From: Candidatus Fraserbacteria bacterium
GTDB lineage: Bacteria; Bipolaricaulota; Bipolaricaulia; RBG-16-55-9; DRXL01
Assembly (NCBI GenBank): GCA_947085185.1
Contig: CAMTVK010000003.1
Span: 96,001 to 160,000 of the forward strand
DNA length: 64,000 bases
Direction: 5' to 3'
Part shown: piece by piece, positions 1 to 64,000 of the stretch
Layout: every line of letters starts with the position of its first letter
Numbering within the stretch: position 1 is the first letter of the stretch
Notes under the pieces: generated by a model
Database searches by the model: none
Told to the model about the DNA's origin: nothing
What the model saw: the letters and a program-made list of their open reading frames with translations, nothing else
Program-made: the position numbers and the translations under genes

Positions 1-78
1 AATCCCCTCGGTAATGCGACCGTCTACAATGACGCTTGCATCGAGCACGTAGCGCTCGACTCGAGATGCTTCAGCCAT
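1..78 (-). CDS. N-terminal fragment of a PIN-domain protein (runs off window start)
   Basis: Manual translation from ATG at 78: MAEASRVERYVLDASVIVDGRITEGI, matching the PIN first-strand motif (hhD[TA]SVIIDGRI); start overlaps the stop of the upstream GAF gene. Confidence 0.65.
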   Translation of the reverse strand, partial: MAEASRVERYVLDASVIVDGRITEGI

Positions 79-511
79 ATCTCTCTCCTAACAGGGCGGC
101 GACCCTCTCCAAAAATTCTCGGTCTTTCTGAGTGAACGCGTGCAGAGTATCGCTATCAATGTCAATCTCTCCCAGCACGTTCGTGCCCTTCATAATGGGC
201 ACGACGATCTCCGATCTCGTATAGGGAAAGCATGCTAAATATCTGGAGTCGGCGGTGACATCGCCGACGATGACGGTCTTCTTCTCTCGGGCAGCCAGCC
301 CGCAGATGCCCTTCCCTATGGGGATTCTCGTGTGCTGGGTCGCCTCAGGACCATCCCATGCCTTGAGCACGAGCTCCGAGCCCTCAAGCATATAGATGCC
401 GACCCAGGTATAGTGCGCTACGTTCTTCCGCAAGAACGAGACGGTCTTCTGCAGGGCTTGCGAGAAATCGAGCTCAGCAATTTCGTCTGTGAGGGTTGTC
501 AGCAGGTCCAT
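71..511 (-). CDS. GAF-domain protein, free methionine-R-sulfoxide reductase (MsrC/YebR-like)
   Basis: Motifs WVGIY, GKGICGLAA, YLAC...SEIVVP, EIDIDS typical of fRMsr GAF proteins. Confidence 0.8.
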   Translation of the reverse strand: MDLLTTLTDEIAELDFSQALQKTVSFLRKNVAHYTWVGIYMLEGSELVLKAWDGPEATQHTRIPIGKGICGLAAREKKTVIVGDVTADSRYLACFPYTRSEIVVPIMKGTNVLGEIDIDSDTLHAFTQKDREFLERVAALLGERYG

Positions 512-555
512 AGCGATTCAAGCATATCACGAAGCGATGGGGCTGTGCAAGGGGG

Positions 556-1965
556 TCATGGACGGCTTGCCTGCTCGAACGCATACGCCGCCCGCAACAG
601 TTTCGTCTCTTGGAATTTGTCAGCGATGAGCTGCATCCCAAAGGGCAGCCCCTCGACCCTTCCCCCAGGCACCGAGATCGCCGGGATGCCGGCCAAGCTT
701 GCCGGTACCGTGAAGATATCCGACAGATACATAGCTAACGGGTCGTTGACCCGTTCGCCAAGCCGAAATGCCGGCGTCGGCGACGTCGGCGAGAGGATGA
801 TATCTACAGACTGAAAAGCATTCTCGAAGTCTTGGCGAATCAGCGCGCGCACCCGCTGAGCCTTGCCGTACCATGCTTCGTAGTAGCCCGCGCTGAGCGC
901 GTAAGTTCCAAGCATAATGCGGCGTTTGACTTCCGGGCCAAAGCCCTTATCGCGGCTCTCGGAGAACATCGCCTCCACAGAGTTATCACGGGCTCTCTTT
1001 GAGTAGCGCACCCCGTCAAAGCGGGCTAAGTTAGCGCTCGCCTCCGACGACGAGATCAGATAATACGTGGGGATCGCATACTCCGTATGAGGCAAAGAGA
1101 TCTCTACGATCTCCGCACCAAGCTCTTGGAAAGTCTGCACCCACGACTCGACGCGTGCTTTGGCTTGGCCCGATAGATCTGTGATATATTCTTTGGGCAC
1201 CCCCACGCGAAAGCCCGCAATCTCTTGGCCGAGTTCTTGGGTGTAGTCGGCGCAGGGGCGCTCCAAGCTCGTTGAGTCGTTGGGGTCGCGCCCCGCGAGA
1301 AAATTGAGAAGCAATGCGCAGTCGCGCACGTCTTTGGTCATCGGACCGATCTGATCGAGGGAGCTTGCAAATGCTACGAGCCCATAGCGCGAGACGAGCC
1401 CGTAGGTCGGCTTCAACCCGACGATCCCACAAAACGACGCAGGCTGACGGATCGAGCCTCCTGTGTCTGAGCCCAGAGCGCAGATCGCTTCGTGGGCCGC
1501 GACCGCTGCCGCTGAGCCCCCTGAAGAGCCCCCAGGGACGCGCTCTCTATCGTGGGGGTTGCGCGTGGGGAAGAACGCGCTGTTCTCGGTCGAAGACCCC
1601 ATGGCAAATTCGTCTAAGTTGGTCTTGCCCAGGATCTGCGCTCCTGCGTCCTTCAGTCTCTCTATGACGGTCGCGTCGAAGATTGGCTGAAAATCTTCTA
1701 AAAATCTCGAGGCGCAGGTCGTCTTCAGCTCTTTGGTCGAGATATTATCTTTGACCGCGATGGGCAATCCCCGCAGGGGTTTTTCGCGCAATCGCTCGCA
1801 CTCGTGAAGCATGCGTTCTTTTGGGGCCAGCGAGATATAGGCGTTGATCTGGGGCTCGTGAGCCTCGAGAGCGTGATAGAGCTCTTCAATGACGTCGCGA
1901 GGGTGGATCTCCCTTTTCGCTATGAGGTCGAGCAGTTCATGCAGAGGCCTTTCGTTGAGGTTCAT
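556..1965 (-). CDS. gatA: Asp/Glu-tRNA(Asn/Gln) amidotransferase subunit A
   Basis: Amidase signature GKTNLDEFAMGSSTENS, PGGSSGGSAAAV, GSDTGGSIRQPA; GatA-typical FGPEVKRRIMLGTYALSAGYY. Confidence 0.96.
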   Translation of the reverse strand: MNLNERPLHELLDLIAKREIHPRDVIEELYHALEAHEPQINAYISLAPKERMLHECERLREKPLRGLPIAVKDNISTKELKTTCASRFLEDFQPIFDATVIERLKDAGAQILGKTNLDEFAMGSSTENSAFFPTRNPHDRERVPGGSSGGSAAAVAAHEAICALGSDTGGSIRQPASFCGIVGLKPTYGLVSRYGLVAFASSLDQIGPMTKDVRDCALLLNFLAGRDPNDSTSLERPCADYTQELGQEIAGFRVGVPKEYITDLSGQAKARVESWVQTFQELGAEIVEISLPHTEYAIPTYYLISSSEASANLARFDGVRYSKRARDNSVEAMFSESRDKGFGPEVKRRIMLGTYALSAGYYEAWYGKAQRVRALIRQDFENAFQSVDIILSPTSPTPAFRLGERVNDPLAMYLSDIFTVPASLAGIPAISVPGGRVEGLPFGMQLIADKFQETKLLRAAYAFEQASRP

Positions 1966-1975
1966 AAAGATAGAG

Positions 1976-2059
1976 TGCCGAGGGAGGGATTTGAACCCTC
2001 ACGGGATTACTCCCCTACGGTCCTGAGCCGTAGGCGTCTGCCAATTCCGCCACCCCGGC
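1976..2059 (-). tRNA. tRNA-Leu (anticodon CAG), CCA not encoded
   Basis: Reverse complement GCCGGGGTGGCGGAATTGGCAGACGC...TACGG-CTCAGGA-CCGTA...long variable arm...GGTTCAAATCCCTCCCTCGGCA folds as a cloverleaf. Confidence 0.95.
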
Positions 2060-2120
2060 GCCCTTTTAATTTTAACGCAGGCGACTTGGCCTGTCAAACG
2101 ATTTGAGCTATACTGACTTC

Positions 2121-3011
2121 ATGACCGATGAGTGCTTCGTGATCGTCAATCTTCTGGCGGGGCAGGGGCGGTGCCGGCGCCTGTGGCCCAGGATCGAGCG
2201 TGCGCTCAGAAGCTCTGGGCTTTCGTTTCGGCATATATTCACGGAAGCCCCCGGAGCAGCGATCGAGATTGCCCGCCGCGCTGCTCAAGATTTCTCGGTG
2301 ATCGTTGCCGTCGGCGGTGACGGCACCATTCACGAAGTCGCTACAGGGCTCATGGGCACCTCAACGAAATTGGGGATCATCCCCGCGGGCACAGGGAACG
2401 ACTTCGTCAAGATGCTCGGCATCCCCCCCAAAGATCCCATACGGGCTCTCAAGATCCTCCAGGAGGGGAAGACCAAGTCTGTTGACGTCGGTCGTGTCGG
2501 GGAGAGATATTTTGTCAATGGGCTTGGGGTGGGGCTCGATGGGGCGGTCGCGTGGCGGGTCTTTCGCAGTTGGCGTTGGCCCGCTCTAGCTCGCTGGATC
2601 TATCTCTATGCGGCAGTGCGTGAAGCGCTCTGCTTTCGCAGCTTTGAGCTGGAGATTCGAGCTCCGGACTGGCGAGCGTCGGGCAGACTGATGATGGTGG
2701 GCGCGTCCAACGGACGCTATCACGGCGGGGATTTTAAGCTTGTGCCGGATGCCGAGATTGACGATGGGCTCTTTGACGTCTATATGATCACAGATATGTC
2801 TCCGTTGAGGCGCCTGCGGGAGATCCCCAAGACGCGCCGTGGGGAGCATATTGTGCTTCCGGAGGTGCAGATCAAGCGTGCGCCGTGGATCGAGATTGTT
2901 TCAGAGAATGCGTTGTTAGGGCATCTAGATGGCGAGCCTACGGGGTTTCCCCCAGGGGAGATTCGAGTCGAGCTGGTGCCCAAGGCGCTGGAAGTTATTG
3001 TCGGTGGGTAA
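2121..3011 (+). CDS. Diacylglycerol/lipid kinase family protein (YegS/DgkB-like)
   Basis: GGDGTIHEV, IIPAGTGND, NGRYHGG, LDGE motifs; ATG at 2121 chosen because TATACT lies at 2109-2114. Confidence 0.9.
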   Translation: MTDECFVIVNLLAGQGRCRRLWPRIERALRSSGLSFRHIFTEAPGAAIEIARRAAQDFSVIVAVGGDGTIHEVATGLMGTSTKLGIIPAGTGNDFVKMLGIPPKDPIRALKILQEGKTKSVDVGRVGERYFVNGLGVGLDGAVAWRVFRSWRWPALARWIYLYAAVREALCFRSFELEIRAPDWRASGRLMMVGASNGRYHGGDFKLVPDAEIDDGLFDVYMITDMSPLRRLREIPKTRRGEHIVLPEVQIKRAPWIEIVSENALLGHLDGEPTGFPPGEIRVELVPKALEVIVGG

Positions 3012-3015
3012 GATG

Positions 3016-3090
3016 TGGAGCGGGCGACGGGATTCGAACCCGCGACACCCGGCTTGGGAAGCCGGTACTCTACCGCTGAGCTACGCCCGC
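3016..3090 (-). tRNA. tRNA-Gly (anticodon CCC), CCA encoded
   Basis: Reverse complement GCGGGCGTAGCTCAGCGGTAGAG...CCGGC-TTCCCAA-GCCGG...GGTTCGAATCCCGTCGCCCGCTCCA; a TATAAT hexamer lies just upstream on the minus strand. Confidence 0.96.
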
Positions 3091-3143
3091 ATCTAGGGGT
3101 ATTATAGCATGTCCCTCCTGTAAAGACAAGACCCGAGAAAGCT

Positions 3144-4337
3144 TTAATCTTTGCGCAAGATCTCGATGGGGGGGAGCTTGCGCCCCCCTAAAAATTCTAG
3201 TGTTGCCCCTCCCCCGGTCGAGAAGTGAATATTCCTCGCGTGGGCTAAAGTGCTCCGTCGCAGTGCCGCTGCAGTGTCTCCTCCCCCAATAATAGCGAAG
3301 GCGCCCGAACGGGCAATCGCGTGAGCGACCTCGCGTGTTCCCCTGTCAAAGGGCGGCTGCTCAAACCGCCCCAGCGGACCCGCCCACACGATCGTCTTCG
3401 CCCGAGCGACACGCTCTTGAAAGAGTTTGACCGTCTGCGGGCCGATGTCCCATCCTTGCCAGCCGTCAGGGATCTCATGAGCGGAAGCTACAGCGTGCTC
3501 GAGGCTTTCTGAAGATCCCCGCACGATCTGCACATCAGACGGCAGGACGATCTCCGTCCCATGCTCGCGGGCAGCTCTCAAGCACTGTCGGGCTTCCTCA
3601 AGCATCTCTTCTGAGACAAGGGAGCTCCCCACATGAGCTCCTTGGGCCTTCAAGAGGGTGAACGCCACTCCTCCACCAACGAGAAACGCCTCGACTTTCC
3701 CGATCAAGTCCTTGAGCACCTTGATTTTGTCTGTCAGCTTGGCTCCCCCAACAATAGCCAGAAATGGGCGCTGGGGGTTGTCCACGGCCCGACTGAGCAT
3801 GGTGACCTCGCGCTCCAACAGCAGCCCTGCGGCCGAGGGCAAAAACTTCGCGACCCCGTAGGTGCTCGCGTGGACCCGATGGGCTGTGCCGAACGCGTCG
3901 TTCACGTAGCAGTCGGCCAGACGCGCAAGCTCCCCTGCGAATGCTTCATCGTTGGCCTCTTCTTGGGGATAGAACCGAATGTTTTCTAATAAAATGATAT
4001 CTCCCGGTTTCATCTGAGAGATCTGGTGTTGGACTGCTGGCCCAATGCACGCATCGAGCTTTGTGACTGAGCGCTGGAGTAGTCTTTCGAGATGGCGGGC
4101 CACAGGGTCGAGCCGCAGCTCGGCGACGACCTTGCCCTTGGGGCGCCCCAAGTGCGAGACTAAAATGATTTTAGCGCGATGCTGAAGCAGATATGCGATG
4201 GTGGGCAGGCTCTCACGCAGGCGCGTGTCGTCAGCGACGGCCCCGTCTTGTAAGGGGACATTATAATCTACTCGGACTAAGACCCGTTTGTGAGTGACGT
4301 CGAGCTCGCGCAGGCTACGCAACACTCTATATTCCAC
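3144..4337 (-). CDS. pgk: Phosphoglycerate kinase
   Basis: VRVDYNVP, SHLGRP, LLENIRF, NDAFGTAHR, GGGDT, HFSTGGGA motifs. Confidence 0.96.
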   Translation of the reverse strand: MEYRVLRSLRELDVTHKRVLVRVDYNVPLQDGAVADDTRLRESLPTIAYLLQHRAKIILVSHLGRPKGKVVAELRLDPVARHLERLLQRSVTKLDACIGPAVQHQISQMKPGDIILLENIRFYPQEEANDEAFAGELARLADCYVNDAFGTAHRVHASTYGVAKFLPSAAGLLLEREVTMLSRAVDNPQRPFLAIVGGAKLTDKIKVLKDLIGKVEAFLVGGGVAFTLLKAQGAHVGSSLVSEEMLEEARQCLRAAREHGTEIVLPSDVQIVRGSSESLEHAVASAHEIPDGWQGWDIGPQTVKLFQERVARAKTIVWAGPLGRFEQPPFDRGTREVAHAIARSGAFAIIGGGDTAAALRRSTLAHARNIHFSTGGGATLEFLGGRKLPPIEILRKD

Positions 4338-4842
4338 CCTCGGAGACGAACTTCTTGAAATCGGCGAGCCTCATCTCGCTCTCGACGAAGGCCCTGAAGC
4401 GGTCTTCGTTCTCTTGGGTATCGCCGTGATCTTCGGGGGCAGGCATCTCCACCGCAGCGACCTGGAAGACTTCTTCGGAGATATAGATGGGGCTGCCGCA
4501 TCTTAGAGCGATGGCGATGGAATCGGAAGGCCGCGCATCGATCTCGTGCACGGTGCCGGCCTGATCGCGGACGTGGAGCGTGGCAAAGTACGTAGAATCT
4601 TGAATGCTATCGATCACGACCATATCGAGGTCGCCGCCCAGAGATTTTAAGATCGCTTTCACAAGATCGTGGGCCAGGGGACGGGGAAACTCTTTCTGCT
4701 GCATGATCATGGCGATAGAAGTGGCCTCGGGCTGTCCGATCCAGACGGGCACGACCTTGCCAGACTGCGGGTCGCGCAGCAACAGCACCGGCATATTCTG
4801 CGTGGGGTCCATCACCAGCGCTCTGACTTCAACTTCGCGCAT
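4327..4842 (-). CDS. Bifunctional nuclease family protein (DUF151)
   Basis: PVWIGQPEA, RPLAHDL, IDARPSDSIAIAL motifs. Confidence 0.9.
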   Translation of the reverse strand: MREVEVRALVMDPTQNMPVLLLRDPQSGKVVPVWIGQPEATSIAMIMQQKEFPRPLAHDLVKAILKSLGGDLDMVVIDSIQDSTYFATLHVRDQAGTVHEIDARPSDSIAIALRCGSPIYISEEVFQVAAVEMPAPEDHGDTQENEDRFRAFVESEMRLADFKKFVSEGGI

Positions 4843-4881
4843 CGCACACCCTCCTCTCTACTGGAGTCTTGTGACACGCTG

Positions 4882-4967
4882 ATTATAACACGTCCCCCCC
4901 GCAGTGACAAAATGGCCCCGATTACATTCAGGGGGGCCTTGTCAAAGTCTGCTCAAAAGATTATACT
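4882..4967. promoter_or_regulatory. Divergent sigma70-type promoters for DUF151-pgk and glmS
   Basis: Minus strand TTGTCA(4910-4905)-17-TATAAT(4887-4882); plus strand TTGTCA(4939-4944)-17-TATACT(4962-4967). Confidence 0.7.
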
Positions 4968-4976
4968 CAGAGCCGT

Positions 4977-6809
4977 ATGTGCGGGATCGTCGGCTATGTG
5001 GGGACTCGCCCCGCCAAAGACTTGCTGCTTGAGGCGTTACACAAGCTCGAGTACCGAGGGTACGATTCGGCGGGGATCGCCCTTGTAGAGGGCGATCGTC
5101 TCTATCTTGAGAAGAGCGCAGGGAAAGTCAGCGAGCTGGCAAGACGGCTCACTGCGAGAGTCTCGCATGCGACCGTGGGGCTGGGCCACACCCGCTGGGC
5201 CACCCACGGCCCCCCAACAGACAAAAATGCCCACCCCCACTGCGATTGCCACCAAAGAATCGCTGTGATTCATAATGGGATCATAGAAAACTATCTGCCC
5301 TTCAAAGAAGAACTGACGCGTCGGGGGCATCTCTTTCGCTCCGAGACGGACTCCGAAGTGATCGCTCATCTCATTGAGGAGCACTATGATGGGAAGGATC
5401 TCAAAGAGGCCGTGCGTGCGGCGCTGCAGCACGTGCGCGGCGCGTACGCGATCGCGGTCATCGCCAAAGATTCCCCAGACGAAGTGGTGGTCGCGCGCCA
5501 GGGGAGCCCCTTGGTGCTGGGCTTGGGCCAGCACGAAAACTTCGCGGCCTCCGATATCCCCGCGCTCCTGAACTTCACCCGAACAGTGCTCTTCCTCAAC
5601 GACGGCGAGCTGGCCCTCTTAACAAGAGACTCTGTCGAGATCTTTGACTTCGCTGGACATGCGATCAGTCGCGCCCCCACACGCATCGAGTGGGACGTCT
5701 TGACTGCCCAAAAACAGGGCTATAAGCACTTCATGCTCAAGGAGATCCATGAGCAAAGCGCAGCCGTCGCCCATACCCTGCAGAATCGCTACGAGCTCTC
5801 TTCCGGGAAGATCGTGCTTGCGGAGCTGGCAGAGCTCACCGAAGAGATTCAGCGCGCTCAGATGGTCTATTTAGTAGCAATGGGAACGGCATACTACGCC
5901 GGGCTGACGGCAAAATATCTCTGGCGCGAGTTTTTTAGAATCCCCATCGCCGTAGAGCTCGCCTCGGAGTTCCGCTACAGCAAGCCGTATCTGGACAGAA
6001 ATACTCTGGTCATCGCGATCTCGCAGTCAGGAGAGACCGCCGACACTTTGGGAGCGGTGCGCTTGGCCCGCGACCAGGGAGCTGCGGTGCTCTCGCTCGT
6101 CAATGTCGTGGGCTCGACGCTCACCCGCGAGTCGGATGCGACGCTCTACACCCACGCCGGCCCAGAGATCGGGGTCGCCTCAACGAAAGCGTTCTGCGCG
6201 CAAGTGGCAGCCCTCAATCTCTTGGGATTCGCTATAGCGCAATCGCGAGGCTGGCTCTCCCCAGCCCAGACCCGTCCAGCGTTAGAGAGCTTAGTCTGCG
6301 GGCCGGCCCTCATCGAGAAGCTCCTCCAACAAGAGAGAGAGATCGCGCGCTTGGCCCAGATCTTCTACGAGAAAGAGCACTTTCTCTTTCTGGGGCGCGA
6401 TCTGCTCTACCCCATCGCGCTGGAGGGGGCGCTCAAGCTCAAAGAGATCTCGTACATTCACGCCGAGGGCTACGCCGCCGGAGAGCTCAAGCACGGCCCG
6501 ATCGCGCTCATTGACGCCGCGATGCCTACGGTCGTGCTCGTGACCAAAGAGAGCGTTCCCGAAAAAGTCTGTGCCAATATCGAAGAAGTCAAAGCGCGTC
6601 GGGGTATTGTCATCACGGTCACCGATCACATAACAAAAGAGATCGAGCGCGTCTCGGACTTTCTTGTAGAGATCCCGCAGAGTTCGCGCTGGCTGGCCCC
6701 GATGCTCTTCGTCGTGCCCCTGCAGCTCTTTGCGTATCACATCGCGGACCTGCGGGGCACCGACGTGGACCAGCCCAGAAACTTAGCCAAGAGCGTCACG
6801 GTGGAGTAG
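4977..6809 (+). CDS. glmS: Glutamine--fructose-6-phosphate aminotransferase
   Basis: MCGIVG N-terminus, EYRGYDSAG, GHTRWATHG, SQSGETADT, C-terminal DQPRNLAKSVTVE. Confidence 0.98.
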   Translation: MCGIVGYVGTRPAKDLLLEALHKLEYRGYDSAGIALVEGDRLYLEKSAGKVSELARRLTARVSHATVGLGHTRWATHGPPTDKNAHPHCDCHQRIAVIHNGIIENYLPFKEELTRRGHLFRSETDSEVIAHLIEEHYDGKDLKEAVRAALQHVRGAYAIAVIAKDSPDEVVVARQGSPLVLGLGQHENFAASDIPALLNFTRTVLFLNDGELALLTRDSVEIFDFAGHAISRAPTRIEWDVLTAQKQGYKHFMLKEIHEQSAAVAHTLQNRYELSSGKIVLAELAELTEEIQRAQMVYLVAMGTAYYAGLTAKYLWREFFRIPIAVELASEFRYSKPYLDRNTLVIAISQSGETADTLGAVRLARDQGAAVLSLVNVVGSTLTRESDATLYTHAGPEIGVASTKAFCAQVAALNLLGFAIAQSRGWLSPAQTRPALESLVCGPALIEKLLQQEREIARLAQIFYEKEHFLFLGRDLLYPIALEGALKLKEISYIHAEGYAAGELKHGPIALIDAAMPTVVLVTKESVPEKVCANIEEVKARRGIVITVTDHITKEIERVSDFLVEIPQSSRWLAPMLFVVPLQLFAYHIADLRGTDVDQPRNLAKSVTVE

Positions 6810-6811
6810 CT

Positions 6812-8692
6812 ATGACGTGCGCTTGGACGCCTTCCCAAGAGTACATCGAGCGCAGCAACATCTGGCGCTTCATGCAAAGATATCATATCCCAGACTACGC
6901 CGAGCTGGTGCGGCGCTCTCAAGAAGACCTTGAATGGTTCTGGGACGCCGTGGTGAAAGACCTCCAGATCGAGTTCTTCGAGCCCTACCAACGAGTGCTC
7001 GAGATCTCTGGAGGGATTGCGTGGGCCCGATGGTTTGTGGGCGGGAAGATCAATATCGCCCATAACTGCGTAGACAGGCACGCCCGAGCTCGCCCCGAGA
7101 AGATCGCGCTCATCTGGGAGGGCGAAGACGGCACAGTCCGGCGCGTCACCTACCGCGAGCTCTCTAGGGAGACGAATCGTCTCGCGAGCGCCCTCAAGAG
7201 ATGGGGCATAGAGAAGGGCGATCGGGTCGGGATCTTTATGCCGATGGTGCCCGAAACGGTCATGGCCATGATGGCCTGCGCCAAGATCGGTGCGATCTTC
7301 ACCCCGATATTTTCTGGGTTTGGGGCCCAAGCTGTGGCTGCGCGCCTGAACGACTGCGAGGCGAAGCTCTTGCTCACTGTGGAGAGCTTTTCGCGCAAGG
7401 GGGCTCGCATCGAGATGGGCCAGATCGCGCAAGAGGCCGTGGCGATCTGCCCCACGGTCAAAGACGTGCTGGACCTCTCCCCCGGCAAGGGCCCGCAGGG
7501 TCGGTCAGAATGCCCCACCGAACCCATGGACTCCGAAGACCCCTTTATGATCATCTACACGTCGGGGACGACGGGGCGCCCCAAGGGCGCGGTCCACGTC
7601 CATGGCGGATTTTTGGTCAAAGTCGCCCAAGAAGTCGCGCACCAAGTGGACCTGCACGATGACGATATTCTCTACTGGGTGACGGACATGGGGTGGATCA
7701 TGGGCCCCTGGGAGATCGTGGGGGGTCTCTCTTTAGGCGGAACTGTCTTGCTCTACGAGGGTGCTCCCGACTATCCCAGCGTGGACAGACTCTGGGCGAT
7801 GGTCGAGCGCCACAAGATCTCGATCTTGGGGGTCTCGCCCACGCTTATACGGGCGCTGATGAAGTTTGGTGAGGAGCCTGTCAAACGGCATGACTTGAGG
7901 AGTCTGAGGATCTTAGGTGCGACGGGGGAGCCGTGGAACCCTGACCCGTGGTGGTGGTTCTTTCGCACGGTGGGTGGGGGGCGGTGCCCGATCATCAATC
8001 TCTCTGGGGGGACGGAGGTGGGGGCGTGCTTCTTGTCGCCTCTGCCCATTATGCCTCTCAAGCCGTGCACCTTGGGTGGTCCGGCCTTGGGCATGGCGGT
8101 GGATGTCTTCGATCAGGAGGGGAGGCCGTTGCGGGGTGGTGTTGGGGAATTGGTGTGTAAGGGGCCCTGGCCTGGGATGACTCGTGGCATTTGGAAGGAC
8201 CCGGAGAGATATATTCAGACGTACTGGTCGCGGTGGAAGGACGTCTGGGTGCATGGGGACTGGGCGTCGGTAGACGACGATGGCTTTTGGTATCTGCACG
8301 GGCGCAGCGACGATACCATTAAGATTGCGGGCAAGCGTCTTGGGCCGGCGGAGGTCGAGTCTATTCTTGTGGGGCATGGGGGGGTAGCGGAGGCGGCTGC
8401 GATTGGGGTGCCGCATGCCTTGAAGGGTGAAGCGATCTGGTGTTATGTCGTATTGAAGCCGGGGCTCGATCCGAGTGATCACCTGCGTCGGGAGTTGCGT
8501 GAGCGGGTGGTGCATGCGTTGGGCAAGGCATTTGCGCCGGAGCAGATCAAGTTTGTGAGGGAGCTTCCCAAGACGCGCAACGCCAAGATTTTGCGTCGGG
8601 CGATCCGTGCGAGGGTTCTGGGGCAAGATCCTGGGGATCTTTCGAATTTAGAGAATCCGCAGGCGTTAGAAGAGATCGCTCGGGCGGTGTGA
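6812..8692 (+). CDS. Acetate/short-chain acyl-CoA ligase (AMP-forming, Acs family)
   Basis: YTSGTTGRPKG, WVTDMGWIMG, GRSDDTIKIAGKRLG, LPKTRNAKILRR. Confidence 0.9.
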   Translation: MTCAWTPSQEYIERSNIWRFMQRYHIPDYAELVRRSQEDLEWFWDAVVKDLQIEFFEPYQRVLEISGGIAWARWFVGGKINIAHNCVDRHARARPEKIALIWEGEDGTVRRVTYRELSRETNRLASALKRWGIEKGDRVGIFMPMVPETVMAMMACAKIGAIFTPIFSGFGAQAVAARLNDCEAKLLLTVESFSRKGARIEMGQIAQEAVAICPTVKDVLDLSPGKGPQGRSECPTEPMDSEDPFMIIYTSGTTGRPKGAVHVHGGFLVKVAQEVAHQVDLHDDDILYWVTDMGWIMGPWEIVGGLSLGGTVLLYEGAPDYPSVDRLWAMVERHKISILGVSPTLIRALMKFGEEPVKRHDLRSLRILGATGEPWNPDPWWWFFRTVGGGRCPIINLSGGTEVGACFLSPLPIMPLKPCTLGGPALGMAVDVFDQEGRPLRGGVGELVCKGPWPGMTRGIWKDPERYIQTYWSRWKDVWVHGDWASVDDDGFWYLHGRSDDTIKIAGKRLGPAEVESILVGHGGVAEAAAIGVPHALKGEAIWCYVVLKPGLDPSDHLRRELRERVVHALGKAFAPEQIKFVRELPKTRNAKILRRAIRARVLGQDPGDLSNLENPQALEEIARAV

Positions 8693-8759
8693 CCCTTTGA
8701 AAAAGCCTCCTTGTCCAAGTATAATGGCGTCGAACACGCACCCAAAGCTGGGAGGTTTG

Positions 8760-9188
8760 ATGAGCTGGCTTACAAGACGAGGCGTTTTGTTTTTGATATC
8801 AGTCTTCGCGGTGATCCTGGCAGGCTGCCCTAAGGTCATCCCTGGGGTGAACATTCGCATTGAGGAGATTGACGCGCTCTGTCGCAATGCGACGCTCTCT
8901 ATCGTCGGCTTTCAGGGAAACGCAGCGATAGGGAATTTTGAGGCCGAGGTGAAACCAAGTGCTCGTGCAGAGTTTGTCATTCCTCAAGGAATCGTGCGAC
9001 GTATTGATCTTGCACGGCCAGTGCGGCTGATCGTCTCCCTCAAACAAGGAGGAAGTGCTGATTGCTTCTTGGCGAAGCGTACCTTGGTCTTCGAGGGCGT
9101 GCTCACGCAGAAGGGCACCGACCCCCGCACAGGTAATCCCGTCTACGTGCTCAAGTTCTACGAAGACTTTAAGATCGAGTATCGTTAA
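8760..9188 (+). CDS. Putative lipoprotein, unknown function
   Basis: GGAGG SD before TTG/ATG at ~8757-8760; signal peptide with lipobox ILAGC. Confidence 0.65.
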   Translation: MSWLTRRGVLFLISVFAVILAGCPKVIPGVNIRIEEIDALCRNATLSIVGFQGNAAIGNFEAEVKPSARAEFVIPQGIVRRIDLARPVRLIVSLKQGGSADCFLAKRTLVFEGVLTQKGTDPRTGNPVYVLKFYEDFKIEYR

Positions 9189-9697
9189 AAGCTTTTGAGG
9201 GCACTCTGGGGCACAAGATAGAGGCCAAGCTTAGGATCAAAATATTTGGGGTCTTTGGCGTCGCTGCCCCAGATCCATCCAATGACTTTATATCTCGTCC
9301 AGCTCTCGCGAATAACGAGAGCGTATCTTTTTGCGCTGGACTCGTCTTTGCGCACGATCAGACGGCCATCGGGGCGGCTTGTTGTGCGGACCTCAAAGTT
9401 GGGGAAATCTGGGAGAAAATTTGGCATCATAAAGCTCGTGTTCATAAATTTCGCGAATGCCATCTCCCCACATGCGCCTTCGACTTCTGCGTCGCAGCTT
9501 CTATCAAAATTCGGCACAAGCCCGCGGGCGACCCCATTTGTAAACCGAAAGACCCCGATGATAGCCGCAATCCTGAGATCGTCTATGGAGAGAGTGACGG
9601 TGACGGGGGTACTAGCCCCGCCACCGTCGTCCCTCTCCCCACCCCTGTGCTGGTGCTGAAGGAGAGCACTCGGAGGAGGATTATTGGGTGGAGCCAT
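9185..9697 (-). CDS. Phage-like hypothetical protein, possible PD-(D/E)xK nuclease fold
   Basis: GACGEMAFAKF...PDF..FEVRT...LIVR...YALV...VIGWIWG pattern resembling phage hypothetical proteins; start uncertain (ATG 9697 overlaps upstream ORF). Confidence 0.5.
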   Translation of the reverse strand: MAPPNNPPPSALLQHQHRGGERDDGGGASTPVTVTLSIDDLRIAAIIGVFRFTNGVARGLVPNFDRSCDAEVEGACGEMAFAKFMNTSFMMPNFLPDFPNFEVRTTSRPDGRLIVRKDESSAKRYALVIRESWTRYKVIGWIWGSDAKDPKYFDPKLGLYLVPQSALKSF

Positions 9698-9854
9698 ACT
9701 TCGTGCGCAGCTGCTGCTCAATCTGATCGAGCGTTGAGAGAGCTGCGTCTGGATCCTCGTCTGTGACTTCGATTGACCACCGATAGCCCTTCGCACTTCT
9801 AATGATTACGACCTTGACCTTTGGCGTTGTGAGAAACGTTGAGATTTCCGCCAT
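9681..9854 (-). CDS. Small phage-like protein (57 aa), not in ORF track
   Basis: MAEISTFLTTPKVKVVIIRSAKGYRWSIEVTDEDPDAALSTLDQIEQQLRTKYGSTQ; ATG 1 nt after the HU stop. Confidence 0.6.
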   Translation of the reverse strand: MAEISTFLTTPKVKVVIIRSAKGYRWSIEVTDEDPDAALSTLDQIEQQLRTKYGSTQ

Positions 9855-9855
9855 G

Positions 9856-10170
9856 TCACACCGCCTTCACGAGCGAAAGCTCCCCACCCGACTCAACGAC
9901 CTTGAGCTTCTTGCGTATCGTTTCTTTGAGCTCTTTACCAGCTGTGAATTTGGGCATGGCGCGGGGGCCGATCCTCCCCCCTGTCGCGGGGTTACGGCGA
10001 CTGGCCCGCGGGACCGGCCTGAATGTGCCAAACCTCGTGATCCGTACCGGCTCGCCATCGCACATCGTCTTGCTAATCGTCTCAAACATCGCGTCCACGG
10101 CCTCTTTGGCCGCCGTCTTGCTCAGTCCAACTTGAGCTGCTAGAGCTTCGGCCAGCTCTGTCTTGTTCAT
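9856..10170 (-). CDS. hup: HU/IHF family histone-like DNA-binding protein
   Basis: MNKTELAEALA...FGTF...RRNPATG...PKFTAGKELKE. Confidence 0.9.
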   Translation of the reverse strand: MNKTELAEALAAQVGLSKTAAKEAVDAMFETISKTMCDGEPVRITRFGTFRPVPRASRRNPATGGRIGPRAMPKFTAGKELKETIRKKLKVVESGGELSLVKAV

Positions 10171-10176
10171 GAGCTT

Positions 10177-10566
10177 TCACCCCCCCTTTGGAGACCAGAG
10201 CGCTGCGGCTCCTTGACTAATAGTCTGGAAGACGTCCTTAAGATTCTGCAGACGCTGATTCTCTGTCAGCACCTGACTCTTTGGATCAAGATTAATGTCA
10301 TAGCGCTGTTTGATCTCGTTGAACTCGTCTTCGATCTTCTTTTCGACTTCTGATCTGACATGGCTCGTCCTCGCGTAGACGACGACCGCGAGGATACCGA
10401 TGACGACCAGCCCCACGAGCATGACCATTCGCTCTGTGCTCTCCTTGAGCAAGAGCAGGTCAAAGTAGTCGTTGGGGCGTGTGCCTGTGTAGAGCGTCTC
10501 TTGCCCCGCAAGTGCACTCAGTGCACTCACTGAGCTTGCCAAAAGCACAGCTAGAAAGATCTTCAC
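10177..10566 (-). CDS. Hypothetical membrane protein (signal peptide plus one TM helix)
   Basis: GGAGGTG SD before GTG; hydrophobic N-terminus and VMLVGLVVIGILAVVVY segment. Confidence 0.6.
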   Translation of the reverse strand: MKIFLAVLLASSVSALSALAGQETLYTGTRPNDYFDLLLLKESTERMVMLVGLVVIGILAVVVYARTSHVRSEVEKKIEDEFNEIKQRYDINLDPKSQVLTENQRLQNLKDVFQTISQGAAALWSPKGG

Positions 10567-10570
10567 GATC

Positions 10571-10969
10571 TCACCTCCCGAAGATGCGCGCGGCTACCCA
10601 GCCGCACAGCTGTCTCTTGGTCATCGTGCCCGCGATCTGCTCGACCGCAGATTGCAGATAGACCAGATTGCGCAGGATCTTCCGACTCTGCTCGCTGTCT
10701 TTGTCTTTTAAGTGCAGAGCGAGCATCCCCAACAGGGCCTTCCGGTGCTCGTCTGGGATGACCCATGACGAGCAGATCTGCCGTCCTCTACAGATAAAGA
10801 ATCTAAACCGTCTCTCGGTCTTTAGCTTACTTTTGTCTTTAGCTACTGTCGTCTTTAGCTGTACTCTGTCTTTAGCTACTACTTCGTCTTTAGCTGGGTA
10901 AGGATAGGGGGTGTGGGGGAAAGGGGAGGGGTTCTTGACATGGACTTCGACTTGTCGTACAATGTTCAT
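10571..10969 (-). CDS. Hypothetical protein resembling a phage replication-initiator fragment, with internal repeats
   Basis: Pro-rich PSPFPHTPYPYP linker followed by five 10-bp DNA direct repeats; SD GGTAGGAG. Confidence 0.5.
   Translation of the reverse strand: MNIVRQVEVHVKNPSPFPHTPYPYPAKDEVVAKDRVQLKTTVAKDKSKLKTERRFRFFICRGRQICSSWVIPDEHRKALLGMLALHLKDKDSEQSRKILRNLVYLQSAVEQIAGTMTKRQLCGWVAARIFGR
10818..10895. repeat. Five exact GTCTTTAGCT direct repeats (iteron-like)
   Basis: Copies at 10818, 10835, 10851, 10868, 10886 (spacing 17, 16, 17, 18). Confidence 0.9.
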
Positions 10970-11018
10970 GCTACCACTCCTACCAATGGTAGTGGGGGTT
11001 CTGGAGATAGCTCTATCT

Positions 11019-11189
11019 TCAGAGCCCCTTATTGTTCCAGCGCTTCACGAGCCACTCCAAGACTCGCACTCCCAGTGACGATCCGATGATCGCCAGCACC
11101 AGCCAGAATATCAGCTGGCGCTGCTCTTCGACGGTAAGCATGAGAATCGTCTTGATCTCGCGCAACTCTGCTAAGATCTGCTGGTCTAT
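11019..11189 (-). CDS. Small single-TM protein (56 aa; holin/XhlA-like architecture), probable ATA start
   Basis: (M)DQQILAELREIKTILMLTVEEQRQLIFWLVLAIIGSSLGVRVLEWLVKRWNNKGL; ATA overlaps the upstream TAG (ATAG). Confidence 0.5.
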   Translation of the reverse strand: MDQQILAELREIKTILMLTVEEQRQLIFWLVLAIIGSSLGVRVLEWLVKRWNNKGL

Positions 11190-11362
11190 TCACTCTCACC
11201 CCCTTTGTCGCGCTGATTCGGGGGCCCGCTCTCTCGAAGCCTGTCTAAAAAAAGAACCCCAACGATCTCTTTGCTGAGAAGTCGTTGGGATACCGTGTGG
11301 ATCTCGTCCAGAGAAACCTGATGGACCCCGTCCGCGTGTATGAAGAGTACTGTCTCTCTCAT
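11186..11362 (-). CDS. Small hypothetical protein (58 aa), first gene of island
   Basis: ATG at 11362 preceded by GGTAGGAGTGGT, the same 12-mer that precedes the ATG at 10969. Confidence 0.5.
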   Translation of the reverse strand: MRETVLFIHADGVHQVSLDEIHTVSQRLLSKEIVGVLFLDRLRESGPPNQRDKGGESE

Positions 11363-11384
11363 GGCCACCACTCCTACCGGATGA

Positions 11385-11413
11385 ATTGTAGCAGAAGTGG
11401 AGGAGTTTGTCAA
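11385..11413 (-). promoter_or_regulatory. Near-consensus sigma70 promoter driving the island
   Basis: TTGACA-17 nt-TACAAT on minus strand. Confidence 0.75.
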
Positions 11414-11415
11414 GC

Positions 11416-11634
11416 CCACCTGCTGAGCCGGCGACTTCAATCGCCGGTTGGGGTATTTCAATTTTGCCGATCTCAAAGCTCCAAATGAATGGAAAGGCGG
11501 TGAAAAATCCGTGAAAAACTTTCTTGAGCCGGGTGCTGAAGCATCCGGCTCAGCAAGTGAAAGCCCACTCAAGAGGGCTGGCGAGCGTGCTTCAGCACGC
11601 TTCCACCTGCTGAGCCGGCGACTTCAGTCGCCGG
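11416..11634. repeat. REP/BIME-like palindromic repeat cluster
   Basis: CCACCTGCTGAGCCGGCGACTTCA[A/G]TCGCCGG at 11416-11447 and 11603-11634 (31/32 identical), an inverted diverged copy at 11529-11560 and short hairpins between. Confidence 0.85.
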
Positions 11635-11662
11635 CCCAATTAAGATTTGGTACAATGAAACT

Positions 11663-12571
11663 ATGAAGATCTTGATCAGCGATCCGTTGCACCCCGATGC
11701 GATCACGTGGCTCCAGCAGCAGCCCGGCGCACACGTCGTCGTCCAACCCCAGATATCTTATGAAGAATTGCTCAAGATCATTTCAGAATACGACGCGCTC
11801 ATCGTGCGCAGCCGCACCAAAGTCACCAAAGACCTGATCGCCGCGGGCAAAAAACTCAAAGTGATCGGGCGCGCAGGAACGGGCTTAGATAATATAGACG
11901 TCGAAGCTGCCCACCACGCCCATATTAGAGTTCTGAATGCTCCAGGGGCTAACGCCACCGCCGTCGCTGAACTCACCCTTGGGCTGATGCTCGCACTCGC
12001 ACGCGACTTGCCTGCTGCCATGAGCGCGGCTGCATCGGGCAAGCACATCACATCGTATGGGACGGAGCTGGCCCACAAGACCCTGGGGCTCATCGGCTAC
12101 GGGCGCATCGGGCGCGTAGTAGCCCATGTGGCGCTCGCGTTCGACATGAACGTCCTCGCCTATGATATTGCCGTGCCGGAGCGCGTCGAGCCGGGGGTGC
12201 GCTTGGTCTCTCTGGAGGCGCTCGTGCGCGCCTCAGATTTTGTGAGCATCCACGTGCCCTTGACCGCGCAGACGCGCGGCTTCGTCAGCGCGGAGCTGCT
12301 TGGGCACTTCAAAGCTGGGAGCTTTCTCATCAATACGGCGCGGGCCGAGCTTGTGGACGAGCTCGCCGTCTTGAACGCCCTGCAATCGGGCAAGCTCAAG
12401 GGCTATGCCGCCGATCTCTATGGGGAAGACTCCGTCCTGAGAGGCCATCCCAAAGTGCTCTTGACCCCGCATATTGGGGCTGCAACCGCAGAAGCCCAAC
12501 GCCGCGCGGGCTTAGAGATCGCTGAGAAGGTGTGGTCAGCGCTCATTGAATATTCCCGTCCAAGGTGCTAG
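11663..12571 (+). CDS. D-isomer-specific 2-hydroxyacid dehydrogenase (short SerA-like)
   Basis: RAGTGLDNID, GYGRIG, INTARAELVD, TPHIGAAT; no ACT domain. Confidence 0.88.
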   Translation: MKILISDPLHPDAITWLQQQPGAHVVVQPQISYEELLKIISEYDALIVRSRTKVTKDLIAAGKKLKVIGRAGTGLDNIDVEAAHHAHIRVLNAPGANATAVAELTLGLMLALARDLPAAMSAAASGKHITSYGTELAHKTLGLIGYGRIGRVVAHVALAFDMNVLAYDIAVPERVEPGVRLVSLEALVRASDFVSIHVPLTAQTRGFVSAELLGHFKAGSFLINTARAELVDELAVLNALQSGKLKGYAADLYGEDSVLRGHPKVLLTPHIGAATAEAQRRAGLEIAEKVWSALIEYSRPRC

Positions 12572-12597
12572 AATAACACGGTGAAGGAGGACGGACG

Positions 12598-14730
12598 GTG
12601 AATTTTCCAAATGACGAGGAACAGAACAGGAGGATTCGGAACTTTCGCAATATCGCATTGGTGATCGTGGTGCTGATCTTTTCCGTCATTGTGCTGCAAG
12701 CGTTTTTGGGCAGCTCCGATTCTGCGGAGAAGCAGATTCGGTACTCGGAATTTCTTGCGCTCCTTCAAGCGGGCCAGGTCACGACAGTCACGATCAAAGG
12801 CGCGTCTTTGGCGACCGTCCTTGGGCGGGTACGCCCGCTGCGGGATAACCCCAAATTGGTCGAGCTGGATAGGCGCATATCCCAGACGCAGCAGCGCTTG
12901 GCGGAAGTTCAGGAAGCCCTCGTGCGCAAAGCGCGCGCAGCCGCCTGGCTGCACGCGCACCAAAACGACGCGACACGGCAAAAGCAGCAGATGAAGGGCT
13001 TGACCATACGAGCAAAAGCGCTAGAAAGCTCCCTGAGCGCCTTGCAGCAAGAGCGCAAAAGGACCGCCGACGAGATCAGCGCCCTGACACAACAGATCCT
13101 AGGAGCAGCAGAGCGTTTCCGCACCGAAGCGATCATCAGTGACGTGCTCCTCGAAGAGTTAGCCAAGAACAGAGTTCTGGTGAGCTTCGAGGGGGCAAGC
13201 GATCCTTCATGGATCTTTACCGCGATGCTCTCGCTGCTCCCGTTCTTTATTATCTTGTTGCTCTGGTATGGCATGATGCGGCGGATGCAAGGGGAGGGCT
13301 CAAGCGCCCTGAACTTTGGGCGCAGCCAAGCGAAATTAGTCACAAAAGAGTACTCGCGCGTCACATTTGACGACGTCGCAGGCATTGACGAGGTCAAAGA
13401 AGAAGTCCAAGAGATCGTGGACTATCTGAGGGACCCTCAGAAATTTACGCGCATCGGGGCCCAGATTCCCAAAGGGGTGCTCTTAGTCGGCCCGCCTGGG
13501 ACGGGCAAGACTCTTCTGGCGCGCGCGATCGCCGGAGAGGCCGACGTGCCGTTCTTCTCGATCTCAGGGTCGGACTTCGTCGAGATGTTTGTCGGGGTGG
13601 GGGCGGCGCGCGTGCGCGATCTGTTCCGCAGAGCCAAAGAAGAGGGCAAGGGCAAGCGCGGGGTGATTATCTTCATTGACGAGATCGACGCGGTCGGGCG
13701 CAAGCGCGGCGCAGGGATCGGCGGCGGCCACGACGAGCGCGAGCAGACTTTAAATCAACTGCTCTCGGAGATGGACGGCTTCGATAAGAACGAGCACGTC
13801 ATCATCTTAGCGGCCACCAACCGTCCGGATATTTTAGACCCGGCGCTGTTGCGTCCCGGGCGGTTTGACCGAAAGATCACGGTTCCGCCGCCGGACTCCA
13901 AGGGCCGCGAAGCGATCTTAAGAGTCCATGTCCGCAACAAGAAACTCGCTCCCGATGTCGATCTCAAGGTGTTAGCGCGGCGCACCCCGGGGTTCGTCGG
14001 AGCGGATTTGGAGAATCTCTGCAACGAAGCGGCGCTCTTGGCCGCGCGGCGCAACAAAGAATCTATCGATATGAAGGACTTCGAAGACGCTATTGACCGA
14101 GTGATCGCGGGGATCGAGCGCAAGGGGAGACTCTTGAGCGAAGAAGAGAAAGTGAAGATTGCCTATCACGAAGCGGGGCACGCCCTGTTGGGGAAGCTCC
14201 TGCCCAAAGCCGATCCCGTCCATAGAATCTCGATCGTCCCCCGCGGCGAAGCGTTGGGGTACACCTTGCAGCTCCCCCTCAACGATAAGTATCTCTTCAC
14301 CAAAGAAGAGCTGTTGGATCGCATGACCGGGATCTTAGGGGGACGCGCCGCGGAAGAGCTCGTCTTTGATGAGATCTCTACTGGGGCGTACGACGACCTC
14401 AAGAAAGCGACCGAGATCGCCAAGCGCATGGTGGTCAGCTACGGCATGAGCGAGCGCGTGGGGCCCATCAATCTCGGCCAAGAGAACGGCAACGTCTTCT
14501 TAGGGGTTGATCTGGTGCTCAACCGTGAGCACAGCGAGAAGATGTCGGCGCTCGTGGACGAGGAGATCAAGAATATCATAGAGTCGTGCTATCGGCGGGC
14601 CAAGGAGCTGCTCCAGCGCAATCTTGTGGCGCTGCATAAGCTCGCCAAGAGATTGCTCGAGGTCGAGGTCTTAGAGGGGGAGCAGCTCGACGCCCTGTTG
14701 AAGGACTCCCTGGTGCTGCAACCCGTATAG
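12598..14730 (+). CDS. ftsH: ATP-dependent zinc metalloprotease FtsH
   Basis: Two TM helices, [29 protein letters not shown]. Confidence 0.97.
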
Positions 14731-14732
14731 AT

Positions 14733-15905
14733 GTGATCGCGCGGTCTATTGCGCTGCTTGGGTCGACGGGCTCGATTGGGACGCAGACGCTCTCCGTCAT
14801 TGAAGCCCTCAATCACGCGGGACATCATCTCTCTGTGGTCGCTCTGGCTGCAGGGGAGAACTTAGAGCTCTTAGCGGCGCAAGCGCACCGCTTCCACCCG
14901 GAGCTTCTTGCCATTGCGCGTGCGAAAGATCTCAGGCGGCTCAGACAGCTTCTGAAGCTCTGGAGCGGCGAGATCGCTGTCGGTGGAGAGGGGATGCAAG
15001 CGGTGGCCACTCATCCCCGCGCTGATCTTGTCGTCAACGCTCTGGTGGGTGCAGCGGGATTGCTTCCGACTCTCGAAGCTCTGAGGGCCCATAAGCCCGT
15101 GGCCCTCGCAAATAAAGAGTCGTTGGTCATCGGGGGACATCTCGTCCGAGGGCTCACCCAGGGCGAGTCGGGACGTATCCTGCCTCTGGACAGTGAGCAC
15201 AGCGCGCTCTTTCAGATTATGAGAGATCTTCGCGACTCAAGTGAGCTTGAGAGAGTTATCTTAACCGCGTCGGGCGGGCCGTTCCGCACACGACCGTTAG
15301 AATCGTTTGAGGCGATTACGGTCGCAGAAGCCCTGCAGCACCCGACATGGCAGATGGGCAAGCGCATCACGATAGACTCGGCCACGCTCGTCAACAAGGC
15401 GTTTGAAGTGATCGAAGCCCATTGGCTCTTCGATCTGCCCTATGAGAAGATCGCGGTGCTCATTCACCCTCAGAGCATCGTCCACGGCTTGGTCGAGTTG
15501 GTCGATGGGACTCTCTTCGCCCATCTGAGCACGACGGATATGAAGCTGCCCATTCAGTATGCCCTCACCTATCCGGAGCGCTGGAGATCTTCTGGGGAGC
15601 GACTCGACTTAGTGAAGCAGAAGCTCGAGTTTGGGCCGGTGGGGCGGGAGCGCTATCCGGCGTTCTGGCTGGTTTGTGAGGCGGGGCGTCGCGGCGGGAC
15701 TTTTCCCGTAGTAGCCAACGCTGCTGACGAAGTCCTCGTGCAGAAATTCTTAAACAGAGAGATCTCGTTCTTGGGGATCGCGCGGGCATTAGAGCGAGTG
15801 CTCGCGGAGCACCAAGGCATTGCTGATCCGAGCCTTGACGAGATTCTCGAGGCCGACCGCTGGGCCCGTCAGCGCGCTCGCGAGATCGTCCAAGATTTTA
15901 TATAA
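14733..15905 (+). CDS. dxr: 1-deoxy-D-xylulose-5-phosphate reductoisomerase
   Basis: LGSTGSIG, LANKESLV, PLDSEHSA, LTASGGPF, HPTWQMG. Confidence 0.96.
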   Translation: MIARSIALLGSTGSIGTQTLSVIEALNHAGHHLSVVALAAGENLELLAAQAHRFHPELLAIARAKDLRRLRQLLKLWSGEIAVGGEGMQAVATHPRADLVVNALVGAAGLLPTLEALRAHKPVALANKESLVIGGHLVRGLTQGESGRILPLDSEHSALFQIMRDLRDSSELERVILTASGGPFRTRPLESFEAITVAEALQHPTWQMGKRITIDSATLVNKAFEVIEAHWLFDLPYEKIAVLIHPQSIVHGLVELVDGTLFAHLSTTDMKLPIQYALTYPERWRSSGERLDLVKQKLEFGPVGRERYPAFWLVCEAGRRGGTFPVVANAADEVLVQKFLNREISFLGIARALERVLAEHQGIADPSLDEILEADRWARQRAREIVQDFI

Positions 15906-15931
15906 TAAACACGAGAAGGAGAAAATCGCAT

Positions 15932-17119
15932 ATGGAGAAGGTGCGCAAGTGGTTCACTGTTTCGGCCGTCTTGATGTTGATCTTGGTCTTTATCGTGGCT
16001 TTGGATAACTACAATCAAGAGTGGAAGCGCTATCAGCGGGCCTATCTCACGAAGGTCCTTACAGATAAAACTTTGGCCGAGAAGGGCTCGCTCTCGCTGC
16101 TCGATCGGCTCGTGATAGCGGTCAACGCTGAGATGAATCTTCAGATCAGAAAAGTCGTCACCGAGGTGGGGCGCAGCGCCGATCTGTGTATGACGTGTCA
16201 TGCCAACGTCGGCGTACCGGGGTTTACAGCCGAGCCCCTCAAAGATCTTTTGGAGACCCATAAAGCTATAAAAGTCATAGAGCAGATGCCGTTCGATCAA
16301 GTAGGGTGTACGGCGTGTCATGGGGGGAATGCTCTGGCGCTGCGTGCCGAGCCGGCGCATCACGAGATGCGGTCTCGCTTTGCCCAGATCTTTGAAGAGA
16401 GCGTGGAGCGATTGCGCTCAGAACGGTGGGCAGAGCGCCAGCGAGGGATCGAGCTCATTCGTTGGATGACTGCGAACGACTTTGGCTTTGTCTTCAACGC
16501 TCCCAAGGAGCAGCGCGAGCAAGCTCTCGCGCGCATTCTGGCGTGGTGGCAGCTCCACAAAGACACGTTCTTAGTCGAGGGCTTTGGGGAGCGCAGCTCG
16601 CCGTTCCGCACCGAAAACCCTCAAGCGAAGATAATCGAGCAGCGCACTGACGTCTCTCTCGCGGGCGAGCCGTTGCAGTTTGTCGGCTCGGCCACGTGCG
16701 TTGCGTGCCATGGACGCCCCGAAATCAGCGACGTCTACATCCCCGAATCGAGCAAGCGCCACGTCGAGATCTGGTTCAGGCCGGAGTTCATGACGAGCAA
16801 AAATATCGAAGAATTTAAAGATCATCCGTTTATAGACCAAGAGACGCTGAAGACCATGGACGTGACCTGCGAGGCGTGTCACGGTCCAGGGAGCGAATAC
16901 ACGAAGCTCATGCAGAAGGGGATGGCCCTCGAAGCCGCGGGCCAGAGCGTCGAAGCTGCTGCCCTTATCGGGAAGGCCAAAGAGCTTGCGCGGGCCAACG
17001 CCCGACAGAACATGAGCGAACATGACCCAGCCACCGGATACTCGCGCATTTGGGCGATCTTTGAAAGGCTGATCGAGAAGGCCCTCGCGGCCAAGGGACA
17101 GAACCGCCCCACCGAATAG
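15932..17119 (+). CDS. Membrane-anchored tetraheme c-type cytochrome
   Basis: N-terminal TM helix; four CxxCH motifs (CMTCH, CTACH, CVACH, CEACH); C-terminal pair resembles a c554-like domain. Confidence 0.88.
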   Translation: MEKVRKWFTVSAVLMLILVFIVALDNYNQEWKRYQRAYLTKVLTDKTLAEKGSLSLLDRLVIAVNAEMNLQIRKVVTEVGRSADLCMTCHANVGVPGFTAEPLKDLLETHKAIKVIEQMPFDQVGCTACHGGNALALRAEPAHHEMRSRFAQIFEESVERLRSERWAERQRGIELIRWMTANDFGFVFNAPKEQREQALARILAWWQLHKDTFLVEGFGERSSPFRTENPQAKIIEQRTDVSLAGEPLQFVGSATCVACHGRPEISDVYIPESSKRHVEIWFRPEFMTSKNIEEFKDHPFIDQETLKTMDVTCEACHGPGSEYTKLMQKGMALEAAGQSVEAAALIGKAKELARANARQNMSEHDPATGYSRIWAIFERLIEKALAAKGQNRPTE

Positions 17120-17124
17120 CTGTA

Positions 17125-17178
17125 TTGACAGGCGCCCCTGGATCTTTTAGAATAAGTCGGAGTCTTTTACTCGGAGTT
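17125..17178 (+). promoter_or_regulatory. sigma70 promoter plus probable IscR/Rrf2 operator
   Basis: TTGACA(17125)-17-TAGAAT(17148), followed by the imperfect palindrome AAGTCGGAGTCTTTTACTCGGAGTT resembling IscR type-1 sites. Confidence 0.6.
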
Positions 17179-17182
17179 GGAA

Positions 17183-17611
17183 ATGAGAGTGACACGCAAG
17201 AGCGATTATGGGCTACGGGCGTTGTGCACCCTTGCGCGCCACTATAACGGGGAGCCTGTCTCTATTGGGCAGCTTTCCGCAGAGCACAAGATTCCTGAAC
17301 CGTTCTTGGAGAAGATCATGCAAGAGCTGCGCGAGCACGGCTTGGTCGAAGCGACGCATGGGCGCGGCGGCGGATATCTGCTCAAGAGGAGCCCTTCGCG
17401 CATCTCGCTGCGCGAGATCGTGAAAGCTCTCGACGGCCCGATCGCGCTCGTGACGTGTTTGGACCCAGCCTTAAAGTGCTCCATCAAAGCGGGCTGCCCC
17501 ACAAGTTCTATCTGGGAGATTATTAACCAAAAGCTCGAGGAACATCTGGCTTCGCTGACGTTGGGCGATGTCGTCAATATGCACCACCCTGAACGGGTGA
17601 CCTCATCATGA
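17183..17611 (+). CDS. Rrf2-family (IscR-like) Fe-S transcriptional regulator
   Basis: MRVTRKSDYGLRAL, GRGGGY; three C-terminal Cys (CLDPALKCSIKAGCP). Confidence 0.88.
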   Translation: MRVTRKSDYGLRALCTLARHYNGEPVSIGQLSAEHKIPEPFLEKIMQELREHGLVEATHGRGGGYLLKRSPSRISLREIVKALDGPIALVTCLDPALKCSIKAGCPTSSIWEIINQKLEEHLASLTLGDVVNMHHPERVTSS

Positions 17612-18654
17612 CGTTAGACGAGCGAGCCCGCGCAGCCTTACACACTATAGAGATTCCTCGCGCTCACCGACCGCTCAGCGATCTTGTGGAAGCTCTCTCT
17701 ATCGATGGAGAGGCTGTCCATGTGCGGCTGCGCTTGCTCCCCGCTTATGCGTCCAAATCTCAGCTCAAAGCCTGGGTCGAACAAGCATTCCAAGGTATTT
17801 CTGAGATCAAGACGGTGCACGTCGAATTTGCCCAGGCTCCACGACAGGCGCCTCGGCCCCGCCTCCTCCATCCCACACAGAAGCTGCACTTTCCCCAGAT
17901 CGCTCATATTGTTGCGATCTTTAGCGGCAAGGGCGGGGTAGGCAAAAGCACCGTCAGCGTCAATCTCGCTGTAGCGCTCGCGCAGTCAGGAGCGCACGTC
18001 GGGCTCTTTGACGCGGACGTGCACGGACCGAATATTCCTACGCTTCTGGGGCTGAAAGAGCCCCCCACAGTGAAAGCCGGAAAACTCATGCCCATCTTCA
18101 AATACGGCGTCCACGCTATGTCTATTGGGCTCTTAGTGGGCGGGGGAGATCCGCTCATCTGGCGCGGCCCGATGATCTCCAAAGCGATCAATGAGCTCTT
18201 AGAGAGCACGGCCTGGCCGGAGCTCGAGTATTTGATTATAGATCTCCCCCCAGGGACAGGCGACGCGCAGTTGGGCTTGGCTCAAGACCTAGAGCTTTCC
18301 GGGGCGATCGCTGTGACGACCCCCCAAGAAGTCGCGCTCTCCGATGTGCGCCGGGGCATTGGAGCTTTCCAGAAGCTGAATGTATCTATTGTTGGGCTCA
18401 TCGAGAACATGGCGTATTATATCTGTCCTCAGTGTGGGCACAAAGACTATATCTTTGGGCAAGGGGGTGGCGCCAGCGAAGCCCATAGACGCCAGATCCC
18501 GCTGTTGGGGCAGATCCCCCTCGATCCGAAGCTCCGCGAGAACGGCGACGCTGGGGTGCCTATTGTGATCGCGGCACCGTCGTCACCCACAGCTCAAGAG
18601 TTCACCAAGATCGCCCAGGCGCTCATCGAACGATGGAACACACACAAGGGGTGA
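17608..18654 (+). CDS. Mrp/NBP35 (ApbC) Fe-S cluster carrier ATPase
   Basis: SGKGGVGKST, DADVHGP, IWRGPM, DLPPGTGD, ENMAYYICPQC. Confidence 0.93.
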   Translation: MTLDERARAALHTIEIPRAHRPLSDLVEALSIDGEAVHVRLRLLPAYASKSQLKAWVEQAFQGISEIKTVHVEFAQAPRQAPRPRLLHPTQKLHFPQIAHIVAIFSGKGGVGKSTVSVNLAVALAQSGAHVGLFDADVHGPNIPTLLGLKEPPTVKAGKLMPIFKYGVHAMSIGLLVGGGDPLIWRGPMISKAINELLESTAWPELEYLIIDLPPGTGDAQLGLAQDLELSGAIAVTTPQEVALSDVRRGIGAFQKLNVSIVGLIENMAYYICPQCGHKDYIFGQGGGASEAHRRQIPLLGQIPLDPKLRENGDAGVPIVIAAPSSPTAQEFTKIAQALIERWNTHKG

Positions 18655-18660
18655 CCACCA

Positions 18661-18966
18661 ATGACCGCTGACGATATCCGCGAGGTGATCCGCGAGAACG
18701 TCTTCGACCCGGAGCTGGGCTACAACGTCGTGGATTTGGGGTTGCTCTACGACGTCGACATCCGCGACGACAAGACCGTGCGTCTGGAGATGACATTGAC
18801 GACTGTAGGCTGCCCGCTCTACGAGCAGATCCAAGCTGACTGTGAGCGTGCGATCAAGGAACGCTTTGGGGAGGACGTCACCGTTGAGGTCGATTTCGTC
18901 TTCGATCCGCCGTGGAGCCCAGAGATGATGTCGGAAGAGATCCGCGCGGAGATGGGATTTATCTAG
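18661..18966 (+). CDS. DUF59/SufT Fe-S assembly protein
   Basis: DPELGYNVVDLGL, MTLTTVGCP, FDPPWSPEMM. Confidence 0.92.
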   Translation: MTADDIREVIRENVFDPELGYNVVDLGLLYDVDIRDDKTVRLEMTLTTVGCPLYEQIQADCERAIKERFGEDVTVEVDFVFDPPWSPEMMSEEIRAEMGFI

Positions 18967-19599
18967 ATGGCTCGCTGTGTCTATTGTGGGAAGCGGGTGG
19001 GCAAGCGTGCTTGCCCGGCGCTGGGAGGGCTGATCTGTCCGTCATGCTGTGGGCAGCATCGCGGGATCGACATCAGCTGTCCGATCAGCTGCAAATATTT
19101 CAAGGCGCATGAGAGCTATCAGCGCGATCGGCTCGCCGACGAATTCCACGCCCTGTGGCGTGAGAAGACCGAATCCCTCTATAAAGCTGGCAAGGAGCGC
19201 GTGATCGATCTCATCGTCATGATAGAGATGCTGATCTATCAGTTCTATCGGGAGCGGGCCTTGGGCACAGACACCGATGTGCTCGAGGCGCTCGAAGCGC
19301 TCCGACGTCGGTTCAGCCCAGTGATGGTCATCGAGGCGGGGAGCACCGCGTTAGCTGCTCACATATGGCACGGCCTGCAAGAGTTTAAAGAATCCCTGAC
19401 TCCTGAAGAGGCCTCCGAGAGCTTAGAGAAGAGCTTGGAGATCTTCAGAGCCTACACGGACGCAACGCATCCCAGAAAGTATCTGCACGGGCTTTTGGGG
19501 CACGTCGCGCGATATTTTCAGCTTCCTCCGGAGATGACCACCAGCCCATCCCTCATTGCTACCCCGCAGATCGTCACGCCTCCTACTGCCAGGGGATGA
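18967..19599 (+). CDS. Hypothetical protein with Cys-rich N-terminal metal-binding domain
   Basis: Eight Cys in the first 40 aa; starts immediately after the SufT stop. Confidence 0.75.
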   Translation: MARCVYCGKRVGKRACPALGGLICPSCCGQHRGIDISCPISCKYFKAHESYQRDRLADEFHALWREKTESLYKAGKERVIDLIVMIEMLIYQFYRERALGTDTDVLEALEALRRRFSPVMVIEAGSTALAAHIWHGLQEFKESLTPEEASESLEKSLEIFRAYTDATHPRKYLHGLLGHVARYFQLPPEMTTSPSLIATPQIVTPPTARG

Positions 19600-20635
19600 C
19601 CCATTCCCACTGGGGCCCACGGAAGTACTGTCCAATAATAATGAGCGCGATCGCCGCTCCTATTAAGAAGACAAAGAGCGCTGTAGTCACCGGGCGGTCC
19701 CGCAGACGACGTCCCGGGGGCTTGCTCTTGTCTTTTCTCCAGAACTCCAGATAGGGCTCAATATAGGGGATCGCGATCAAGATCAAAATAAAGAGCGTGG
19801 GCGCGATCACGCCCCCAAGAGCCACGCTTGTCAGCGGCCCAATATTGGGAGAAATTGCTAACAGCTCTTGGATGCCCACAAAGTACCAAGGGGCTTTCTC
19901 GGGATTGGGCGTGAACGATGGGGTCGCCGGTTCTTGGAGTGGGGCATCGCGGAAGACTGAATAGATCCCAAGCCCCGCCGTCAATACAAACAGAATCGTA
20001 AACGCTACATAGAGAAAGTACGGATAGGTGATGATCTCTTCTTCTTCGGTGGGGAGGCGCTTGGCGAACGCTTCGAGGATCTTCTGGACTTTTTCGTGGG
20101 TGAGCTCAAACTGGGTTGGGATCTCTTTGGTCTTCTGCTCTTTGGAGACGTAGCTAAAGATCGTATAGAGAGCTTCAAAGTCTGAGGGGTCGCCGCCGCC
20201 ATCGAGCAAGGCTTCCACGCGATTGCTCAAGTCTTTGAGTCTCTTCACGGTCAGCGTCTGTCTGGAGGGCAGCTGGCGCAACGGGATCTTCTCGGCAGCG
20301 TAAGCCAAGACATCTCTCACGAGCCCTGGCTCGATCTGAAGAGCTTCGGCGACTTCGTAGCCTGGGATTTCTATCTCTATCTCTTGGGTGACGTTGATTT
20401 GACATGAGAGCCGCCAGCCCTGGCTGAGCTGCTCTTCGCCCAGGACGTCGAGCTCATTTTGATTGGGCTCTCCTCCGCCCTTGAAGACTCTGACGGCACA
20501 GGTCGAGCACTGCCCCTGGCCTCCGCACGTCGCAGGGAGTTGATCATCATAGCGATGCTCTTGAATGAGCTTTAAGAGATTGGTCCCTGGTCGGACGTCA
20601 AATTCTTTCTGGCCAAGAATGACGACCTTGGGCAT
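19583..20635 (-). CDS. [2Fe-2S] ferredoxin fused to cytochrome b C-terminal part (subunit IV/PetD-like)
   Basis: N-terminal CGGQGQCSTC...RLSC; C-terminal TM helices with DAPLQEPATPSFTPNPEKAPWYF (PEWY-position motif). Confidence 0.85.
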   Translation of the reverse strand: MPKVVILGQKEFDVRPGTNLLKLIQEHRYDDQLPATCGGQGQCSTCAVRVFKGGGEPNQNELDVLGEEQLSQGWRLSCQINVTQEIEIEIPGYEVAEALQIEPGLVRDVLAYAAEKIPLRQLPSRQTLTVKRLKDLSNRVEALLDGGGDPSDFEALYTIFSYVSKEQKTKEIPTQFELTHEKVQKILEAFAKRLPTEEEEIITYPYFLYVAFTILFVLTAGLGIYSVFRDAPLQEPATPSFTPNPEKAPWYFVGIQELLAISPNIGPLTSVALGGVIAPTLFILILIAIPYIEPYLEFWRKDKSKPPGRRLRDRPVTTALFVFLIGAAIALIIIGQYFRGPQWEWVIPWQ

Positions 20636-20636
20636 A

Positions 20637-21266
20637 CTAGCTGGGGTTCACCCCTGCCTTGGCGGCTTGTTTGAGTCTCTCTAAGACGGGCGTGCCGCCG
20701 GGGTAGCACCCATCGAGCTTGGCTTTGCCGGCGACGACAGCCTCCGCAAAATCCTCGCACGTGGGATACCCGCAGGCCAGACAATCAAAGCCGGGCAAGA
20801 CCGCGCGGAGCTTGGCCGCCGCGGGCGAGAGCGCTGGAGCTTTGGGAGCTTCAGGAGCTTGCTCGACCTTGGGCCAGGACATGACTAACGGCTTAAAGAG
20901 CTCGATCACAAGATCGCTCTTCATCGAGATCTGGCATGATAAGACCCAGCCCTCCTTGCGCAGCTTATCGCTGAGGGGGCCGAGCATCGCCGGGGTGATC
21001 TGCTCTGGAGCCAGCCCTTCTAAGACTTTGACGCGGCAGGTCGCGCACGTGCCCTTGCCGCCGCACTGCGCGAACAGATCATACCCGGCTTTTTTGAGGG
21101 CTTGCATCAGGTTCTGCTCCAGGGGTAAGACCAGCTCATTGCCGTCGTTGACGATCTTGACGCGTGCCTCTCCCTCAGCTGTGAGCACATTCTTTAATAT
21201 CCCTAACACAAGAGCTACCGAGATGGCCATCAGGGCCATCGTCGCTACTGGTACGAGATAGACCAT
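20637..21266 (-). CDS. Membrane-anchored Fe-S protein: NqrF-like TM+[2Fe-2S] domain plus RnfB-like [4Fe-4S] domain
   Basis: TM helix, CGGKGTCATC...LSC, then LPGFDCLACGYPTCEDFAEAV...CYPGG; no FAD/NADH domain. Confidence 0.82.
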   Translation of the reverse strand: MVYLVPVATMALMAISVALVLGILKNVLTAEGEARVKIVNDGNELVLPLEQNLMQALKKAGYDLFAQCGGKGTCATCRVKVLEGLAPEQITPAMLGPLSDKLRKEGWVLSCQISMKSDLVIELFKPLVMSWPKVEQAPEAPKAPALSPAAAKLRAVLPGFDCLACGYPTCEDFAEAVVAGKAKLDGCYPGGTPVLERLKQAAKAGVNPS

Positions 21267-21293
21267 AAGATCACAAGCTATGAGCTTGGTTTT

Positions 21294-21890
21294 TCATCCT
21301 CCAAAGTCGCGAATATTGATCATTCCCGAAAAGCCCACGAAGCTCATGGCCATGAGGCCCGCAATGATCAGGGCGATCCCTGGGCCTTTGAGCCCCTCAG
21401 GGATGGGAGCAAAGCGCAGGCGCTCTCTCATAGCCGCCATCAAGATGATCGCCAAAGCCCAACCGACGCCCCCGCCAAACCCAAACGCCACGCTCTCGAG
21501 AAACCCCAAATTCCATGTGGCTAACGCGAAGAGCACCCCGCCCAGAATCGCACAATTCACTGTGATCAAGGGCAAGAAGATCCCTAAAGAGTTATACAAA
21601 GCCGGGAGAAAGCGCTTCATGAACATCTCCACGGCCTGGACCAAGAACGCGATCGTCACAATATAGACGATGAGCGACAGATATCCTACTCCCAAGGGAT
21701 CGAGCACAAAGTGCTTGATGAGCCAATTGGCAGGCAGGGTCATGGTCAGCACGAAGATCACCGCCATGCCCATCCCCGACGCCGATGCGTATTCGCCCGA
21801 GACGCCAATGAACGGACAGATTCCCAAGAACGTCGTGAGCAAGATATTATTCGTGAGGATCGCGCCAAGCACAATGAGAAAGATGTCCAT
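21294..21890 (-). CDS. rnfA: RnfA/NqrE membrane subunit
   Basis: NNILLTTFLGICPF, LPLITVNCAILG, AMRERL. Confidence 0.92.
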   Translation of the reverse strand: MDIFLIVLGAILTNNILLTTFLGICPFIGVSGEYASASGMGMAVIFVLTMTLPANWLIKHFVLDPLGVGYLSLIVYIVTIAFLVQAVEMFMKRFLPALYNSLGIFLPLITVNCAILGGVLFALATWNLGFLESVAFGFGGGVGWALAIILMAAMRERLRFAPIPEGLKGPGIALIIAGLMAMSFVGFSGMINIRDFGG

Positions 21891-21893
21891 AAG

Positions 21894-22574
21894 CTACGCG
21901 CCTCCTCCGATCTGGCCGCCGGGGGAGAAGTGCCTTACGATCCCGACATACAGCCCCACAAGTAAGAACGCCCCCGCCGGGATGATCATGATGACCCAGG
22001 GAGTCCAGCCGCTGAAGATCTGAATCCCGAACAAGCTGCCAAAGCCCAAGAGCTCCCGAACGATGCCGAGTATCGTCAGGGACATCGTGAACCCTAGCCC
22101 GACGCCGATAGCGTCGAGCGCCGACAGTCCTGGGCCGTTTTGGCTGGCGAACGCTTCGGCTCGTCCCAGCACGAAACAGTTCGTAATGATCAATGGGACG
22201 TAAGGCCCAAGCGCTGCCGACAGCGGCGGCAGATACGCGCGCAAGAAGATATCGACGATCGTTACCCAGAACGCAATGATGATCATATACGCGGGCAGGC
22301 GCACTTCCGCGGGGATAACGGTGCGGAGAGCTGCTACGGTGGCGCTTGAGGCCACGGTCGCGATCAGCGTCGCAAGCCCTTGGGCCATGCCGTTCATGGC
22401 CATGTTCGTCGCGCCCATGGTGGGGCACATCGCCAAGATCATCCGGAAAGTTGGGTTGTCGTCCCAGATATCGCGAACGAGTTCCTTCCACCCTTTGGTC
22501 TGGGGCAGCCGCTGGGGGAACGGAATAGCCGGCGCTGATGCGCGTTGCATCACTGCTGTCTTCACTTCTGCCAT
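21894..22574 (-). CDS. rnfE: RnfE/NqrD membrane subunit
   Basis: NPTF...MCPTMGAT, PLIITNCFVLGRAEAFA, RELLGFGS, PAGAF; ATG 22574 has SD AAGGAG. Confidence 0.92.
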   Translation of the reverse strand: MAEVKTAVMQRASAPAIPFPQRLPQTKGWKELVRDIWDDNPTFRMILAMCPTMGATNMAMNGMAQGLATLIATVASSATVAALRTVIPAEVRLPAYMIIIAFWVTIVDIFLRAYLPPLSAALGPYVPLIITNCFVLGRAEAFASQNGPGLSALDAIGVGLGFTMSLTILGIVRELLGFGSLFGIQIFSGWTPWVIMIIPAGAFLLVGLYVGIVRHFSPGGQIGGGA

Positions 22575-22617
22575 CCGCCTCAACTCCTTCTGACTGCGCT
22601 GAGGTCAGTCATAAAAA

Positions 22618-22646
22618 AGCATACTAAAACTGTCCGATTTTTTCAA
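22618..22646 (-). promoter_or_regulatory. Possible internal promoter upstream of rnfE
   Basis: TTGAAA-17-TATGCT in the only sizeable intergenic gap of the operon. Confidence 0.45.
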
Positions 22647-22648
22647 GG

Positions 22649-23347
22649 TCATCGCTTTTTCTCTAGAATTTTTCGCAAGTTCGCGATCGCCTGGTTGAGC
22701 AGATCTCGCACCGTCGTGGACGTATACGTAGCCCCGGTGATGGCGTCAAACTGATTGGGGGCTTTGGGGGAGCTGGGATCGCGGAACTTCACAAACTCGA
22801 TGCGCGGCTCGGTCTTCATCCCTTTGAATTGGCTCCAAAATTTCTCTTCGGTCATGCGGAAGCCCAACCCTGGGGTCTCGCCGATCTCGAACGTCACGAC
22901 ATGCGCCCCGATAATCTCTGACAGATCGGGCTTGAGCGCCACTTGCATGGCGACGAGTCCCTGAAAGCCGCTGCCTTGGATGCGAATAACGTACGCTGAG
23001 AGCTCCCCGCCGATCTTGTCTTTGTAGACCTTCCAGTACGTAAAGCTATCGGCCTTGACCTCCTCGATGTGCTCTTTGAAGTACTGATCTATTTGGGCGG
23101 GGGAGAGCACAGGCAGCCCCTCTTGGGGGAAGAGCTCGTCAGCAGAGTACTCGCCCAGCGCCACAAGGATGCTCGAGCGCAGGCGGGCCTTGGCGTTCGC
23201 TTCAATAGTTGCTTTCGTCACTTCATTGACCACTGCGAGCAGTCCCCCCGCTATGGCGGCGATCGCTGTCAGCACCACGATCATGCGCCACTCGTGAGGC
23301 CCGATCAGCTTCTTCTTTCTCTTTTGGGGTTGTGCTGGCTCAGCCAT
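22649..23347 (-). CDS. rnfG: RnfG/NqrC covalent-FMN subunit
   Basis: N-terminal TM helix, GSGFQG, ETPGLG, FDAITGATYTS flavinylation motif. Confidence 0.92.
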   Translation of the reverse strand: MAEPAQPQKRKKKLIGPHEWRMIVVLTAIAAIAGGLLAVVNEVTKATIEANAKARLRSSILVALGEYSADELFPQEGLPVLSPAQIDQYFKEHIEEVKADSFTYWKVYKDKIGGELSAYVIRIQGSGFQGLVAMQVALKPDLSEIIGAHVVTFEIGETPGLGFRMTEEKFWSQFKGMKTEPRIEFVKFRDPSSPKAPNQFDAITGATYTSTTVRDLLNQAIANLRKILEKKR

Positions 23348-23353
23348 ACAAGA

Positions 23354-24469
23354 TCACCTCTTTTGGAGAGCTGGCGCCGAGAAGCTCTTGGGGATCGTGA
23401 ATCTGTCAATCAACGGCGTGAACATATTGCCAATTAAAATAGCGAACGTCACCCACTCGGCATAGCCGGTCAGCCCACGCCCCAGTACCGTCAACACTCC
23501 CAACATTATACCGAAGATCCATCGTCCGCGGACGGTCATAGGGCTCGTGACAGGATCGGTCGCATTGAGAAATGCCGCAAAGAGCAAGCCCCCACTGAGC
23601 ACGGCGTAGATCCCATCAGGGAATCTCACAGGATTGATAAAGCTGAGAAACTGCGAAGTCAGCCCAGCAGTAACGATCATAACTATTGAGACGCGCCAGT
23701 CAATGATCCGTGCATATAAGAGATAGAGTCCGCCTAGGAGAACGAGCAGGGCCGAAGTCGCTCCCAGGACATCCGCCCGACCAAAGCCCGTCACGAGCGT
23801 AAAGAGCTCGGGATTGGCAATGTCTGGGGAGTTGAACGCCCCCAAGGGGGTCGCCTTGGCGATGGCGTCTATGCCCTTTACTGATTCGGGAGACCAATGC
23901 ACAAAACCTCCAAGTCCGTCCGTCAACGGGTTGAAGGGCATGTACCAGCGCGTTGTCATAGCCGACGGGAACGCTAAGAGTAAAAACGCCCGCCCGCTGA
24001 TCGCCGGGTTGAAGATATTATATCCCGACCCGCCGAAGAGTTCTTTGACCCCAATGGCGAAGAAGATCCCCATCGCGACCATCCACAGGGGCAGCGTTGG
24101 GGGCAGCGAGAGCGCATAGAGAATGCATGTCACCAGCAGACCCTCGGTGATCTCGTGGCGCCGGACTGCACAGAAAGTAAACTCGACAGCCATCCCGACA
24201 AGATAAGTCACTACGATGATCGCCAGGGCACGCCATCCGTAAAAGTAGATGCTCGCCAGGGCCAGAGGGATGCAGACGAGTATAGGAGAGCCCATGTAGC
24301 GTTGCATTCCCAAGGCGTCCCGAATATAGGGGGCTTGGCGAGCTGGCTTATCGCTGCCGCCGAAGATCGAATCTTTGAGACCCTCCCATAGGATAGCCAA
24401 GCCCTCGGCACGGCGGGCGTGGAGGTCGCGATGCACCCTCTCGAAGAAATTATAGATCTTGTCTTTCAT
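23354..24469 (-). CDS. rnfD: RnfD/NqrB membrane subunit
   Basis: APYIRDA, KELFGGSGYNIFNPA, DAIAKATPL, ATDPVTSP; ATG 24469 overlaps the rnfC stop (ATGA). Confidence 0.92.
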   Translation of the reverse strand: MKDKIYNFFERVHRDLHARRAEGLAILWEGLKDSIFGGSDKPARQAPYIRDALGMQRYMGSPILVCIPLALASIYFYGWRALAIIVVTYLVGMAVEFTFCAVRRHEITEGLLVTCILYALSLPPTLPLWMVAMGIFFAIGVKELFGGSGYNIFNPAISGRAFLLLAFPSAMTTRWYMPFNPLTDGLGGFVHWSPESVKGIDAIAKATPLGAFNSPDIANPELFTLVTGFGRADVLGATSALLVLLGGLYLLYARIIDWRVSIVMIVTAGLTSQFLSFINPVRFPDGIYAVLSGGLLFAAFLNATDPVTSPMTVRGRWIFGIMLGVLTVLGRGLTGYAEWVTFAILIGNMFTPLIDRFTIPKSFSAPALQKR

Positions 24470-25890
24470 GATGCCTCCGTGAGAACCTTGCGTTTGCCTT
24501 CGCGAATCTGTTCTAAGAGCGGGATCTTGCTGGGGCAGACATAGGCACACAACCCGCACTCAATGCACGCAAAGAGATCAATGCTTTGCGCTTCGCTCAC
24601 CATACCGTGGGCAGAGTATTCCCCAAGCAGCGCCGGCACTAAATTCTGCGGGCAGACGTCCACGCAATAACCGCACTTGACGCAGGGCCTGGGGTTTCCG
24701 TTCAAGCTGGTCGTGGCGCGCTTGTACTTGACCCACGGCAGACTCAGATACACCCCCGTGAACGAGTCGCGATCGAAGCCCGGCCCAACGACGGGAAAGA
24801 GCTCATGCTCTGGTTCTTTGAGGGCGATCACAGCGGGGATCTCTCTGGTGATGGGGCTATCGAGATCCCCCTGGGCTTGTCCACGCATGACGCTTCCCGC
24901 GATGATGCGCCCGTTGCCCTTCAAGTTCTTCTCTAAAAGATTCCCGATGGGGGTGCCTACCCGAACCCGATAGTTCCCAGGCTCTTTTACAGCTGAGCCC
25001 GCTACGGAGACGACGCGCTCGACGAAGGGCTTGCCCTCTACGACCGCTTCATAAGCTGCCACACACTGCTGGACATCACACACGACGCACCCGACGTCAG
25101 TGGCGTAGCCTCGCTGCGGGAGCAGGAGCCCCAAGAGCGTGCGCACAAGCACCGCGTCGTCGCCCTGAGGGTATTTGGGACGCAATTGATGGATCGTGCA
25201 CCAGTCATAGTATTCGAGGCGCTCGATGAGCTCTTCGTAGATTCTCGGCTTGTTATATCCCAAGCCAATGTGCACTTGGACGTTCCCGAGCGCTTGGCGC
25301 AGGATCTTGATGCCGTTGACAAATTTGTCGAACTCTTCGTAGAGCAACTGATCGGGTGCTTCGCAGAACGGCTCGGTCTCAACGGCGTTGATTAGTAAAT
25401 AGCGAATCTTCTCTGGAGTGGCTGGGGAGGAGTGATAGATCGTGGGGAAGCCCGCTTGGCCTCCCGAAGTGACCCCGGCTTCGTAGAGGATTTTTCCCAG
25501 TTCTTCTGGGGGCAGTTTTTCGTAGTTGGCCGGGCGATCAAGCAAGAGCCAATCGTCTTTGCCGTCGGACTCGATCTCGACGCAGAGGGCCTCGCCACCT
25601 AACGGATGCGGGCGCTTCTCTATCTTCACGACCCTTCCGGAGATGCTTGCGTGGACAGGGGTCGAGGGTCTGTTGGGGTCGGGCTCGTTGCGCCCGATGA
25701 CCTGCCCCGTCTTGACGCGGTCGCCCTCTTTGACAGTCGGCACGACTTCGGCAGAAAAGCCCTGACGCAAGGGAATCAGAACTCTCGGGGGCAGCGGCGC
25801 GGATGCGAGCCGCTTGCCGCGCGGCGTCCCCTCAAAGAGCCCAAAGTAATGGCCACCCTTGAACGTCTTGAGCGCTCCTAAGACAGCCAT
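24466..25890 (-). CDS. rnfC: RnfC/NqrA-like subunit with two [4Fe-4S] motifs
   Basis: PVHASISG, AGFPT, LINAVETEP, KYPQG, CVKCGYCVDVCP and CIECGLCAYVCP. Confidence 0.9.
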   Translation of the reverse strand: MAVLGALKTFKGGHYFGLFEGTPRGKRLASAPLPPRVLIPLRQGFSAEVVPTVKEGDRVKTGQVIGRNEPDPNRPSTPVHASISGRVVKIEKRPHPLGGEALCVEIESDGKDDWLLLDRPANYEKLPPEELGKILYEAGVTSGGQAGFPTIYHSSPATPEKIRYLLINAVETEPFCEAPDQLLYEEFDKFVNGIKILRQALGNVQVHIGLGYNKPRIYEELIERLEYYDWCTIHQLRPKYPQGDDAVLVRTLLGLLLPQRGYATDVGCVVCDVQQCVAAYEAVVEGKPFVERVVSVAGSAVKEPGNYRVRVGTPIGNLLEKNLKGNGRIIAGSVMRGQAQGDLDSPITREIPAVIALKEPEHELFPVVGPGFDRDSFTGVYLSLPWVKYKRATTSLNGNPRPCVKCGYCVDVCPQNLVPALLGEYSAHGMVSEAQSIDLFACIECGLCAYVCPSKIPLLEQIREGKRKVLTEAS

Positions 25891-26649
25891 TTAGCGTCGC
25901 TTCCTTTCTTCGGTCCACCAGGGTTTGCTGTACTCGTCCTTGCGAATTCTCCAAAAGTGCAGCGCCACGAGAAAGATCAACGCCATCGGCAGCACAAAGA
26001 TGTGAATGACGTACCACCGCAAGAGCGAGGGCTGCCACAGGTCCGTGCCCCCCAAGAGTATCTGTTTCACATACGGCCCGATGATTGGTGTGCCGTCCGC
26101 GATATTGCTGGCGATCTTCGCTGCATAATAGCCCAACTGGTCCCAGGGCAGAATATACCCACTGAATGCAGAGAGCACCGTGATGACGAAGAGCAAGACC
26201 CCGATGACCCAGTTGAATTCTCTGGGCTTTTGATAGGATCCGGTGAAGAAGACCCTCAGCATATGGAAGAACACGGCGAAGACCATCAGCTCGGCGGCCC
26301 ATTTGTGCATATTGCGCATGAATCTTCCCAAGGGCACAGCGTTGACCAGCTCGCGGATAGAATCATAGGCACGCTCAACTGAGGGCACATAATAGAACAT
26401 TAAAAAGACCCCGGTGATCAAGAGAATCACAAAGAGCCAGGTTGCGATCACGCCCATCCACATCCAATTGTAGCTGAGTCGGGCCGATTCTTTATGGATC
26501 TTCGCGGGCAGGATATGCACGAAGAAGTTGCGCCTATTGAGAGCGAGCCGGTCGGCTTCAGTCTGGGGCAGCCCCTCGCGGCGGAAGATGGAGAGCCACA
26601 CGCGCGAGCGCCGTATACCCTGGCCCAGCAGAAGGAGTCTGTCCATCAT
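25891..26649 (-). CDS. Cytochrome b N-terminal part (cytochrome b6/PetB-like)
   Basis: ITGVFLMFYYVPS, RNMHKWAA...FHMLRVF, PREFNW, GYILPWDQ, WYVIH...LHFWRIRK (four heme-b His). Confidence 0.93.
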   Translation of the reverse strand: MMDRLLLLGQGIRRSRVWLSIFRREGLPQTEADRLALNRRNFFVHILPAKIHKESARLSYNWMWMGVIATWLFVILLITGVFLMFYYVPSVERAYDSIRELVNAVPLGRFMRNMHKWAAELMVFAVFFHMLRVFFTGSYQKPREFNWVIGVLLFVITVLSAFSGYILPWDQLGYYAAKIASNIADGTPIIGPYVKQILLGGTDLWQPSLLRWYVIHIFVLPMALIFLVALHFWRIRKDEYSKPWWTEERKRR

Positions 26650-27197
26650 GAGAACTTGATGTCACTCCCGTCGGGGATGGGGCCTTCGATAGATCGGCCG
26701 TCGGCCGTGAGATACTGAGTACTTGGGACGACTTTGGCCTTATCGACTTGGAGACGGCCGTCGGGGGTGAGGGTGAGCTCATAGAAGGGCAGGGGTCGAG
26801 GCGCTGGGCCGCCCAGGACTCGCCCGTCGCGGGCAAAGACGCTCCCATGACAGGGGCAGAGCGCGTGCACCACGGGATACTCTTGACTTGGCGGCCCAAA
26901 GGGCTTATAGCTGCACCCCAGATGGGTGCAGACCATAGAGAGGGCCTGAAATCCCAAGGGCGTTCGGAAGATGAAGACCTGCTTCGCTTCGAGAGGGCGC
27001 ATCTCTCCGACCTGATAGTCACTGGGGCGCCCTACGGTGAACGTCGTGGTGGGCTCATAGGTCAGGTGCGGCTTCAGATAATACGGGACGCTCTGGGCCA
27101 CACCACCCAAAGCCAACGCGAGCGATCCCCATCCCAGCCACCCGAGAAAGCGTCGCCGCGTCAGCGGGCTCACTCTTGGGTCTCTGTCCGCCTCCAT
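26646..27197 (-). CDS. Rieske [2Fe-2S] subunit (PetC/QcrA-like) with Tat anchor
   Basis: TRRRFL twin-arginine motif, CTHLGC, CPCHGS, GPAPRPL. Confidence 0.94.
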   Translation of the reverse strand: MEADRDPRVSPLTRRRFLGWLGWGSLALALGGVAQSVPYYLKPHLTYEPTTTFTVGRPSDYQVGEMRPLEAKQVFIFRTPLGFQALSMVCTHLGCSYKPFGPPSQEYPVVHALCPCHGSVFARDGRVLGGPAPRPLPFYELTLTPDGRLQVDKAKVVPSTQYLTADGRSIEGPIPDGSDIKFS

Positions 27198-27227
27198 TCA
27201 GGAACCTGCTCCTTCGTTTATGGGGTG

Positions 27228-27256
27228 ATTATATTACAGCCCCTTTGCGCTGTCAA
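27228..27256 (-). promoter_or_regulatory. Perfect-consensus sigma70 promoter of the Rieske/cyt b-Rnf operon
   Basis: TTGACA-17-TATAAT on minus strand, overlapped by an ACAGC...GCTGT inverted repeat; SD AAGGAG precedes the Rieske ATG. Confidence 0.8.
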
Positions 27257-27371
27257 ACTTCTCTGATCTTCTACTCTATTGAGGGGATCTTTTGCCATGA
27301 TCTGCGTCATCCCTGAGGATGACGTCGGTCATGTGATGGCCCTCGCTCTTTTTGTTATGATTATTATATCA

Positions 27372-27962
27372 ATGTTTACTGGGATTGTCACGGACACCGG
27401 CGAGGTGCTCACGGCGCACGCGACGCGGCTTGTCATCGCTACCCCTAAGCTCTTTGGAGCATTAGAAATCGGGCGGAGCGTCGCGGTCAATGGAGCGTGC
27501 CTGACGGTCATCGAGCTCACTCCTGCCGCGGAGAGCTTCGCGGCAGAGCTGAGCCCAGAGACCATCCGGCGCACGAACTTGGGAGCCCTGCGCCGCGGCG
27601 ATCTCGTCAATTTGGAGCTGCCCTTACGATTTTCTGATCGTCTCGATGGGCACTTCGTGCTGGGGCACGTGGACACCGTTGGGGAGGTCGTCTCGATCTC
27701 TCGCACAGAGAAGGGCGCGGTCTTCCGGTTTCGCGTCGATAAGAGCTACTCACACTATCTGGTCGAGAAGGGCTCGATTGCCATAGATGGGATCAGCTTG
27801 ACGATCTTCAATATCTCTGATGGGGAGTTTGACGTGGCGATCATCCCTCATACGCTCGAGCACACGAACTTACGGGTGCGTTGCCCTGGGGATAGAGTGA
27901 ATGTCGAGTTCGACATTTTGGGAAAGTATATAGAAAGACTCTGCAAGGGAGGCTGCTTGTGA
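27372..27962 (+). CDS. ribE: Riboflavin synthase (alpha chain)
   Basis: MFTGIV N-terminus, [31 protein letters not shown]. Confidence 0.95.
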
Positions 27963-29188
27963 TGGGGTTTGCCAAGATCAAAGAGGCGCTGGAAGCGCTC
28001 AAGCGTGGTGAGATGATCGTCGTCGTAGACGACGAAGACCGCGAGAACGAAGGCGACGTCGTATTGGCAGCCCAGTTTGTCACCCCGGAGAAGATCAATT
28101 TTATGGCGAAGGAGGCCCGGGGGATCATCTGTGTGCCCATGACGGGGGAGCGGCTCGATGAGCTTGGGATCAAGCTCATGGTGCAGACGGATTCTGGGGG
28201 AAAGGGATGCGCGTTCACGGTCTCAGTAGACGCTCGCGAGGGGATCAGCACCGGGACGTCTGCGTACGATCGCGCCCATACTATTAGAACGCTGATCGCT
28301 CCCAAGACCAAGCCTTCAGATTTAGTCCAGCCGGGGCATGTCTTTCCGTTGCGTGCTCGGCCCGGCGGCGTCTTGCAGCGGGCTGGCCACACCGAAGCCA
28401 GCGTCGATCTCTGTAAATTAGCGGGGCTCTACCCTGCTGCGGTCATCTGCGAGGTGATGAACGAGGACGGCACGATGGCCCGGCTGCCCCAGCTGGAAAG
28501 ATTCGCACAGAAGCATAATTTGCTCATTATAAGCATTGCCGATCTCATTCGCTATCGCTACGAACGCGAGCGCTTGGTCGAGAAGATCGCCTGGGCCGAT
28601 CTTCCTACGGAGTTTGGGGAGTTTACGATCCATGCCTATCGCAGTCTCGTTGATGGAAAGGAGCACATCGCGCTGGTCAAGGGCGAGGTCACCGGAAGAG
28701 AGAACGTCTTAGTGCGGGTGCACTCAGAATGTCTGACAGGAGATGTCTTTGGCTCGCTCAAGTGCGACTGTGGGGAGCAGCTCCGGCAAGCCCTGCGCCA
28801 GATCGCCCATGAGGGTATGGGGGTCTTGCTCTATTTACGCCAAGAGGGACGCGGCATCGGCCTAGGAAACAAGATCAAAGCGTATCATCTCCAAGATAGA
28901 GGGCTGGACACGGTGGAGGCGAACCGGCAGCTCGGCTTTAAAGAAGATCTCCGCGAGTACGGCATCGGGGTACAGATTCTGAAAGATTTGGGGCTGAGCA
29001 CCATTCGAATTCTCACCAATAACCCCAAGAAGCTCGTGGGCATCGAGGCCTACGGCATCAAGATCGTGGAGCAACTGCCCCTTTTAGTCGCGCCCAACCC
29101 CCATAATTATAACTATCTGAGGACGAAGAAAGAGAAACTAGGCCACCAGCTCGATGCGATCTTCGCGAACTTCAGCAATGAGCCTTAA
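27959..29188 (+). CDS. ribBA: Bifunctional DHBP synthase / GTP cyclohydrolase II
   Basis: [43 protein letters not shown]. Confidence 0.96.
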
Positions 29189-29588
29189 GATCGCGATCGT
29201 TGTCAGTCAATTTCACAGAGAGATCACCCAAGAGATGCTCAAGGGCGCTCAAGAGCACCTGCGAGGCGTCGCCGAGACCGAAGTCTTCTGGGTGCCGGGG
29301 GCGTTCGAGATTCCAGGGACCGTCAAGGGGTTGGCGCAGTCGGGGCGCTATGACGGCATCTTGCCCTTAGGGTGTGTGATCAAGGGCGAGACTGCCCATT
29401 TTGAGCATATTGCCCGCGCCGTGACTGATGCGCTCATGCGCTTGACTGTGGAATGCGATACCCCAATAGTCTTTGGGGTGCTGACCCCCTACACCGAAGA
29501 GCAAGCGTGGGCACGCGTCTATAAGGGGGCTGAAGCAGCCAAGAGCCTGCTGGAGCTTATCACTCTGCGTCGGCGGCTCTCTTATTAA
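29178..29588 (+). CDS. ribH: Lumazine synthase
   Basis: [25 protein letters not shown]. Confidence 0.94.
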
Positions 29589-30534
29589 GAGCCCGTGTGT
29601 GTCGCCCATCGGCGAAGACTTTCAGGGATCCCCACTGAAGGGTGGTCGCATGGGGGGCGGGCGTCCAGATCGAGATCGTCTCGCTAGAGAGCCCTTGCAC
29701 AATCCCCAAGCCCACGAGATCGCCGTTCGCGCAACAGCCGACCAGCGAATTCTGGAGCTCTCCCCACAGCTTGATCGCGAGGGACTCGACCCCAAGAGCC
29801 CGCTGGGCTTCTAGAGGTGAGAAGGGCCAGCGCTCGACGACGAGCGTCGCTCTTGTGGGCAAGCGCCATGCAGCCACCACCGGACAGGCCAAGAGATTCG
29901 AGAGCAACGTCACATCCAAGGGCTCGCCGTGCCCCACAAGCGAGCGCTCCACCCCAAGCTCAGCAAAACGCCAGCACCGCAGAGTAGCGCCGTGAAAGTG
30001 CTGGCGGAATGCGTCTTCACGCGCGCGGATGCGCTCCTCGCGCCCCTTGGCACTCCCGTGTGCCACGGGAATCTCAATCACGGTGATGCCCGCGCGAGCA
30101 TAGAGCTTATAGTAAGCGAGCTCTCCGGAGCGCTGCAGCAGCACGAGCACGTCGGGCTGGACCAGATGGATCAGCTCGCTCTTGTAGGCGCGCGCCGCTT
30201 CGCCGTAAATATAGCCGTCGGTGTCGATGAGCACGGGGCGGCAAGCCCCACGAAGACACTGAGCCACCCCGGTGAGCACCTGTAAGAAATTCCCCCGCGG
30301 CGAGATGTCCCCCACAAAATAACTTGAGAGTATCTCATGGTGATCGTCCCGGACGCGCCCACGCGAGATGCACGCCGGCGGGCCCAGCCAACTTTGGCCC
30401 ACATCCGCGTCGATGACCTCCCCGCCCAGGCGCCGATGGATCTCGCGGATGAGCGTGGTCTTGCCCACGTCGGTCGCGCCCAGAACAAGTGCGATCGAGC
30501 GCGGGCTTAGGCGCTCAAAGAGTCTCTCAAGCAC
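29560..30534 (-). CDS. Clp1/Grc3-family polynucleotide 5'-kinase
   Basis: GATDVGKTT P-loop, DADVGQS, IDTDGY, RIRAR lid; GTG start 2 nt after the pmbA stop. Confidence 0.78.
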   Translation of the reverse strand: MLERLFERLSPRSIALVLGATDVGKTTLIREIHRRLGGEVIDADVGQSWLGPPACISRGRVRDDHHEILSSYFVGDISPRGNFLQVLTGVAQCLRGACRPVLIDTDGYIYGEAARAYKSELIHLVQPDVLVLLQRSGELAYYKLYARAGITVIEIPVAHGSAKGREERIRAREDAFRQHFHGATLRCWRFAELGVERSLVGHGEPLDVTLLSNLLACPVVAAWRLPTRATLVVERWPFSPLEAQRALGVESLAIKLWGELQNSLVGCCANGDLVGLGIVQGLSSETISIWTPAPHATTLQWGSLKVFADGRHTRALNKRAADAE

Positions 30535-30536
30535 TG

Positions 30537-31877
30537 TTACTTGCCCGCGACACTGACGCCGTCTACGGCGATCGCCGGGGTGTGCAGGATGCCGTAGACC
30601 CACTCTGGGCTATCACTGAGGGCGATCAGTCTGTCCCTGAGAAGATCGTAGACATTCCCGGCGATCATAGTGTTTTTGACGCGCCCGACGATCTCGCCCT
30701 TGTGCGCGAGAAACCCCACCGAGACCGTGTTAGAGAATTCGCCAGTCAAGGGATTTCCTGCTCCCAGCCTCATGACATCCTCGACGATGAGCGCTTCGTC
30801 GAGGTCGTGGAGGATCTCAGTGAGAGCTTGGTCTCCGGGAGGGATGATCGCGCTGGTGGGGGCGATCCCTGGAGGGCGACGGAACCCACCGCCCATAAAG
30901 CCCGATTTGAAGCCGTTGCCGGTGGGCTGAGCGTGGGCTTGGGCGGCCGTCTTCAGATCATAGAGAAACTGTTTGACAACGCCTTGCTCAATCAAGAATT
31001 TCCGAGTCGTGGGCACGCCCTCGTCGTCGTAGGGGGCAGATCTTGGTGCGAAGTCGAGCGTCCCGTCGTCTATCAGTGAGAAGCGTGCATCACAAATCTT
31101 TTGCTGAAGCTTCTCACGCAGCGGCGAGACGCCCAGATAGACATGGCGTCCGTCCAGCCCCACCATAAATGGGATCATCAACACTAAAACCCCCGGCCCA
31201 CGAAGGATCACTGGCATTGCTTTGGTCTGAACAGAAACGATCTTCTCGGCCAAGCGCATGCGCTCGATGAGACGGTCGGCCAGAGCTAAGCCATCGATCT
31301 CTTGGGCGCGTCGCCAGGAGGCTGTCTCAAAGAGTGTGAAGATATCCCCCTCTTGGGCTTTCGTGACCGACGCGCCCACGCTCAAGAGCGTACCATGATG
31401 AGAAAACTCAAGACCACTGGTGTTGCACAATTTGATCTCCTCGACTTCCTTGGTGGCCCACACCTCAATCTGCAGGGTCGCATCGTAGCTCTTGATCTTT
31501 TCCACAATTTGCTCCCCTAAGGAGATCAAGCGCTGCTCGTCCACCTGCTTGACGGCCGGATCGAAGCATTGGACGGAAGACGCAGGGTGCTTGGCGGGAA
31601 AGCGAAAAGGCGCAGGATCTCCGTATTGGGCAGACTCAAGCGCATTCTGGACAAGATACCTCTCGTCTCCCAAGTCTGTGGTCGTAGAGAACCCCAGGCG
31701 CCCATCTTTGATGAGGCGCAGGGCTCGACCTGCAGTCTCGACGACCTTGACGGACTCTAACGCTCCGGCGCGGAACTGCACAGGGAGCTCCCAGGTGTGC
31801 AGTTCATAGATCTCGGCTCCATCTGTCTGTTTGGCGATCCTCTCCAAGAGGTCTTCGGCGCGGATTTGGTTCGTCAT
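30537..31877 (-). CDS. pmbA: TldE/PmbA family protein
   Basis: DDEGVPT, PTGNG, NPLTGEFS, MIAGNVYDLL; lacks HExxGH. Confidence 0.88.
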   Translation of the reverse strand: MTNQIRAEDLLERIAKQTDGAEIYELHTWELPVQFRAGALESVKVVETAGRALRLIKDGRLGFSTTTDLGDERYLVQNALESAQYGDPAPFRFPAKHPASSVQCFDPAVKQVDEQRLISLGEQIVEKIKSYDATLQIEVWATKEVEEIKLCNTSGLEFSHHGTLLSVGASVTKAQEGDIFTLFETASWRRAQEIDGLALADRLIERMRLAEKIVSVQTKAMPVILRGPGVLVLMIPFMVGLDGRHVYLGVSPLREKLQQKICDARFSLIDDGTLDFAPRSAPYDDEGVPTTRKFLIEQGVVKQFLYDLKTAAQAHAQPTGNGFKSGFMGGGFRRPPGIAPTSAIIPPGDQALTEILHDLDEALIVEDVMRLGAGNPLTGEFSNTVSVGFLAHKGEIVGRVKNTMIAGNVYDLLRDRLIALSDSPEWVYGILHTPAIAVDGVSVAGK

Positions 31878-33256
31878 GCGCTCTTCCCTCCTATGGTGAC
31901 GTGGCGCACGCGGATGTGCGGCCCACCTGTAGTGACCGGCAAGGGGAACTGCCCATCTTTGCCACAGCCCCCTGAAGTGCCCTTGATGACGAGATCGTTC
32001 CCGATCATCTCGATATTCTTGAGAGTCTCGAAGACGTTCCCCGTCAACACGACGTCGCGCAGCAGCTCGCCAAGCTGCCCCTTGACGATCTCATACGCGT
32101 ACGTAGCTTCGAAGGTGAACTGCTCGATCATCGTCTGCCCGCCAAAAGACCCACACGCGTAGATCCCGTAGTCTATATCTTTGAGCATGTGCTCGAAGGG
32201 CGCTGAGCCAGGCTCAATATACGTGTTGCGCATGCGCACGATGGGCTCAAATTGATAGCTCACCGCGCGGGCGTTGCCGGTGGGCTGGGCGCCCATCTGG
32301 GCTGCGGTCTGGCGGCTGTGCAAGAAACTATTTAAGATCCCGTTCTTGATGAGATAGACTTTTTGTCGTGGGGTGCCCTCGTCATCGTACTTGGAGTTGC
32401 CACGCAGGCCTTCCAGATAGCCGTCATCCACGACGTTGAGCTCTTTGACGCCAAACGGACGCCCAATTTTGAGAATCTCCTGGAGCTGCGGGTGCTTGAA
32501 GAGAAAATCAGCCTCACAGAGATGCCCGAACGCTTCATGGATGAAGACCCCGGCAAGATCGGGGTCCAAGATCACGGTGTAGACCCCTGCGGCGACGGGC
32601 TTGGCTTTGAGCAGATTGAGCGCGCGCTGCGCGGCCTTGAGCGCTTGCTCTTCTTGGTTCTCTACGGCTTCAAAGCCCGCAAACCATCCCAAGGATTCCA
32701 TGCCCCTTTGGATGTTCTTCTCCCCCTCGCGCGCCGTGGCCGATAAGAGCAGCGTTACGTCTGGACGCTCTTCTACAATAAACGTCCCCTCAGAATTGGC
32801 GTAGGTCACTTCTTTGAAGGAGTCCGTATAGCGTGCATGGGTCGAGACGATCTTGGCGCTCGTCTTGAGCATAAGATCGTTATAGCTGCGCAGAAGCTCT
32901 TGCTTGTGTCTGAGCGAGACAGATCGGGGATCTTTCTTGAGCGTGACACGCACCTCGTCTTGGATGACCGATGGAGGAGCCAGCGCAGCTCTCTCTGGGA
33001 CCTTGGCGCTGACAGCTTGAGCAATACGATAGGCCTCTTCGAGTCTCTTTTCGAGGTCGTCTAGGGAGTTAAAGACTGCGATCCCCCAGCCGCCACCCAC
33101 CAGACATCGCACGATCCCACCAAGCTCCGACGACGCTTCAAGATTCTCAAGATTCTCTTTGCGATACGTGACTTCCGTGCGCCACTCGCGCTCGATCCGG
33201 ATCTCCGTATAGTCGGCGCGACTGCGCTCCAACGCCCGCAAGATCTGCTCGCGCAT
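31874..33256 (-). CDS. tldD: TldD metalloprotease
   Basis: HEAFGH, YDDEG, PIVRMRNT, GCGKDGQ; ATG 33256 with SD. Confidence 0.92.
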   Translation of the reverse strand: MREQILRALERSRADYTEIRIEREWRTEVTYRKENLENLEASSELGGIVRCLVGGGWGIAVFNSLDDLEKRLEEAYRIAQAVSAKVPERAALAPPSVIQDEVRVTLKKDPRSVSLRHKQELLRSYNDLMLKTSAKIVSTHARYTDSFKEVTYANSEGTFIVEERPDVTLLLSATAREGEKNIQRGMESLGWFAGFEAVENQEEQALKAAQRALNLLKAKPVAAGVYTVILDPDLAGVFIHEAFGHLCEADFLFKHPQLQEILKIGRPFGVKELNVVDDGYLEGLRGNSKYDDEGTPRQKVYLIKNGILNSFLHSRQTAAQMGAQPTGNARAVSYQFEPIVRMRNTYIEPGSAPFEHMLKDIDYGIYACGSFGGQTMIEQFTFEATYAYEIVKGQLGELLRDVVLTGNVFETLKNIEMIGNDLVIKGTSGGCGKDGQFPLPVTTGGPHIRVRHVTIGGKSA

Positions 33257-33272
33257 CGTGATCACCCCTTCT

Positions 33273-34055
33273 TTAATAGTGCCCCAGCAGCCCACGGTCA
33301 CGGGCCACGCTCTCGAGGCGCTTGAAGATCGCATATCCGATCAAAAAATACAGCGCGGAGATCGCTCCTAAAAACGACACGTCCGCGATGGGCATACTAT
33401 ACAGCGACTCTTTCCCGATCAGGACCCGTCCAATGAGATGCACCCCCCACGTCACAGGGAGGAACTTCACCCACGGCATCGTGTCGAGCACCGTCGGCGC
33501 GATGACCAGCGCCACCCACACGAACTGAAAGATCTGAAAGACCGCTTGCACTTGCTTGAAGACCAGCGCCAACCCGCCCATGGCAAACCCAAACCCGTAG
33601 ACACCCCACACCGTCAGCAGCATCAACGGGATAAGACTCACAAAGTCGAGATGGAGCCATCGGCCAGTTACGGCCATCATCAATACGAACAACCCAAGGG
33701 TGATCGTGAGGTTAATGACTAAGAACGTCAGCACATAGCTACAACTCACCCAGCCAAATCCCAAGGGGGACATATAGAGCTGCTCGAGGGTCCCCTGCTG
33801 GGCTTCGTTGATGAAATCCCACGTCAAATCTGAGAACGCAAAGATAATGAACGTCCACAGCATAAATCCCATGACGATGCCCTCAAGGGTATTGCCGAAG
33901 CTGGGATTACCGCCCCCGATGAATTTTGCTCCGTAAAAGATTACTAAGAAGATCATGATGATGCTGACGATCCCAGCGATGAGATTGAACGGGTAGCGCC
34001 AGATGATGAGAAAATTCTTCTTCATCATCGCTTTGAGCAGATAGAGATATCTCAT
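33273..34055 (-). CDS. ABC-2 type exporter permease
   Basis: Multiple TM helices, EAQQGTLEQLYMSP; ATG 34055 with GGAG SD. Confidence 0.85.
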   Translation of the reverse strand: MRYLYLLKAMMKKNFLIIWRYPFNLIAGIVSIIMIFLVIFYGAKFIGGGNPSFGNTLEGIVMGFMLWTFIIFAFSDLTWDFINEAQQGTLEQLYMSPLGFGWVSCSYVLTFLVINLTITLGLFVLMMAVTGRWLHLDFVSLIPLMLLTVWGVYGFGFAMGGLALVFKQVQAVFQIFQFVWVALVIAPTVLDTMPWVKFLPVTWGVHLIGRVLIGKESLYSMPIADVSFLGAISALYFLIGYAIFKRLESVARDRGLLGHY

Positions 34056-34104
34056 AGATTGCTCCTTGCTAGACCGCCACGGTAGCGGTATCATTGTACT
34101 TGCT

Positions 34105-34434
34105 ATGAAGCGCACAGCTGTGCTTAGACGGCCAAAGAGATCGTATATCTTTCGTGTGGTCATAGAGCCTGACGAAGACGTATATCACGCGTATTGCCCG
34201 GCATTGCAGGGCTGTCACACCTGGGGCTATACATATGAAGAGGCGCTGCAAAATATTCAAGAGGCTGTGCAGTGTCATGTCGAAGCTCTCCTCCAGGCTG
34301 GAGATCCAATCCCAACTGAGCCTGACGTCGAAGTCAAGCCTGCTCCTACCGTTGTAGTGAACGTATTGAAAGCCATGCTCAAGGACACTAGATGGACAGA
34401 GGATGATCTGAAACGCCTTAAATTGCTCAAATAG
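34105..34434 (+). CDS. HicB-family antitoxin carrying a HicA-like C-terminal tail
   Basis: YHAYCPALQGCHTWGYTYEEALQNIQEA HicB motif; tail LKAMLKDTRWTEDDLKRLKLLK. Confidence 0.8.
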   Translation: MKRTAVLRRPKRSYIFRVVIEPDEDVYHAYCPALQGCHTWGYTYEEALQNIQEAVQCHVEALLQAGDPIPTEPDVEVKPAPTVVVNVLKAMLKDTRWTEDDLKRLKLLK

Positions 34435-34436
34435 AT

Positions 34437-35399
34437 TCATTGCTTCTCACCCTTGACGATCTGAAGGAAGATCTCTTCTAAGTCGGGATACTGCTTGCCC
34501 ACCGACTCTAAGCGACAGCCGTTCTCTCGCAAAATATCAATGATCTCGTAGACTCTCTGACTATCGAGCAGCTCAGCTTCGATGACCGTGCGCGGCCCGT
34601 CCACCGAGATCTTTAACAGATCAAAGCGCGCCCTCAGACGCTGCTGTTGATGACTATTGAGATGGCCTTCGATCTCAAACCGATAGGCGCTCGCGGTGAA
34701 GAGCCTTCTCAGGTTCTCGATCTGGTCGTCTACGACTATTCTGCCGTGATTGATGATGATCACGCGTGCGCAGATATCTTGGACGACGTTCATGTCATGG
34801 CTCGATAAGAGAATAGTTCGCTGGCCTTGTTCGGCCATGCGCTTGAGAATCCAGCGCAGCTCATAGCTTGTCTCGACGTCGAGACCCAGCGTTGGCTCGT
34901 CTAGTAAGAGAATGGGCGTGCGCTTGACGAGCGCACAGGCGACTGCTAATTTCTGCTGCATCCCCCGCGAGAGTGCTCGGGCCTGCTCGTTCACTCTCTC
35001 TTTCAGATTAAAAAGCTCGATCAGCTCGTCGATATACGTCTTGACGGAGCGCAGCGATTGTCCCTGCAAGCCCGCAAAGAATTCTAAGTTATCTCTCACG
35101 GTGAGGCGCCAGTAGATATTGCGATTGCCCTCGAGCACTGCCGTGACTTTTTCGAGGGCCGCCCGGGGATTTCTGATCGCGTCGGCGCCGTCCACCCAGA
35201 TCTCCCCGGAGGTGGGGCGCAGAATAGTGCAGATGGACTTGATGATCGTCGTCTTGCCGGCGCCGTTAGGTCCCAACAGCCCGACGACCTCGTTCTTGCG
35301 CACACTGAACGAGACGTCATCTACAGCGACGGTCTCGCTTCGATGACGACTCCGATAGATCTTTCTTAAGTTTTTGACACGGAGCACTGCTTCGGACAT
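34437..35399 (-). CDS. ABC exporter ATP-binding protein
   Basis: GPNGAGKTT, LSRGMQQK, LLLDEP, SSHDM. Confidence 0.92.
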   Translation of the reverse strand: MSEAVLRVKNLRKIYRSRHRSETVAVDDVSFSVRKNEVVGLLGPNGAGKTTIIKSICTILRPTSGEIWVDGADAIRNPRAALEKVTAVLEGNRNIYWRLTVRDNLEFFAGLQGQSLRSVKTYIDELIELFNLKERVNEQARALSRGMQQKLAVACALVKRTPILLLDEPTLGLDVETSYELRWILKRMAEQGQRTILLSSHDMNVVQDICARVIIINHGRIVVDDQIENLRRLFTASAYRFEIEGHLNSHQQQRLRARFDLLKISVDGPRTVIEAELLDSQRVYEIIDILRENGCRLESVGKQYPDLEEIFLQIVKGEKQ

Positions 35400-35491
35400 G
35401 TGCTCCCCTTTCTCGATCTAAGATTACTGAATCGAGCGCATCGAAGCAACGTCTTGACAGCGTATCTGTCAGTAGGCATAATCTCAACGAT

Positions 35492-36373
35492 ATGCAGAGC
35501 GATCTAGGTATAGTTGGGTTGGCCTTAGGTGCGGGGATGGTCGCTTTCTTCAATCCCTGTGGGTTTGCCTTGCTCCCGTCGTATGTGGCTCATTATTGGG
35601 GGAGTCGTGCGAGCGTCTCAGCTGCTCCAGAGAGATGGTGGGATCGGCTCTTCCAGGGGATGGCTCTGGGAGGAGCGGTGAGCGCCGGATTCTTCACGGT
35701 CTTTTTGGTGTTGGGGATCGTGCTCTCCCTGGTAGGGACGGTGCTCGGCTCGTACTTCCCTTGGGCAGCTATGCTGGTTGGGCTTGGGCTGATTATTGTA
35801 GGGATTCGCACTTTGCTTGGGCGTGAGGTTGGGCTGGCTCTCCCATCATGGCGGGCTCGCTCTGGCTATCGCGGCGTGCTCTTTTATTATTTTTACGGGA
35901 TTGGCTACGCGATCGCGTCGTGCGGCTGTACGCTGCCGATCTTTATGATCTATGTCGTTGGGCCGGCGCTGACGACAAGCTTCTTCACGGGAATTCTCAA
36001 TTTCTTGGCGTATGCGTCGGGCATGACCCTGATGATGCTCTTGCTCTCCGTGAGCATGGCGTACTCCCAGGGGAGCCTCGAGCGTCGCTTCCCCTTAAGA
36101 CAAGCTCTGCTTGGGGTGAGCATCCCTGTGGGCATTGTATTAGTGCTCTTGTGGACACAGCCACAGATGGCGTCCAGCATAGGGGCGGCTTTTTCTGGAG
36201 CCAATCGCATCTTTGTGAGCGCTTTTGCTGTGGCATTACCGGCATTGCTCTATTTTCAGATAAAACGGTGGGAGCGCGCGACGCGCTGGCTCAACGGATC
36301 TCTGCTGTTTGCTGCCGGGATCTATGTGATTTATTATCAGATATTCGAATACGGGGTGTTCAGCTTCCGATAA
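35492..36373 (+). CDS. CcdA/DsbD-family cytochrome c biogenesis protein
   Basis: FFNPCGFALLPSY and ASCGCTLPIF redox-Cys motifs, multiple TM helices; TTGACA-17-CATAAT upstream. Confidence 0.85.
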   Translation: MQSDLGIVGLALGAGMVAFFNPCGFALLPSYVAHYWGSRASVSAAPERWWDRLFQGMALGGAVSAGFFTVFLVLGIVLSLVGTVLGSYFPWAAMLVGLGLIIVGIRTLLGREVGLALPSWRARSGYRGVLFYYFYGIGYAIASCGCTLPIFMIYVVGPALTTSFFTGILNFLAYASGMTLMMLLLSVSMAYSQGSLERRFPLRQALLGVSIPVGIVLVLLWTQPQMASSIGAAFSGANRIFVSAFAVALPALLYFQIKRWERATRWLNGSLLFAAGIYVIYYQIFEYGVFSFR

Positions 36374-37887
36374 TGCGCCGGGCGATCTTAGCTGGGCTCA
36401 CAGCGCTCTTGGTGCTGCTGAGCATGCCTGGGTATTTGTGGGGGGAGTTGATCTTTATTGCGCTGATCCCGCTCTTTTTTGCTGTAGAGGGGAGCAGCCC
36501 GCGCCAGGGGTTTTGGCTGGGATATGGGAGCGGGGTTCTGTTTTTCGCTCTGCTCTTGTATTGGCTCTATGCGCTCTCTGAGTGGGTCGGGGTCTTTATG
36601 GTCTTTGGGCATGTGGGGGTGGCGGGGCTCTTGGGGCTATGGTGGGGGCTCTTCGGCGCAGCTTCTGGGGCGCTGCAAAGATCTGGAAAGTATTCGTGGC
36701 TTGCTGTGCCGGCCCTGTGGGTTTTTTTAGAGTATCTGCGTTCGCTGACGCGATTTGGGTTCACCTGGGGTTTTCTCAGCGACGCGCTGCGAGAGCGCCC
36801 TGAGCTCATTCAGATCGCTGCGGTGACGGGGGCGTGGGGGCTCTCGTGGCTCATCGTGCTTGTGAATCTCTTGCTCTATCGCGCTCTGCGGGAGCGGCGT
36901 CTGCTGTACGGTCTATTGGCGATAGGGCTGATCGCGCTCGATTGGGGCTGGGGAGCTTATACTCTTGCCCGTCCTCTTCCTGAGGGCCGGCCATTGCGGG
37001 TAGCGCTCGTGCACTCGAATGTGCCGCAGCGATTCCGCAGCGATCCTGGGCAGCTTCAAGTCCTGCAGACGCTCTATCTTTCCCAATTAGATCAGCTCTC
37101 TCCAGGGGATGTCGATCTTGTGCTCCTGCCGGAATCCGTTGTGCCGGCATATCTGCTCCGTCAGCAAGAGCTTCTTGAGCCGTATCAAGCACAAGCTCGC
37201 CGTCTCGGGGCTGCGCTCATTGTGGGGACGATTGATTATCGCGACAATAAGCTTTTCAATACAGCTGCTCTCATTGAGCCCGATGGAAGGGTCGCGGATC
37301 TGTACGACAAAGTTCAGTTGGTGCCCTTCAGCACCGAGTATTTCCCGTTGATCGAGCTGGTGCGGCGTATGGGTTTAGAGAATCTCATTGGGCCGTTGCC
37401 GCTGGGGGCGCTCAGTCGTGGGGAGGGCTTTTGGCCTCTGGAAAGCTCCGCAGCGAGATTGGCCACCCCCATCTGTTTTGAGTCGATCTTTCCTCAGATC
37501 GGCCGGACGTTCGTACAGAACGGCGCCCAAGCGCTTTTTATCATCACCAACGACGCGTGGTTTAAGGGCTCCAAAGCGCTCGAACAGCACTTCGCCAAAG
37601 CCGTCTTGCGCGCTGTAGAGACGGGTCGCTTCACAGTCCAAACTTCCAATGGGGGCATCTCCGGCGTCATAGACCCACACGGGAGAATCCTCACAGCAAC
37701 GCGCTCGCAAGAAGAGCAGATCCTGCACGAGACCGTGCTCGTGCAGGATCGCTTGACGCTCTACGTGCGGCTTGGAGATTGGGTCGTCTATCTGATGGGG
37801 GTCGTGCTCATCTTATTAGCAGGCATCAGATTCAGTCCCCCGGGGGTAAGACGTGTCACAGTGCCTGTCGTTATACTGACTTTATAG
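36373..37887 (+). CDS. lnt: Apolipoprotein N-acyltransferase
   Basis: Membrane N-terminus plus nitrilase triad (LPES, YDKVQLVPF, ICFES), ITNDAWF; TAATG overlap with ccdA. Confidence 0.93.
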   Translation: MRRAILAGLTALLVLLSMPGYLWGELIFIALIPLFFAVEGSSPRQGFWLGYGSGVLFFALLLYWLYALSEWVGVFMVFGHVGVAGLLGLWWGLFGAASGALQRSGKYSWLAVPALWVFLEYLRSLTRFGFTWGFLSDALRERPELIQIAAVTGAWGLSWLIVLVNLLLYRALRERRLLYGLLAIGLIALDWGWGAYTLARPLPEGRPLRVALVHSNVPQRFRSDPGQLQVLQTLYLSQLDQLSPGDVDLVLLPESVVPAYLLRQQELLEPYQAQARRLGAALIVGTIDYRDNKLFNTAALIEPDGRVADLYDKVQLVPFSTEYFPLIELVRRMGLENLIGPLPLGALSRGEGFWPLESSAARLATPICFESIFPQIGRTFVQNGAQALFIITNDAWFKGSKALEQHFAKAVLRAVETGRFTVQTSNGGISGVIDPHGRILTATRSQEEQILHETVLVQDRLTLYVRLGDWVVYLMGVVLILLAGIRFSPPGVRRVTVPVVILTL

Positions 37888-39041
37888 ATTTGAAATGTTC
37901 CGTCGCGGTCGGAGACGAACGCGATCTCGGTGCCGTTGGGGAGCCAGAACGGGTCGAACTCGTTTGAAGTCGGCAGGTTCGCGGTGCTCGACGACGCGAA
38001 CGTGTTGAGACTCACAATGTTTGTGCCGTCGGCGTTCATCACGAAGATATCTAAGCTGCCCGTCTGGTTGGACGTGAACGCGATCTTCGTGCCGTCGGGC
38101 GACCAGCTGGGCGGCGAGGGGAAGTTCGTGATAGGCGAGACGGCTCCGTCGTCGAAATTTGGACGTTGTGTGAGATTGGTCAGCCCAGTGCCGTCGGCGT
38201 TGATCTTCCAGATATCAAGAGCATTGGGGGCTGTATCGTTGGTCGTCACGAAGATCAGGAGATTGGGATTGGTCGGCGACCAGCGTGGGGCAAAGGCGTT
38301 TTTGGGAGAGACCGTTGTGATGCGCGTCGGGGTGGAGCCGTCGGCATGTATTTTATAGATTTCATAGTTTCCATCGCGGTTTGTGGCGAAGGCGAGCTGG
38401 GTTGCGTTGGGAGACCACGTCGGCTGAATCTCTTGACTAGCAGTCTGGGGGGTGAGATTCGTTTGGAAGGTGCCGTTGGGGAGCATAGAAAAGATATCGA
38501 ACTGGACGGCAGAGGGGAAGGGATCGGGGTCCATGTCGCGGGCGAAGGCTACGAGGTGGCGGCCGTTGGGAGCTGCAGCGGGCCATGCGTCTATTCCCAT
38601 AGTGAGCTGGGTGAGCGCAGTGCCGCTGGCGTTCATACGAAATATTCCAGGGGAAGAGACCCCATCCCAGCGCGTGAAGAAGATGCTCGTCTCTAGCACC
38701 GTGATGAAGAGCGTGAATCGGCTCTTGAGATTGGTGTTATCAGTAACAGTCAAGACGGCAGCATAGACGCCTGGGGCTGAGTAGGTGTAAGTCGCGGTGC
38801 TCCCGGTGGCGTCTACGGTCCCATCGTTATTGAAGTCCCACTCGTACTTGGAGATAGTGCCATCGGGGTCGCTTGAGCTCGAAGCGTTAAAGCTCACGGT
38901 CAGCGGGGCTTCGCCGGTCGTCGGGATGGCAACGAAGAACGCCAGCGGAGGCTGAGCCAGAGTACAACTGCTCAAAACAGCCAAGAGCACACTAAGAAGC
39001 AAGATGTGCTCAGAGCGTCGCATTAAAACTCGCATCATCAT
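37788..39041 (-). CDS. Lipoprotein with PKD domain and TolB-like (PD40) beta-propeller
   Basis: Lipobox LSSC; APLTVSFNASSSSDPDG..YEWDF; repeated P.WSP.G..IAF motifs. Confidence 0.85.
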   Translation of the reverse strand: MMMRVLMRRSEHILLLSVLLAVLSSCTLAQPPLAFFVAIPTTGEAPLTVSFNASSSSDPDGTISKYEWDFNNDGTVDATGSTATYTYSAPGVYAAVLTVTDNTNLKSRFTLFITVLETSIFFTRWDGVSSPGIFRMNASGTALTQLTMGIDAWPAAAPNGRHLVAFARDMDPDPFPSAVQFDIFSMLPNGTFQTNLTPQTASQEIQPTWSPNATQLAFATNRDGNYEIYKIHADGSTPTRITTVSPKNAFAPRWSPTNPNLLIFVTTNDTAPNALDIWKINADGTGLTNLTQRPNFDDGAVSPITNFPSPPSWSPDGTKIAFTSNQTGSLDIFVMNADGTNIVSLNTFASSSTANLPTSNEFDPFWLPNGTEIAFVSDRDGTFQIYKVSITTGTVTRLTPGGLNLMPANKMSTTPIR

Positions 39042-39257
39042 ATACCTCCTGAGGGGCAGAGTGGCGTATCTGCCCTAGGCGAACGTATGAGTTCGTTCTT
39101 ACAATAAAGCAAGGGCGCTCTCGCTAGGAAGGAATGCCGTCGGGGGCATTGGGGGTGCTTTGTCCGCTTGAGAGATGACAGGTGTCGAGTACAATAAGCT
39201 TTGAAACTTTGCTGTGATGAGTCTGTATATAATCTCGACGGTAGAACGGGAGGTTGC

Positions 39258-39806
39258 ATGGGTGAGGGGGAGTTGGAATTAATCCAGCGTGCGCTCCACG
39301 GAGATGTGGGCGCCTGGGGTGAAATTGTGAGACGCTACAAAGATGCCGTCTTCGGGATTGCTTTGGGGATCTTGGGCAATCCCGCCGATGCTGAAGATGC
39401 CGCCCATGACGCGTTCATCCGTGCTTATGAGGGGCTCCATACGTTCCAGCTCGACAAGAGATTCTCGACGTGGATCTTCGCGGTGACGGCCAACGTCTGC
39501 AAGAACAAGCTGCGCCGCGAGCGGCTCTTCACCCCGCTCAAATATATCTCTAGACTGACCAAAGGGAACGACCCTGCTCAAGAGCTCGCTCATCAAGAGC
39601 GCACGCGGATCATTCAAGAATCTCTCGATCAGCTCAAGCCGGCCTATCGAATGCCCTTGGTGCTGCGCTATTATGCAGAGTTAGACTACAAAGAGATCGC
39701 GGAGGCCTTGGGGCTGCCTGAGGGGACAGTCAAGACGCGGCTCCATCGTGCCAAGGCCGAATTGAAGCGTATTCTCGAGCAGAAAGGAGTGACAGGCCAT
39801 GCATGA
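39258..39806 (+). CDS. ECF sigma factor (SigW-like)
   Basis: DAEDAAHDAFIRAY, FSTWIF, YKEIAEALGLPEGTVKTRLHRA; TGAAAC-16-TGTA upstream (39202-39227) may be an autoregulated promoter. Confidence 0.92.
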   Translation: MGEGELELIQRALHGDVGAWGEIVRRYKDAVFGIALGILGNPADAEDAAHDAFIRAYEGLHTFQLDKRFSTWIFAVTANVCKNKLRRERLFTPLKYISRLTKGNDPAQELAHQERTRIIQESLDQLKPAYRMPLVLRYYAELDYKEIAEALGLPEGTVKTRLHRAKAELKRILEQKGVTGHA

Positions 39807-40332
39807 ACACAAGTTAGAGACCCTGCTCAAAGAGACGCTAACCCACTATGCCCAAGCCCATCGGGATCGGATCGCCGATCTTGAGTACAGAGTCGTAGAA
39901 GAGCTTCCGGAGAGTCGGCCAGCGCCACGAGGGCGTTGGGGTCTTGTGGGAATGAGTGCAGTCGCTGTCGCTGCGGTCTTCGTGCTCGGCCTGTGGGTAG
40001 GACTCAGTCTCTCGGGGGCTCCCTGCCATGATCCTACTGTCTTGTGCTTGGTCTACCCCCAGGCCAAGAGCGTCAGCTTGGCGAGTCAGTTTACGCTGTG
40101 GGAGCCTGTCCCTATGAACGGCCCCGATCGCAGCGGGGTCTGGTGGATCCGGCTCCCCAAAGATATCAAGCCCGGTCGGTACGAGTACGGCTTTATCGTA
40201 GATGGCGTGCGCTGGGTCTATGACCCGCGAGCGACGGAGTTCGTCCATACGTTCGATGACAAGATCAACTCGGTGCTCTATATTCCACCAGCATCTTCGG
40301 CCCTTCTCGAAGAAGGGAGGGAGCAACCATGA
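39799..40332 (+). CDS. Putative anti-sigma factor with C-terminal glycogen-binding (CBM48/AMPK-beta-like) domain
   Basis: Follows the sigma gene; one TM helix; AKSVSL..F..W....M.....GVW......PGRYEYGFIVDG..W..DP. Confidence 0.72.
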   Translation: MHEHKLETLLKETLTHYAQAHRDRIADLEYRVVEELPESRPAPRGRWGLVGMSAVAVAAVFVLGLWVGLSLSGAPCHDPTVLCLVYPQAKSVSLASQFTLWEPVPMNGPDRSGVWWIRLPKDIKPGRYEYGFIVDGVRWVYDPRATEFVHTFDDKINSVLYIPPASSALLEEGREQP

Positions 40333-41015
40333 GATACTTCTTCATTGCAGCTCTGATCTTTGGGGTGGTTGGAGGGGTGGCCATCGCTCAGCCGACTCCC
40401 GAAGACGTCTATAAGTGCTTCGCGGAGCTGGGCGTCTCCGATCTCCAGACATTACAGGCCGGGTTCGCCAAGGGATTTTCTGATAAGCGCATCACGCCAG
40501 ATACGGCTCTCAAACTCTGTCAACGGTTGAAACAGAGCACAGCGCCGATCTCACTGCGCGAAGGGGTCTTGCAGATCATTGCGCGGGCCCTCTTGGAAGA
40601 GCTGCCCGTCACGATGCTCGTGGACAAAGCGTTTGAAGGCTTGACCAAGGGCGTTCCCCTTGACGTCATCAACGACGATTTACTCAAGCGAAAGACGACG
40701 CTTTCAGAGGTCAAGACGCTTCTTGCCAGCAAGGGCATTGTCATCAAGCTCACGATTCGGTTTGGGCCGGTGACGGTACAGCTCACTCTCGAAGTGGTGG
40801 ACACGACGATCACCGAGGCTGCGGGCGCGTTGGAAGACTACGTGCGTGGTGGGGGCAAGCTCGACGACGCGAACGCGATCAAGTCTGCCGTGCAGCTGCG
40901 CCTGTCGCGCAATCCCGTGATCCCGCAAGCATTGACAGCGTATATCGAACAAGTCGTCAGCGCAGCCGAATGGGCTCAGATTGCCCAGAATATCGCCAAG
41001 CGTCTGAAGAAGTGA
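40329..41015 (+). CDS. Secreted helical hypothetical protein
   Basis: Signal peptide ending AIA-Q; ATGA-coupled to the upstream gene. Confidence 0.7.
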   Translation: MRYFFIAALIFGVVGGVAIAQPTPEDVYKCFAELGVSDLQTLQAGFAKGFSDKRITPDTALKLCQRLKQSTAPISLREGVLQIIARALLEELPVTMLVDKAFEGLTKGVPLDVINDDLLKRKTTLSEVKTLLASKGIVIKLTIRFGPVTVQLTLEVVDTTITEAAGALEDYVRGGGKLDDANAIKSAVQLRLSRNPVIPQALTAYIEQVVSAAEWAQIAQNIAKRLKK

Positions 41016-41042
41016 ACCCAATGAGGCTCAGAAAGGAGCTCT

Positions 41043-41852
41043 ATGCTCAGAGTTTTCATGCTTGCAGTTTGTGTGTTCTCTCTCTCTCGTTGGGAGGAGC
41101 CGGCACCCACGATCATGGCTGATCAACTGCTTTTGGCAGGCAAGTTCTATCGGATCGCACTCCCACGCATCGAAGCAGATGTGAGCAAGATCATCGAGTC
41201 TGCCAAGCTCGCGGGGTTTTCGGTACGCATCGCTCAAGGGGACACCGTCCGATATTTTCTTGGGACGCAATTCTGTTCGGACTGCACCCCGGAGAACGAG
41301 CGAGAGCGTCTCCCGTTTCCTCATCTCTTTGTGGACGGCGAGCTCTTGTGGCTTCGGGCTGGTGGCTCGCTTTCTACGTACAATCTGCGACCGGCCCAAA
41401 GCCAAGGCTACGAGCTCATTGTTGCTCCCAAGGCGACCCTGAGTGCCTCGGCGATCCTCGAGGAGATCGGACGACAGCTCGTACAGCTTTCGATCGTCTC
41501 TGATCCACTGCTTCCCCTGACAGGAGAAGAGCTGACCGTGGTGCCGGGCGTCAAGCCTCCAAAGCCTCCCGAAGGCGTTCGCCTTGATTCCGTGCTCTAC
41601 GCACTGATGCTCATGCCCGACTGGTACGAATTTGCCCCCCAACAGAGATTGGAGCTGTGGGGGCTGCGCGTGCGGGTGATCGTCGAGTTAATTGCTCCCC
41701 ATGCCCAATTAGCCCCAACTCATAATCTCATTATCGAAGCGCGTTCGCCCTCAGGGCTGATGCGCGTGCTCGTCCCGATCCATCAATTAGTCACGTTAGC
41801 GAGCGATCCGGCAGTGAAATTCGTCCGTCCGCCCTCACAGCCAGGACTGTAA
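41043..41852 (+). CDS. Hypothetical protein with C-terminal subtilase-propeptide-like domain
   Basis: SD AAGGAG; C-terminus resembles the N-terminal region of the downstream protease (DSVL...V.VP...FVRPP). Confidence 0.65.
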   Translation: MLRVFMLAVCVFSLSRWEEPAPTIMADQLLLAGKFYRIALPRIEADVSKIIESAKLAGFSVRIAQGDTVRYFLGTQFCSDCTPENERERLPFPHLFVDGELLWLRAGGSLSTYNLRPAQSQGYELIVAPKATLSASAILEEIGRQLVQLSIVSDPLLPLTGEELTVVPGVKPPKPPEGVRLDSVLYALMLMPDWYEFAPQQRLELWGLRVRVIVELIAPHAQLAPTHNLIIEARSPSGLMRVLVPIHQLVTLASDPAVKFVRPPSQPGL

Positions 41853-41868
41853 AGGAGCTGAGAGACTT

Positions 41869-44800
41869 ATGCGCAGACATCAGTATCTCTTCTGGATTCT
41901 CGGCGGTATCGTCGCGATGTTGCTCGGGACGGTAGGGATACCCCAAGAACCCTTTGATCCCAAGAGCCTCGCTCGTTTAGAGCACGACCCCAAGATAGAC
42001 AGTGTGCTCGAGCAGATCTTCAAACTCTCCGAGCAAGGACAAGCTCAAGCAGCTTCTCAAGCTGCCGTGCAGTTCCGCGTCCCAGTCTTGGGCAATATGG
42101 CGACCGTGATCTTCCAAGTTCCCGAAAGCGTCAGTCGGGACCCTGCTGCTCAAGATGTGCTCAAAAGACAGATTGCGCTCATGCGTGGGCAAGTCCTCGC
42201 GACGTCCAAATTTGCGTGGAAGGTCCAGGTGCCCATGAATCTCGGGTTGTTGCGCGCGGCCCTCGCTCAAGTGGGGAGCATCGTTCAGTTCGTGCGGCCC
42301 CCTCTCATCCCCCAGACGCTCGTCGTCAGCGAAGGGGTCGCCCTCACCGGGGCGTCGAATTATCACGCTCAGGGGTTTCGTGGCCAAGGCGTCAAGATCG
42401 CCGTGATTGACTTGGGATTTGCGGGGCTCACAGCTGCCCAGAGCCGAGGAGAGCTCCCCGGTGGCATTCAGACTTTTGATTACACCGGCACGGGAATTGA
42501 GTCCGGGACGAATCACGGCACGGCCGTCGCTGAAATTATCTACGACATGGCTCCGCAAGCCCAATTGCTCCTCATGAAAGTCGGCGACGAAGTTGACTTA
42601 GAAAACGCCAAAGAAGAAGCGATCCGCCAAGGTGCAAAGATCATCAATCACTCGGTCGGTTGGTTCAACACGAACTTCTACGATGGCACCGGGGTGATTA
42701 ACAATATTGTCGCTGACGCTCGCAGCCGTGGGGTCTTATGGGTCAACGCTGCGGGCAATTACGCGCGGCGCCACTGGCAAGGGACGTTCCGCGACACAAA
42801 TAATAACAAGTGGCACGAGTTCTCTGCCGGCAACGAGTCCCTCGGAATCTCCGTGAACGCCGGAGACCAGATCGGCGTCTTTCTTACTTGGAACGACTGG
42901 CCCAGCTCAGCTAACGACTACGATCTCTATCTGTTTAACAGTAACGGCACTCAAGTCGCCGCATCGCAACGCATCCAATCGGGCACGGAACCCCCAATTG
43001 AGAGTTTCTTCTATCAATCATTCGTGCCAGGAACGTATTACATTCGGATCAAGGCCGACGGAAATCCTGCGCCGCGGACGTTCTCGCTCTTTAGCCTCAA
43101 TCATGATCTTGAGACCCCTGTGCCAGCTGGAAGTATCATTGCGCCAGGGGATTCCCCCAATGCTCTGACTGTCGGCGCAGTGAATCGTCACAATTGGATG
43201 ACCGGCCCCATCGCGCCCTATAGCTCTCAAGGGCCGACCAACGCCGGGCTCTCTAAGCCCGATCTCGTCGGGCCCGATCGGGTCTCAACGTCTACGTACT
43301 CAGAGTTTCCGGGCACTTCCGCAGCCGCCCCGCACGTCGCCGGAGCGGCCGCGCTCTTGCTCTCAGAAAATCCCAATCTGACTGCAGGGCAGCTCGAGGC
43401 CCGTCTCAAGGGCGATGCGATCCCCATGGGGTCGCCGTTGCAATTTGGCTCTGGACGGCTCAATCTCACCCAGTCCGGCCCACCCCCAACCGGCCAGCCC
43501 GATCTCACCCTAAGTGGGCTCACCTCCAGCCCGTCCACCCCTCGTGTTGGGGACTTCGTCACAGTGAGCGGGATCGTGCGCAATATCGGGAACGCCAGCG
43601 CCGGGCCGTTCGTCATCGAAATCCGCGACAGCTCCGGCACAGATCGTCGTAATATTACGGGCCTGAACGCCGGAGGCGCGACGAGCTTCTCCTTCACCCG
43701 CCGCGTCAACCAAACGACAGAGATGTTCACCGTCATCGCCGACGCGACCAACCAAGTGAACGAATCCAATGAGACTAATAACTCTGCAGAGCTTCGTGTC
43801 ACCGCGACGCAGCCCACGCTCAAGCCCGATCTGGCTATTGCGAGTACAGATTGGTCGCCGCGCACCCTGACGGTGGGCCAGAACGTCACGCTTTCTATCG
43901 TCGTGCGCAATATCGGGAGTGCCAACGCCGGGCCATTCGTCGTAGAGATCCGCGACAGCGCCGGGACAGACCGCCAGACCCTCTCAGGGCTTGCTGTGGG
44001 AAGCACAGCTTCGCTTAGCTTCACCCGCAGAGTCAATAACACTACCGAGTTCTTCACGATCACCGTAGACGCGACCAATCAGATAGACGAGCTCGACGAG
44101 ACGAATAACACCGCTCAAATTCGCGTTGATGCTCAACCTCAAGCGCCGCGCAAATCTGATCTCACGATCGCCGGGGTAGATTGGTCACCGCGGACTCCCC
44201 GGCTGGGCGAGACCATAAATTTCACGGTCGTCGTGCGCAATCAGGGCGAGAGCGCCGCTGGGCCATTTATCGTCGAGATCCGCGATAGCGCTGGGCAAGA
44301 CCGACGGACGATCTCTGGGCTGGGAGCAACAAACTCCCTCTCGCTCTCGTTCACGCGACGCCAAAACAACGCCACAGAGATTTTTACTATCACTGCTGAC
44401 GTCACCAACCAAGTCGACGAGTCGAACGAGACCAATAACTCAACCCAAGTGCGCATCGACGCGCTCGCCGAGACGCGCCTGCCCGACTTGACTGTAGAAT
44501 CGCTTGACTCCTCTCCGCGCGACCCCGCCGTAGGAAGCACGCTCACCCTGACAGCGATCGTGCGCAATATCGGGAACGCCGATTCTGGGGCGTTCGTGGT
44601 CGAGCTCCAAGACAGCGCCGGAAGCGCCCGACAGACGCTCACCGGGCTGCGTGCTGGAGCTTCTGTACGCGTGGACTTCGCACGGCGCCTGAACAGCTCC
44701 TCAGAGACGTTCACGGCCATAGCGGACGCCCTGCGCCAAGTCGCTGAATCCGACGAGGCCAATAACACACGTCAGATCACCGTTCGGGCCTCAACGCCCA

Positions 44801-46050
44801 GTCAGCTCTCTATCTCCATCAGCACCGACAAGACGAGCTATCGTATCGGGGATAGACTGCAGATCTTCTTGCGCATCGGTGCCCAATCGTATGTCTATGT
44901 CTATGACGTTGATCCAGCGGGGCGGGTCTCTCAAGTCTTCCCCAACTCGTTCTCGCGCCAGAATCTCCTAAACGCCGGGACGTACACCTTGCCCGATGGC
45001 CCCTATACCCTCGCGATTACCGGCCCAGAGGGCACGGAATATCTGCACGCCATAGCAATCACCCAGCCCATAGATCTCGGGCTCAACGGAATGCAGAACA
45101 CAAGTTGGCTCAACCCCAGTGCGTTCCAGGCTGAGCTGGCTCGCCGTATCCAGAGCGTCGCTCCGTCGGCATCATGGACGAGCGCGTTCACGAGCTTCCA
45201 AGTCGGCACGAGCGCGCCCCCGCAGGGTCGCGCCCCAACGGCGTGCTTTACGTTCAGCCCCACAACCCCCATCGTCAATCAGCCTGTCACGTTCGATGCG
45301 TCATGCTCCACCGACCCTGATGGGCGCATCGTGCGCTACGACTGGGACCTCGACGGCGATGGGCGCTTCGACGCGCAGGGCGTGCGCGTCACGGCTGTCT
45401 TCCGTCAAGCCCGCACGTACACCGTGACCCTGCGCGTCACCGACGACAAAGGGCTCTCCGATGCTCAATCGAAAGATATCGCTGTCCAGACAACGAGCAC
45501 ACCTCCCACGCCCACGCCGCGCCTCCCGTACATTCCCCTGGGAGCTGGCGGGCTCTTCGTCATGGGCACGGACAAGCTCTATCTGATCGTCCAAGGGGCC
45601 ACGGGATGGAACAGTGATCGATCTTATCAAATCTCGCTCGCTGTGAACGGCCCTATTGAAGGCGTGAGCGTGCAAACAGAGGGCGCTGCTACAGCCCAGC
45701 CCGTCCCACAGATCACCGGCCAGCAGACCCAGCTCACCCTGGCCGGCTCGGTGCGCAGCAACGGACGGGTGATCTATACTGTCCAGCTGAGCGGCACCAT
45801 CTCGGCTGCGCGTCTTGAGCTTCTGCTCGACGTCAACGGTGACGGCACCCCAGAGCGCACCCAGACCAATACGATCTTCGTCTTCATTCCGGGCATTGGG
45901 CGCGTCCCCGGCTTCTATCTGCCGTTCAGCAACCCGTTCATCATCAAGAACGCTGCGAATCAATCTCTGCTGCCGTTTGGGGAGTTCACGCGGCTGTGCA
46001 TACCGTCGCAAGCGAGCGGCTTCGAGACGTCAAGCTGTTGGCCAGGGTAA
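41869..46050 (+). CDS. Secreted S8 subtilase with four CARDB repeats, DUF4384-like and PKD domains
   Basis: Triad VIDLG, NHGTAV, GTSAAAPHVAG; four [PS]DL...VRN.G...ETNN-type repeats; FDASCSTDPDG..YDWDLDGDG. Confidence 0.9.
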   Translation: MRRHQYLFWILGGIVAMLLGTVGIPQEPFDPKSLARLEHDPKIDSVLEQIFKLSEQGQAQAASQAAVQFRVPVLGNMATVIFQVPESVSRDPAAQDVLKRQIALMRGQVLATSKFAWKVQVPMNLGLLRAALAQVGSIVQFVRPPLIPQTLVVSEGVALTGASNYHAQGFRGQGVKIAVIDLGFAGLTAAQSRGELPGGIQTFDYTGTGIESGTNHGTAVAEIIYDMAPQAQLLLMKVGDEVDLENAKEEAIRQGAKIINHSVGWFNTNFYDGTGVINNIVADARSRGVLWVNAAGNYARRHWQGTFRDTNNNKWHEFSAGNESLGISVNAGDQIGVFLTWNDWPSSANDYDLYLFNSNGTQVAASQRIQSGTEPPIESFFYQSFVPGTYYIRIKADGNPAPRTFSLFSLNHDLETPVPAGSIIAPGDSPNALTVGAVNRHNWMTGPIAPYSSQGPTNAGLSKPDLVGPDRVSTSTYSEFPGTSAAAPHVAGAAALLLSENPNLTAGQLEARLKGDAIPMGSPLQFGSGRLNLTQSGPPPTGQPDLTLSGLTSSPSTPRVGDFVTVSGIVRNIGNASAGPFVIEIRDSSGTDRRNITGLNAGGATSFSFTRRVNQTTEMFTVIADATNQVNESNETNNSAELRVTATQPTLKPDLAIASTDWSPRTLTVGQNVTLSIVVRNIGSANAGPFVVEIRDSAGTDRQTLSGLAVGSTASLSFTRRVNNTTEFFTITVDATNQIDELDETNNTAQIRVDAQPQAPRKSDLTIAGVDWSPRTPRLGETINFTVVVRNQGESAAGPFIVEIRDSAGQDRRTISGLGATNSLSLSFTRRQNNATEIFTITADVTNQVDESNETNNSTQVRIDALAETRLPDLTVESLDSSPRDPAVGSTLTLTAIVRNIGNADSGAFVVELQDSAGSARQTLTGLRAGASVRVDFARRLNSSSETFTAIADALRQVAESDEANNTRQITVRASTPSQLSISISTDKTSYRIGDRLQIFLRIGAQSYVYVYDVDPAGRVSQVFPNSFSRQNLLNAGTYTLPDGPYTLAITGPEGTEYLHAIAITQPIDLGLNGMQNTSWLNPSAFQAELARRIQSVAPSASWTSAFTSFQVGTSAPPQGRAPTACFTFSPTTPIVNQPVTFDASCSTDPDGRIVRYDWDLDGDGRFDAQGVRVTAVFRQARTYTVTLRVTDDKGLSDAQSKDIAVQTTSTPPTPTPRLPYIPLGAGGLFVMGTDKLYLIVQGATGWNSDRSYQISLAVNGPIEGVSVQTEGAATAQPVPQITGQQTQLTLAGSVRSNGRVIYTVQLSGTISAARLELLLDVNGDGTPERTQTNTIFVFIPGIGRVPGFYLPFSNPFIIKNAANQSLLPFGEFTRLCIPSQASGFETSSCWPG

Positions 46051-46057
46051 GAGCTGC

Positions 46058-46097
46058 AAAAAGAGGGGCGAAGGAGGACTTCGCCCCTCCTCTGTTT
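46058..46097. terminator. Bidirectional intrinsic terminator between the protease and ligA
   Basis: Stem GAGGGGCGAAG / CTTCGCCCCTC (46063-46089) with A-run before and T-rich tract after. Confidence 0.75.
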
Positions 46098-46099
46098 CT

Positions 46100-48281
<2,182 letters not shown>

Positions 48282-48390
48282 GCTCAGCATTATGACAGAT
48301 GAGGGGCGGGGAAGTCAAACACTGTACAAACTCTGCCGTGGCACATTATAATGAGCTCGATCTCAAACACGGTGAAGAGAGGAGGTCATT

Positions 48391-49908
48391 GTGGTCAAGT
48401 GGCTCTCTATCGCCATACTGACGGTTTTGGTAGTACTCGTGAGTGAAAGTAAGCAGGAGCAGTCCCTGTGCACCCTGACAGTGCAGCCGGGGCAGTCCAT
48501 CCAAGAAACTATCGACAGGGCTCCTGAGGGCGCAATCATCTGCGTGAGCGCGGATAACTTTCCATATATGGAGCATCTGACGATCACGAAGAGCCTGACA
48601 CTACGTGGTGCCGGCAGGAATAAGACGTTCCTGACTGGTAAAGAAATAAGCGATCAGCCAGTTATCCATATCAAGAGCGATAGAGAAATCGAGGTCGTCC
48701 TTCAAGATTTCACGGAGTCTTGGAAGCCCGGTAGTGAGTTTCTCCCCGGACTTTGGGGTCTATATATTCAAGGGCAAGCCAAGGTTACGCTCCAAAACGT
48801 GGAGATCCGCAGAAATAGCTACGGAATTGTCGTAGGCGATACAACTCAGCTCCACCTCGACCGTGTGTACATTCACACGAACACATGGGCAGGCTTGCTA
48901 GCTATGAACTCCGCTAAAGTGACGATTACACATTCCTTAATCGACTACAACTGGTATGTTGGCGGGATTTTTGTGGCACATTTCGCTCAAGTGACTATCT
49001 TTAATACCACGCTGAGCAACAACTCCTCGGGGCTTGTTGTGAGAAACTTCGCCCACGTGGAAGTCCAAGAGAGCCGTTTCTTGAACAATAGGTGGTGTGG
49101 TTTAGAGGTTGGGACACCAGAGGCTCAAGTGATAGGGGCACCTCAAGAGTTCCAAGGCAACGGGGCTGATCTGTGCGGCTACGCTCACGCCTCGCTGCGG
49201 AAGCTTTTGGCTGCGCAGACTGAGAAGACTGAACTGACTGTGCCCGGTGATTATGCGAATCTTCAAGGAGCTGTAGACGCGATTGCACCTGGAGGCACGA
49301 TTACTATAGCTTCAGGCACCTATGAAGTAGGATTGACGTTGTGGAAGCCCATAACACTCCGCGGGGCTGGGTCGGAGCGAACAATTCTGAAGGCTTTAGC
49401 CAATTGCCAGCTTGTGGGTTCCATCCTCGCTGGGGTTGTTGGAATACAGATTGAGAATTTAGCGATCACTACAGAAGGGCGTGGGACAGCTCTGGTCATC
49501 TTAGGACAAGGGCGTTTCAACACCGTCAAGATCTTCGATAACGGGTTCGACGGCCTTTTTATAGGCGGCCCTGCCATTGTGGAGATGCACAACAGCACGA
49601 TCTCCAGCAACGGCTCCTTCCCGGAATGCTCGATGGATAGGGTCATTTGTAACGGTATAGCGCTGTCCGGCCAAGCCCAATTGAAACTGACCGACTCAGT
49701 TATCAAAGACAATTGGGATTGGGGAATTGCAGCTGATCTTAAGCAGTGTGGTTCCCCTTATGATGCCTTCACTGGGAGCGTGATTTTTGCAGGCACCAAT
49801 ATCATTGAGGGGAACAATCGCTGGGGCAACCAGAAGGGCATAGGCAATCCGGGGAATCACCCTTGGAATAATCCCAGTGTGCCCGACGGGCAGGTCTGCT
49901 TGCCATAA
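48391..49908 (+). CDS. Secreted right-handed parallel beta-helix protein (duplicated pectin-lyase-like/NosD-like domains)
   Basis: Two repeats starting IQETID/LQGAVD...G.Y...L.I.K..TLRGAG; Asn-ladder repeats; visibly lower GC than neighbours. Confidence 0.75.
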   Translation: MVKWLSIAILTVLVVLVSESKQEQSLCTLTVQPGQSIQETIDRAPEGAIICVSADNFPYMEHLTITKSLTLRGAGRNKTFLTGKEISDQPVIHIKSDREIEVVLQDFTESWKPGSEFLPGLWGLYIQGQAKVTLQNVEIRRNSYGIVVGDTTQLHLDRVYIHTNTWAGLLAMNSAKVTITHSLIDYNWYVGGIFVAHFAQVTIFNTTLSNNSSGLVVRNFAHVEVQESRFLNNRWCGLEVGTPEAQVIGAPQEFQGNGADLCGYAHASLRKLLAAQTEKTELTVPGDYANLQGAVDAIAPGGTITIASGTYEVGLTLWKPITLRGAGSERTILKALANCQLVGSILAGVVGIQIENLAITTEGRGTALVILGQGRFNTVKIFDNGFDGLFIGGPAIVEMHNSTISSNGSFPECSMDRVICNGIALSGQAQLKLTDSVIKDNWDWGIAADLKQCGSPYDAFTGSVIFAGTNIIEGNNRWGNQKGIGNPGNHPWNNPSVPDGQVCLP

Positions 49909-49912
49909 TAAA

Positions 49913-49974
49913 AAGCCATCAGCGATCAGCAGTCAACAATAGCAAATAAGAGCTGAAAGCTAATCGCTGATTGC
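49913..49974. repeat. Degenerate heptamer inverted-repeat hairpin in a convergent intergenic gap
   Basis: AGCCATCAGCGATCAGC ... GCTGAAAGCTAATCGCTGATTGCT. Confidence 0.55.
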
Positions 49975-51357
49975 TCACTTCGCGATCTTGGGAAAACTGA
50001 TGGGCCGGCCGTGCTTCATCGCGTAGAGCGTCGCGACAAACGCTTTCTTGATCTTCTCAAGCTCTGCGAGCGTCAGCGGCGCTTGGCTGAGCTGCCCGTC
50101 TTCAATTCTCTCGCGAATCGCCTCTTCAACGAGCGTCTCGATCCGCGACCCGTTCTCGATAGACCGAGACGACGCTTCAATGCCATCAGCCAGCATCACA
50201 ATCGCCGTCTCTTTCGTCTTGGGCAGCTCGGCATCGTAGCGAAAGTCGTCGATCGAACACTCTTTTTGGCCCTCTCGGAGCGCTTTGACATAAAAATACC
50301 GAATGACTGAAGTCCCATGATGCTGCGGGATGAACTGCAAGACGTCCTCTTTCAGGCCATAGCGTCTTCCAAGCTCGATCCCATCGCGAATGTGTGCCGT
50401 GATGATCGTCTTGCTCAAGCTTGGGGCGAGCGCATCATGGGGGTTGACCCCGTTCTGTTGGTTTTCTAAGAAGAACTCTGGACGAACGATCTTGCCGATG
50501 TCGTGATAATAGCCGCCGACTTTGGCTAAGAGCGGGTCTGCGCCGATGGCTTCGGCTGCGGCTTCGCTCAAGTCAGCGACGTTAAAGCTATGATGGTACG
50601 TTCCTGGGGCTTTCTCGCGCAGTAGATCTAAGAGTGGGTGCGAAGGGTTGAGCAGTTCCATCAACCCCAAAGGGCTGGTCTTCTGGGTAATATGCTCAGC
50701 TACCGGCAATAAGCCCATAATTAAGAGAGCCGTCAGGGGGCCGCTCAACGTCACCCCTAGGAGCGAGTCGGGCCGAAAGCCTCCCCAAATCAGCGTGCCG
50801 CTGCCGTAGACGAGCACGTTCATCAACGCGATCTCCAGGCCGCATCGGGCTAAGTCCGACAGTCGGCTCAAGCCTCTCACGCGAAAGATCGCCACGAGCC
50901 CTCCACTTAAGGCGATCAACCCCAAAAGCGGCTGCCCCAAAAGCCCGATCACCAAAGCGACAAAGATATTGGTCGCTAGCCCCATGGGAAGCCCTGCAAA
51001 GAGCGTCACCAGCGCGGTCGCCAAAGGAGCCGGAGCCAGATAGGGCACCCACGGATGAACTATCTGAACTAAGAGCACTGTGAAGAAGATCGAGCCTGCG
51101 GTAAACCCCACAAGCCGGGGTGATACCCGCACTCGATGTGCAGCGATGCCCAAAACCACACACGCGAAGGCCAGAAGCACCCCTTGAGCTGCAATCTGTG
51201 CCCAGGACTCCAAAGAGATTCTCTCAAGCAATGTCAGGCGGAACACCTCCAAGGCCATCAAGGCCGCCCACAACAGCCCAGCAATTCCAACCTCAGGGGA
51301 GCTACAGAATGGCAAGGAGGGCTCGGAAGGGTTAGCTCTTGCCTTCGCTCTTTTCAT
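49975..51357 (-). CDS. Membrane HDIG-domain phosphohydrolase (PgpH-like c-di-AMP phosphodiesterase family, lacking the large extracellular domain)
   Basis: APGTYHHS, YYHDIGK, NPHD, QHHGT, MLAD; downstream of phoH. Confidence 0.85.
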   Translation of the reverse strand: MKRAKARANPSEPSLPFCSSPEVGIAGLLWAALMALEVFRLTLLERISLESWAQIAAQGVLLAFACVVLGIAAHRVRVSPRLVGFTAGSIFFTVLLVQIVHPWVPYLAPAPLATALVTLFAGLPMGLATNIFVALVIGLLGQPLLGLIALSGGLVAIFRVRGLSRLSDLARCGLEIALMNVLVYGSGTLIWGGFRPDSLLGVTLSGPLTALLIMGLLPVAEHITQKTSPLGLMELLNPSHPLLDLLREKAPGTYHHSFNVADLSEAAAEAIGADPLLAKVGGYYHDIGKIVRPEFFLENQQNGVNPHDALAPSLSKTIITAHIRDGIELGRRYGLKEDVLQFIPQHHGTSVIRYFYVKALREGQKECSIDDFRYDAELPKTKETAIVMLADGIEASSRSIENGSRIETLVEEAIRERIEDGQLSQAPLTLAELEKIKKAFVATLYAMKHGRPISFPKIAK

Positions 51358-52276
51358 AAGCTTCGATGATCTTCTTCACCAAGGGGTGGCGGACGACATC
51401 GCGCTTGTCTAAATAGACGAACGCGATGCCCTCGATGTTTTTGAGGATCGTCTGGACATCTTTCAGTCCGGACTTGCCCTTCTGTAAGTCAATTTGGGTG
51501 ATATCTCCCGTGATCACGGCTTTGGATTTGAACCCTAAGCGCGTCAAGAACATCTTCATTTGGGTTGCTGTCGTATTCTGCGCTTCATCAAGGATAACGA
51601 ACGAGTTATTCAGAGTGCGGCCGCGCATGAACGCCAGCGGCGCGATCTCGATCCTGCCGTTTTCCATCAAGCGCTTCACTTCTTCGTAGGGGATCATATC
51701 GAAGATCGCGTCGTAGAGCGGGCGCAGATAGGGGCTGACTTTCGCCTCGATGTCGCCGGGGAGAAAGCCCAGCTCTTCCCCGGCTTCGACGGCAGGGCGG
51801 GTCAGTATCAACCGATGGCATCGTCCGCGCTTGAGATGATCAATAGCGATAGCGACAGCAAGATAGGTCTTTCCTGTGCCGGACGGCCCGATGCCAAAGA
51901 CGATATCGTTCTCACGGATGGCTTGGACATACTTAGCCTGCCCCATGGTCTTCGGGCGGATTTGTTCTCCCCAGTGGGTCGTCTGGATCGGCTCAGAGAG
52001 CACGCCATCAAGATTTTCTGACTCTTTCACGTGTTGAGAGAGGTAGCGCACCTCCTCGGGCGTGGGGACATGGCCGCTCTGGACGACCTCGAGCAACTTT
52101 TGGAAGAGATGCTGCACACGCGCGACTTCGTGCTCGGGGCCTTCGATGCGCACCGTGTCGCCGCGCCGCGTCACGCGCACCCCAAAGGTCTCAGCGATGA
52201 GAGTGATGTTCCGATCGTACTGCCCCAACACTGCTATGGCTTCCTCAGGGTTTTTAAGAAGGATTTCTTCTATCAC
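51332..52276 (-). CDS. phoH: PhoH family ATPase
   Basis: GPSGTGKT, RPAVEAGEELGFLPG, MRGRT, LDEAQN, VVRHPLV. Confidence 0.95.
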   Translation of the reverse strand: MIEEILLKNPEEAIAVLGQYDRNITLIAETFGVRVTRRGDTVRIEGPEHEVARVQHLFQKLLEVVQSGHVPTPEEVRYLSQHVKESENLDGVLSEPIQTTHWGEQIRPKTMGQAKYVQAIRENDIVFGIGPSGTGKTYLAVAIAIDHLKRGRCHRLILTRPAVEAGEELGFLPGDIEAKVSPYLRPLYDAIFDMIPYEEVKRLMENGRIEIAPLAFMRGRTLNNSFVILDEAQNTTATQMKMFLTRLGFKSKAVITGDITQIDLQKGKSGLKDVQTILKNIEGIAFVYLDKRDVVRHPLVKKIIEAYEKSEGKS

Positions 52277-52333
52277 GAATCCTCCTCTGGCTTTATCATA
52301 CCGATCTCATAGGCAGTTGTCAATAGGATCTTT

Positions 52334-53809
<1,476 letters not shown>

Positions 53810-53815
53810 TCAATC

Positions 53816-55807
<1,992 letters not shown>

Positions 55808-56007
55808 TGCTGTGGAGTGATTATACCCCAGAGGCAGGCTGAAGACCAAGGGGTGAGGGGGCTGTAATGGGTGCGGCATCTTTTATAATCAATGGGTGCA
55901 CCAAAACGTTCCGGTAACGATCTCTTGGCGCACTAACTAGCTGTATTTGACAATCCCTGTTTTTCCAGTAAGATGGATGCACCCCAGCCGAAGAAGGAGG
56001 TATCATC

Positions 56008-56226
56008 ATAGCGCGCGAAGATAATCTTGTGCGACGCGACGGCATCGTCGTTGCCGCCCCCAACCATGAACTGTATAAGATTGCTTTAGGCGACGGCCAT
56101 GAGATCACAGCATACTGTTGCGGCCGGATGCGGCGCTATCGCATTCGTATTCTCGTAGGTGACCGAGTCTCCGTAGAGTTTTCGCCCTATGACGTCAGTC
56201 AAGGGCGCATCGTCTATCGCTACTGA
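56008..56226 (+). CDS. infA: Translation initiation factor IF-1 (divergent; probable ATA start)
   Basis: GRMRRYRIRILVGDRVSVEFSPYD..QGRIVYR; SD GAAGGAGG 7 nt before in-frame ATA; TTGACA-16-TAAGAT upstream. Confidence 0.85.
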   Translation: MAREDNLVRRDGIVVAAPNHELYKIALGDGHEITAYCCGRMRRYRIRILVGDRVSVEFSPYDVSQGRIVYRY

Positions 56227-56248
56227 GCCGTGACTGCGGAGAGAGAGC

Positions 56249-56416
56249 ATGAGAAACGTGAAGCGTGTCTTGGAACGCTATCGCGCTGGGGAGCTGTCAG
56301 TCTACGACGTCGCTCGCGCGCTCAAGATCAGCTTGCTGCACGCTGAACGTCTCATCAGCCAGATGCAGCCTATTGCTCAAAGCTCTGAATCCAAGGCCCA
56401 AGACGACAAGAGATAA
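56249..56416 (+). CDS. Small HTH-like protein (55 aa), not in ORF track
   Basis: MRNVKRVLERYRAGELSVYDVARALKISLLHAERLISQ...; GGAGAG SD. Confidence 0.55.
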   Translation: MRNVKRVLERYRAGELSVYDVARALKISLLHAERLISQMQPIAQSSESKAQDDKR

Positions 56417-56448
56417 CATCGTCACCGCCAACGATTATTCTCTAGGCT

Positions 56449-57117
56449 ATGACCGCTCACGAGAGATTCCTCCAGATCGCTCAGCGCTTGGAGAAAAGAT
56501 TCGGAAGGATCCAATGGGAAAGCCACGGCGACCCCCTCGACGTCTTAGTCTTGACAATTCTCTCGCAAAACACCAACGACCAGAATCGCGATCGAGCCTA
56601 TGAGTCGCTCAAGAGAGAGTTCCCCACCTACGAGAGCATCGTGCGCGCGCCCACCGAAAGAGTCGCCGAGGCGATCAAAGTCGGCGGGCTCCATCGTCAG
56701 AAAGCTAAGCGCATCCAAGAGATCTTACGGCGCATCAAGCGCGAGCGCGGTGAGTACGATCTGAGCTATCTCAAAGACTTAAGCACCGAAGAAGCCGTCC
56801 GAGAGCTTCTCAAATTTGACGGTGTAGGGAAGAAGACTGCCGGGGTCGTGCTCACGTTCAGCCTGAATAAGCCCTACTTCCCCGTCGACACCCATATTCA
56901 TAGAATCACCCAGCGCCTCGGACTAGTGAAGAAGCATCAAGATCCGCACGACGTGATGAACGCGCTCGTCCCGGATCACTTAAAATATCAGGTGCACTTG
57001 CACTTGATCTGGCATGGGCGCCAGACGTGCACGGCCCGCAGGCCCCGCTGCGATCAGTGCATGATCGCCGATCTGTGCCCATATCCGAAGAAATTACGCG
57101 CTAGATCTCTTAGTTAG
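56449..57117 (+). CDS. nth: Endonuclease III (HhH-GPD glycosylase)
   Basis: ILSQNTND, GVGKKTA, PVDTH, C-x6-C-x2-C-x5-C. Confidence 0.9.
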   Translation: MTAHERFLQIAQRLEKRFGRIQWESHGDPLDVLVLTILSQNTNDQNRDRAYESLKREFPTYESIVRAPTERVAEAIKVGGLHRQKAKRIQEILRRIKRERGEYDLSYLKDLSTEEAVRELLKFDGVGKKTAGVVLTFSLNKPYFPVDTHIHRITQRLGLVKKHQDPHDVMNALVPDHLKYQVHLHLIWHGRQTCTARRPRCDQCMIADLCPYPKKLRARSLS

Positions 57118-57477
57118 GGGAACAGCAACAGCTCGTTGCAACCGAGCCTGTACTTCCTCCCAGTCCAGCTCAGATAGATGCCCAACTACCTTCACGCTGG
57201 CTTTGGGTAGCGTCACTAGAAACGTACGGAATGCGGAGGGGTATCGTAGACCGGCTACAACCCAGTCTTTGAGAACGTAATCCGTGGCAGTTATAGCGCT
57301 CTCGATCTGACTGGTCAAAAGCCCAATAATCACATCAGGACGAGCAGTATGATACATGTCCGTTGAAACCACCACAGCGGGGCGTCTCTTGAGACCCTCC
57401 ACTCCTGGAAAACTCACAACGACAACATCCCCAGGATGGATTGCTTTCCTAGCTCTTCTCATTCGCTTCTGCGCCAT
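57094..57477 (-). CDS. PemK/MazF family toxin
   Basis: GDVVVVSFP...KRRPAVVVS...GLLTS...GLRYPS; start may be 57462. Confidence 0.85.
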   Translation of the reverse strand: MAQKRMRRARKAIHPGDVVVVSFPGVEGLKRRPAVVVSTDMYHTARPDVIIGLLTSQIESAITATDYVLKDWVVAGLRYPSAFRTFLVTLPKASVKVVGHLSELDWEEVQARLQRAVAVPLTKRSSA

Positions 57478-57649
57478 ATCTCAACGAAGCTCTCACAACA
57501 TCCTGTAAATCTTCCTCATTCCACGCTGTATGCTCATCTACGAGGGGAATGACGTCGTTCAGTATGAGAGCAGCTAAACGCAACCGCTCCTTTAAAGAGA
57601 GCTGACGCACGACCTTGGTGTAGATTCTGTCTGCAGTTTGAGCTGTCAT
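57449..57649 (-). CDS. Putative cognate antitoxin
   Basis: Small ORF overlapping the toxin start; LSLKERLRLAALIL...WNEEDL. Confidence 0.7.
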   Translation of the reverse strand: MTAQTADRIYTKVVRQLSLKERLRLAALILNDVIPLVDEHTAWNEEDLQDVVRASLRYGAEANEKS

Positions 57650-57697
57650 ATCATGGCCTCCCTTGGTATTCTAGCAAGGGAACCCCAGGGTGTCGAA

Positions 57698-58429
57698 TCA
57701 CGAGCCTTTCAATCGGTGCAAGACACCCTCAAAATCTTGGGGCAGCGGCGCTTCAAAGCGCACTCTTTGTGCTGTCGTCGGATGGACGAGCTCGATCGCC
57801 ACAGCGTGCAGGAGCATGCGGGTCACACCCAGCTCTTGACGGAGCTTTTCGTTCAGTTCGGCTCTTCCGTAGAGATCGTCTCCGGCGATGGGGCAGCCCA
57901 CGGCAGCCAAGTGCGCCCGCACTTGATGGGTCCGTCCCGTGCGCGGATAGACCGCAACATACGAGAGCTTTTCGCTGGCCCACTCAAAAAGCTCTAGACG
58001 CTTATAGTCCGTCTGGGCGTAGATGCCCCCGCGCTTGACGGGCACCATCAGCACCAGCCAGCGCTTCCGATCCATCTGCTTCTGCAAGTGCCATCGAATC
58101 GAGCCCTGCGGACGGATCTCGCCGATCACGAGCGCCCGATACTCCTTCTGGATCTCTTTGAACTTGAGTTGGCGATTCAAAGAGCGTGCGGCTTCTTTGG
58201 ACTTGGCAAGCACCGTGACGCCCGAGGTCTCTTTATCTAAACGATGGACGAACGCGGGCGTAAAATCCGAAGTGAAACCCGATCCTCTCAGATATTCTCG
58301 CGCGTGAGCCAGCAGCGTCGGCTCTCCTGAACGATCTCCGTGCATGAGCCAGCCTGCCGGCTTGTCGAGCACTAAGAGCGTATCGTCTTCGTAGAGAACG
58401 CGCTCAGCGAAGGGCATCGACGTCCACAT
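57698..58429 (-). CDS. RluA/RluD family pseudouridine synthase
   Basis: LDKPAG, VHRLDKETSG, TGRTHQVRAHL, LLHA; start approximate. Confidence 0.92.
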   Translation of the reverse strand: MWTSMPFAERVLYEDDTLLVLDKPAGWLMHGDRSGEPTLLAHAREYLRGSGFTSDFTPAFVHRLDKETSGVTVLAKSKEAARSLNRQLKFKEIQKEYRALVIGEIRPQGSIRWHLQKQMDRKRWLVLMVPVKRGGIYAQTDYKRLELFEWASEKLSYVAVYPRTGRTHQVRAHLAAVGCPIAGDDLYGRAELNEKLRQELGVTRMLLHAVAIELVHPTTAQRVRFEAPLPQDFEGVLHRLKGS

Positions 58430-58546
58430 GTTGCTTCGGCTCCATGCACAAGGTATTATGAAACAATCTCTACGCAAGCGCAACAGGAGGCCCCATGCTG
58501 CCTATCTGGGTGCCCTCGAACGCTGCGCACCTGAAAGGAGCAGATC

Positions 58547-59341
58547 ATGAACTACCAGACGATCCTCTACGAAGTCGCAGACGGTGCCGCCACCATTACC
58601 CTCAACCGTCCTGACGTGCTGAACGCCGCGAATCTTCAGATGCTGAGAGAGTTGCACACCGCGATAGAAGCCGTGCGCACCGACGCGAGCGTGCGCGCTG
58701 TCGTGCTCACAGGGGGTGAGCGAGCCTTTTGCGCTGGAGCTGATCTTGCGGGCATGGGCGAGGGCTTTGATGTACAGAATCCCTTGGATGTGCGGCGCTG
58801 GCTCGTCGAGCTCTTCAATCCCTTGATTTTGAAGATCTTCGAGATGGAGAAGCCGTGGATCGCGGCGGTCAACGGCGTCGCTGCCGGAGGGGGATGTCAG
58901 CTTGCGCTGGCGTGCGATCTCGTCGTGATCGCCGAAGACGCGTATTTCTGCGAGATTTTTGCGCAGCGTGGGCTGGTCGTAGACTTAGGAGGGCTGTTCT
59001 TGCTTCCCAGACTTGTCGGGCTGCACAAAGCCAAAGAGCTGGCGTTCTTCGCTGAAAAGATCTATGGCCCACAAGCAGTCGCATTAGGACTGGCCAATAG
59101 GTGCCTCCCCAGGGGGGATCTGCTTCACGTAGCCCGCGACTGGGCCAAAAGATTAGCTGAAGGCCCAACTGTTGCTCTAGGGCTGATGAAGCTCGGTATG
59201 AACCGCGGGCTGCAGATGGCACTCTCTGACGTGATGTACTACGAGGCTGCCGCGCAAGCGCTCGCGATACAAACCCACGACGTGCGGGAGGGCCTGCAGG
59301 CGTTCCTCGAAAAGAGAGCTCCAAAGTTCCAGGGACGGTAG
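58547..59341 (+). CDS. Enoyl-CoA hydratase/isomerase (PaaG-like)
   Basis: ITLNRPDVLNA, FCAGADL, AVNGVAAGGG, AFLEKRAPKFQGR. Confidence 0.92.
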   Translation: MNYQTILYEVADGAATITLNRPDVLNAANLQMLRELHTAIEAVRTDASVRAVVLTGGERAFCAGADLAGMGEGFDVQNPLDVRRWLVELFNPLILKIFEMEKPWIAAVNGVAAGGGCQLALACDLVVIAEDAYFCEIFAQRGLVVDLGGLFLLPRLVGLHKAKELAFFAEKIYGPQAVALGLANRCLPRGDLLHVARDWAKRLAEGPTVALGLMKLGMNRGLQMALSDVMYYEAAAQALAIQTHDVREGLQAFLEKRAPKFQGR

Positions 59342-59435
59342 AACTGGACGAGTCCGACGATAAAGCGCACTGGCTTGCCAAAACACCCAGCGAGCGTCTC
59401 CAAGCCCTCGAGCTCATCCGGCAAATAGTCTATGG

Positions 59436-59963
59436 CTACCGTGACAATTCGAGCAGCTTATACGCCACAACAGCCGCTGCGGCGGCCACCGTGAGCGAGC
59501 GCGTCACCCCCAGCATCGGCAGCTCGACAATGATATCAGCCAGTTCTAAGACCTCCTGGGAAACCCCGTATGTCTCGTGCCCCACGATGAGCACCGCCGG
59601 CAGCCGAGCGACCAGCTCAGCGTAAGAGACGCTTCGGGGGTGTTGCTCAATAGCGATGATCGTCTTGCCTTGGGCTTTGAGCTCCCGGATTGCTGAGATC
59701 GCATCAGGACGATGCTCCCAAGGGACCCACTGCTCGGTACCCACAGCGGCTTTGTGAATTCTAGGATGAGGGGGCGTGGGCGTCTGCCCACACAGATAGA
59801 TCTTTTCAGCAGCGACAGCATCAGCGACGCGAAAGAGCGCCCCAACGTTAAACGTATCTTGCACGTTATCGACCACGAAGCTGATGGGCTGGCGCGGGAT
59901 AGACGCGATCTCTTGGGGAGTGGGCGTTCCCTTGCGCAGCGCGCGCGGCGGAAGCTTCTTCAT
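59436..59963 (-). CDS. SpoU/TrmH family RNA methyltransferase
   Basis: DNVQDTFNVGALFR, VGHETYGV, LPMLG...SL.V. Confidence 0.88.
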   Translation of the reverse strand: MKKLPPRALRKGTPTPQEIASIPRQPISFVVDNVQDTFNVGALFRVADAVAAEKIYLCGQTPTPPHPRIHKAAVGTEQWVPWEHRPDAISAIRELKAQGKTIIAIEQHPRSVSYAELVARLPAVLIVGHETYGVSQEVLELADIIVELPMLGVTRSLTVAAAAAVVAYKLLELSR

Positions 59964-61417
59964 CGCGATGTGAGCTTGCTCTGTAACACCCTTGCCGTGA
60001 AGCTTGCCAGATCACGAAAGAGCTTTTCGATCTGTGCTTCTTTCTCTTGGGGAGCAAGCTTCAGATGCGCATCAATGCGAGATGCCATCTCGTGCATCTC
60101 GCTGGGGTCGGCCCACGGTTCCAGATGGTGCAAGAGCAATCTGTGCGCGCCCTTGCGCTCCATCACCTCCAGCCCGTCGAGCATCTGCCGATGGGGCGTC
60201 CCCTCCCAGATAGAGAGAATCATCGCTTCGCGCAGCCAGCGATCCATCCCAAACTCAGCCAACGTCCCGATCCCGCCGTAGACCTCCATAGCCCACTTGG
60301 CCGTCTGCGCTGCGAACTCCGCCGTCCAATACTTCGCCAAGTGCGCGATCAACCGAAAGAGCTGATACTCTTCAGAATACGGCGGCGTCTGACGCCACAC
60401 GCTCTCCAAGAGCGTCACGGCCTCCCACGCGAGCGCAAACGCGCTCTCCAGCTGAGCTATACGATCTGCGCACTGCTTGCGCAAGAGCGCATGTTCAATG
60501 ATCGTCCTGCCAAACGCCGCGCGCTCTTGCGCGAAGCTCAGCGCATCAGCGAGCGCGCGCTGCGCGAGCGCGACGCTCCCAATGCTGTTGGCTACCCGCG
60601 AGAGATTCAAGACCTCCAAGATCAGATAGACGCCCCACTCCGTCTTGCCCAGCAGATACGCTTCGCTCTCTTTGAGTTCGACTTCACCGGTGGGCACGGA
60701 GCGCGTGGCGATCTTGTCTTTCAGTCTTCTGATAGTGTAGTTGAGGCTCCCATCGTGGCGATATTTAGGGAGCAGAAAGAGCGCCAGACCGCGCACGGTC
60801 TTCGGTGCCCCCTCCGGGCGAGCCGCCACGACCGCTAACTCTGCCCCAGCGTTGCTCGCAAAATATTTTTCGCCCGTGAGCACCCAATGATCCCCCGCAG
60901 GCTTGGCGATAGTCTCAACGGCAGCGCCCAAATCTGAGCCGCCCTTCACTTCCGTCATCCATGTTGCGCCTTGCCAGACGGTCTCGTCGCGCTTCAACAG
61001 CTCCGGCAGAAAACGAGCTTTGACGCTCTCAGCTCCATATTTTTCTAACGGCACCGCCGTCGCGAGCGAGACCGTATACGGACAATAGAGCCCCGGATCG
61101 TAGAACGACGTCACATAGCCCAACAGATACGAAGAAATCAGAGATCTTTCGTCAAAGACGCGCCAGACGATCCCGGTCTTGTAGCCGTGATGCAGCAGCT
61201 TCCAATACTCTGGGAGAAAGAGGATCTCGTCAATGCGCTTGCCGAAGCGGTCGAACATCTTCAGCCAGGGGGTGCCAGCTCGATCTATTTGTGCAGAGAT
61301 CGCCTTGCCTTCATGCTCCCAAAACGCCTCGGAAGCTCTCAGAGCCTGCTCACACGCCACAGCACCAAGCATCTGCTTTAAGAACGTCACCGGCGAAGAG
61401 AGTCTTTCCCAGCTCAT
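59960..61417 (-). CDS. Acyl-CoA dehydrogenase family protein (AidB-like)
   Basis: WMTEVKGGSD, GEKYFASN, RRLKDKIATRSVPTGE, IWEGT. Confidence 0.88.
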   Translation of the reverse strand: MSWERLSSPVTFLKQMLGAVACEQALRASEAFWEHEGKAISAQIDRAGTPWLKMFDRFGKRIDEILFLPEYWKLLHHGYKTGIVWRVFDERSLISSYLLGYVTSFYDPGLYCPYTVSLATAVPLEKYGAESVKARFLPELLKRDETVWQGATWMTEVKGGSDLGAAVETIAKPAGDHWVLTGEKYFASNAGAELAVVAARPEGAPKTVRGLALFLLPKYRHDGSLNYTIRRLKDKIATRSVPTGEVELKESEAYLLGKTEWGVYLILEVLNLSRVANSIGSVALAQRALADALSFAQERAAFGRTIIEHALLRKQCADRIAQLESAFALAWEAVTLLESVWRQTPPYSEEYQLFRLIAHLAKYWTAEFAAQTAKWAMEVYGGIGTLAEFGMDRWLREAMILSIWEGTPHRQMLDGLEVMERKGAHRLLLHHLEPWADPSEMHEMASRIDAHLKLAPQEKEAQIEKLFRDLASFTARVLQSKLTSR

Positions 61418-61594
61418 AGTGCCTCCTTATGATTAGATTACGACACCGTCTTCCCAGAATCAACTCGAATCGCTAAGATCACGAAAGACGCGCGGGAAAC
61501 GCTGAAGCTTCCGTGTCATCCGCGCTTTTCCGCGCCTCCCGTGATTCAACCACCTAAGCTCGCTATAATAAGCAAACAGATAAAGGAGGCTTCC

Positions 61595-61921
61595 GTGATC
61601 CCCCTAGAAGACTTTCAGAAGATCGAATTGCGCGTCGCGACGATCTTAGCTGCTGAGCGCGTCCCCGGCACAGATAAGCTGGTGAAGCTCCAAGTCGATC
61701 TCGGCAGCGAGCAGCGCCAGCTTGTCGCAGGGATCGCCAAGCACTATGCCCCAGAAGAGCTCGTGGGCACGCAGATCGTCGTCGTGGCGAATCTGCAGCC
61801 CGCGGTCATCCGCGGCGTCGCATCACAGGGAATGCTGTTGGCCGCCAGCACCGACGATCAGTCGCAGCTGGCGCTGGTCACGCTCCAGCGCCCCATGCCC
61901 AACGGCTGCCGCGTCACGTGA
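61595..61921 (+). CDS. Stand-alone tRNA-binding protein (MetG C-terminal / CsaA / Trbp111 family)
   Basis: EDFQKIELRV, VAGIAKHY, NLQPAVIRGVASQGMLLAA; SD AAGGAGG before GTG 61595. Confidence 0.88.
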   Translation: MIPLEDFQKIELRVATILAAERVPGTDKLVKLQVDLGSEQRQLVAGIAKHYAPEELVGTQIVVVANLQPAVIRGVASQGMLLAASTDDQSQLALVTLQRPMPNGCRVT

Positions 61922-61984
61922 ATTTGACGCAGCACTCCAGAGCACCGTAAGATAGAACGACTCTCCTATGAGGAGGCGACGACC

Positions 61985-62629
61985 GTGAGGATCGGCGCGA
62001 TTGCTCTTGTTCTCTTGATGAACACCATGCTCTTGATGAGCTGCGGAGGGCCAAGGTCCCAACGGCACGCAGAAAGCCCCAAAACCCCGACTCCCCCTTC
62101 TGCCCCCCCCACCGTGCACCCCAGCCCACCGCCGCCGTCTCCGCCCTCTGGAAGCACAAGCATCAACCCCGTGGCCATCGTCGAGACGAGCATGGGCACG
62201 TTCAAGATCGAGCTCTTCCAAGATAAAGCCCCAAAGACCGTGCAGAACTTTATAGAGTTAGTCCAGCGCGGCTTTTACAAAGAAATGATCTTTCACCGGG
62301 TCGTCGCTGGATTTGTAATTCAGACGGGCGATCCCACGGGGACCGGCCGGGGCGGCTCGGAGAAGAGAATCAAGTTAGAGATTCATCCCGATCTCAAGCA
62401 CGACAGCGCGGGGATCGTCGGCATGGCCCGAGCCCAAGACCCCGATAGCGCCACAAGCCAGTTCTATGTCACCCTGGGCCCTGCCCCTCATCTCGACGGC
62501 AAGTACGCGATCTTCGGCAGGGTGATCGAGGGGCTGGATGTCGTCATGGCCATCGGACAGGTCGAAGTCGGCCCCGGTGACCGCCCCGTCGTCCCCGTCG
62601 CACTGAAGAGGATCTCCATGCGACAGTAA
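61985..62629 (+). CDS. Cyclophilin-type PPIase, lipoprotein with Pro-rich linker
   Basis: LMSC lipobox; [37 protein letters not shown]. Confidence 0.92.
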
Positions 62630-62641
62630 TCTCAAAGCGAG

Positions 62642-63790
62642 GTGCCTATGGACTTCTCCCTCACGCCCGACCAAGAGCTCTTTCGCAAGTCGGCCCGAGA
62701 GTTCGCGCTCAAAGAGTTGGAGCCCATCGCGACGGAATTAGATCGGGAGCATCGCGTTCCTATCGAAATACTGAAGAAGCTCGGTGAGCTGGGCTATCTG
62801 GGCATGACCGTCCCGGAGAAGTACGGGGGCATCGGCGCGGATATGCTGAGCTATGTGCTCGTGATGGAAGAGCTCTCGCGCTCGTGTGCTTCGACCTCGA
62901 CGGCGTTCAGTGTGCAGAATTCCCTCTGTAATGCGCTGTTAGTCGAATTTGGCAGCGAAGCGCAAAAGCACAAATATCTGCCTGATCTGGCCGCGGGCAA
63001 GAGATTTGGGGCGTTCGCGCTCACCGAGCCCGAAGCGGGTTCCGACGCCGCGGGCCTGAGGACGACCGCCGTCGCCACGGGGGATTCTTTTATTCTCAAC
63101 GGCACCAAGCGCTTTATTACGAGCGCCGGATTCGCTGATATATTTTTAGTCTTCGCGCTCACCGACCCGGCCGCGGGCAACCGGGGCGTCAGCTGCTTCA
63201 TCGTCGAGCGCGGCACCTCGGGCTTTACCGTGGGCAAAGAAGAAGAGAAGCTCGGCATCCGCGGCACAAGCACGTGCGAGCTCTTCTTTGAAGATTGCCG
63301 TATCCCCAAAGAGAACTTAGTTGGCGAACTCAATCGTGGCTTCAAGGTCGCCATGGTCACGCTCGATTCGGGGAGGATCGCGATCGCTGCGCAAGCCGTA
63401 GGCATCGCCCAAGCGGCCCTCGATGAAGCCATAAAATATTCGAAAGAGCGCAAAGCTTTTGGAAAGTCTCTCAGCGAGTTCCAGGCGATCCAGTTCAAGC
63501 TCGCCGATATGAAAGCCAAAGTCGAGGCTGCAAGGCTGCTGACGTACAAAGCCGCCTGGAAGAAAGATCACAAGCTCGACTATATTATGGACTCTTCGAT
63601 CGCTAAGCTCTACGCCGCGGAGATCGCCAGCGAGGTCGCCGATCAAGCCCTGCAGATTCACGGCGGCTACGGCTACATCCGAGACTACAAAGTCGAACGA
63701 CTCTACAGAGATGCGCGCATCACGCGCATTTATGAGGGCACCAGCGAAATCCAGAAGCTCATCATTGCCAGAGAGCTCGTCAAAGATTAA
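62642..63790 (+). CDS. Acyl-CoA dehydrogenase (short-chain/butyryl-CoA type)
   Basis: FALTEPEAGSD, NGTKRFIT, QIHGGYGY, RDARITRIYEGTSEIQ. Confidence 0.95.
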   Translation: MPMDFSLTPDQELFRKSAREFALKELEPIATELDREHRVPIEILKKLGELGYLGMTVPEKYGGIGADMLSYVLVMEELSRSCASTSTAFSVQNSLCNALLVEFGSEAQKHKYLPDLAAGKRFGAFALTEPEAGSDAAGLRTTAVATGDSFILNGTKRFITSAGFADIFLVFALTDPAAGNRGVSCFIVERGTSGFTVGKEEEKLGIRGTSTCELFFEDCRIPKENLVGELNRGFKVAMVTLDSGRIAIAAQAVGIAQAALDEAIKYSKERKAFGKSLSEFQAIQFKLADMKAKVEAARLLTYKAAWKKDHKLDYIMDSSIAKLYAAEIASEVADQALQIHGGYGYIRDYKVERLYRDARITRIYEGTSEIQKLIIARELVKD

Positions 63791-63830
63791 AAAAAAAAGC
63801 AGCCCGATCTTCCCAGAGAGATCGGGCTGC
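63789..63830 (-). terminator. Intrinsic terminator (poly-U on the minus strand; possibly bidirectional)
   Basis: 12-bp stem GCAGCCCGATCT/AGATCGGGCTGC preceded by an A-run. Confidence 0.85.
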
Positions 63831-63837
63831 GCTTGCG

Positions 63838-64000
63838 TCACTCGACCTTGATCTCGATGGGCTTCTCTTTTTGTTTGAGCGACTCCCGCAGCGGGACCGT
63901 CACCTTCAAGATGCCGTCCTCGAAGCTGGCCTTGATCTTCTTGGGATCGTCGGCCTGCTCGGGGAGCGGGAAGACCCTCTGGAACTTCCCGTAGTGACGG
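63838..64000 (-). CDS. Hsp20/alpha-crystallin small heat-shock protein (C-terminal part)
   Basis: Manual translation RHYGKFQRVFPLP...KIKASFEDGILKVTVP...IEIKVE*. Confidence 0.88.
   Translation of the reverse strand, partial: RHYGKFQRVFPLPEQADDPKKIKASFEDGILKVTVPLRESLKQKEKPIEIKVE

Follow-up and report, generated by a model that had tools for sequence, protein, structure and literature searches.

In anammox bacteria, Rieske/cytochrome b complexes carry a cytoplasmic Fe-S/flavin extension, through which a link between haem b and NAD(P) has been proposed (PMC12954380), and electron input from the cytoplasmic side has been proposed for the b6f complex with ferredoxin/FNR (PMC5600118). A set of rnfCDGEAB genes in an operon-like arrangement with Rieske and cytochrome b genes was reported by Takami (2012; PMC3267732) in Ca. 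Acetothermum autotrophicum (OP4C155-0162). That cluster, which is almost surely of the operon type described below, received one sentence in the relevant part of the text, where it was taken to be an ordinary ferredoxin:NAD+ pump; the same part of the text mentions neither the subunit IV fusion, nor the atypical B subunit, nor any coupling. The preliminary description of the present locus could not call it undescribed and, given this brief mention (as Rnf), the cluster is indeed not wholly new. On the other hand, the openly available full texts searched contained no account of an Rnf/NQR pump united with a Rieske/cytochrome b in one complex.

Gene order and promoter

The window (the whole 64,000-nucleotide stretch analyzed here, from a Candidatus Fraserbacteria contig) contains nine open reading frames on one strand, running from position 27197 down to 19583 in exactly the order first claimed for them. 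They are listed below in that order, together with the predicted promoter and a nearby gene on the other strand.

27228..27256, minus strand: sigma-70-type promoter match (12/12), 31 nt 5' of the Rieske start; predicted only
26646..27197, minus strand: Rieske [2Fe-2S] protein of the Ser-Phe (Mid+) type, Tat-exported (twin-arginine signal), with both of its ligand boxes preserved
25891..26649, minus strand: four-helix cytochrome b6; His115, His129, His216 and His231 invariant, an extra invariant His45, no haem ci cysteine
24466..25890, minus strand: subunit C, intermediate between RnfC and NqrA; two [4Fe-4S] clusters, an insert of NqrA type, FMN/NAD site partly kept
23354..24469, minus strand: subunit D (RnfD/NqrB); Thr207 for FMN, Asn154 and Asp305 as ligands of riboflavin, an N-terminal extension of NqrB type, Met where NqrB has Gly141
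22649..23347, minus strand: subunit G (RnfG/NqrC); FMN Thr207
21894..22574, minus strand: subunit E (RnfE/NqrD); both [2Fe-2S] cysteines
21294..21890, minus strand: subunit A (RnfA/NqrE); Cys25 and Cys113
20637..21266, minus strand: B-like subunit, made up of an anchor helix, a [2Fe-2S] domain of NqrF type and one [4Fe-4S] domain of RnfB type
19583..20635, minus strand: three-part fusion: NqrF-like [2Fe-2S] domain (residues 1-95), then a helical stretch (about 100-195), then subunit IV, which carries an APWY Qo motif
15932..17119, plus strand: predicted membrane-anchored tetrahaem cytochrome c

The last of these lies outside the coordinates of the preliminary description, which lacked this partner and recognized neither the reduced operon nor the NQR-type origin of the pump half. 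Its other statements on the layout agree with what we see. The junctions are tight (in operon order, a 4-nt overlap, 0, a 4-nt overlap, 6, 74, 3, 27, and 1 nt), with the start of C directly following the b6 stop and the 74-nt G-E gap as the exception, and the promoter described as perfect matches at all 12 positions, ranking first among the 10 matches found across 14 kb (shuffled sequence gave a mean of 4.9). A second promoter-like match (9/12), inside the G-E gap, is at chance level, and an Rfam search of positions 14000 to 32000 returned zero matches.

Gene order is conserved in relatives: C comes directly after b6 in all 27 related Bipolaricaulota-type loci having downstream DNA, and the complete nine-gene order recurs in 9 of 34 related loci. 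An assembly chimera is ruled out by these 27 loci and by contigs of runs X1 and X2 that bridge the b6-C junction (X1 is possibly the sample from which the window derives).

Full, reduced, and b-less forms

Of 184 Bipolaricaulota genomes, 27 encode the fusion protein, and none was found outside this phylum; it constitutes a single family, represented at full length by one entry among 1.84 billion proteins. Among metagenome loci (80 kept of at least 513 confirmed C-subfamily loci), cytochrome b adjoins C in three, all scoring as the Bipolaricaulota-type clade. Three genome records labelled Thermotogae (L003, L021, and L024) encode a b6 that is 66 to 93% identical to that of the window, and these labels may be wrong.

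Another ten of the 34 loci have a reduced form that lacks G, E, and one half of A; what survives of A, its C-terminal half, is joined to the B-like subunit (HH probability, 96.5%). Eleven genomes encode the fusion protein and C, with A/E absent genome-wide. Reduced genomes keep both clusters of C and all eight cysteines of the B-like subunit, while the flavin sites of D decay (Asn154 in 3/10). Since C and the Fe-S wire are thus retained without the pump, the wire would have a pump-independent route. As for how often the pump was lost, the reduced forms fall into two groups on the C tree and one on the D tree, both of them quick trees.

Conversely, G095 retains C-D-G-E-A-B-like, with a 9-residue deletion in the glycine loop of C, and has lost the whole b module. 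G103 and L115 also have the Rnf-like half without a cytochrome b (in L115, none within 5 kb upstream of the C gene). These three cases, along with G107 and G108, where the fusion is split and each part has its own gene, would fit a scenario in which two separate complexes share a promoter, namely, a ferredoxin:NAD+ pump resembling Rnf, next to a Rieske/cytochrome b whose fused ferredoxin meets soluble partners; moreover, inheritance within one order can preserve gene order. Nevertheless, we deem this scenario improbable. The B-like subunit is missing RnfB's ferredoxin domains, and reduced forms (no A/E in 11/11 genomes) cannot be Rnf, yet in them C and the wire stay between the b genes. In addition, the fold nearest to that of the fused ferredoxin is that of NqrF (Z, 13.8; rmsd, 2.4; 93 residues), which points to an origin in the pump half.

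The hybrid complex suggested initially therefore gains genomic support from the conserved interleaving, the lineage-specific ferredoxin:subunit IV fusion, and reduced operons in which the pump has been deleted whereas C, D, and the wire stay among the b genes; the idea of an obligatory link between the two modules does not survive, because G095 lacks one of them. Judging from the genes, we are fairly confident that both modules form one membrane complex.

Pump-type subunits

All Rnf-type ligands, at the cofactor sites named in PMC11889175, are there: the A/E [2Fe-2S] cysteines, the G and D FMN threonines, and the riboflavin ligands. Across the operon, the conserved ligands are those of the b haems and the Rieske cluster, of six further Fe-S sites, and of the flavins in D and G. 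The Fe-S gene does occupy the NqrF/RnfB position originally assigned to it, but its product is neither of the two: it matches PF04060 and PF00111 only, scores 42.7 bits against the rnfB model (cut-off, 68.7), and yielded neither an FAD/NAD nor a polyferredoxin domain in a domain search. Without a polyferredoxin RnfB, an ordinary Rnf is ruled out; an ordinary NQR is likewise ruled out, as the NqrF FAD/NADH domain is absent and the NqrA-like C, with its cluster cysteines kept in 27/27, is not cofactor-free.

With 78 RnfC-invariant flavin-domain columns as the yardstick, C (n = 29) retains 0.53 to 0.59 of them, compared to 0.86 to 1.0 in canonical RnfC and to 0.37 to 0.47 and about 0.31 in the C-type subunits of NqrF-bearing relatives. 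Its flavin site, in which positions 142, 145, 245, 246, 272, and 275 all carry fixed changes, is so far from canonical that FMN may not bind. Because the NqrF-bearing relatives also retain the C clusters, these clusters are by themselves no proof.

NqrF-bearing operons are the closest relatives of the pump half, and C carries an NqrA insert. In D, the NqrB-type N-terminal extension and the Arg151/Glu157/Gly158 signature (a site described in PMC12174285) are each found in 19/19 full forms. Such features would suit a headless NQR attached to a bc complex, in which the ferredoxin/wire would feed the A/E-G-D loop, Na+ would be pumped, menaquinone would be reduced at the NqrB-type site of D, and C would be structural, like NqrA; G095, where the pump is kept despite the deletion in C and the loss of the b module, points the same way. 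We nonetheless doubt this explanation strongly. Gly141, reported to be essential for quinone binding (PMC10643135), is Met here and is Gly in 5/19 full forms versus 8/14 NqrF-bearing relatives, and the Phe159 position (Leu here) is Leu or Val in 19/19; furthermore, an intact C alongside a decaying D in reduced forms would be left unexplained.

Cytochrome b and the direction of electron flow

Both [2Fe-2S] boxes of the Rieske protein are invariant in 14/14 aligned sequences, and the four haem-binding histidines of b6 are kept in 16/16, all of which lack the haem ci attachment cysteine at the aligned position; Trp64 of b6 sits just before the position aligning to b6 residue 36. Subunit IV scores slightly below the Pfam cut-off (18.3 versus 20.7 bits) and has an ExtQ match at an E value of 7e-12. 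Its Qo motif is of the APWY class defined in PMC4122944, with Pro-Trp-Tyr in 51/51 and Ala in 50/51. The Glu of subunit IV found in 4/4 plain relatives is gone from the fusion proteins, in which the plain relatives' His/Glu are replaced by an invariant Tyr and a nonpolar residue. The cytoplasmic (Qi) quinone site thus appears to be remodelled and, without the ci cysteine and the Glu, would be a better match to electron export than to quinone reduction.

The tetrahaem cytochrome c is the probable acceptor of the Rieske protein's electrons; among 35 genomes, 26 have both this cytochrome and the b module, 8 have neither, and 1 has the cytochrome only. We infer that the quinone is menaquinone, MenA being present in genome G000; MenB scored above the cut-off in 3/35 genomes, and futalosine genes were found in none of the 35.

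We propose that ferredoxin-level electrons enter the B-like subunit and traverse the A/E-G-D loop, where Na+ would be pumped as in Rnf/NQR, while NADH electrons would enter at subunit C. Both would leave the [4Fe-4S] clusters of C via the [2Fe-2S] domains toward the cytoplasmic haem of cytochrome b, with the fused ferredoxin substituting for haem ci. Quinone would be reduced either by cytochrome b, on its cytoplasmic face, or at subunit D, and menaquinol would be oxidized at Qo, one electron passing via the Rieske protein and the tetrahaem cytochrome c to the aa3/cbb3 oxidases. Of the two directions offered in the preliminary description, both still conceivable, this one, from NADH/ferredoxin through menaquinone to cytochrome c, is the reading that we favor, albeit tentatively. 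It is suggested by G000 (96.8% complete), in which we found no complex I subunits and, as the sole match to an NqrF-type protein, a hydrogenase gamma subunit, yet which has aa3 and cbb3 oxidases and pyruvate dehydrogenase (as well as ApbE). Two further observations argue for it: NuoD is absent in 15/19 A/E-carrying f1/f3 genomes and present in 11/11 reduced genomes (kin that are not independent), and C retains more flavin-site columns than do its NqrF-bearing relatives. NDH-2 was not found in G000 with a query weak enough (control signal in 3/14) that another NADH entry may exist.

The same complex might also run in reverse, by an anammox-like bifurcation in which menaquinol would be split at Qo, one electron going to cytochrome c/oxygen and the second through the wire to NAD+ at C or, in the full form, back to menaquinone via the Na+-pumping loop. 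This would agree with the missing ci cysteine and the lost His/Glu of subunit IV; the combination of an APWY Qo motif with a Ser-Phe Rieske protein marks a class tied to higher potentials, for which reverse operation has been suggested (PMC4122944), and an anammox Rieske protein with the Ser and without the Tyr was measured at +335 mV (PMC12954380). By spacing only, the invariant His45 may equal a predicted dimer-haem ligand (anammox His43/His62), although both His45 and the missing cysteine also occur in plain clusters. Reduced forms, all of which own complex I, would be able to recycle the NADH; G000, however, would be left with no identified NADH-to-quinone entry, and NAD+ reduction via the loop plus Na+ pumping seems too costly at the potentials estimated in PMC12954380. 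All in all, we consider reverse operation rather unlikely.

The operon product is likely a single respiratory machine, which would take over the roles of complexes I and III. The most far-reaching reading, a new respiratory supercomplex with an Rnf/NQR sodium pump within a Rieske/cytochrome b, seems to us evenly poised between right and wrong. In it, haem ci and the Qi site would both give way to the ferredoxin on subunit IV, which would connect the low-potential branch of the Q-cycle directly to the Na+ pump and an NAD(H) site, and the pump loop would be a removable cassette dropped where complex I occurs.

Implications and comparison with known systems

If real, such a complex would offer an additional way of coupling the Q-cycle, a natural test of the long-proposed cytoplasmic-side electron exchange at cytochrome b (as in NAD(P)H bifurcation by anammox complexes or the feeding of b6f by ferredoxin), and extant forms intermediate between Rnf and NQR. 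The Ca. Acetothermum "Rnf," cited for acetogenic energy conservation, would then probably belong to a respiratory chain linked to oxygen or nitrogen oxides. For comparative work, a ready-made series exists in the full operons, the reduced ones, and those without the b module.

With the Rnf complexes of Acetobacterium woodii (9ERI), Clostridium tetanomorphum (7ZC6), and Azotobacter (8AHX), the locus shares the C-D-G-E-A order, the membrane cofactor ligands, the two clusters in C (model TM-score, 0.79 to 0.83), and a B8-type cluster domain. Unlike Rnf, it has no polyferredoxin RnfB, its C is altered at the flavin site and contains the NqrA insert, its D has an NqrB-type N terminus, and cytochrome b genes lie on both flanks.

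Gene order, the NqrA insert, the NqrB extension and signature, and an NqrF-like anchor plus [2Fe-2S] domain are held in common with Na+-NQR (Vibrio cholerae) and with the NqrF operons L065, L066, L130, L133, and L144. The latter are uncharacterized, and their A subunit retains Fe-S clusters. What separates the locus from both is the loss of the NqrF FAD/NADH domain, a Gly141 that is not kept, and the greater part of the C flavin site that is retained. APWY-clade Rieske/cytochrome b complexes share the Qo motif and the Ser-Phe Rieske protein; the four nearest plain clusters encode one long fused cytochrome b, without Rnf genes and without a ferredoxin on subunit IV.

Finally, the anammox NAD(P)-oxidoreductase Rieske/cytochrome b complexes (Kuenenia Kuste4569-4574 and Kustd1480-1485) have in common with the locus a four-helix b6, a separate subunit IV, a multihaem cytochrome c, and an Fe-S/flavin extension in the cytoplasm. 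In their case, the extension is a soluble FAD enzyme, accompanied by haem cN, whereas here it consists of an RnfC/NqrA-type subunit with an ion-pumping core and two extra [2Fe-2S] domains, and the haem ci cysteine is absent. A complex of the anammox type would be expected to combine a high-potential Rieske protein with very low-potential b haems, a combination with which the Ser-Phe signature found here would be compatible.

A lineage-restricted operon of Rieske/cytochrome b and pump genes

As the preliminary description had it, the operon consists of nine genes in the reported order, with tight junctions and a 12/12 promoter match. The operon and the other window features discussed here are as follows:

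15932-17119, tetrahaem cytochrome c
17177-19599, plus strand, between the cytochrome c and the operon end: Rrf2 regulator, ApbC/Mrp, SufT-like protein and a 210-aa cysteine-rich protein without clear family
19583-27256, minus strand, operon: Rieske, b6, C (RnfC/NqrA), D (RnfD/NqrB), G (RnfG/NqrC), E (RnfE/NqrD), A (RnfA/NqrE), B-like subunit, fusion ([2Fe-2S]:subunit IV)
27318-29588, plus strand, riboflavin synthesis genes, starting divergently from the operon's promoter region
41869-46050, plus strand, 1393-aa ORF with a signal-like N-terminus, lying in a GC-rich stretch

The operon is present in the genome in a single copy, its GC content (0.56 to 0.58) is like that of the remaining window, and b6 relatives (63 to 94% identical) are mostly from records labelled Bipolaricaulota, Acetothermia or Fraserbacteria. 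Among 34 loci found with b6, nine have the complete nine-gene order and 10 a reduced form (Rieske, b6, C, D, B-like and fusion); nine more are cut by contig ends, their remaining parts agreeing, four are plain Rieske/cytochrome b clusters without Rnf genes, and two contain b6 alone. Cytochrome b adjoins C in three of 80 kept metagenome loci (C subfamily, among the matches listed), all three of which score as the operon's clade. Of 67 matches to the fusion protein, 53 are near-full-length and at least 47% identical to it; only one full-length and one half-length match occur among 1.84 billion representative proteins. The protein is encoded in 27 of the 184 genomes of the phylum, namely, 26/35 of the window's order (split into two genes in two of these) and one outside it.

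Takami (2012; PMC3267732) describes rnfCDGEAB grouped with genes for a Rieske protein and cytochrome b, treating it as an ordinary Rnf. The accessible parts of PMC5317091, PMC3362086, PMC9588780, PMC12174285, PMC4014512, PMC5600118 and PMC11626177 contain no such hybrid, and full-text searches of openly available articles listed no paper that deals with the fusion, with the reduced form or with a complex coupling the two modules. The architecture is real, conserved and lineage restricted, and no described family fits it; its product is possibly a new supercomplex.

Riboflavin synthesis genes lie within ~3 kb of full and reduced forms alike, which fits a flavin-rich complex. The gene set at 17177-19599, syntenic in seven loci of close relatives, is likely to support Fe-S assembly.

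The pump module combines Rnf and NQR features

For each of the five subunits, family models prefer Rnf to Nqr, RnfC is the best structural fit to the C model (pLDDT, 93), and the A and E cysteines, the G and D FMN threonines and the D riboflavin ligands (Rnf cofactor residues from the accessible part of PMC11889175) are all kept. However, C has an insert of ~35 residues matching NqrA and not RnfC, and in 19/19 full forms D carries an N-terminal extension and a signature typical of NqrB; the nearest operons outside the clade have the order C-D-G-E-A-NqrF. Of 78 RnfC-invariant flavin-domain columns, C keeps a fraction of 0.53 to 0.59 (n=29), versus 0.86 to 1.0 in canonical RnfC (n=19), 0.24 in NqrA (n=2), and 0.37 to 0.47 (n=5) and ~0.31 (n=11) in near and far NqrF-bearing relatives, respectively. 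Among the NADH contacts named in PMC9299107, mapped by spacing and partly backed, Gly144, Phe148, Glu171, Glu173 and Tyr240 are kept, one Glu is Asp, and two are lost. NqrB Gly141, required for quinone binding according to the accessible part of PMC10643135, is Met in the window's D and Gly in 5/19 full forms. The substrate sites of C and D are ambiguous; in both, the shift leads away from output of the NQR type and favours instead the use of C, with neither settling the matter. We consider NQR-like output at D improbable.

A widespread, apparently unstudied NQR-order operon with a 360-aa NqrF (L065, L066, L130, L133, L144 and L167 to L192) encodes an A subunit that has kept both [4Fe-4S] clusters and lost its flavin motifs, and may be an Rnf-to-NQR intermediate. 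Quinone-synthesis-like genes flank it in L065 and L066. The scaffold is also wired in other ways: in L133 (12609-16896), the NQR-order operon precedes a gene fusing ferredoxin to NuoE and one that is NuoF-like. At L114 (189-3401), C precedes NqrF with no D, G, E or A between. A second RnfC/PrdC-like protein of our genome (contig C7, L084:3709-4791; 361 aa, without the N-terminal domain) is encoded beside lipoyl synthase and pyruvate dehydrogenase genes.

The B-like subunit keeps the NqrF anchor and [2Fe-2S] domain, lacks the FAD/NAD domain and has gained one RnfB-type cluster domain; all eight of its cysteines are invariant (23/23). Between the fused ferredoxin and the ferredoxin domain of the B-like subunit, sequence identity is 39%; in fold, the fused ferredoxin comes closest to the one in NqrF. 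The length of this chain of Fe-S domains (the wire) varies: L013 (8405-9773) has two B-like genes and an extra [2Fe-2S] domain, and L022 (15569-16372) and L024 (11345-12181) have two tandem RnfB-type cluster domains.

The cytochrome b module and its probable partner

Rieske boxes are invariant (14/14), and of two potential-tuning positions the Ser is present and the Tyr absent, a combination classed as "Mid+" in the accessible part of PMC4122944; that part also describes the clade with the APWY Qo motif, found here in subunit IV, as uncharacterised, and lists further cases in which cytochrome b is fused to Fe-S or flavin domains. All four b6 haem histidines are invariant (16/16), and the haem ci cysteine is absent from the alignment of the operon's b6 and the four plain relatives. 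In its first helix, subunit IV has lost both a Glu found in 4/4 and a His found in 3/4 plain relatives. Since these four loci have one long fused cytochrome b (followed in three by a multihaem cytochrome c), they suggest that insertion of the pump genes separated its two halves. The remodelled Qi region and Mid+ Rieske keep alive an anammox-like export of electrons to NAD+ (compare PMC12954380), a minority reading, if a less remote one than output at D.

The tetrahaem cytochrome c resembles the plain relatives' cytochromes (25 to 29%) and adjoins the operon in seven loci; in 35 genomes, it and the fusion are both present in 26 and both absent in eight, with the cytochrome alone in one. Strong oxidase matches occur in 24/26 fusion-carrying genomes. 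Contig C9 of our genome has a second, unrelated Rieske/cytochrome b cluster (within positions 1-14000; L088), its Rieske and fused cytochrome b genes lying amid those of multihaem cytochromes. The haem motifs of these cytochromes number 3, 9, 18, 8 and 8, and one of the proteins is HAO-like.

Opposite losses and the proposed link between modules

Eleven genomes have both fusion and C yet lack A/E-family genes altogether, and further searches likewise gave 0/10. In their reduced loci, the gene immediately after D is B-like but longer, and the C-terminal half of A forms the N-terminus of its product (HH probability, 96.5%; E, 9e-10; 8/11 outscore the best of 1100 shuffles); this N-terminus matches neither E nor G. 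In these loci D has decayed (Asn154 in 3/10, FMN-motif Ala in 0/10), unlike C and the wire. The strongest case for the modules being linked physically and electronically is that C, an anchor and three Fe-S domains stayed between the cytochrome b halves after the pump was lost. Two separate complexes seem a poor prospect. One genome (G095) has the opposite loss, making the link modular: Rieske, b6, fusion and tetrahaem cytochrome c are missing from otherwise syntenic DNA, the genome has no match to cytochrome b or haem-copper oxidase, and the pump half is kept alone, with a 9-residue deletion in the C glycine loop. Elsewhere, L067 and L115 have a C-D-G-B-like operon without E/A and with no cytochrome b nearby; E and A are on another contig in the genome of L067.

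Proposed electron path and comparison with known systems

Our genome (96.8% complete) carries genes for acetyl-CoA synthase and CO dehydrogenase, a soluble hydrogenase, pyruvate dehydrogenase, aa3 and cbb3 oxidases, MenA, ApbE and succinate-dehydrogenase-like flavoproteins; searches of it found no NqrF and no complex I or Mrp-type membrane subunits. NuoD occurs in 11/11 reduced-form genomes versus 4 of the 19 genomes in families f1 and f3 that carry A/E. Some of these matches could be hydrogenases, although both operons inspected are Nuo, and the genomes, being related, do not count as independent. From this complementary distribution, the A/E-G-D loop would seem to do complex I's job.

Known Rnf and NQR conserve energy in the direction B/F to A/E to G to D (accessible parts of PMC11889175 and PMC12174285), and we therefore read the full form forward, tentatively, as the leading candidate. 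Ferredoxin-level electrons would cross the loop, exporting Na+, and meet NADH-derived electrons at C; from there, the [2Fe-2S] wire would carry them to haem bH and on to menaquinone. Oxidation of quinol at Qo would then supply cytochrome c and, through it, the oxidases. Our weights for the four readings thus make one complex, in some direction, quite probable. We class the architecture among the Rieske/cytochrome b complexes that carry redox extensions on the cytoplasmic side, as a variant not matched in the described families.

Follow-up and report, generated by a model that had tools for sequence, protein, structure and literature searches.

A real, conserved gene of Bipolaricaulota bacteria joins a predicted [2Fe-2S] ferredoxin to subunit IV of a Rieske/cytochrome b complex. 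The gene closes an operon that also encodes an Rnf/Nqr-like module, and residues expected of a Qi quinone site are lost in the same lineage. We favour a reading in which the low-potential electron leaves by the fused ferredoxin, which stands in for the Qi site, and goes on to the Rnf/Nqr-like module of the same operon. We put this a little short of an even chance; distance, direction and binding are only proposed.

The fusion gene and its distribution

The stretch of DNA analysed here, the window, is 64,000 nucleotides long. The fusion gene has an ATG start and an unbroken reading frame. Its parts are as follows.

19583..20635, minus strand: fusion gene, 350 aa; [2Fe-2S] ferredoxin, five-helix domain and APWY-type subunit IV, as predicted
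20360..20635, minus strand: Fer2 domain (residues 1-92); Cys37/43/46/78; the NqrF ferredoxin domain is the top NCBIfam match
20036..20350, minus strand: soluble five-helix domain (residues 96-200); no recognised family; goes with the ferredoxin in split forms
19583..20035, minus strand: subunit IV part (residues 201-350); three membrane helices, KAPWYF Qo motif

An earlier note on this DNA had recognised an N-terminal ferredoxin by its motifs. Both are in place (CGGQGQCSTC at residues 37-46, RLSC at 75-78), and their cysteines, C37, C43, C46 and C78, are the only ones in the whole protein. Fer2 (PF00111) matches residues 8-83 (E 2e-10, 40.8 bits, cut-off 21). The four-Cys pattern recurs in 61 of 63 homologs, the remaining two being N-terminally truncated. 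With the profile above its curated cut-off and four Cys ligands, the N-terminus is a predicted [2Fe-2S] domain. It is 39% identical to the Fer2 domain of the hybrid gene upstream.

The same note assigned the C-terminal part to subunit IV, and this identity holds. A profile of the fusion family found 147 subunit-IV-like proteins (E 2e-29 to 5e-19). ExtQ (NF040970) matches residues 204-348 (E 6.7e-12, 45.8 bits; the equivalog cut-off of 150 is not reached), and b6f subunit IV (TIGR01156) matches below its cut-off (E 7e-4). In solved bc1 and b6f chains, PEWYF is the counterpart of the APWYF in TPNPEKAPWYF (residues 242-252), by alignments whose E-values (0.05-0.1) are weak. Three transmembrane segments are read from hydropathy, at about 201-219, 271-289 and 316-334, with the Qo motif after the first. 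In the Pfam search proposed as a check, Fer2 scores above its cut-off but Cytochrom_B_C (PF00032) matches residues 236-339 weakly (E 0.0029, 18.3 bits), below its cut-off of 20.7. A profile of the cytochrome b N-half was also matched by 14 of 150 subunit-IV-like relatives. By motif and topology, the fusion is an APWY-type subunit IV; probable membership of that clade is read from ExtP/ExtQ similarity and nearest matches.

The N-terminus of subunit IV lies on the cytoplasmic side. Hydropathy detects no hydrophobic segment before the first transmembrane helix of the fusion. Together, these make it likely that the ferredoxin is on the cytoplasmic side, as the earlier note had supposed. Between ferredoxin and membrane, a soluble linker of ~100 aa had been described. 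The stretch is indeed soluble but is not a mere linker: its 105 residues are modelled as a folded domain of five helices (pLDDT 79.5, pTM 0.69). A comparison of this domain with 48,161 chains yielded nothing at Z 5 or above, and no Atlas match was usable, which is no proof of a new fold. When Foldseek was run with the whole fusion model, the first 50 ranks held ferredoxin-domain matches only. The monomer model of the whole protein has low global confidence (pTM 0.38) and does not place the domains. Complex prediction for the ferredoxin-helical part with cytochrome b6, subunit IV and the hybrid gave a score of 0.00 (mark 0.32), which we count neither way.

A sequencing frameshift is ruled out as the origin of the fusion by the unbroken frame, by 53 fusion homologs and by an uninterrupted frame across the entire profile in 24 of 151 genomes from this phylum. 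The homologs (47-99% identity, two N-terminally truncated) come from a search with 67 matches. The other 14 comprise ten proteins of 199-208 aa with ferredoxin and helical domain, three cytochrome b/subunit IV proteins and one unrelated ferredoxin-bearing protein. Two of the 67 matches have an organism name, in both cases Bipolaricaulota. Of the 151 genomes, 24 match the fusion profile over its full length, and 2 more do so with a pair of neighbouring genes. In the split form, seen in two genomes (L017 and L018), ferredoxin and helical domain make up a separate 199-aa gene before subunit IV. Of the 26 carriers, 24 have retained the fused form, even at identities as low as about 52%. Twenty-five of the 26 belong to the same order as the window's genome; two of that order's 35 genomes lie outside the census sample. 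Only two of 1.84 billion cluster representatives passed E 1e-30, namely the fusion and the split ferredoxin part. A family profile detected Fer2 in none of 150 other subunit-IV-like proteins.

The operon and its two forms

The fusion is the last of nine genes packed on the minus strand, in the order Rieske, cytochrome b6, RnfC, RnfD, RnfG, RnfE, RnfA, RnfB/NqrF hybrid, fusion. The other eight are listed with a candidate promoter and a candidate c-type subunit.

27228..27256, minus strand: sigma-70 consensus, candidate operon promoter; 12/12 bases, 31 bases before the Rieske start, by pattern match only
26646..27197, minus strand: Rieske protein; CTHLGC / CPCHGSVF, Ser-Phe signature
25891..26649, minus strand: four-helix cytochrome b6 (ExtP-like); four heme histidines kept
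24466..25890, minus strand: RnfC; FMN/NADH domain, two [4Fe-4S] motifs; above the rnfC cut-off
23354..24469, minus strand: RnfD; above the rnfD cut-off; NqrB-like RRHEITEG stretch; DAIAKATPL flavinylation motif intact
22649..23347, minus strand: RnfG-like FMN subunit; DAITGAT motif; missing from the short operon form
21894..22571, minus strand: RnfE-like membrane subunit; missing from the short form
21294..21890, minus strand: RnfA-like membrane subunit; missing from the short form
20637..21266, minus strand: RnfB/NqrF hybrid; membrane anchor, NqrF-type [2Fe-2S] domain and RnfB-type FeS domain (PF04060)
15932..17119, plus strand: membrane-anchored tetraheme cytochrome c, candidate c-type subunit

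The start codon of rnfD overlaps the rnfC stop. Subunit IV has its partners in the same operon, a Rieske protein and a four-helix cytochrome b, whose four heme His are present in 31/31 family sequences. An Fe-S subunit beside the fusion had also been reported, and is present throughout. In the window, a single base separates the hybrid gene from the fusion downstream of it, and at every carrier locus examined the hybrid is the gene immediately upstream (19/19 loci in one set and 11/11 in another, partly from the same genomes). The NqrF match spans residues 9-123 of its 209 aa; rnfB (TIGR01944) covers residues 147-201 only, at 42.7 bits (cut-off 68.7). Neither an FAD/NAD domain nor a polyferredoxin (Fer4) was found in the hybrid. 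The hybrid's domain pair also occurs without cytochrome b in family f3 (L126), from which the fusion is absent (0/4). In two distant genomes, the genes for the tetraheme cytochrome c and the Rieske protein are divergent neighbours. The tetraheme cytochrome c is present in 25/25 carriers of the order and 0/4 f3 genomes. COX1 has the same distribution, being matched in 25/25 carriers (24 strongly, one marginally) and 0/4 f3 genomes.

Carriers of the order fall into 14 with rnfA/E, the long form, and 11 without rnfA/E anywhere in the genome, the short form. In all 11 short-form loci, RnfD is followed directly by the hybrid. RnfG was found in 0/5 short-form genomes tested. ApbE is present in 13/14 long-form and 0/11 short-form carriers. 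RnfD has an intact flavinylation motif, D-x-x-[AST]-x-A-T-P-L, in 8/8 rows from clusters with rnfG and an altered one in 9/9 short-form rows. Six genes are never lost: Rieske, cytochrome b6, RnfC, RnfD, hybrid and fusion. In a FastTree of four genes (21 rows, rooted on G152 by choice, with five long-form carriers and the short-form G064 left out) the short forms make two groups, one of them nested with long forms.

NuoD is above its cut-off in precisely the 11 short-form genomes, 10 of which have NuoA. In the genomes inspected, nuoCDI (4 loci) lies apart from nuoABHJKLMN (4 loci, partly read from translations), with no nuoEFG alongside. NuoF is above cut-off in 0/35 genomes. Four of the 14 long-form carriers (G137, G157, G021, G032) have NuoA and a second NuoD-like gene, just below cut-off at 370-381 bits; in G000, neither NuoD nor NuoA has any match. 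Hence, the apparent swap of rnfGEA for complex I is not clean: there are four long-form exceptions, and the 11 short forms stem from about two events. The genomes compared are related and 61-97% complete.

Quinone sites and energetics

The earlier note drew attention to APWY, which lacks the Glu of PEWY. The motif is there, as KAPWYF in 50/53 family members, APWYL in 2 and KSPWYF in 1, but has no special weight. We dropped it as a novelty because KAPWYF is common to 141 of 150 relatives without a ferredoxin, and because APWY is the name of a known cytochrome b clade in the available text of PMC4122944.

Chicken cytochrome b (1bcc) has the bc1 Qi aspartate position six residues past the conserved first-helix proline (PYYSFKD). 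The role of this aspartate in the Qi site is established. Ferredoxin-free relatives have Glu there in 121/150 cases (12 are gapped at this point). In the fusion family, the position is acidic in 0/53 and small or hydrophobic in 53/53; the window's protein has Ala211 and no acidic residue.

Cytochrome b6 was examined in the same way. Position 47 is His in 84/88 nearest relatives and in 0/31 family members. Position 64, that of the heme-ci cysteine, is Gly in 85/88 relatives and Trp in 30/31 family members (Trp/Tyr in 31/31). The window's protein conforms, with Trp64, the clade His47 replaced and the invariant His45 kept. Loss of heme ci was dropped as a special feature because the Cys is also missing in 86/88 nearest relatives, and kept in 2. 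All 119 cytochromes b counted share the four heme histidines and His45, the ambiguous P0246 having been left out of 120. Arg236 is found in 31/31 family cytochromes b6, at the presumed counterpart of the bc1 Qi His position. The Qi residues of the canonical Q-cycle (heme-ci Cys, bc1 His/Asp pair, subunit IV Glu) do not occur as such in the aligned family sequences.

This lineage-specific loss is what the earlier note's idea, that the electron leaves by the ferredoxin instead of a Qi quinone, predicts. As far as residues can tell, the fusion lineage shows the change that export of the low-potential electron would need. Against export, Qi sites vary among cytochrome b families, so a remodelled site could still work. 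In anammox models, a His beside the Glu and heme cN is a possible proton donor for quinone reduction, and an extra heme is predicted on an N-terminal His (Kuste4571 His43) at the dimer interface (PMC12954380). By analogy, His47 may correspond to the proton-donor His and His45 to the interface-heme His.

In the Rieske protein, CPCH is followed by Ser-Phe at 19/20 loci and by Ser-Tyr at one. According to the available text of PMC4122944, this signature is general in the APWY clade and predicts a potential near +260 mV. Kustd1480, with the same Ser-Phe pair, was measured at +335 mV, as given in the available text of PMC12954380, whose authors use symmetry to arrive at an estimate of -315 to -345 mV for heme bN. 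A Ser-Phe Rieske together with menaquinone would allow a low-potential heme branch. In G000, MenA and MenG are above cut-off and MenD has no match; MqnA/D were found in 0/35 genomes. Menaquinone in G000 is likely made from a salvaged ring. A quinone-free complex, considered in view of the missing MqnA/D and MenD, was set aside because MenA and MenG are above cut-off in G000.

A further Rieske/cytochrome b is encoded in G000; its Rieske protein has Gly-Phe, and multiheme cytochromes go with it. 2-oxoacid:ferredoxin oxidoreductases occur in 5/5 genomes tested. NDH2_C was matched in 7/25 carriers by a model so insensitive (3/14 controls) that absence cannot be deduced. Acetyl-CoA synthase was matched in 13/25 carriers of the order, with 12/25 giving no match, in 4/4 f3 genomes, and in G000 and all 13 genomes of its genus. 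A link of the fusion to autotrophy is unsupported; f3 has acetyl-CoA synthase in 4/4 genomes but no fusion.

Possible electron routes and known systems

Bifurcation at a Qo site requires an acceptor after heme bH. In the reading that we favour, menaquinol would be oxidised at the APWY Qo site. One electron would pass from the Rieske protein to cytochrome c and on to the oxidase. The other would travel through bL and bH to the fused ferredoxin and then to the RnfB/NqrF hybrid, perhaps also using a dimer-interface heme on His45. In the nine-gene form, this electron would go back to menaquinone outside cytochrome b, along an ion-pumping path of RnfA/E-G-D. In the six-gene form, it might return through RnfC-RnfD or a headless complex I. 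NADH electrons would enter the same Fe-S wire through RnfC. As a whole, a complex III without a Qi site, its ferredoxin-exported electron restored to menaquinone by a separate ion pump with RnfC as NADH inlet, is a doubtful proposal. Return through Rnf/Nqr-like subunits, suggested by the NqrB-like stretch of RnfD (RRHEITEG), and the entry of NADH electrons through RnfC are its less secure steps. In NQR, the corresponding region lines the quinone site; the RnfD residue matching NqrB Gly141 is Met. Quinone is favoured over NAD+ as the sink because 12/25 carriers are without acetyl-CoA synthase and NuoF is nowhere above cut-off.

Several observations count in favour of export. The Qi Glu and His are missing from the very lineage whose subunit IV begins with a ferredoxin. 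The hybrid is next to the fusion at every locus examined. Where rnfGEA are lost, in two separate tree groups, RnfC, RnfD and the hybrid remain. The fusion co-occurs with COX1 and the tetraheme cytochrome c, both missing in the fusion-free f3. Conversely, 105 residues modelled as a domain separate ferredoxin from membrane, and the monomer model (pTM 0.38) is of little help. The missing heme-ci cysteine and the Ser-Phe Rieske are both wider than the family, which counts against the reading. The unclean swap of rnfGEA for complex I, the second Rieske/cytochrome b of G000, and the lack of MenD in G000 and of MqnA/D in 35 genomes, also count against it. A return from bH to the pump would need heme potentials near -300 mV, so far only hypothetical here, and return through complex I, at two protons per electron, is hardly affordable by our own estimate.

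The wire may instead run inward. Electrons from NADH (through RnfC) or reduced ferredoxin would pass by way of the hybrid and the fused ferredoxin to bH, and menaquinone would be reduced on the N-side, at a remodelled site. This would make the complex an NADH/ferredoxin:cytochrome c oxidoreductase, comparable to ferredoxin feeding b6f. At ordinary potentials, electrons run downhill from NADH to heme bH, and RnfC retains its motifs in both operon forms. The absence of NuoF above cut-off from 35 genomes, the lack of NuoD or NuoA matches in G000 and the 2-oxoacid:ferredoxin oxidoreductases of all five tested genomes agree with this route. Yet it needs a working Qi site, and the Glu and His of the relatives are gone, with Trp in place of Gly. 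It also bypasses the operon's own ion pump, and other NADH entries exist (NDH2_C in 7/25 carriers). We consider inward flow unlikely. Outward flow could also end at NAD+, with Qo bifurcation driving reverse transfer through ferredoxin, hybrid and RnfC to NADH, as proposed for anammox bacteria. The same Qi loss and Rieske signature would serve this route; RnfC is never lost, the anammox proposal and its energetics offer a precedent (PMC12954380), and acetyl-CoA synthase is present in G000 and throughout its genus. However, 12/25 carriers are without that enzyme, and cells with an oxidase should presumably oxidise NADH rather than make it. Moreover, the fusion goes along with oxidase and cytochrome c rather than with autotrophy, as f3 (synthase in 4/4, no fusion) illustrates. 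We consider NADH as the product quite improbable.

Finally, the ferredoxin might be a tether: an extra Fe-S subunit of the Rnf side, fused to the next gene, that aids supercomplex assembly without exchanging electrons with heme. The two machines would then connect through the quinone pool alone. The separate 199-aa ferredoxin-helical gene of L017 and L018, the 39% identity between fused and hybrid Fer2 domains, and the hybrid's domain pair without cytochrome b in f3 (L126) fit this picture. Nevertheless, it offers no reason for the disappearance of Qi residues from just this lineage, also where the gene is split, and a Qo site lacking any acceptor on the N-side would come to a halt. Retention of the fusion in 24/26 carriers, to about 52% identity, also weighs against a tether, which seems to us a rather remote prospect.

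Parts of this system resemble known ones. The available text of Takami et al. 2012 (PMC3267732) describes an eight-gene cluster of rnfCDGEAB, Rieske and cytochrome b genes in Ca. Acetothermum autotrophicum (OP4C155-0162), read as a ferredoxin:NAD+ pump. By gene content, it equals the first eight genes of the window operon. That text does not mention a ninth fused gene, the hybrid nature of 'rnfB', Qi changes or a short form. In the accessible part of PMC9586279, Acetothermia Rnf is treated as canonical and the word 'Rieske' is absent; in PMC5600118, 'Rnf' and 'Acetother' do not occur. The anammox complexes Kuste4569-4574 and Kustd1480-1485, as far as the available texts describe them (PMC12954380, PMC5600118), are alike in their b6-type cytochrome b, subunit IV, multiheme cytochrome c and high-potential Rieske. 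For their low-potential electron, a cytoplasmic Fe-S/flavin NAD(P) module has been proposed as the acceptor (PMC12954380). They differ in having heme cN with its Glu, a subunit IV of five helices and a single large FAD oxidoreductase (PMC12954380), none of which is found in the window operon. The latter has no heme-ci cysteine or Glu, a three-helix subunit IV bearing the ferredoxin, and an RnfC/D partner with or without an ion pump.

Within the APWY clade, which includes Geobacter ExtP/ExtQ, the likeness extends to KAPWYF, a split cytochrome b and the Ser-Phe Rieske (Kao and Hunte 2014, PMC4122944, available text). ExtP and ExtQ are the top NCBIfam matches of cytochrome b6 and the subunit IV part, with scores below cut-offs. 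Unlike the fusion family, the relatives examined have no Fer2 (0/150) and mostly retain the N-side Glu and His. In the same source, as available, PDWF-FeS cytochromes b are also fused to non-Rieske Fe-S domains, once to ferredoxin plus flavin oxidoreductase domains. These have a different Qo motif and no Rieske gene in the cluster (PMC4122944), whereas the window operon has Rieske and Rnf genes. Rnf and Na+-NQR share the gene order C-D-G-E-A-B/F with the window operon, whose RnfC and RnfD are above cut-offs and whose long form has flavinylation motifs and ApbE. In contrast to Rnf, the hybrid at the B position has no polyferredoxin, RnfD has an NqrB-like stretch, and G, E and A are missing in 11/25 carriers. 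In contrast to Na+-NQR, the hybrid is without the FAD/NAD domains of NqrF, and the first subunit scores as RnfC (two [4Fe-4S] motifs), not NqrA. Homologs of RnfC, D, G, E and A with flavinylation motifs, which together in one operon we take as the mark of an Rnf, are all present in the window; the set is incomplete in the 11 short forms. Judged by its predicted products, the window operon does not amount to a full canonical Rnf, nor is it a Na+-NQR. The eight-gene cluster, the APWY clade and Fe-S-fused cytochromes b without Rieske are thus known. We found no description of the fusion in the openly accessible literature searched.

To our knowledge, a Qi site is where the cycle closes in all Rieske/cytochrome b complexes that have been studied well. 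Export of the low-potential electron to the cytoplasm is unproven for anammox bacteria too, where the modellers see preventing quinone reduction on the N-side as the main problem (PMC12954380). Here, the ferredoxin sits on the helix that bore the Glu, and the N-side Glu and His are gone. The ferredoxin, the Rieske protein and the b6/subunit IV pair are all small and, with natural split and shortened forms as controls, make the question testable. The analysis suggests that a plain ferredoxin:NAD+ Rnf pump does not fully describe the cluster. If the Qi-less reading is true, these bacteria would close the Q-cycle outside cytochrome b and gain one extra pumped ion.

Genes around the operon

The Rieske-cytochrome b6-rnf operon, which ends with the gene fusing a [2Fe-2S] ferredoxin to subunit IV, has these neighbours in the window.

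17177-18966, + strand: genes for an Rrf2 regulator and for Fe-S assembly (Mrp/ApbC, SufT-like)
18967-19599, + strand: 210-aa protein with a cysteine cluster at the N-terminus
27279-29588, + strand: riboflavin synthesis genes, divergently upstream of the operon

The Rrf2, Mrp/ApbC and SufT-like genes are placed between the tetraheme cytochrome c gene and the fusion gene. Comparison of loci revealed that their order is kept in same-genus relatives. The 210-aa protein had no family match over the cut-off in profile searches. It is 71-76% identical in close relatives, and its gene shares 17 bases with the 3' end of the fusion gene.

Both operon forms, the long (nine genes, with rnfGEA) and the short (six genes, without rnfGEA), are flanked by riboflavin synthesis genes. 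In most short forms, these lie downstream, after two other genes. By eye, one of the separating genes is YidC-like.

Variants of the hybrid subunit

The architecture of the hybrid RnfB/NqrF-like subunit differs among loci (L009:8400-9773; L115:9678-10481; L116:9346-10182). At L009, the subunit consists of two genes. Most short forms have a multi-helix membrane anchor, and the FeS domain is doubled in family f5. Family f3, which lacks the fusion, contains the same domain pair.

L126:8742-9716, - strand: [2Fe-2S] and FeS domain pair of the hybrid type, with a C-terminal extension

The surrounding operon appears, by eye, hydrogenase/complex-I-like and without cytochrome b. A profile search of an f3 genome, G160, gave no cytochrome b match. 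Here, rnfC-D-G accompany a hybrid-like gene without the FeS domain (locus L128, contig C86); rnfE/A are located on a different contig.

Separately encoded respiratory genes

L164:3201-6867: nuoC-nuoD-nuoI, separate from the membrane-arm genes (likewise L166 and L169)
L196:5067-9527 (genome G000, contig C9): second Rieske/cytochrome b (PPWYF motif; Gly-Phe Rieske)
L153:1435-2331 (G000, contig C14): MenA and MenG

The nuo genes are directly preceded by folC in three of the four loci inspected. Two multiheme cytochromes come after the second Rieske/cytochrome b; Crp/Fnr-like genes, identified by eye, flank it.

Among five genomes tested, MenD exceeded the cut-off in G155 only. Profile searches of G000 found neither MenD nor MqnA/D. 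The presence of MenA and MenG in the absence of these enzymes suggests that G000 builds its menaquinone on a scavenged ring.

Follow-up and report, generated by a model that had tools for sequence, protein, structure and literature searches.

Which donor feeds the membrane pump encoded at this locus, and where would its electrons leave? Rnf and Nqr have a common pump with different input and output modules, and their interconversion has been argued from trees, while we know of no intermediate in hand. In the window, the 64,000-nucleotide stretch of Candidatus Fraserbacteria DNA analysed here, Rnf/Nqr-like genes follow those of a Rieske protein and a cytochrome b, and the gene in the RnfB/NqrF position encodes a protein of 209 residues which combines one cluster domain of each system (Table 1).

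Architecture, selection and spread of the two-cluster protein

Pfam parsing of the 209-residue protein yielded Fer2 (PF00111, residues 43-115, E 2e-11), FeS (PF04060, residues 157-189, E 2e-13) and no other domain. Its eight cysteines, all invariant in 31 aligned relatives, fall four into each of two motifs, CGGKGTCATC...LSC for the [2Fe-2S] domain and LPGFDCLACGYPTC...CYPGG for the [4Fe-4S] domain. Hydropathy of about 2.0-2.3 across residues 1-30 marks a single hydrophobic N-terminal helix, and the predicted structure (mean pLDDT 83.8, pTM 0.54) consists of a helix, a beta-grasp ferredoxin, a loose linker and a small helical domain. Domain parsing, motifs and model confirm the architecture that a sequence-only reading had described, namely a membrane anchor, an NqrF-like [2Fe-2S] domain, a Pro/Ala linker and an RnfB-type domain.

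The protein scores below the family cut-offs of both RnfB (TIGR01944, 42.7 vs 68.7 bits) and NqrF (TIGR01941, 63.2 vs 295 bits). The closest match among sequences of solved structures is NqrF residues 9-126 (E 3e-11; own residues 8-126), and in the same kind of search RnfB chains align to the C-terminal domain only. Fold searches, limited to the ferredoxin domain, gave AcsV/RACo (Z 11.9, rmsd 2.3, 91 aligned) and NqrF (Z 11.1, rmsd 3.8, 126 aligned), which are tied within 1; the [2Fe-2S] domain resembles those of NqrF, AcsV/RACo and oxygenase reductases. The C-terminal domain scores 67 bits on the RnfB FdI profile and 25 on AcsC. AcsC as the origin of the [4Fe-4S] domain is disfavoured by this score, and the domains are too short for trees to give origins.

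Homologues at E<=1e-5 number 59, and 55 of them have both Pfam domains, the C-terminal cluster domain being lost in the other four and in the genome G150. A motif scan found FAD/NAD or CxxCxxCxxxCP motifs in none of the 59, in agreement with the claim that FAD/NADH and polyferredoxin domains are missing. The gene gave dN/dS values of 0.063-0.094 in 7/7 comparisons with relatives, low in both domains. A truncated nqrF pseudogene or a chance fusion, to which the loss of the C-terminal domain in those few members might point, can be dismissed for practical purposes on the strength of these values and the eight invariant cysteines; moreover, the two-domain protein spans five families of the order and G142.

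The two-domain protein was found in 30 of 151 Bipolaricaulota genomes: in the window's order 29 of 33 genomes encode it, G142 is the thirtieth, and the remaining 117 gave no match. Of the four genomes of the order that lack it, three contain parts of the operon that are cut by contig ends, and the fourth, G150, encodes helix and ferredoxin only. A search of 1.84 billion representatives returned 10 matches at E<=1e-30, of which 8 span both domains, and none of the 41 weaker matches scanned (from the 140 listed below the score gap) has both together. Both domains are encoded at 5 of 80 metagenome loci; among the other 75, 14 are of the Rnf/Nqr type with ferredoxin proteins of 347-495 residues that lack the [4Fe-4S] domain. 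In a scan of species genomes, full-length matches were obtained at 14 of 42 loci. Within the genomes, representatives and metagenome loci searched, the architecture is not a common feature of ordinary Rnf or Nqr operons, which supports the earlier suggestion that the usual electron-entry module has been replaced. Rieske and cytochrome b genes are the usual neighbours of the two-domain gene, yet they are missing in G034 and at the metagenome locus L182.

Several variants were met in the course of these searches. In G049 the gene is duplicated and split (L036:7889-9773), the first ORF carrying an RnfA remnant with the [2Fe-2S] domain and the next one the [2Fe-2S] and [4Fe-4S] domains without a helix. 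Tandem double [4Fe-4S] domains occur at L037:11345-12181, L038:11678-12481 and L182:8218-9000. A 589-residue protein in a cytochrome c gene cluster (G000:C2:3916-5685 (+)) has an RnfB FdI-like domain, with 46 bits on the family profile.

Table 1. Coordinates of the operon, its neighbour gene and the parts of the two-cluster protein in the window
Feature	Position	Strand	Remark
Candidate operon promoter, sigma-70 consensus 12/12, 30 bases upstream of the Rieske start	27228..27256	(-)	consensus match alone
Rieske protein, 183 aa; twin-arginine-like motif, CTHLGC and CPCHGSVF boxes	26646..27197	(-)	
Four-helix cytochrome b, 252 aa; four heme histidines read in sequence; no CxGG heme cn motif	25891..26649	(-)	
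RnfC/NqrA-like subunit, 474 aa; both [4Fe-4S] motifs kept, flavin/NADH-site residues altered	24466..25890	(-)	
RnfD/NqrB-like subunit, 371 aa; start overlaps upstream stop (ATGA)	23354..24469	(-)	
RnfG/NqrC-like subunit with TGAT flavinylation motif	22649..23347	(-)	
RnfE/NqrD-like subunit, both cluster cysteines present	21894..22583	(-)	
RnfA/NqrE-like subunit, both cluster cysteines present	21294..21890	(-)	
Two-cluster membrane-anchored subunit, 209 aa, RnfB/NqrF gene position	20637..21266	(-)	ATG to TAG ORF
N-terminal membrane helix, residues 4-31; leans RnfB-type in family	21174..21257	(-)	model, hydropathy, profiles
[2Fe-2S] ferredoxin domain, residues 33-125; Cys68, 74, 77, 111	20892..21170	(-)	
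Kept LV..WP segment, then variable Pro/Ala/Glu linker, residues 126-145	20832..20891	(-)	
RnfB FdI-type single [4Fe-4S] domain, PF04060, residues 146-203; Cys162, 165, 170, 187	20658..20831	(-)	
[2Fe-2S] ferredoxin fused to subunit IV (APWY motif), 350 aa	19583..20635	(-)	
Membrane-anchored tetraheme cytochrome c	15932..17119	(+)	co-distributes with Rieske/cytochrome b

The operon and its position between Rnf and Nqr

On the minus strand the gene order is Rieske, cytochrome b, C, D, G, E, A, two-cluster subunit and ferredoxin-subunit IV, with gene ends that overlap or abut at four junctions. The two-cluster gene holds the B/F position after rnfA, the ferredoxin-subunit IV gene starts one base past it, and the operon contains the sole A/E pair of its genome (G000). 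The hallmarks of a b6f-type complex are present, i.e., Rieske boxes, a split four-helix cytochrome b, four histidines, the last pair of which was read in the window sequence only, and a subunit IV with a PEWY-type motif (here APWY). At the heme cn position the segment is W/Y-MG-V/A in those family members where it was read. The core subunits D, G, E and A have the flavinylation threonines and the A/E cluster cysteines, and ApbE is encoded in G000.

The tetraheme cytochrome was found in 27 of 34 genomes and is missing from G034, from all four f3 genomes, which are also without cytochrome b, and from two genomes that are 70-75% complete. Because its presence and absence follow those of cytochrome b, this cytochrome probably serves the Rieske/cytochrome b complex as its c subunit. 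Between this gene and the operon end, at 17177-19599 (+), lie genes for an Rrf2 regulator, an Mrp/NBP35 ATPase, a SufT-like protein and a cysteine-rich protein of 210 residues, which are conserved in the genus and likely form an iron-sulfur delivery unit. Riboflavin synthesis genes at 27279-29588 (+), divergent from the candidate operon promoter, are near the operon in many relatives as well and fit a flavin-rich complex. A further near-consensus candidate promoter is seen at 27363-27391 (-), and another Rieske/cytochrome b locus of the genome lies among multiheme cytochrome genes (G000:C9:4963-10026 = L178).

The C subunit passes the RnfC cut-off (323 vs 246 bits, TIGR01945), and all eight cluster cysteines are present in 71/71 homologues. 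The flavin/NADH site is altered. Gly142, Gly145, Lys153, Glu245 and Asn272 (canonical residues in window numbering), which are invariant in 17/17 RnfC, are kept in 1, 0, 1, 0 and 0 of 22 operon copies and in 8, 0, 4, 1 and 1 of the 71 homologues, respectively. The Asn272 position presumably binds the FMN phosphate. Positions 145, 153 and 245 were equated, by their spacing from Phe71 and Tyr180, with Gly68, Lys76 and Glu185 of NuoF, which contact NADH according to the available sections of two papers (PMC11677225, PMC9299107). G034 and one further cluster have lost the glycine loop altogether, and the gene is still under selection. The flavin domain of C shows strong purifying selection (dN/dS 0.03-0.06), and Asn168, Glu173, Tyr240 and Gly243 are kept in 68-69 of the 71 homologues, so that C may still bind a flavin in an altered manner. 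From these residues, which are degenerate alike in full and reduced operons, we consider that NADH turnover has probably been lost, and the subunit would stand midway between RnfC and NqrA, with the clusters kept and the flavin/NADH-site residues changed.

The D subunit passes the TIGR01946 cut-off and keeps the FMN-attachment Thr motif. Unlike RnfD, it has the NqrB-type N-terminal extension and helix III (first glycine, HEI.EG), a feature defined in the accessible part of PMC4014512; the second NqrB glycine is Met in the window, at a position that varies among true NqrB. A concatenated D+E+A tree of 30 operons, 13 of them NqrF-bearing, was rooted on 11 Rnf operons. The family groups with Nqr (100/100) and apart from the 11 Rnf operons in the sample, and it is sister to all 13 NqrF-bearing operons (98/96). 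Topology tests rejected joining it to the f8 operons (p-AU 0.030) or to Nqr proper (p-AU 0.024). A mixture model on 21 of the 30 rows, nine having been dropped for time and long branches so that 7 Rnf operons were in the sample, recovered the same topology with 100/100 for the Nqr side and 88/89 for the sister position. A quick tree of the C subunit, which carries long-branch warnings, agrees with this placement, and the single-gene tree of D (RnfD) left the four groups unseparated.

The f8 operons of the same phylum (L054-L060) resemble the family in their A/C subunit, in which eight cluster cysteines accompany a degenerate flavin site, and in NqrB-type B/D; they differ by a full NqrF of 360 residues at the end and the lack of cytochrome b, and are closer to true Nqr. 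A full NqrF and an A subunit with two [4Fe-4S] motifs are seen at L068 and L069 as well as at L054-L060, and relatives of this A subunit with 495 residues occur in KSB1, Omnitrophota, Endomicrobiia and Planctomycetota.

As for the origin of the two-cluster protein, its membrane helix scores higher on the RnfB than on the NqrF profile in 27 of 36 family members, a count that includes redundant sequences; the margin of the window's own helix is small (16.6 vs 13.5 bits). In a weakly resolved tree of the ferredoxin domain the family forms its own group beside the NqrF group and is not nested inside NqrF. Owing to the tree position, the helix scores and this grouping, an RnfB with an inserted [2Fe-2S] domain would fit at least as well as an NqrF with a swapped head, and an NqrF that was merely cut short is not the best-supported origin in view of helix profiles and D+E+A trees. 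A swapped head is possible, and G025 demonstrates that head swaps occur; there, at L053:8490-13339, an NqrF-type helix and [2Fe-2S] domain are fused to NuoE/HoxE and are followed by NuoF-like and NuoG-like genes and a full NqrF.

Natural variants, proposed electron path and competing readings

The full operon is contiguous in 10 genomes and broken by contig ends in 5. Eleven genomes have a pump-less form with Rieske, cytochrome b, C, D, two-cluster protein and subunit IV, and PF02508 (A/E) found no match in them. Here the two-cluster protein begins with the last three RnfA helices (profile E<=0.01 in 7 of 9 genome ORFs tested), an arrangement that would fit the RnfB-RnfA contact seen in solved Rnf (available portion of PMC9588780). 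NuoD is above cut-off in 11/11 pump-less genomes versus 1/16 pump-bearing ones, as expected if complex I took over the job; NuoD-like genes lie just under the cut-off in 4 pump-bearing genomes and over it in G142.

The opposite loss is seen in G034 (90% complete), whose locus is without Rieske, cytochrome b, subunit IV and tetraheme cytochrome, and in which neither cytochrome b nor the tetraheme cytochrome was matched anywhere in the genome; the two-cluster gene is retained under purifying selection nonetheless. L182 likewise has the two-cluster gene without cytochrome genes, which the G150 locus also lacks, and in L182 and G150 the C-D-G-two-cluster genes are separate from E/A. In three f3 genomes the two domains are fused to a NuoC-like subunit in a complex-I-like cluster. 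These fusions (L043:5742-6716, L042:12106-13341, L173:90-1070) lie in a complex-I-like/Mrp cluster beside hydrogenase-like genes, with no NuoI-like gene adjacent. Elsewhere, the ferredoxin-subunit IV protein is encoded as two ORFs in G107, G061 and one metagenome locus (L049:5581-6691, L050:6728-7838, L183), and in G150 the E and A genes lie apart from C-D-G (L259:4183-7597), upstream of an ORF of 698 residues that resembles a membrane iron-sulfur oxidoreductase by eye.

From its distribution, the two-domain unit appears to behave as a portable electron plug. The earlier proposal that the adjacent subunit IV protein is its partner is supported in part, since that gene directly follows in 26 of 30 genomes; it is not an obligatory partner, because the two-domain gene persists without it in G034, L182 and the three NuoC-like fusions. 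Nor must the partner be something else than usual, as had been argued: in Thermotoga maritima a one-cluster, polyferredoxin-free RnfB accepts electrons from ferredoxin (PMC7414866), and therefore a new partner is not logically required.

The question of function is for us an even call in favour of an electron-entry subunit of a ferredoxin:menaquinone ion pump that would be co-transcribed with complex III. Reduced ferredoxin would donate to the RnfB-type [4Fe-4S] domain and the [2Fe-2S] domain would pass the electrons to the RnfA/E cluster, from which the onward path known for the family would lead to the FMN of G and then to D with its FMN and riboflavin, and ions would be pumped the way Rnf and Nqr do. 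As C has likely lost the flavin/NADH site, the final acceptor would be menaquinone, bound at the NqrB-type site of D, and not NAD+; with a C subunit that is likely NAD-blind and an NqrB-like D, menaquinone seems the simplest outlet. The Rieske/cytochrome b complex and the tetraheme cytochrome would re-oxidise menaquinol, and the subunit IV ferredoxin could act as an additional, dispensable connection from the C-subunit clusters or the two-cluster protein to cytochrome b on its cytoplasmic side. The sequences themselves show the layout of domains and cysteines, the selection on the gene, the order of the genes and the series of their losses, the changed residues of C, the NqrB-type helix and the tree position; cofactors, donor, acceptor, direction, ion and physical contacts are inferred.

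Structures of Rnf and Nqr show that the A/E cluster is fed by a ferredoxin domain on a flexible tether beside the helix (accessible sections of PMC12174285, PMC9588780 and PMC11889175). In the present protein the [2Fe-2S] domain holds this delivery place, and the [4Fe-4S] domain would therefore occupy the input position. The ferredoxin:menaquinone reading draws support from the B/F gene position, the retention of the gene with the core after cytochrome loss (G034, L182), the RnfA helices and NuoD genes of the pump-less genomes, the T. maritima precedent, the FdI profile score, the altered C residues, the NqrB-type D and the tree position. By sequence, G000 also encodes MenA, ferredoxin-dependent oxidoreductases and CODH/ACS; no match was found for futalosine MqnA/D, and of the classical men genes MenA was tested. 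Several observations speak against the ferredoxin:menaquinone reading. By sequence G000 has an oxidase and pyruvate dehydrogenase, yet no NADH:quinone entry could be assigned to it under this reading. NuoD had no match in this genome, and of its Pyr_redox_2 proteins the 3 scanned by name do not resemble NDH-2. The NDH-2 profile PF22366 gave no match either, a result without weight because the control responded in just 3 of 14 genomes, E. coli not being among them. The two-cluster protein must serve another partner in the 11 genomes without an A/E pair. The conserved flavin domain of C, the Met at the second NqrB glycine, the sister support that falls to 88/89, the unresolved RnfD tree, the NuoD-like genes of some pump-bearing genomes and the missing MqnA/D match count against it as well.

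The gap in NADH entry would be filled if the same plug received NADH electrons in trans from a standalone flavoprotein docking on the [4Fe-4S] domain, in effect an Nqr with a separate gene for its NADH head, a reading that we hold unlikely. The candidate is an RnfC/PduS-like flavoprotein of 361 residues with a permuted RnfC_N domain (G000:C7:3709-4794 (+) = L154:3709-4794), in which the flavin/NADH motifs are intact and cluster cysteines are absent. All five canonical residues are present in 18/18 such proteins. Of the 34 genomes made up by the order and G142, 31 encode one, against 0/117 others, which is nearly the range of the two-cluster protein, and in 4 of the loci read the gene adjoins lipoate synthase and dehydrogenase E1 genes. 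In 7 of the 11 pump-less genomes no NuoF-type match other than this flavoprotein and C was found, and the head swap of G025 places the same plug type (TM, [2Fe-2S] and NuoE) beside NuoF/G-like genes. Against it, the flavoprotein never adjoins the operon in the loci read, the common range is mostly that of one lineage and hence no independent evidence, and no fusion with the two-cluster protein was found in a weak search (581-2000 aa only); a role as a PduS-like cobalamin reductase would be an alternative.

A different proposal, which takes up the partner idea of the sequence-only reading, has the protein relay electrons between the ferredoxin of subunit IV and an Rnf in which C handles NAD(H). 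Either electrons from NADH would reach cytochrome b on its Qi side, or NAD+ would receive bifurcated electrons, as has been proposed for the Rieske/cytochrome b complexes of anammox bacteria; we regard either direction as rather improbable. The adjacency of subunit IV, the cytochrome b without a heme cn motif and the 11 genomes that keep Rieske, cytochrome b, C, D, two-cluster protein and subunit IV without G/E/A, where a pump-independent wire is likely, are in line with it, and so is the anammox precedent, which in the sections available is itself a proposal without demonstration (PMC12954380). It conflicts with the degenerate NAD(H) site of C in full and reduced operons and with selection on the gene in the absence of any cytochrome b (G034); going by the energetics of the family, electrons from cytochrome b through an ion-pumping core to NAD+ would moreover run uphill twice. 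The published annotation, finally, implies an ordinary ferredoxin:NAD+ Rnf with a minimal RnfB plus one extra ferredoxin domain, merely co-transcribed with complex III. The six subunits in CDGEAB order, the C and D subunits that pass their cut-offs and the annotation of a cluster of the same order as rnfCDGEAB (Takami 2012, PMC3267732, in the portion consulted) agree with it, but the altered flavin/NADH residues of C, the NqrB-type D and the position outside the sampled Rnf operons leave it improbable in our judgement.

Relation to known systems and meaning for the family

RnfB (TIGR01944; PDB 7zc6_B, 8ahx_B, 9eri_B) shares with the two-cluster protein the membrane helix, the FdI domain (LPG.DC..C....C...C.PGG) and the last place in CDGEAB, and differs in that the latter has a [2Fe-2S] domain and linker between helix and FdI and no polyferredoxin; the CxxCxxCxxxCP repeats are likewise absent from the T. 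maritima RnfB (PMC7414866). NqrF (TIGR01941; PDB 8a1t_F, 7xk3_F) has a helix followed by a plant-type [2Fe-2S] domain at the same gene position, and its FAD/NAD domains are replaced by the [4Fe-4S] domain in the two-cluster protein; the only NAD_binding_1 match in G000 is on a contig other than the operon's. In contrast to NqrA of Na+-NQR, which is without cofactors, the C subunit of the operon keeps both cluster motifs; it has two [4Fe-4S] clusters like RnfC and, by a sequence test, misses the canonical flavin/NADH-site residues.

The existence of the operon is already known. In Ca. Acetothermum autotrophicum, rnfCDGEAB, Rieske and cytochrome b lie in one cluster (OP4C155-0162) that was read as ordinary Rnf (Takami 2012, PMC3267732); by gene order and phylum, it is most likely the same operon. 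In the part of that paper available to us it is treated as an ordinary ferredoxin:NAD+ pump, with no mention of the B architecture, the subunit IV fusion or the altered C, and the locus tags had no match in its text supplements. The anammox complexes Kuste4569-4574 and Kustd1480-1485 likewise combine a split b6-type cytochrome b, subunit IV, a multiheme cytochrome c and cytoplasmic iron-sulfur parts; as far as the accessible text goes, a putative NAD(P) oxidoreductase forms the cytoplasmic module there, and the model includes heme cn (PMC12954380). The present operon differs by its Rnf/Nqr membrane core, the absence of CxGG and no intact NAD site seen, its sole candidate for an NAD(P) oxidoreductase subunit being C with its degenerate site. 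The word Rieske is absent from the sections at hand of a 2025 RNF/NQR review, Rnf and NQR are absent from Dibrova 2017, and the parts seen of Colman 2022, the Caldithrix genome paper and PMC9992828 contain nothing on the two-cluster protein. In the literature found (open-access papers, mostly listings) there is no description of the two-domain architecture, the altered C or the tree position. What seems new, judged from sequence, is a C subunit with clusters and five altered flavin/NADH-site residues, an NqrB-type helix in D and a sister position to the NqrF-bearing operons sampled.

A more far-reaching and tentative interpretation, to which we give less credence than to the assignment of function, is that Na+-NQR evolved from Rnf through a stage which this operon still preserves, namely a sodium pump of the ferredoxin:menaquinone type linked to a complex III of its own. 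RnfB would then have gained the [2Fe-2S] domain between helix and FdI before the FAD/NAD domains arrived, C would have lost its flavin before its clusters, and D would have gained a quinone site. This order of events differs from that of the published model, in which, according to the available text, rnfB was lost first and a whole oxygenase reductase was recruited (Reyes-Prieto 2014, PMC4014512).

What gives the family its value is that both entry domains, a C subunit of the cluster-only type and a stem branch between Rnf and Nqr occur together, so that the order of the Rnf-Nqr steps becomes testable with three small proteins. The natural deletion variants, without cytochrome genes, without pump or fused to a NuoC-like subunit, are ready comparisons. 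For metabolism of the Acetothermum type, in which the "Rnf" has so far been read as the ferredoxin:NAD+ coupling site of acetogenesis, the picture would change.
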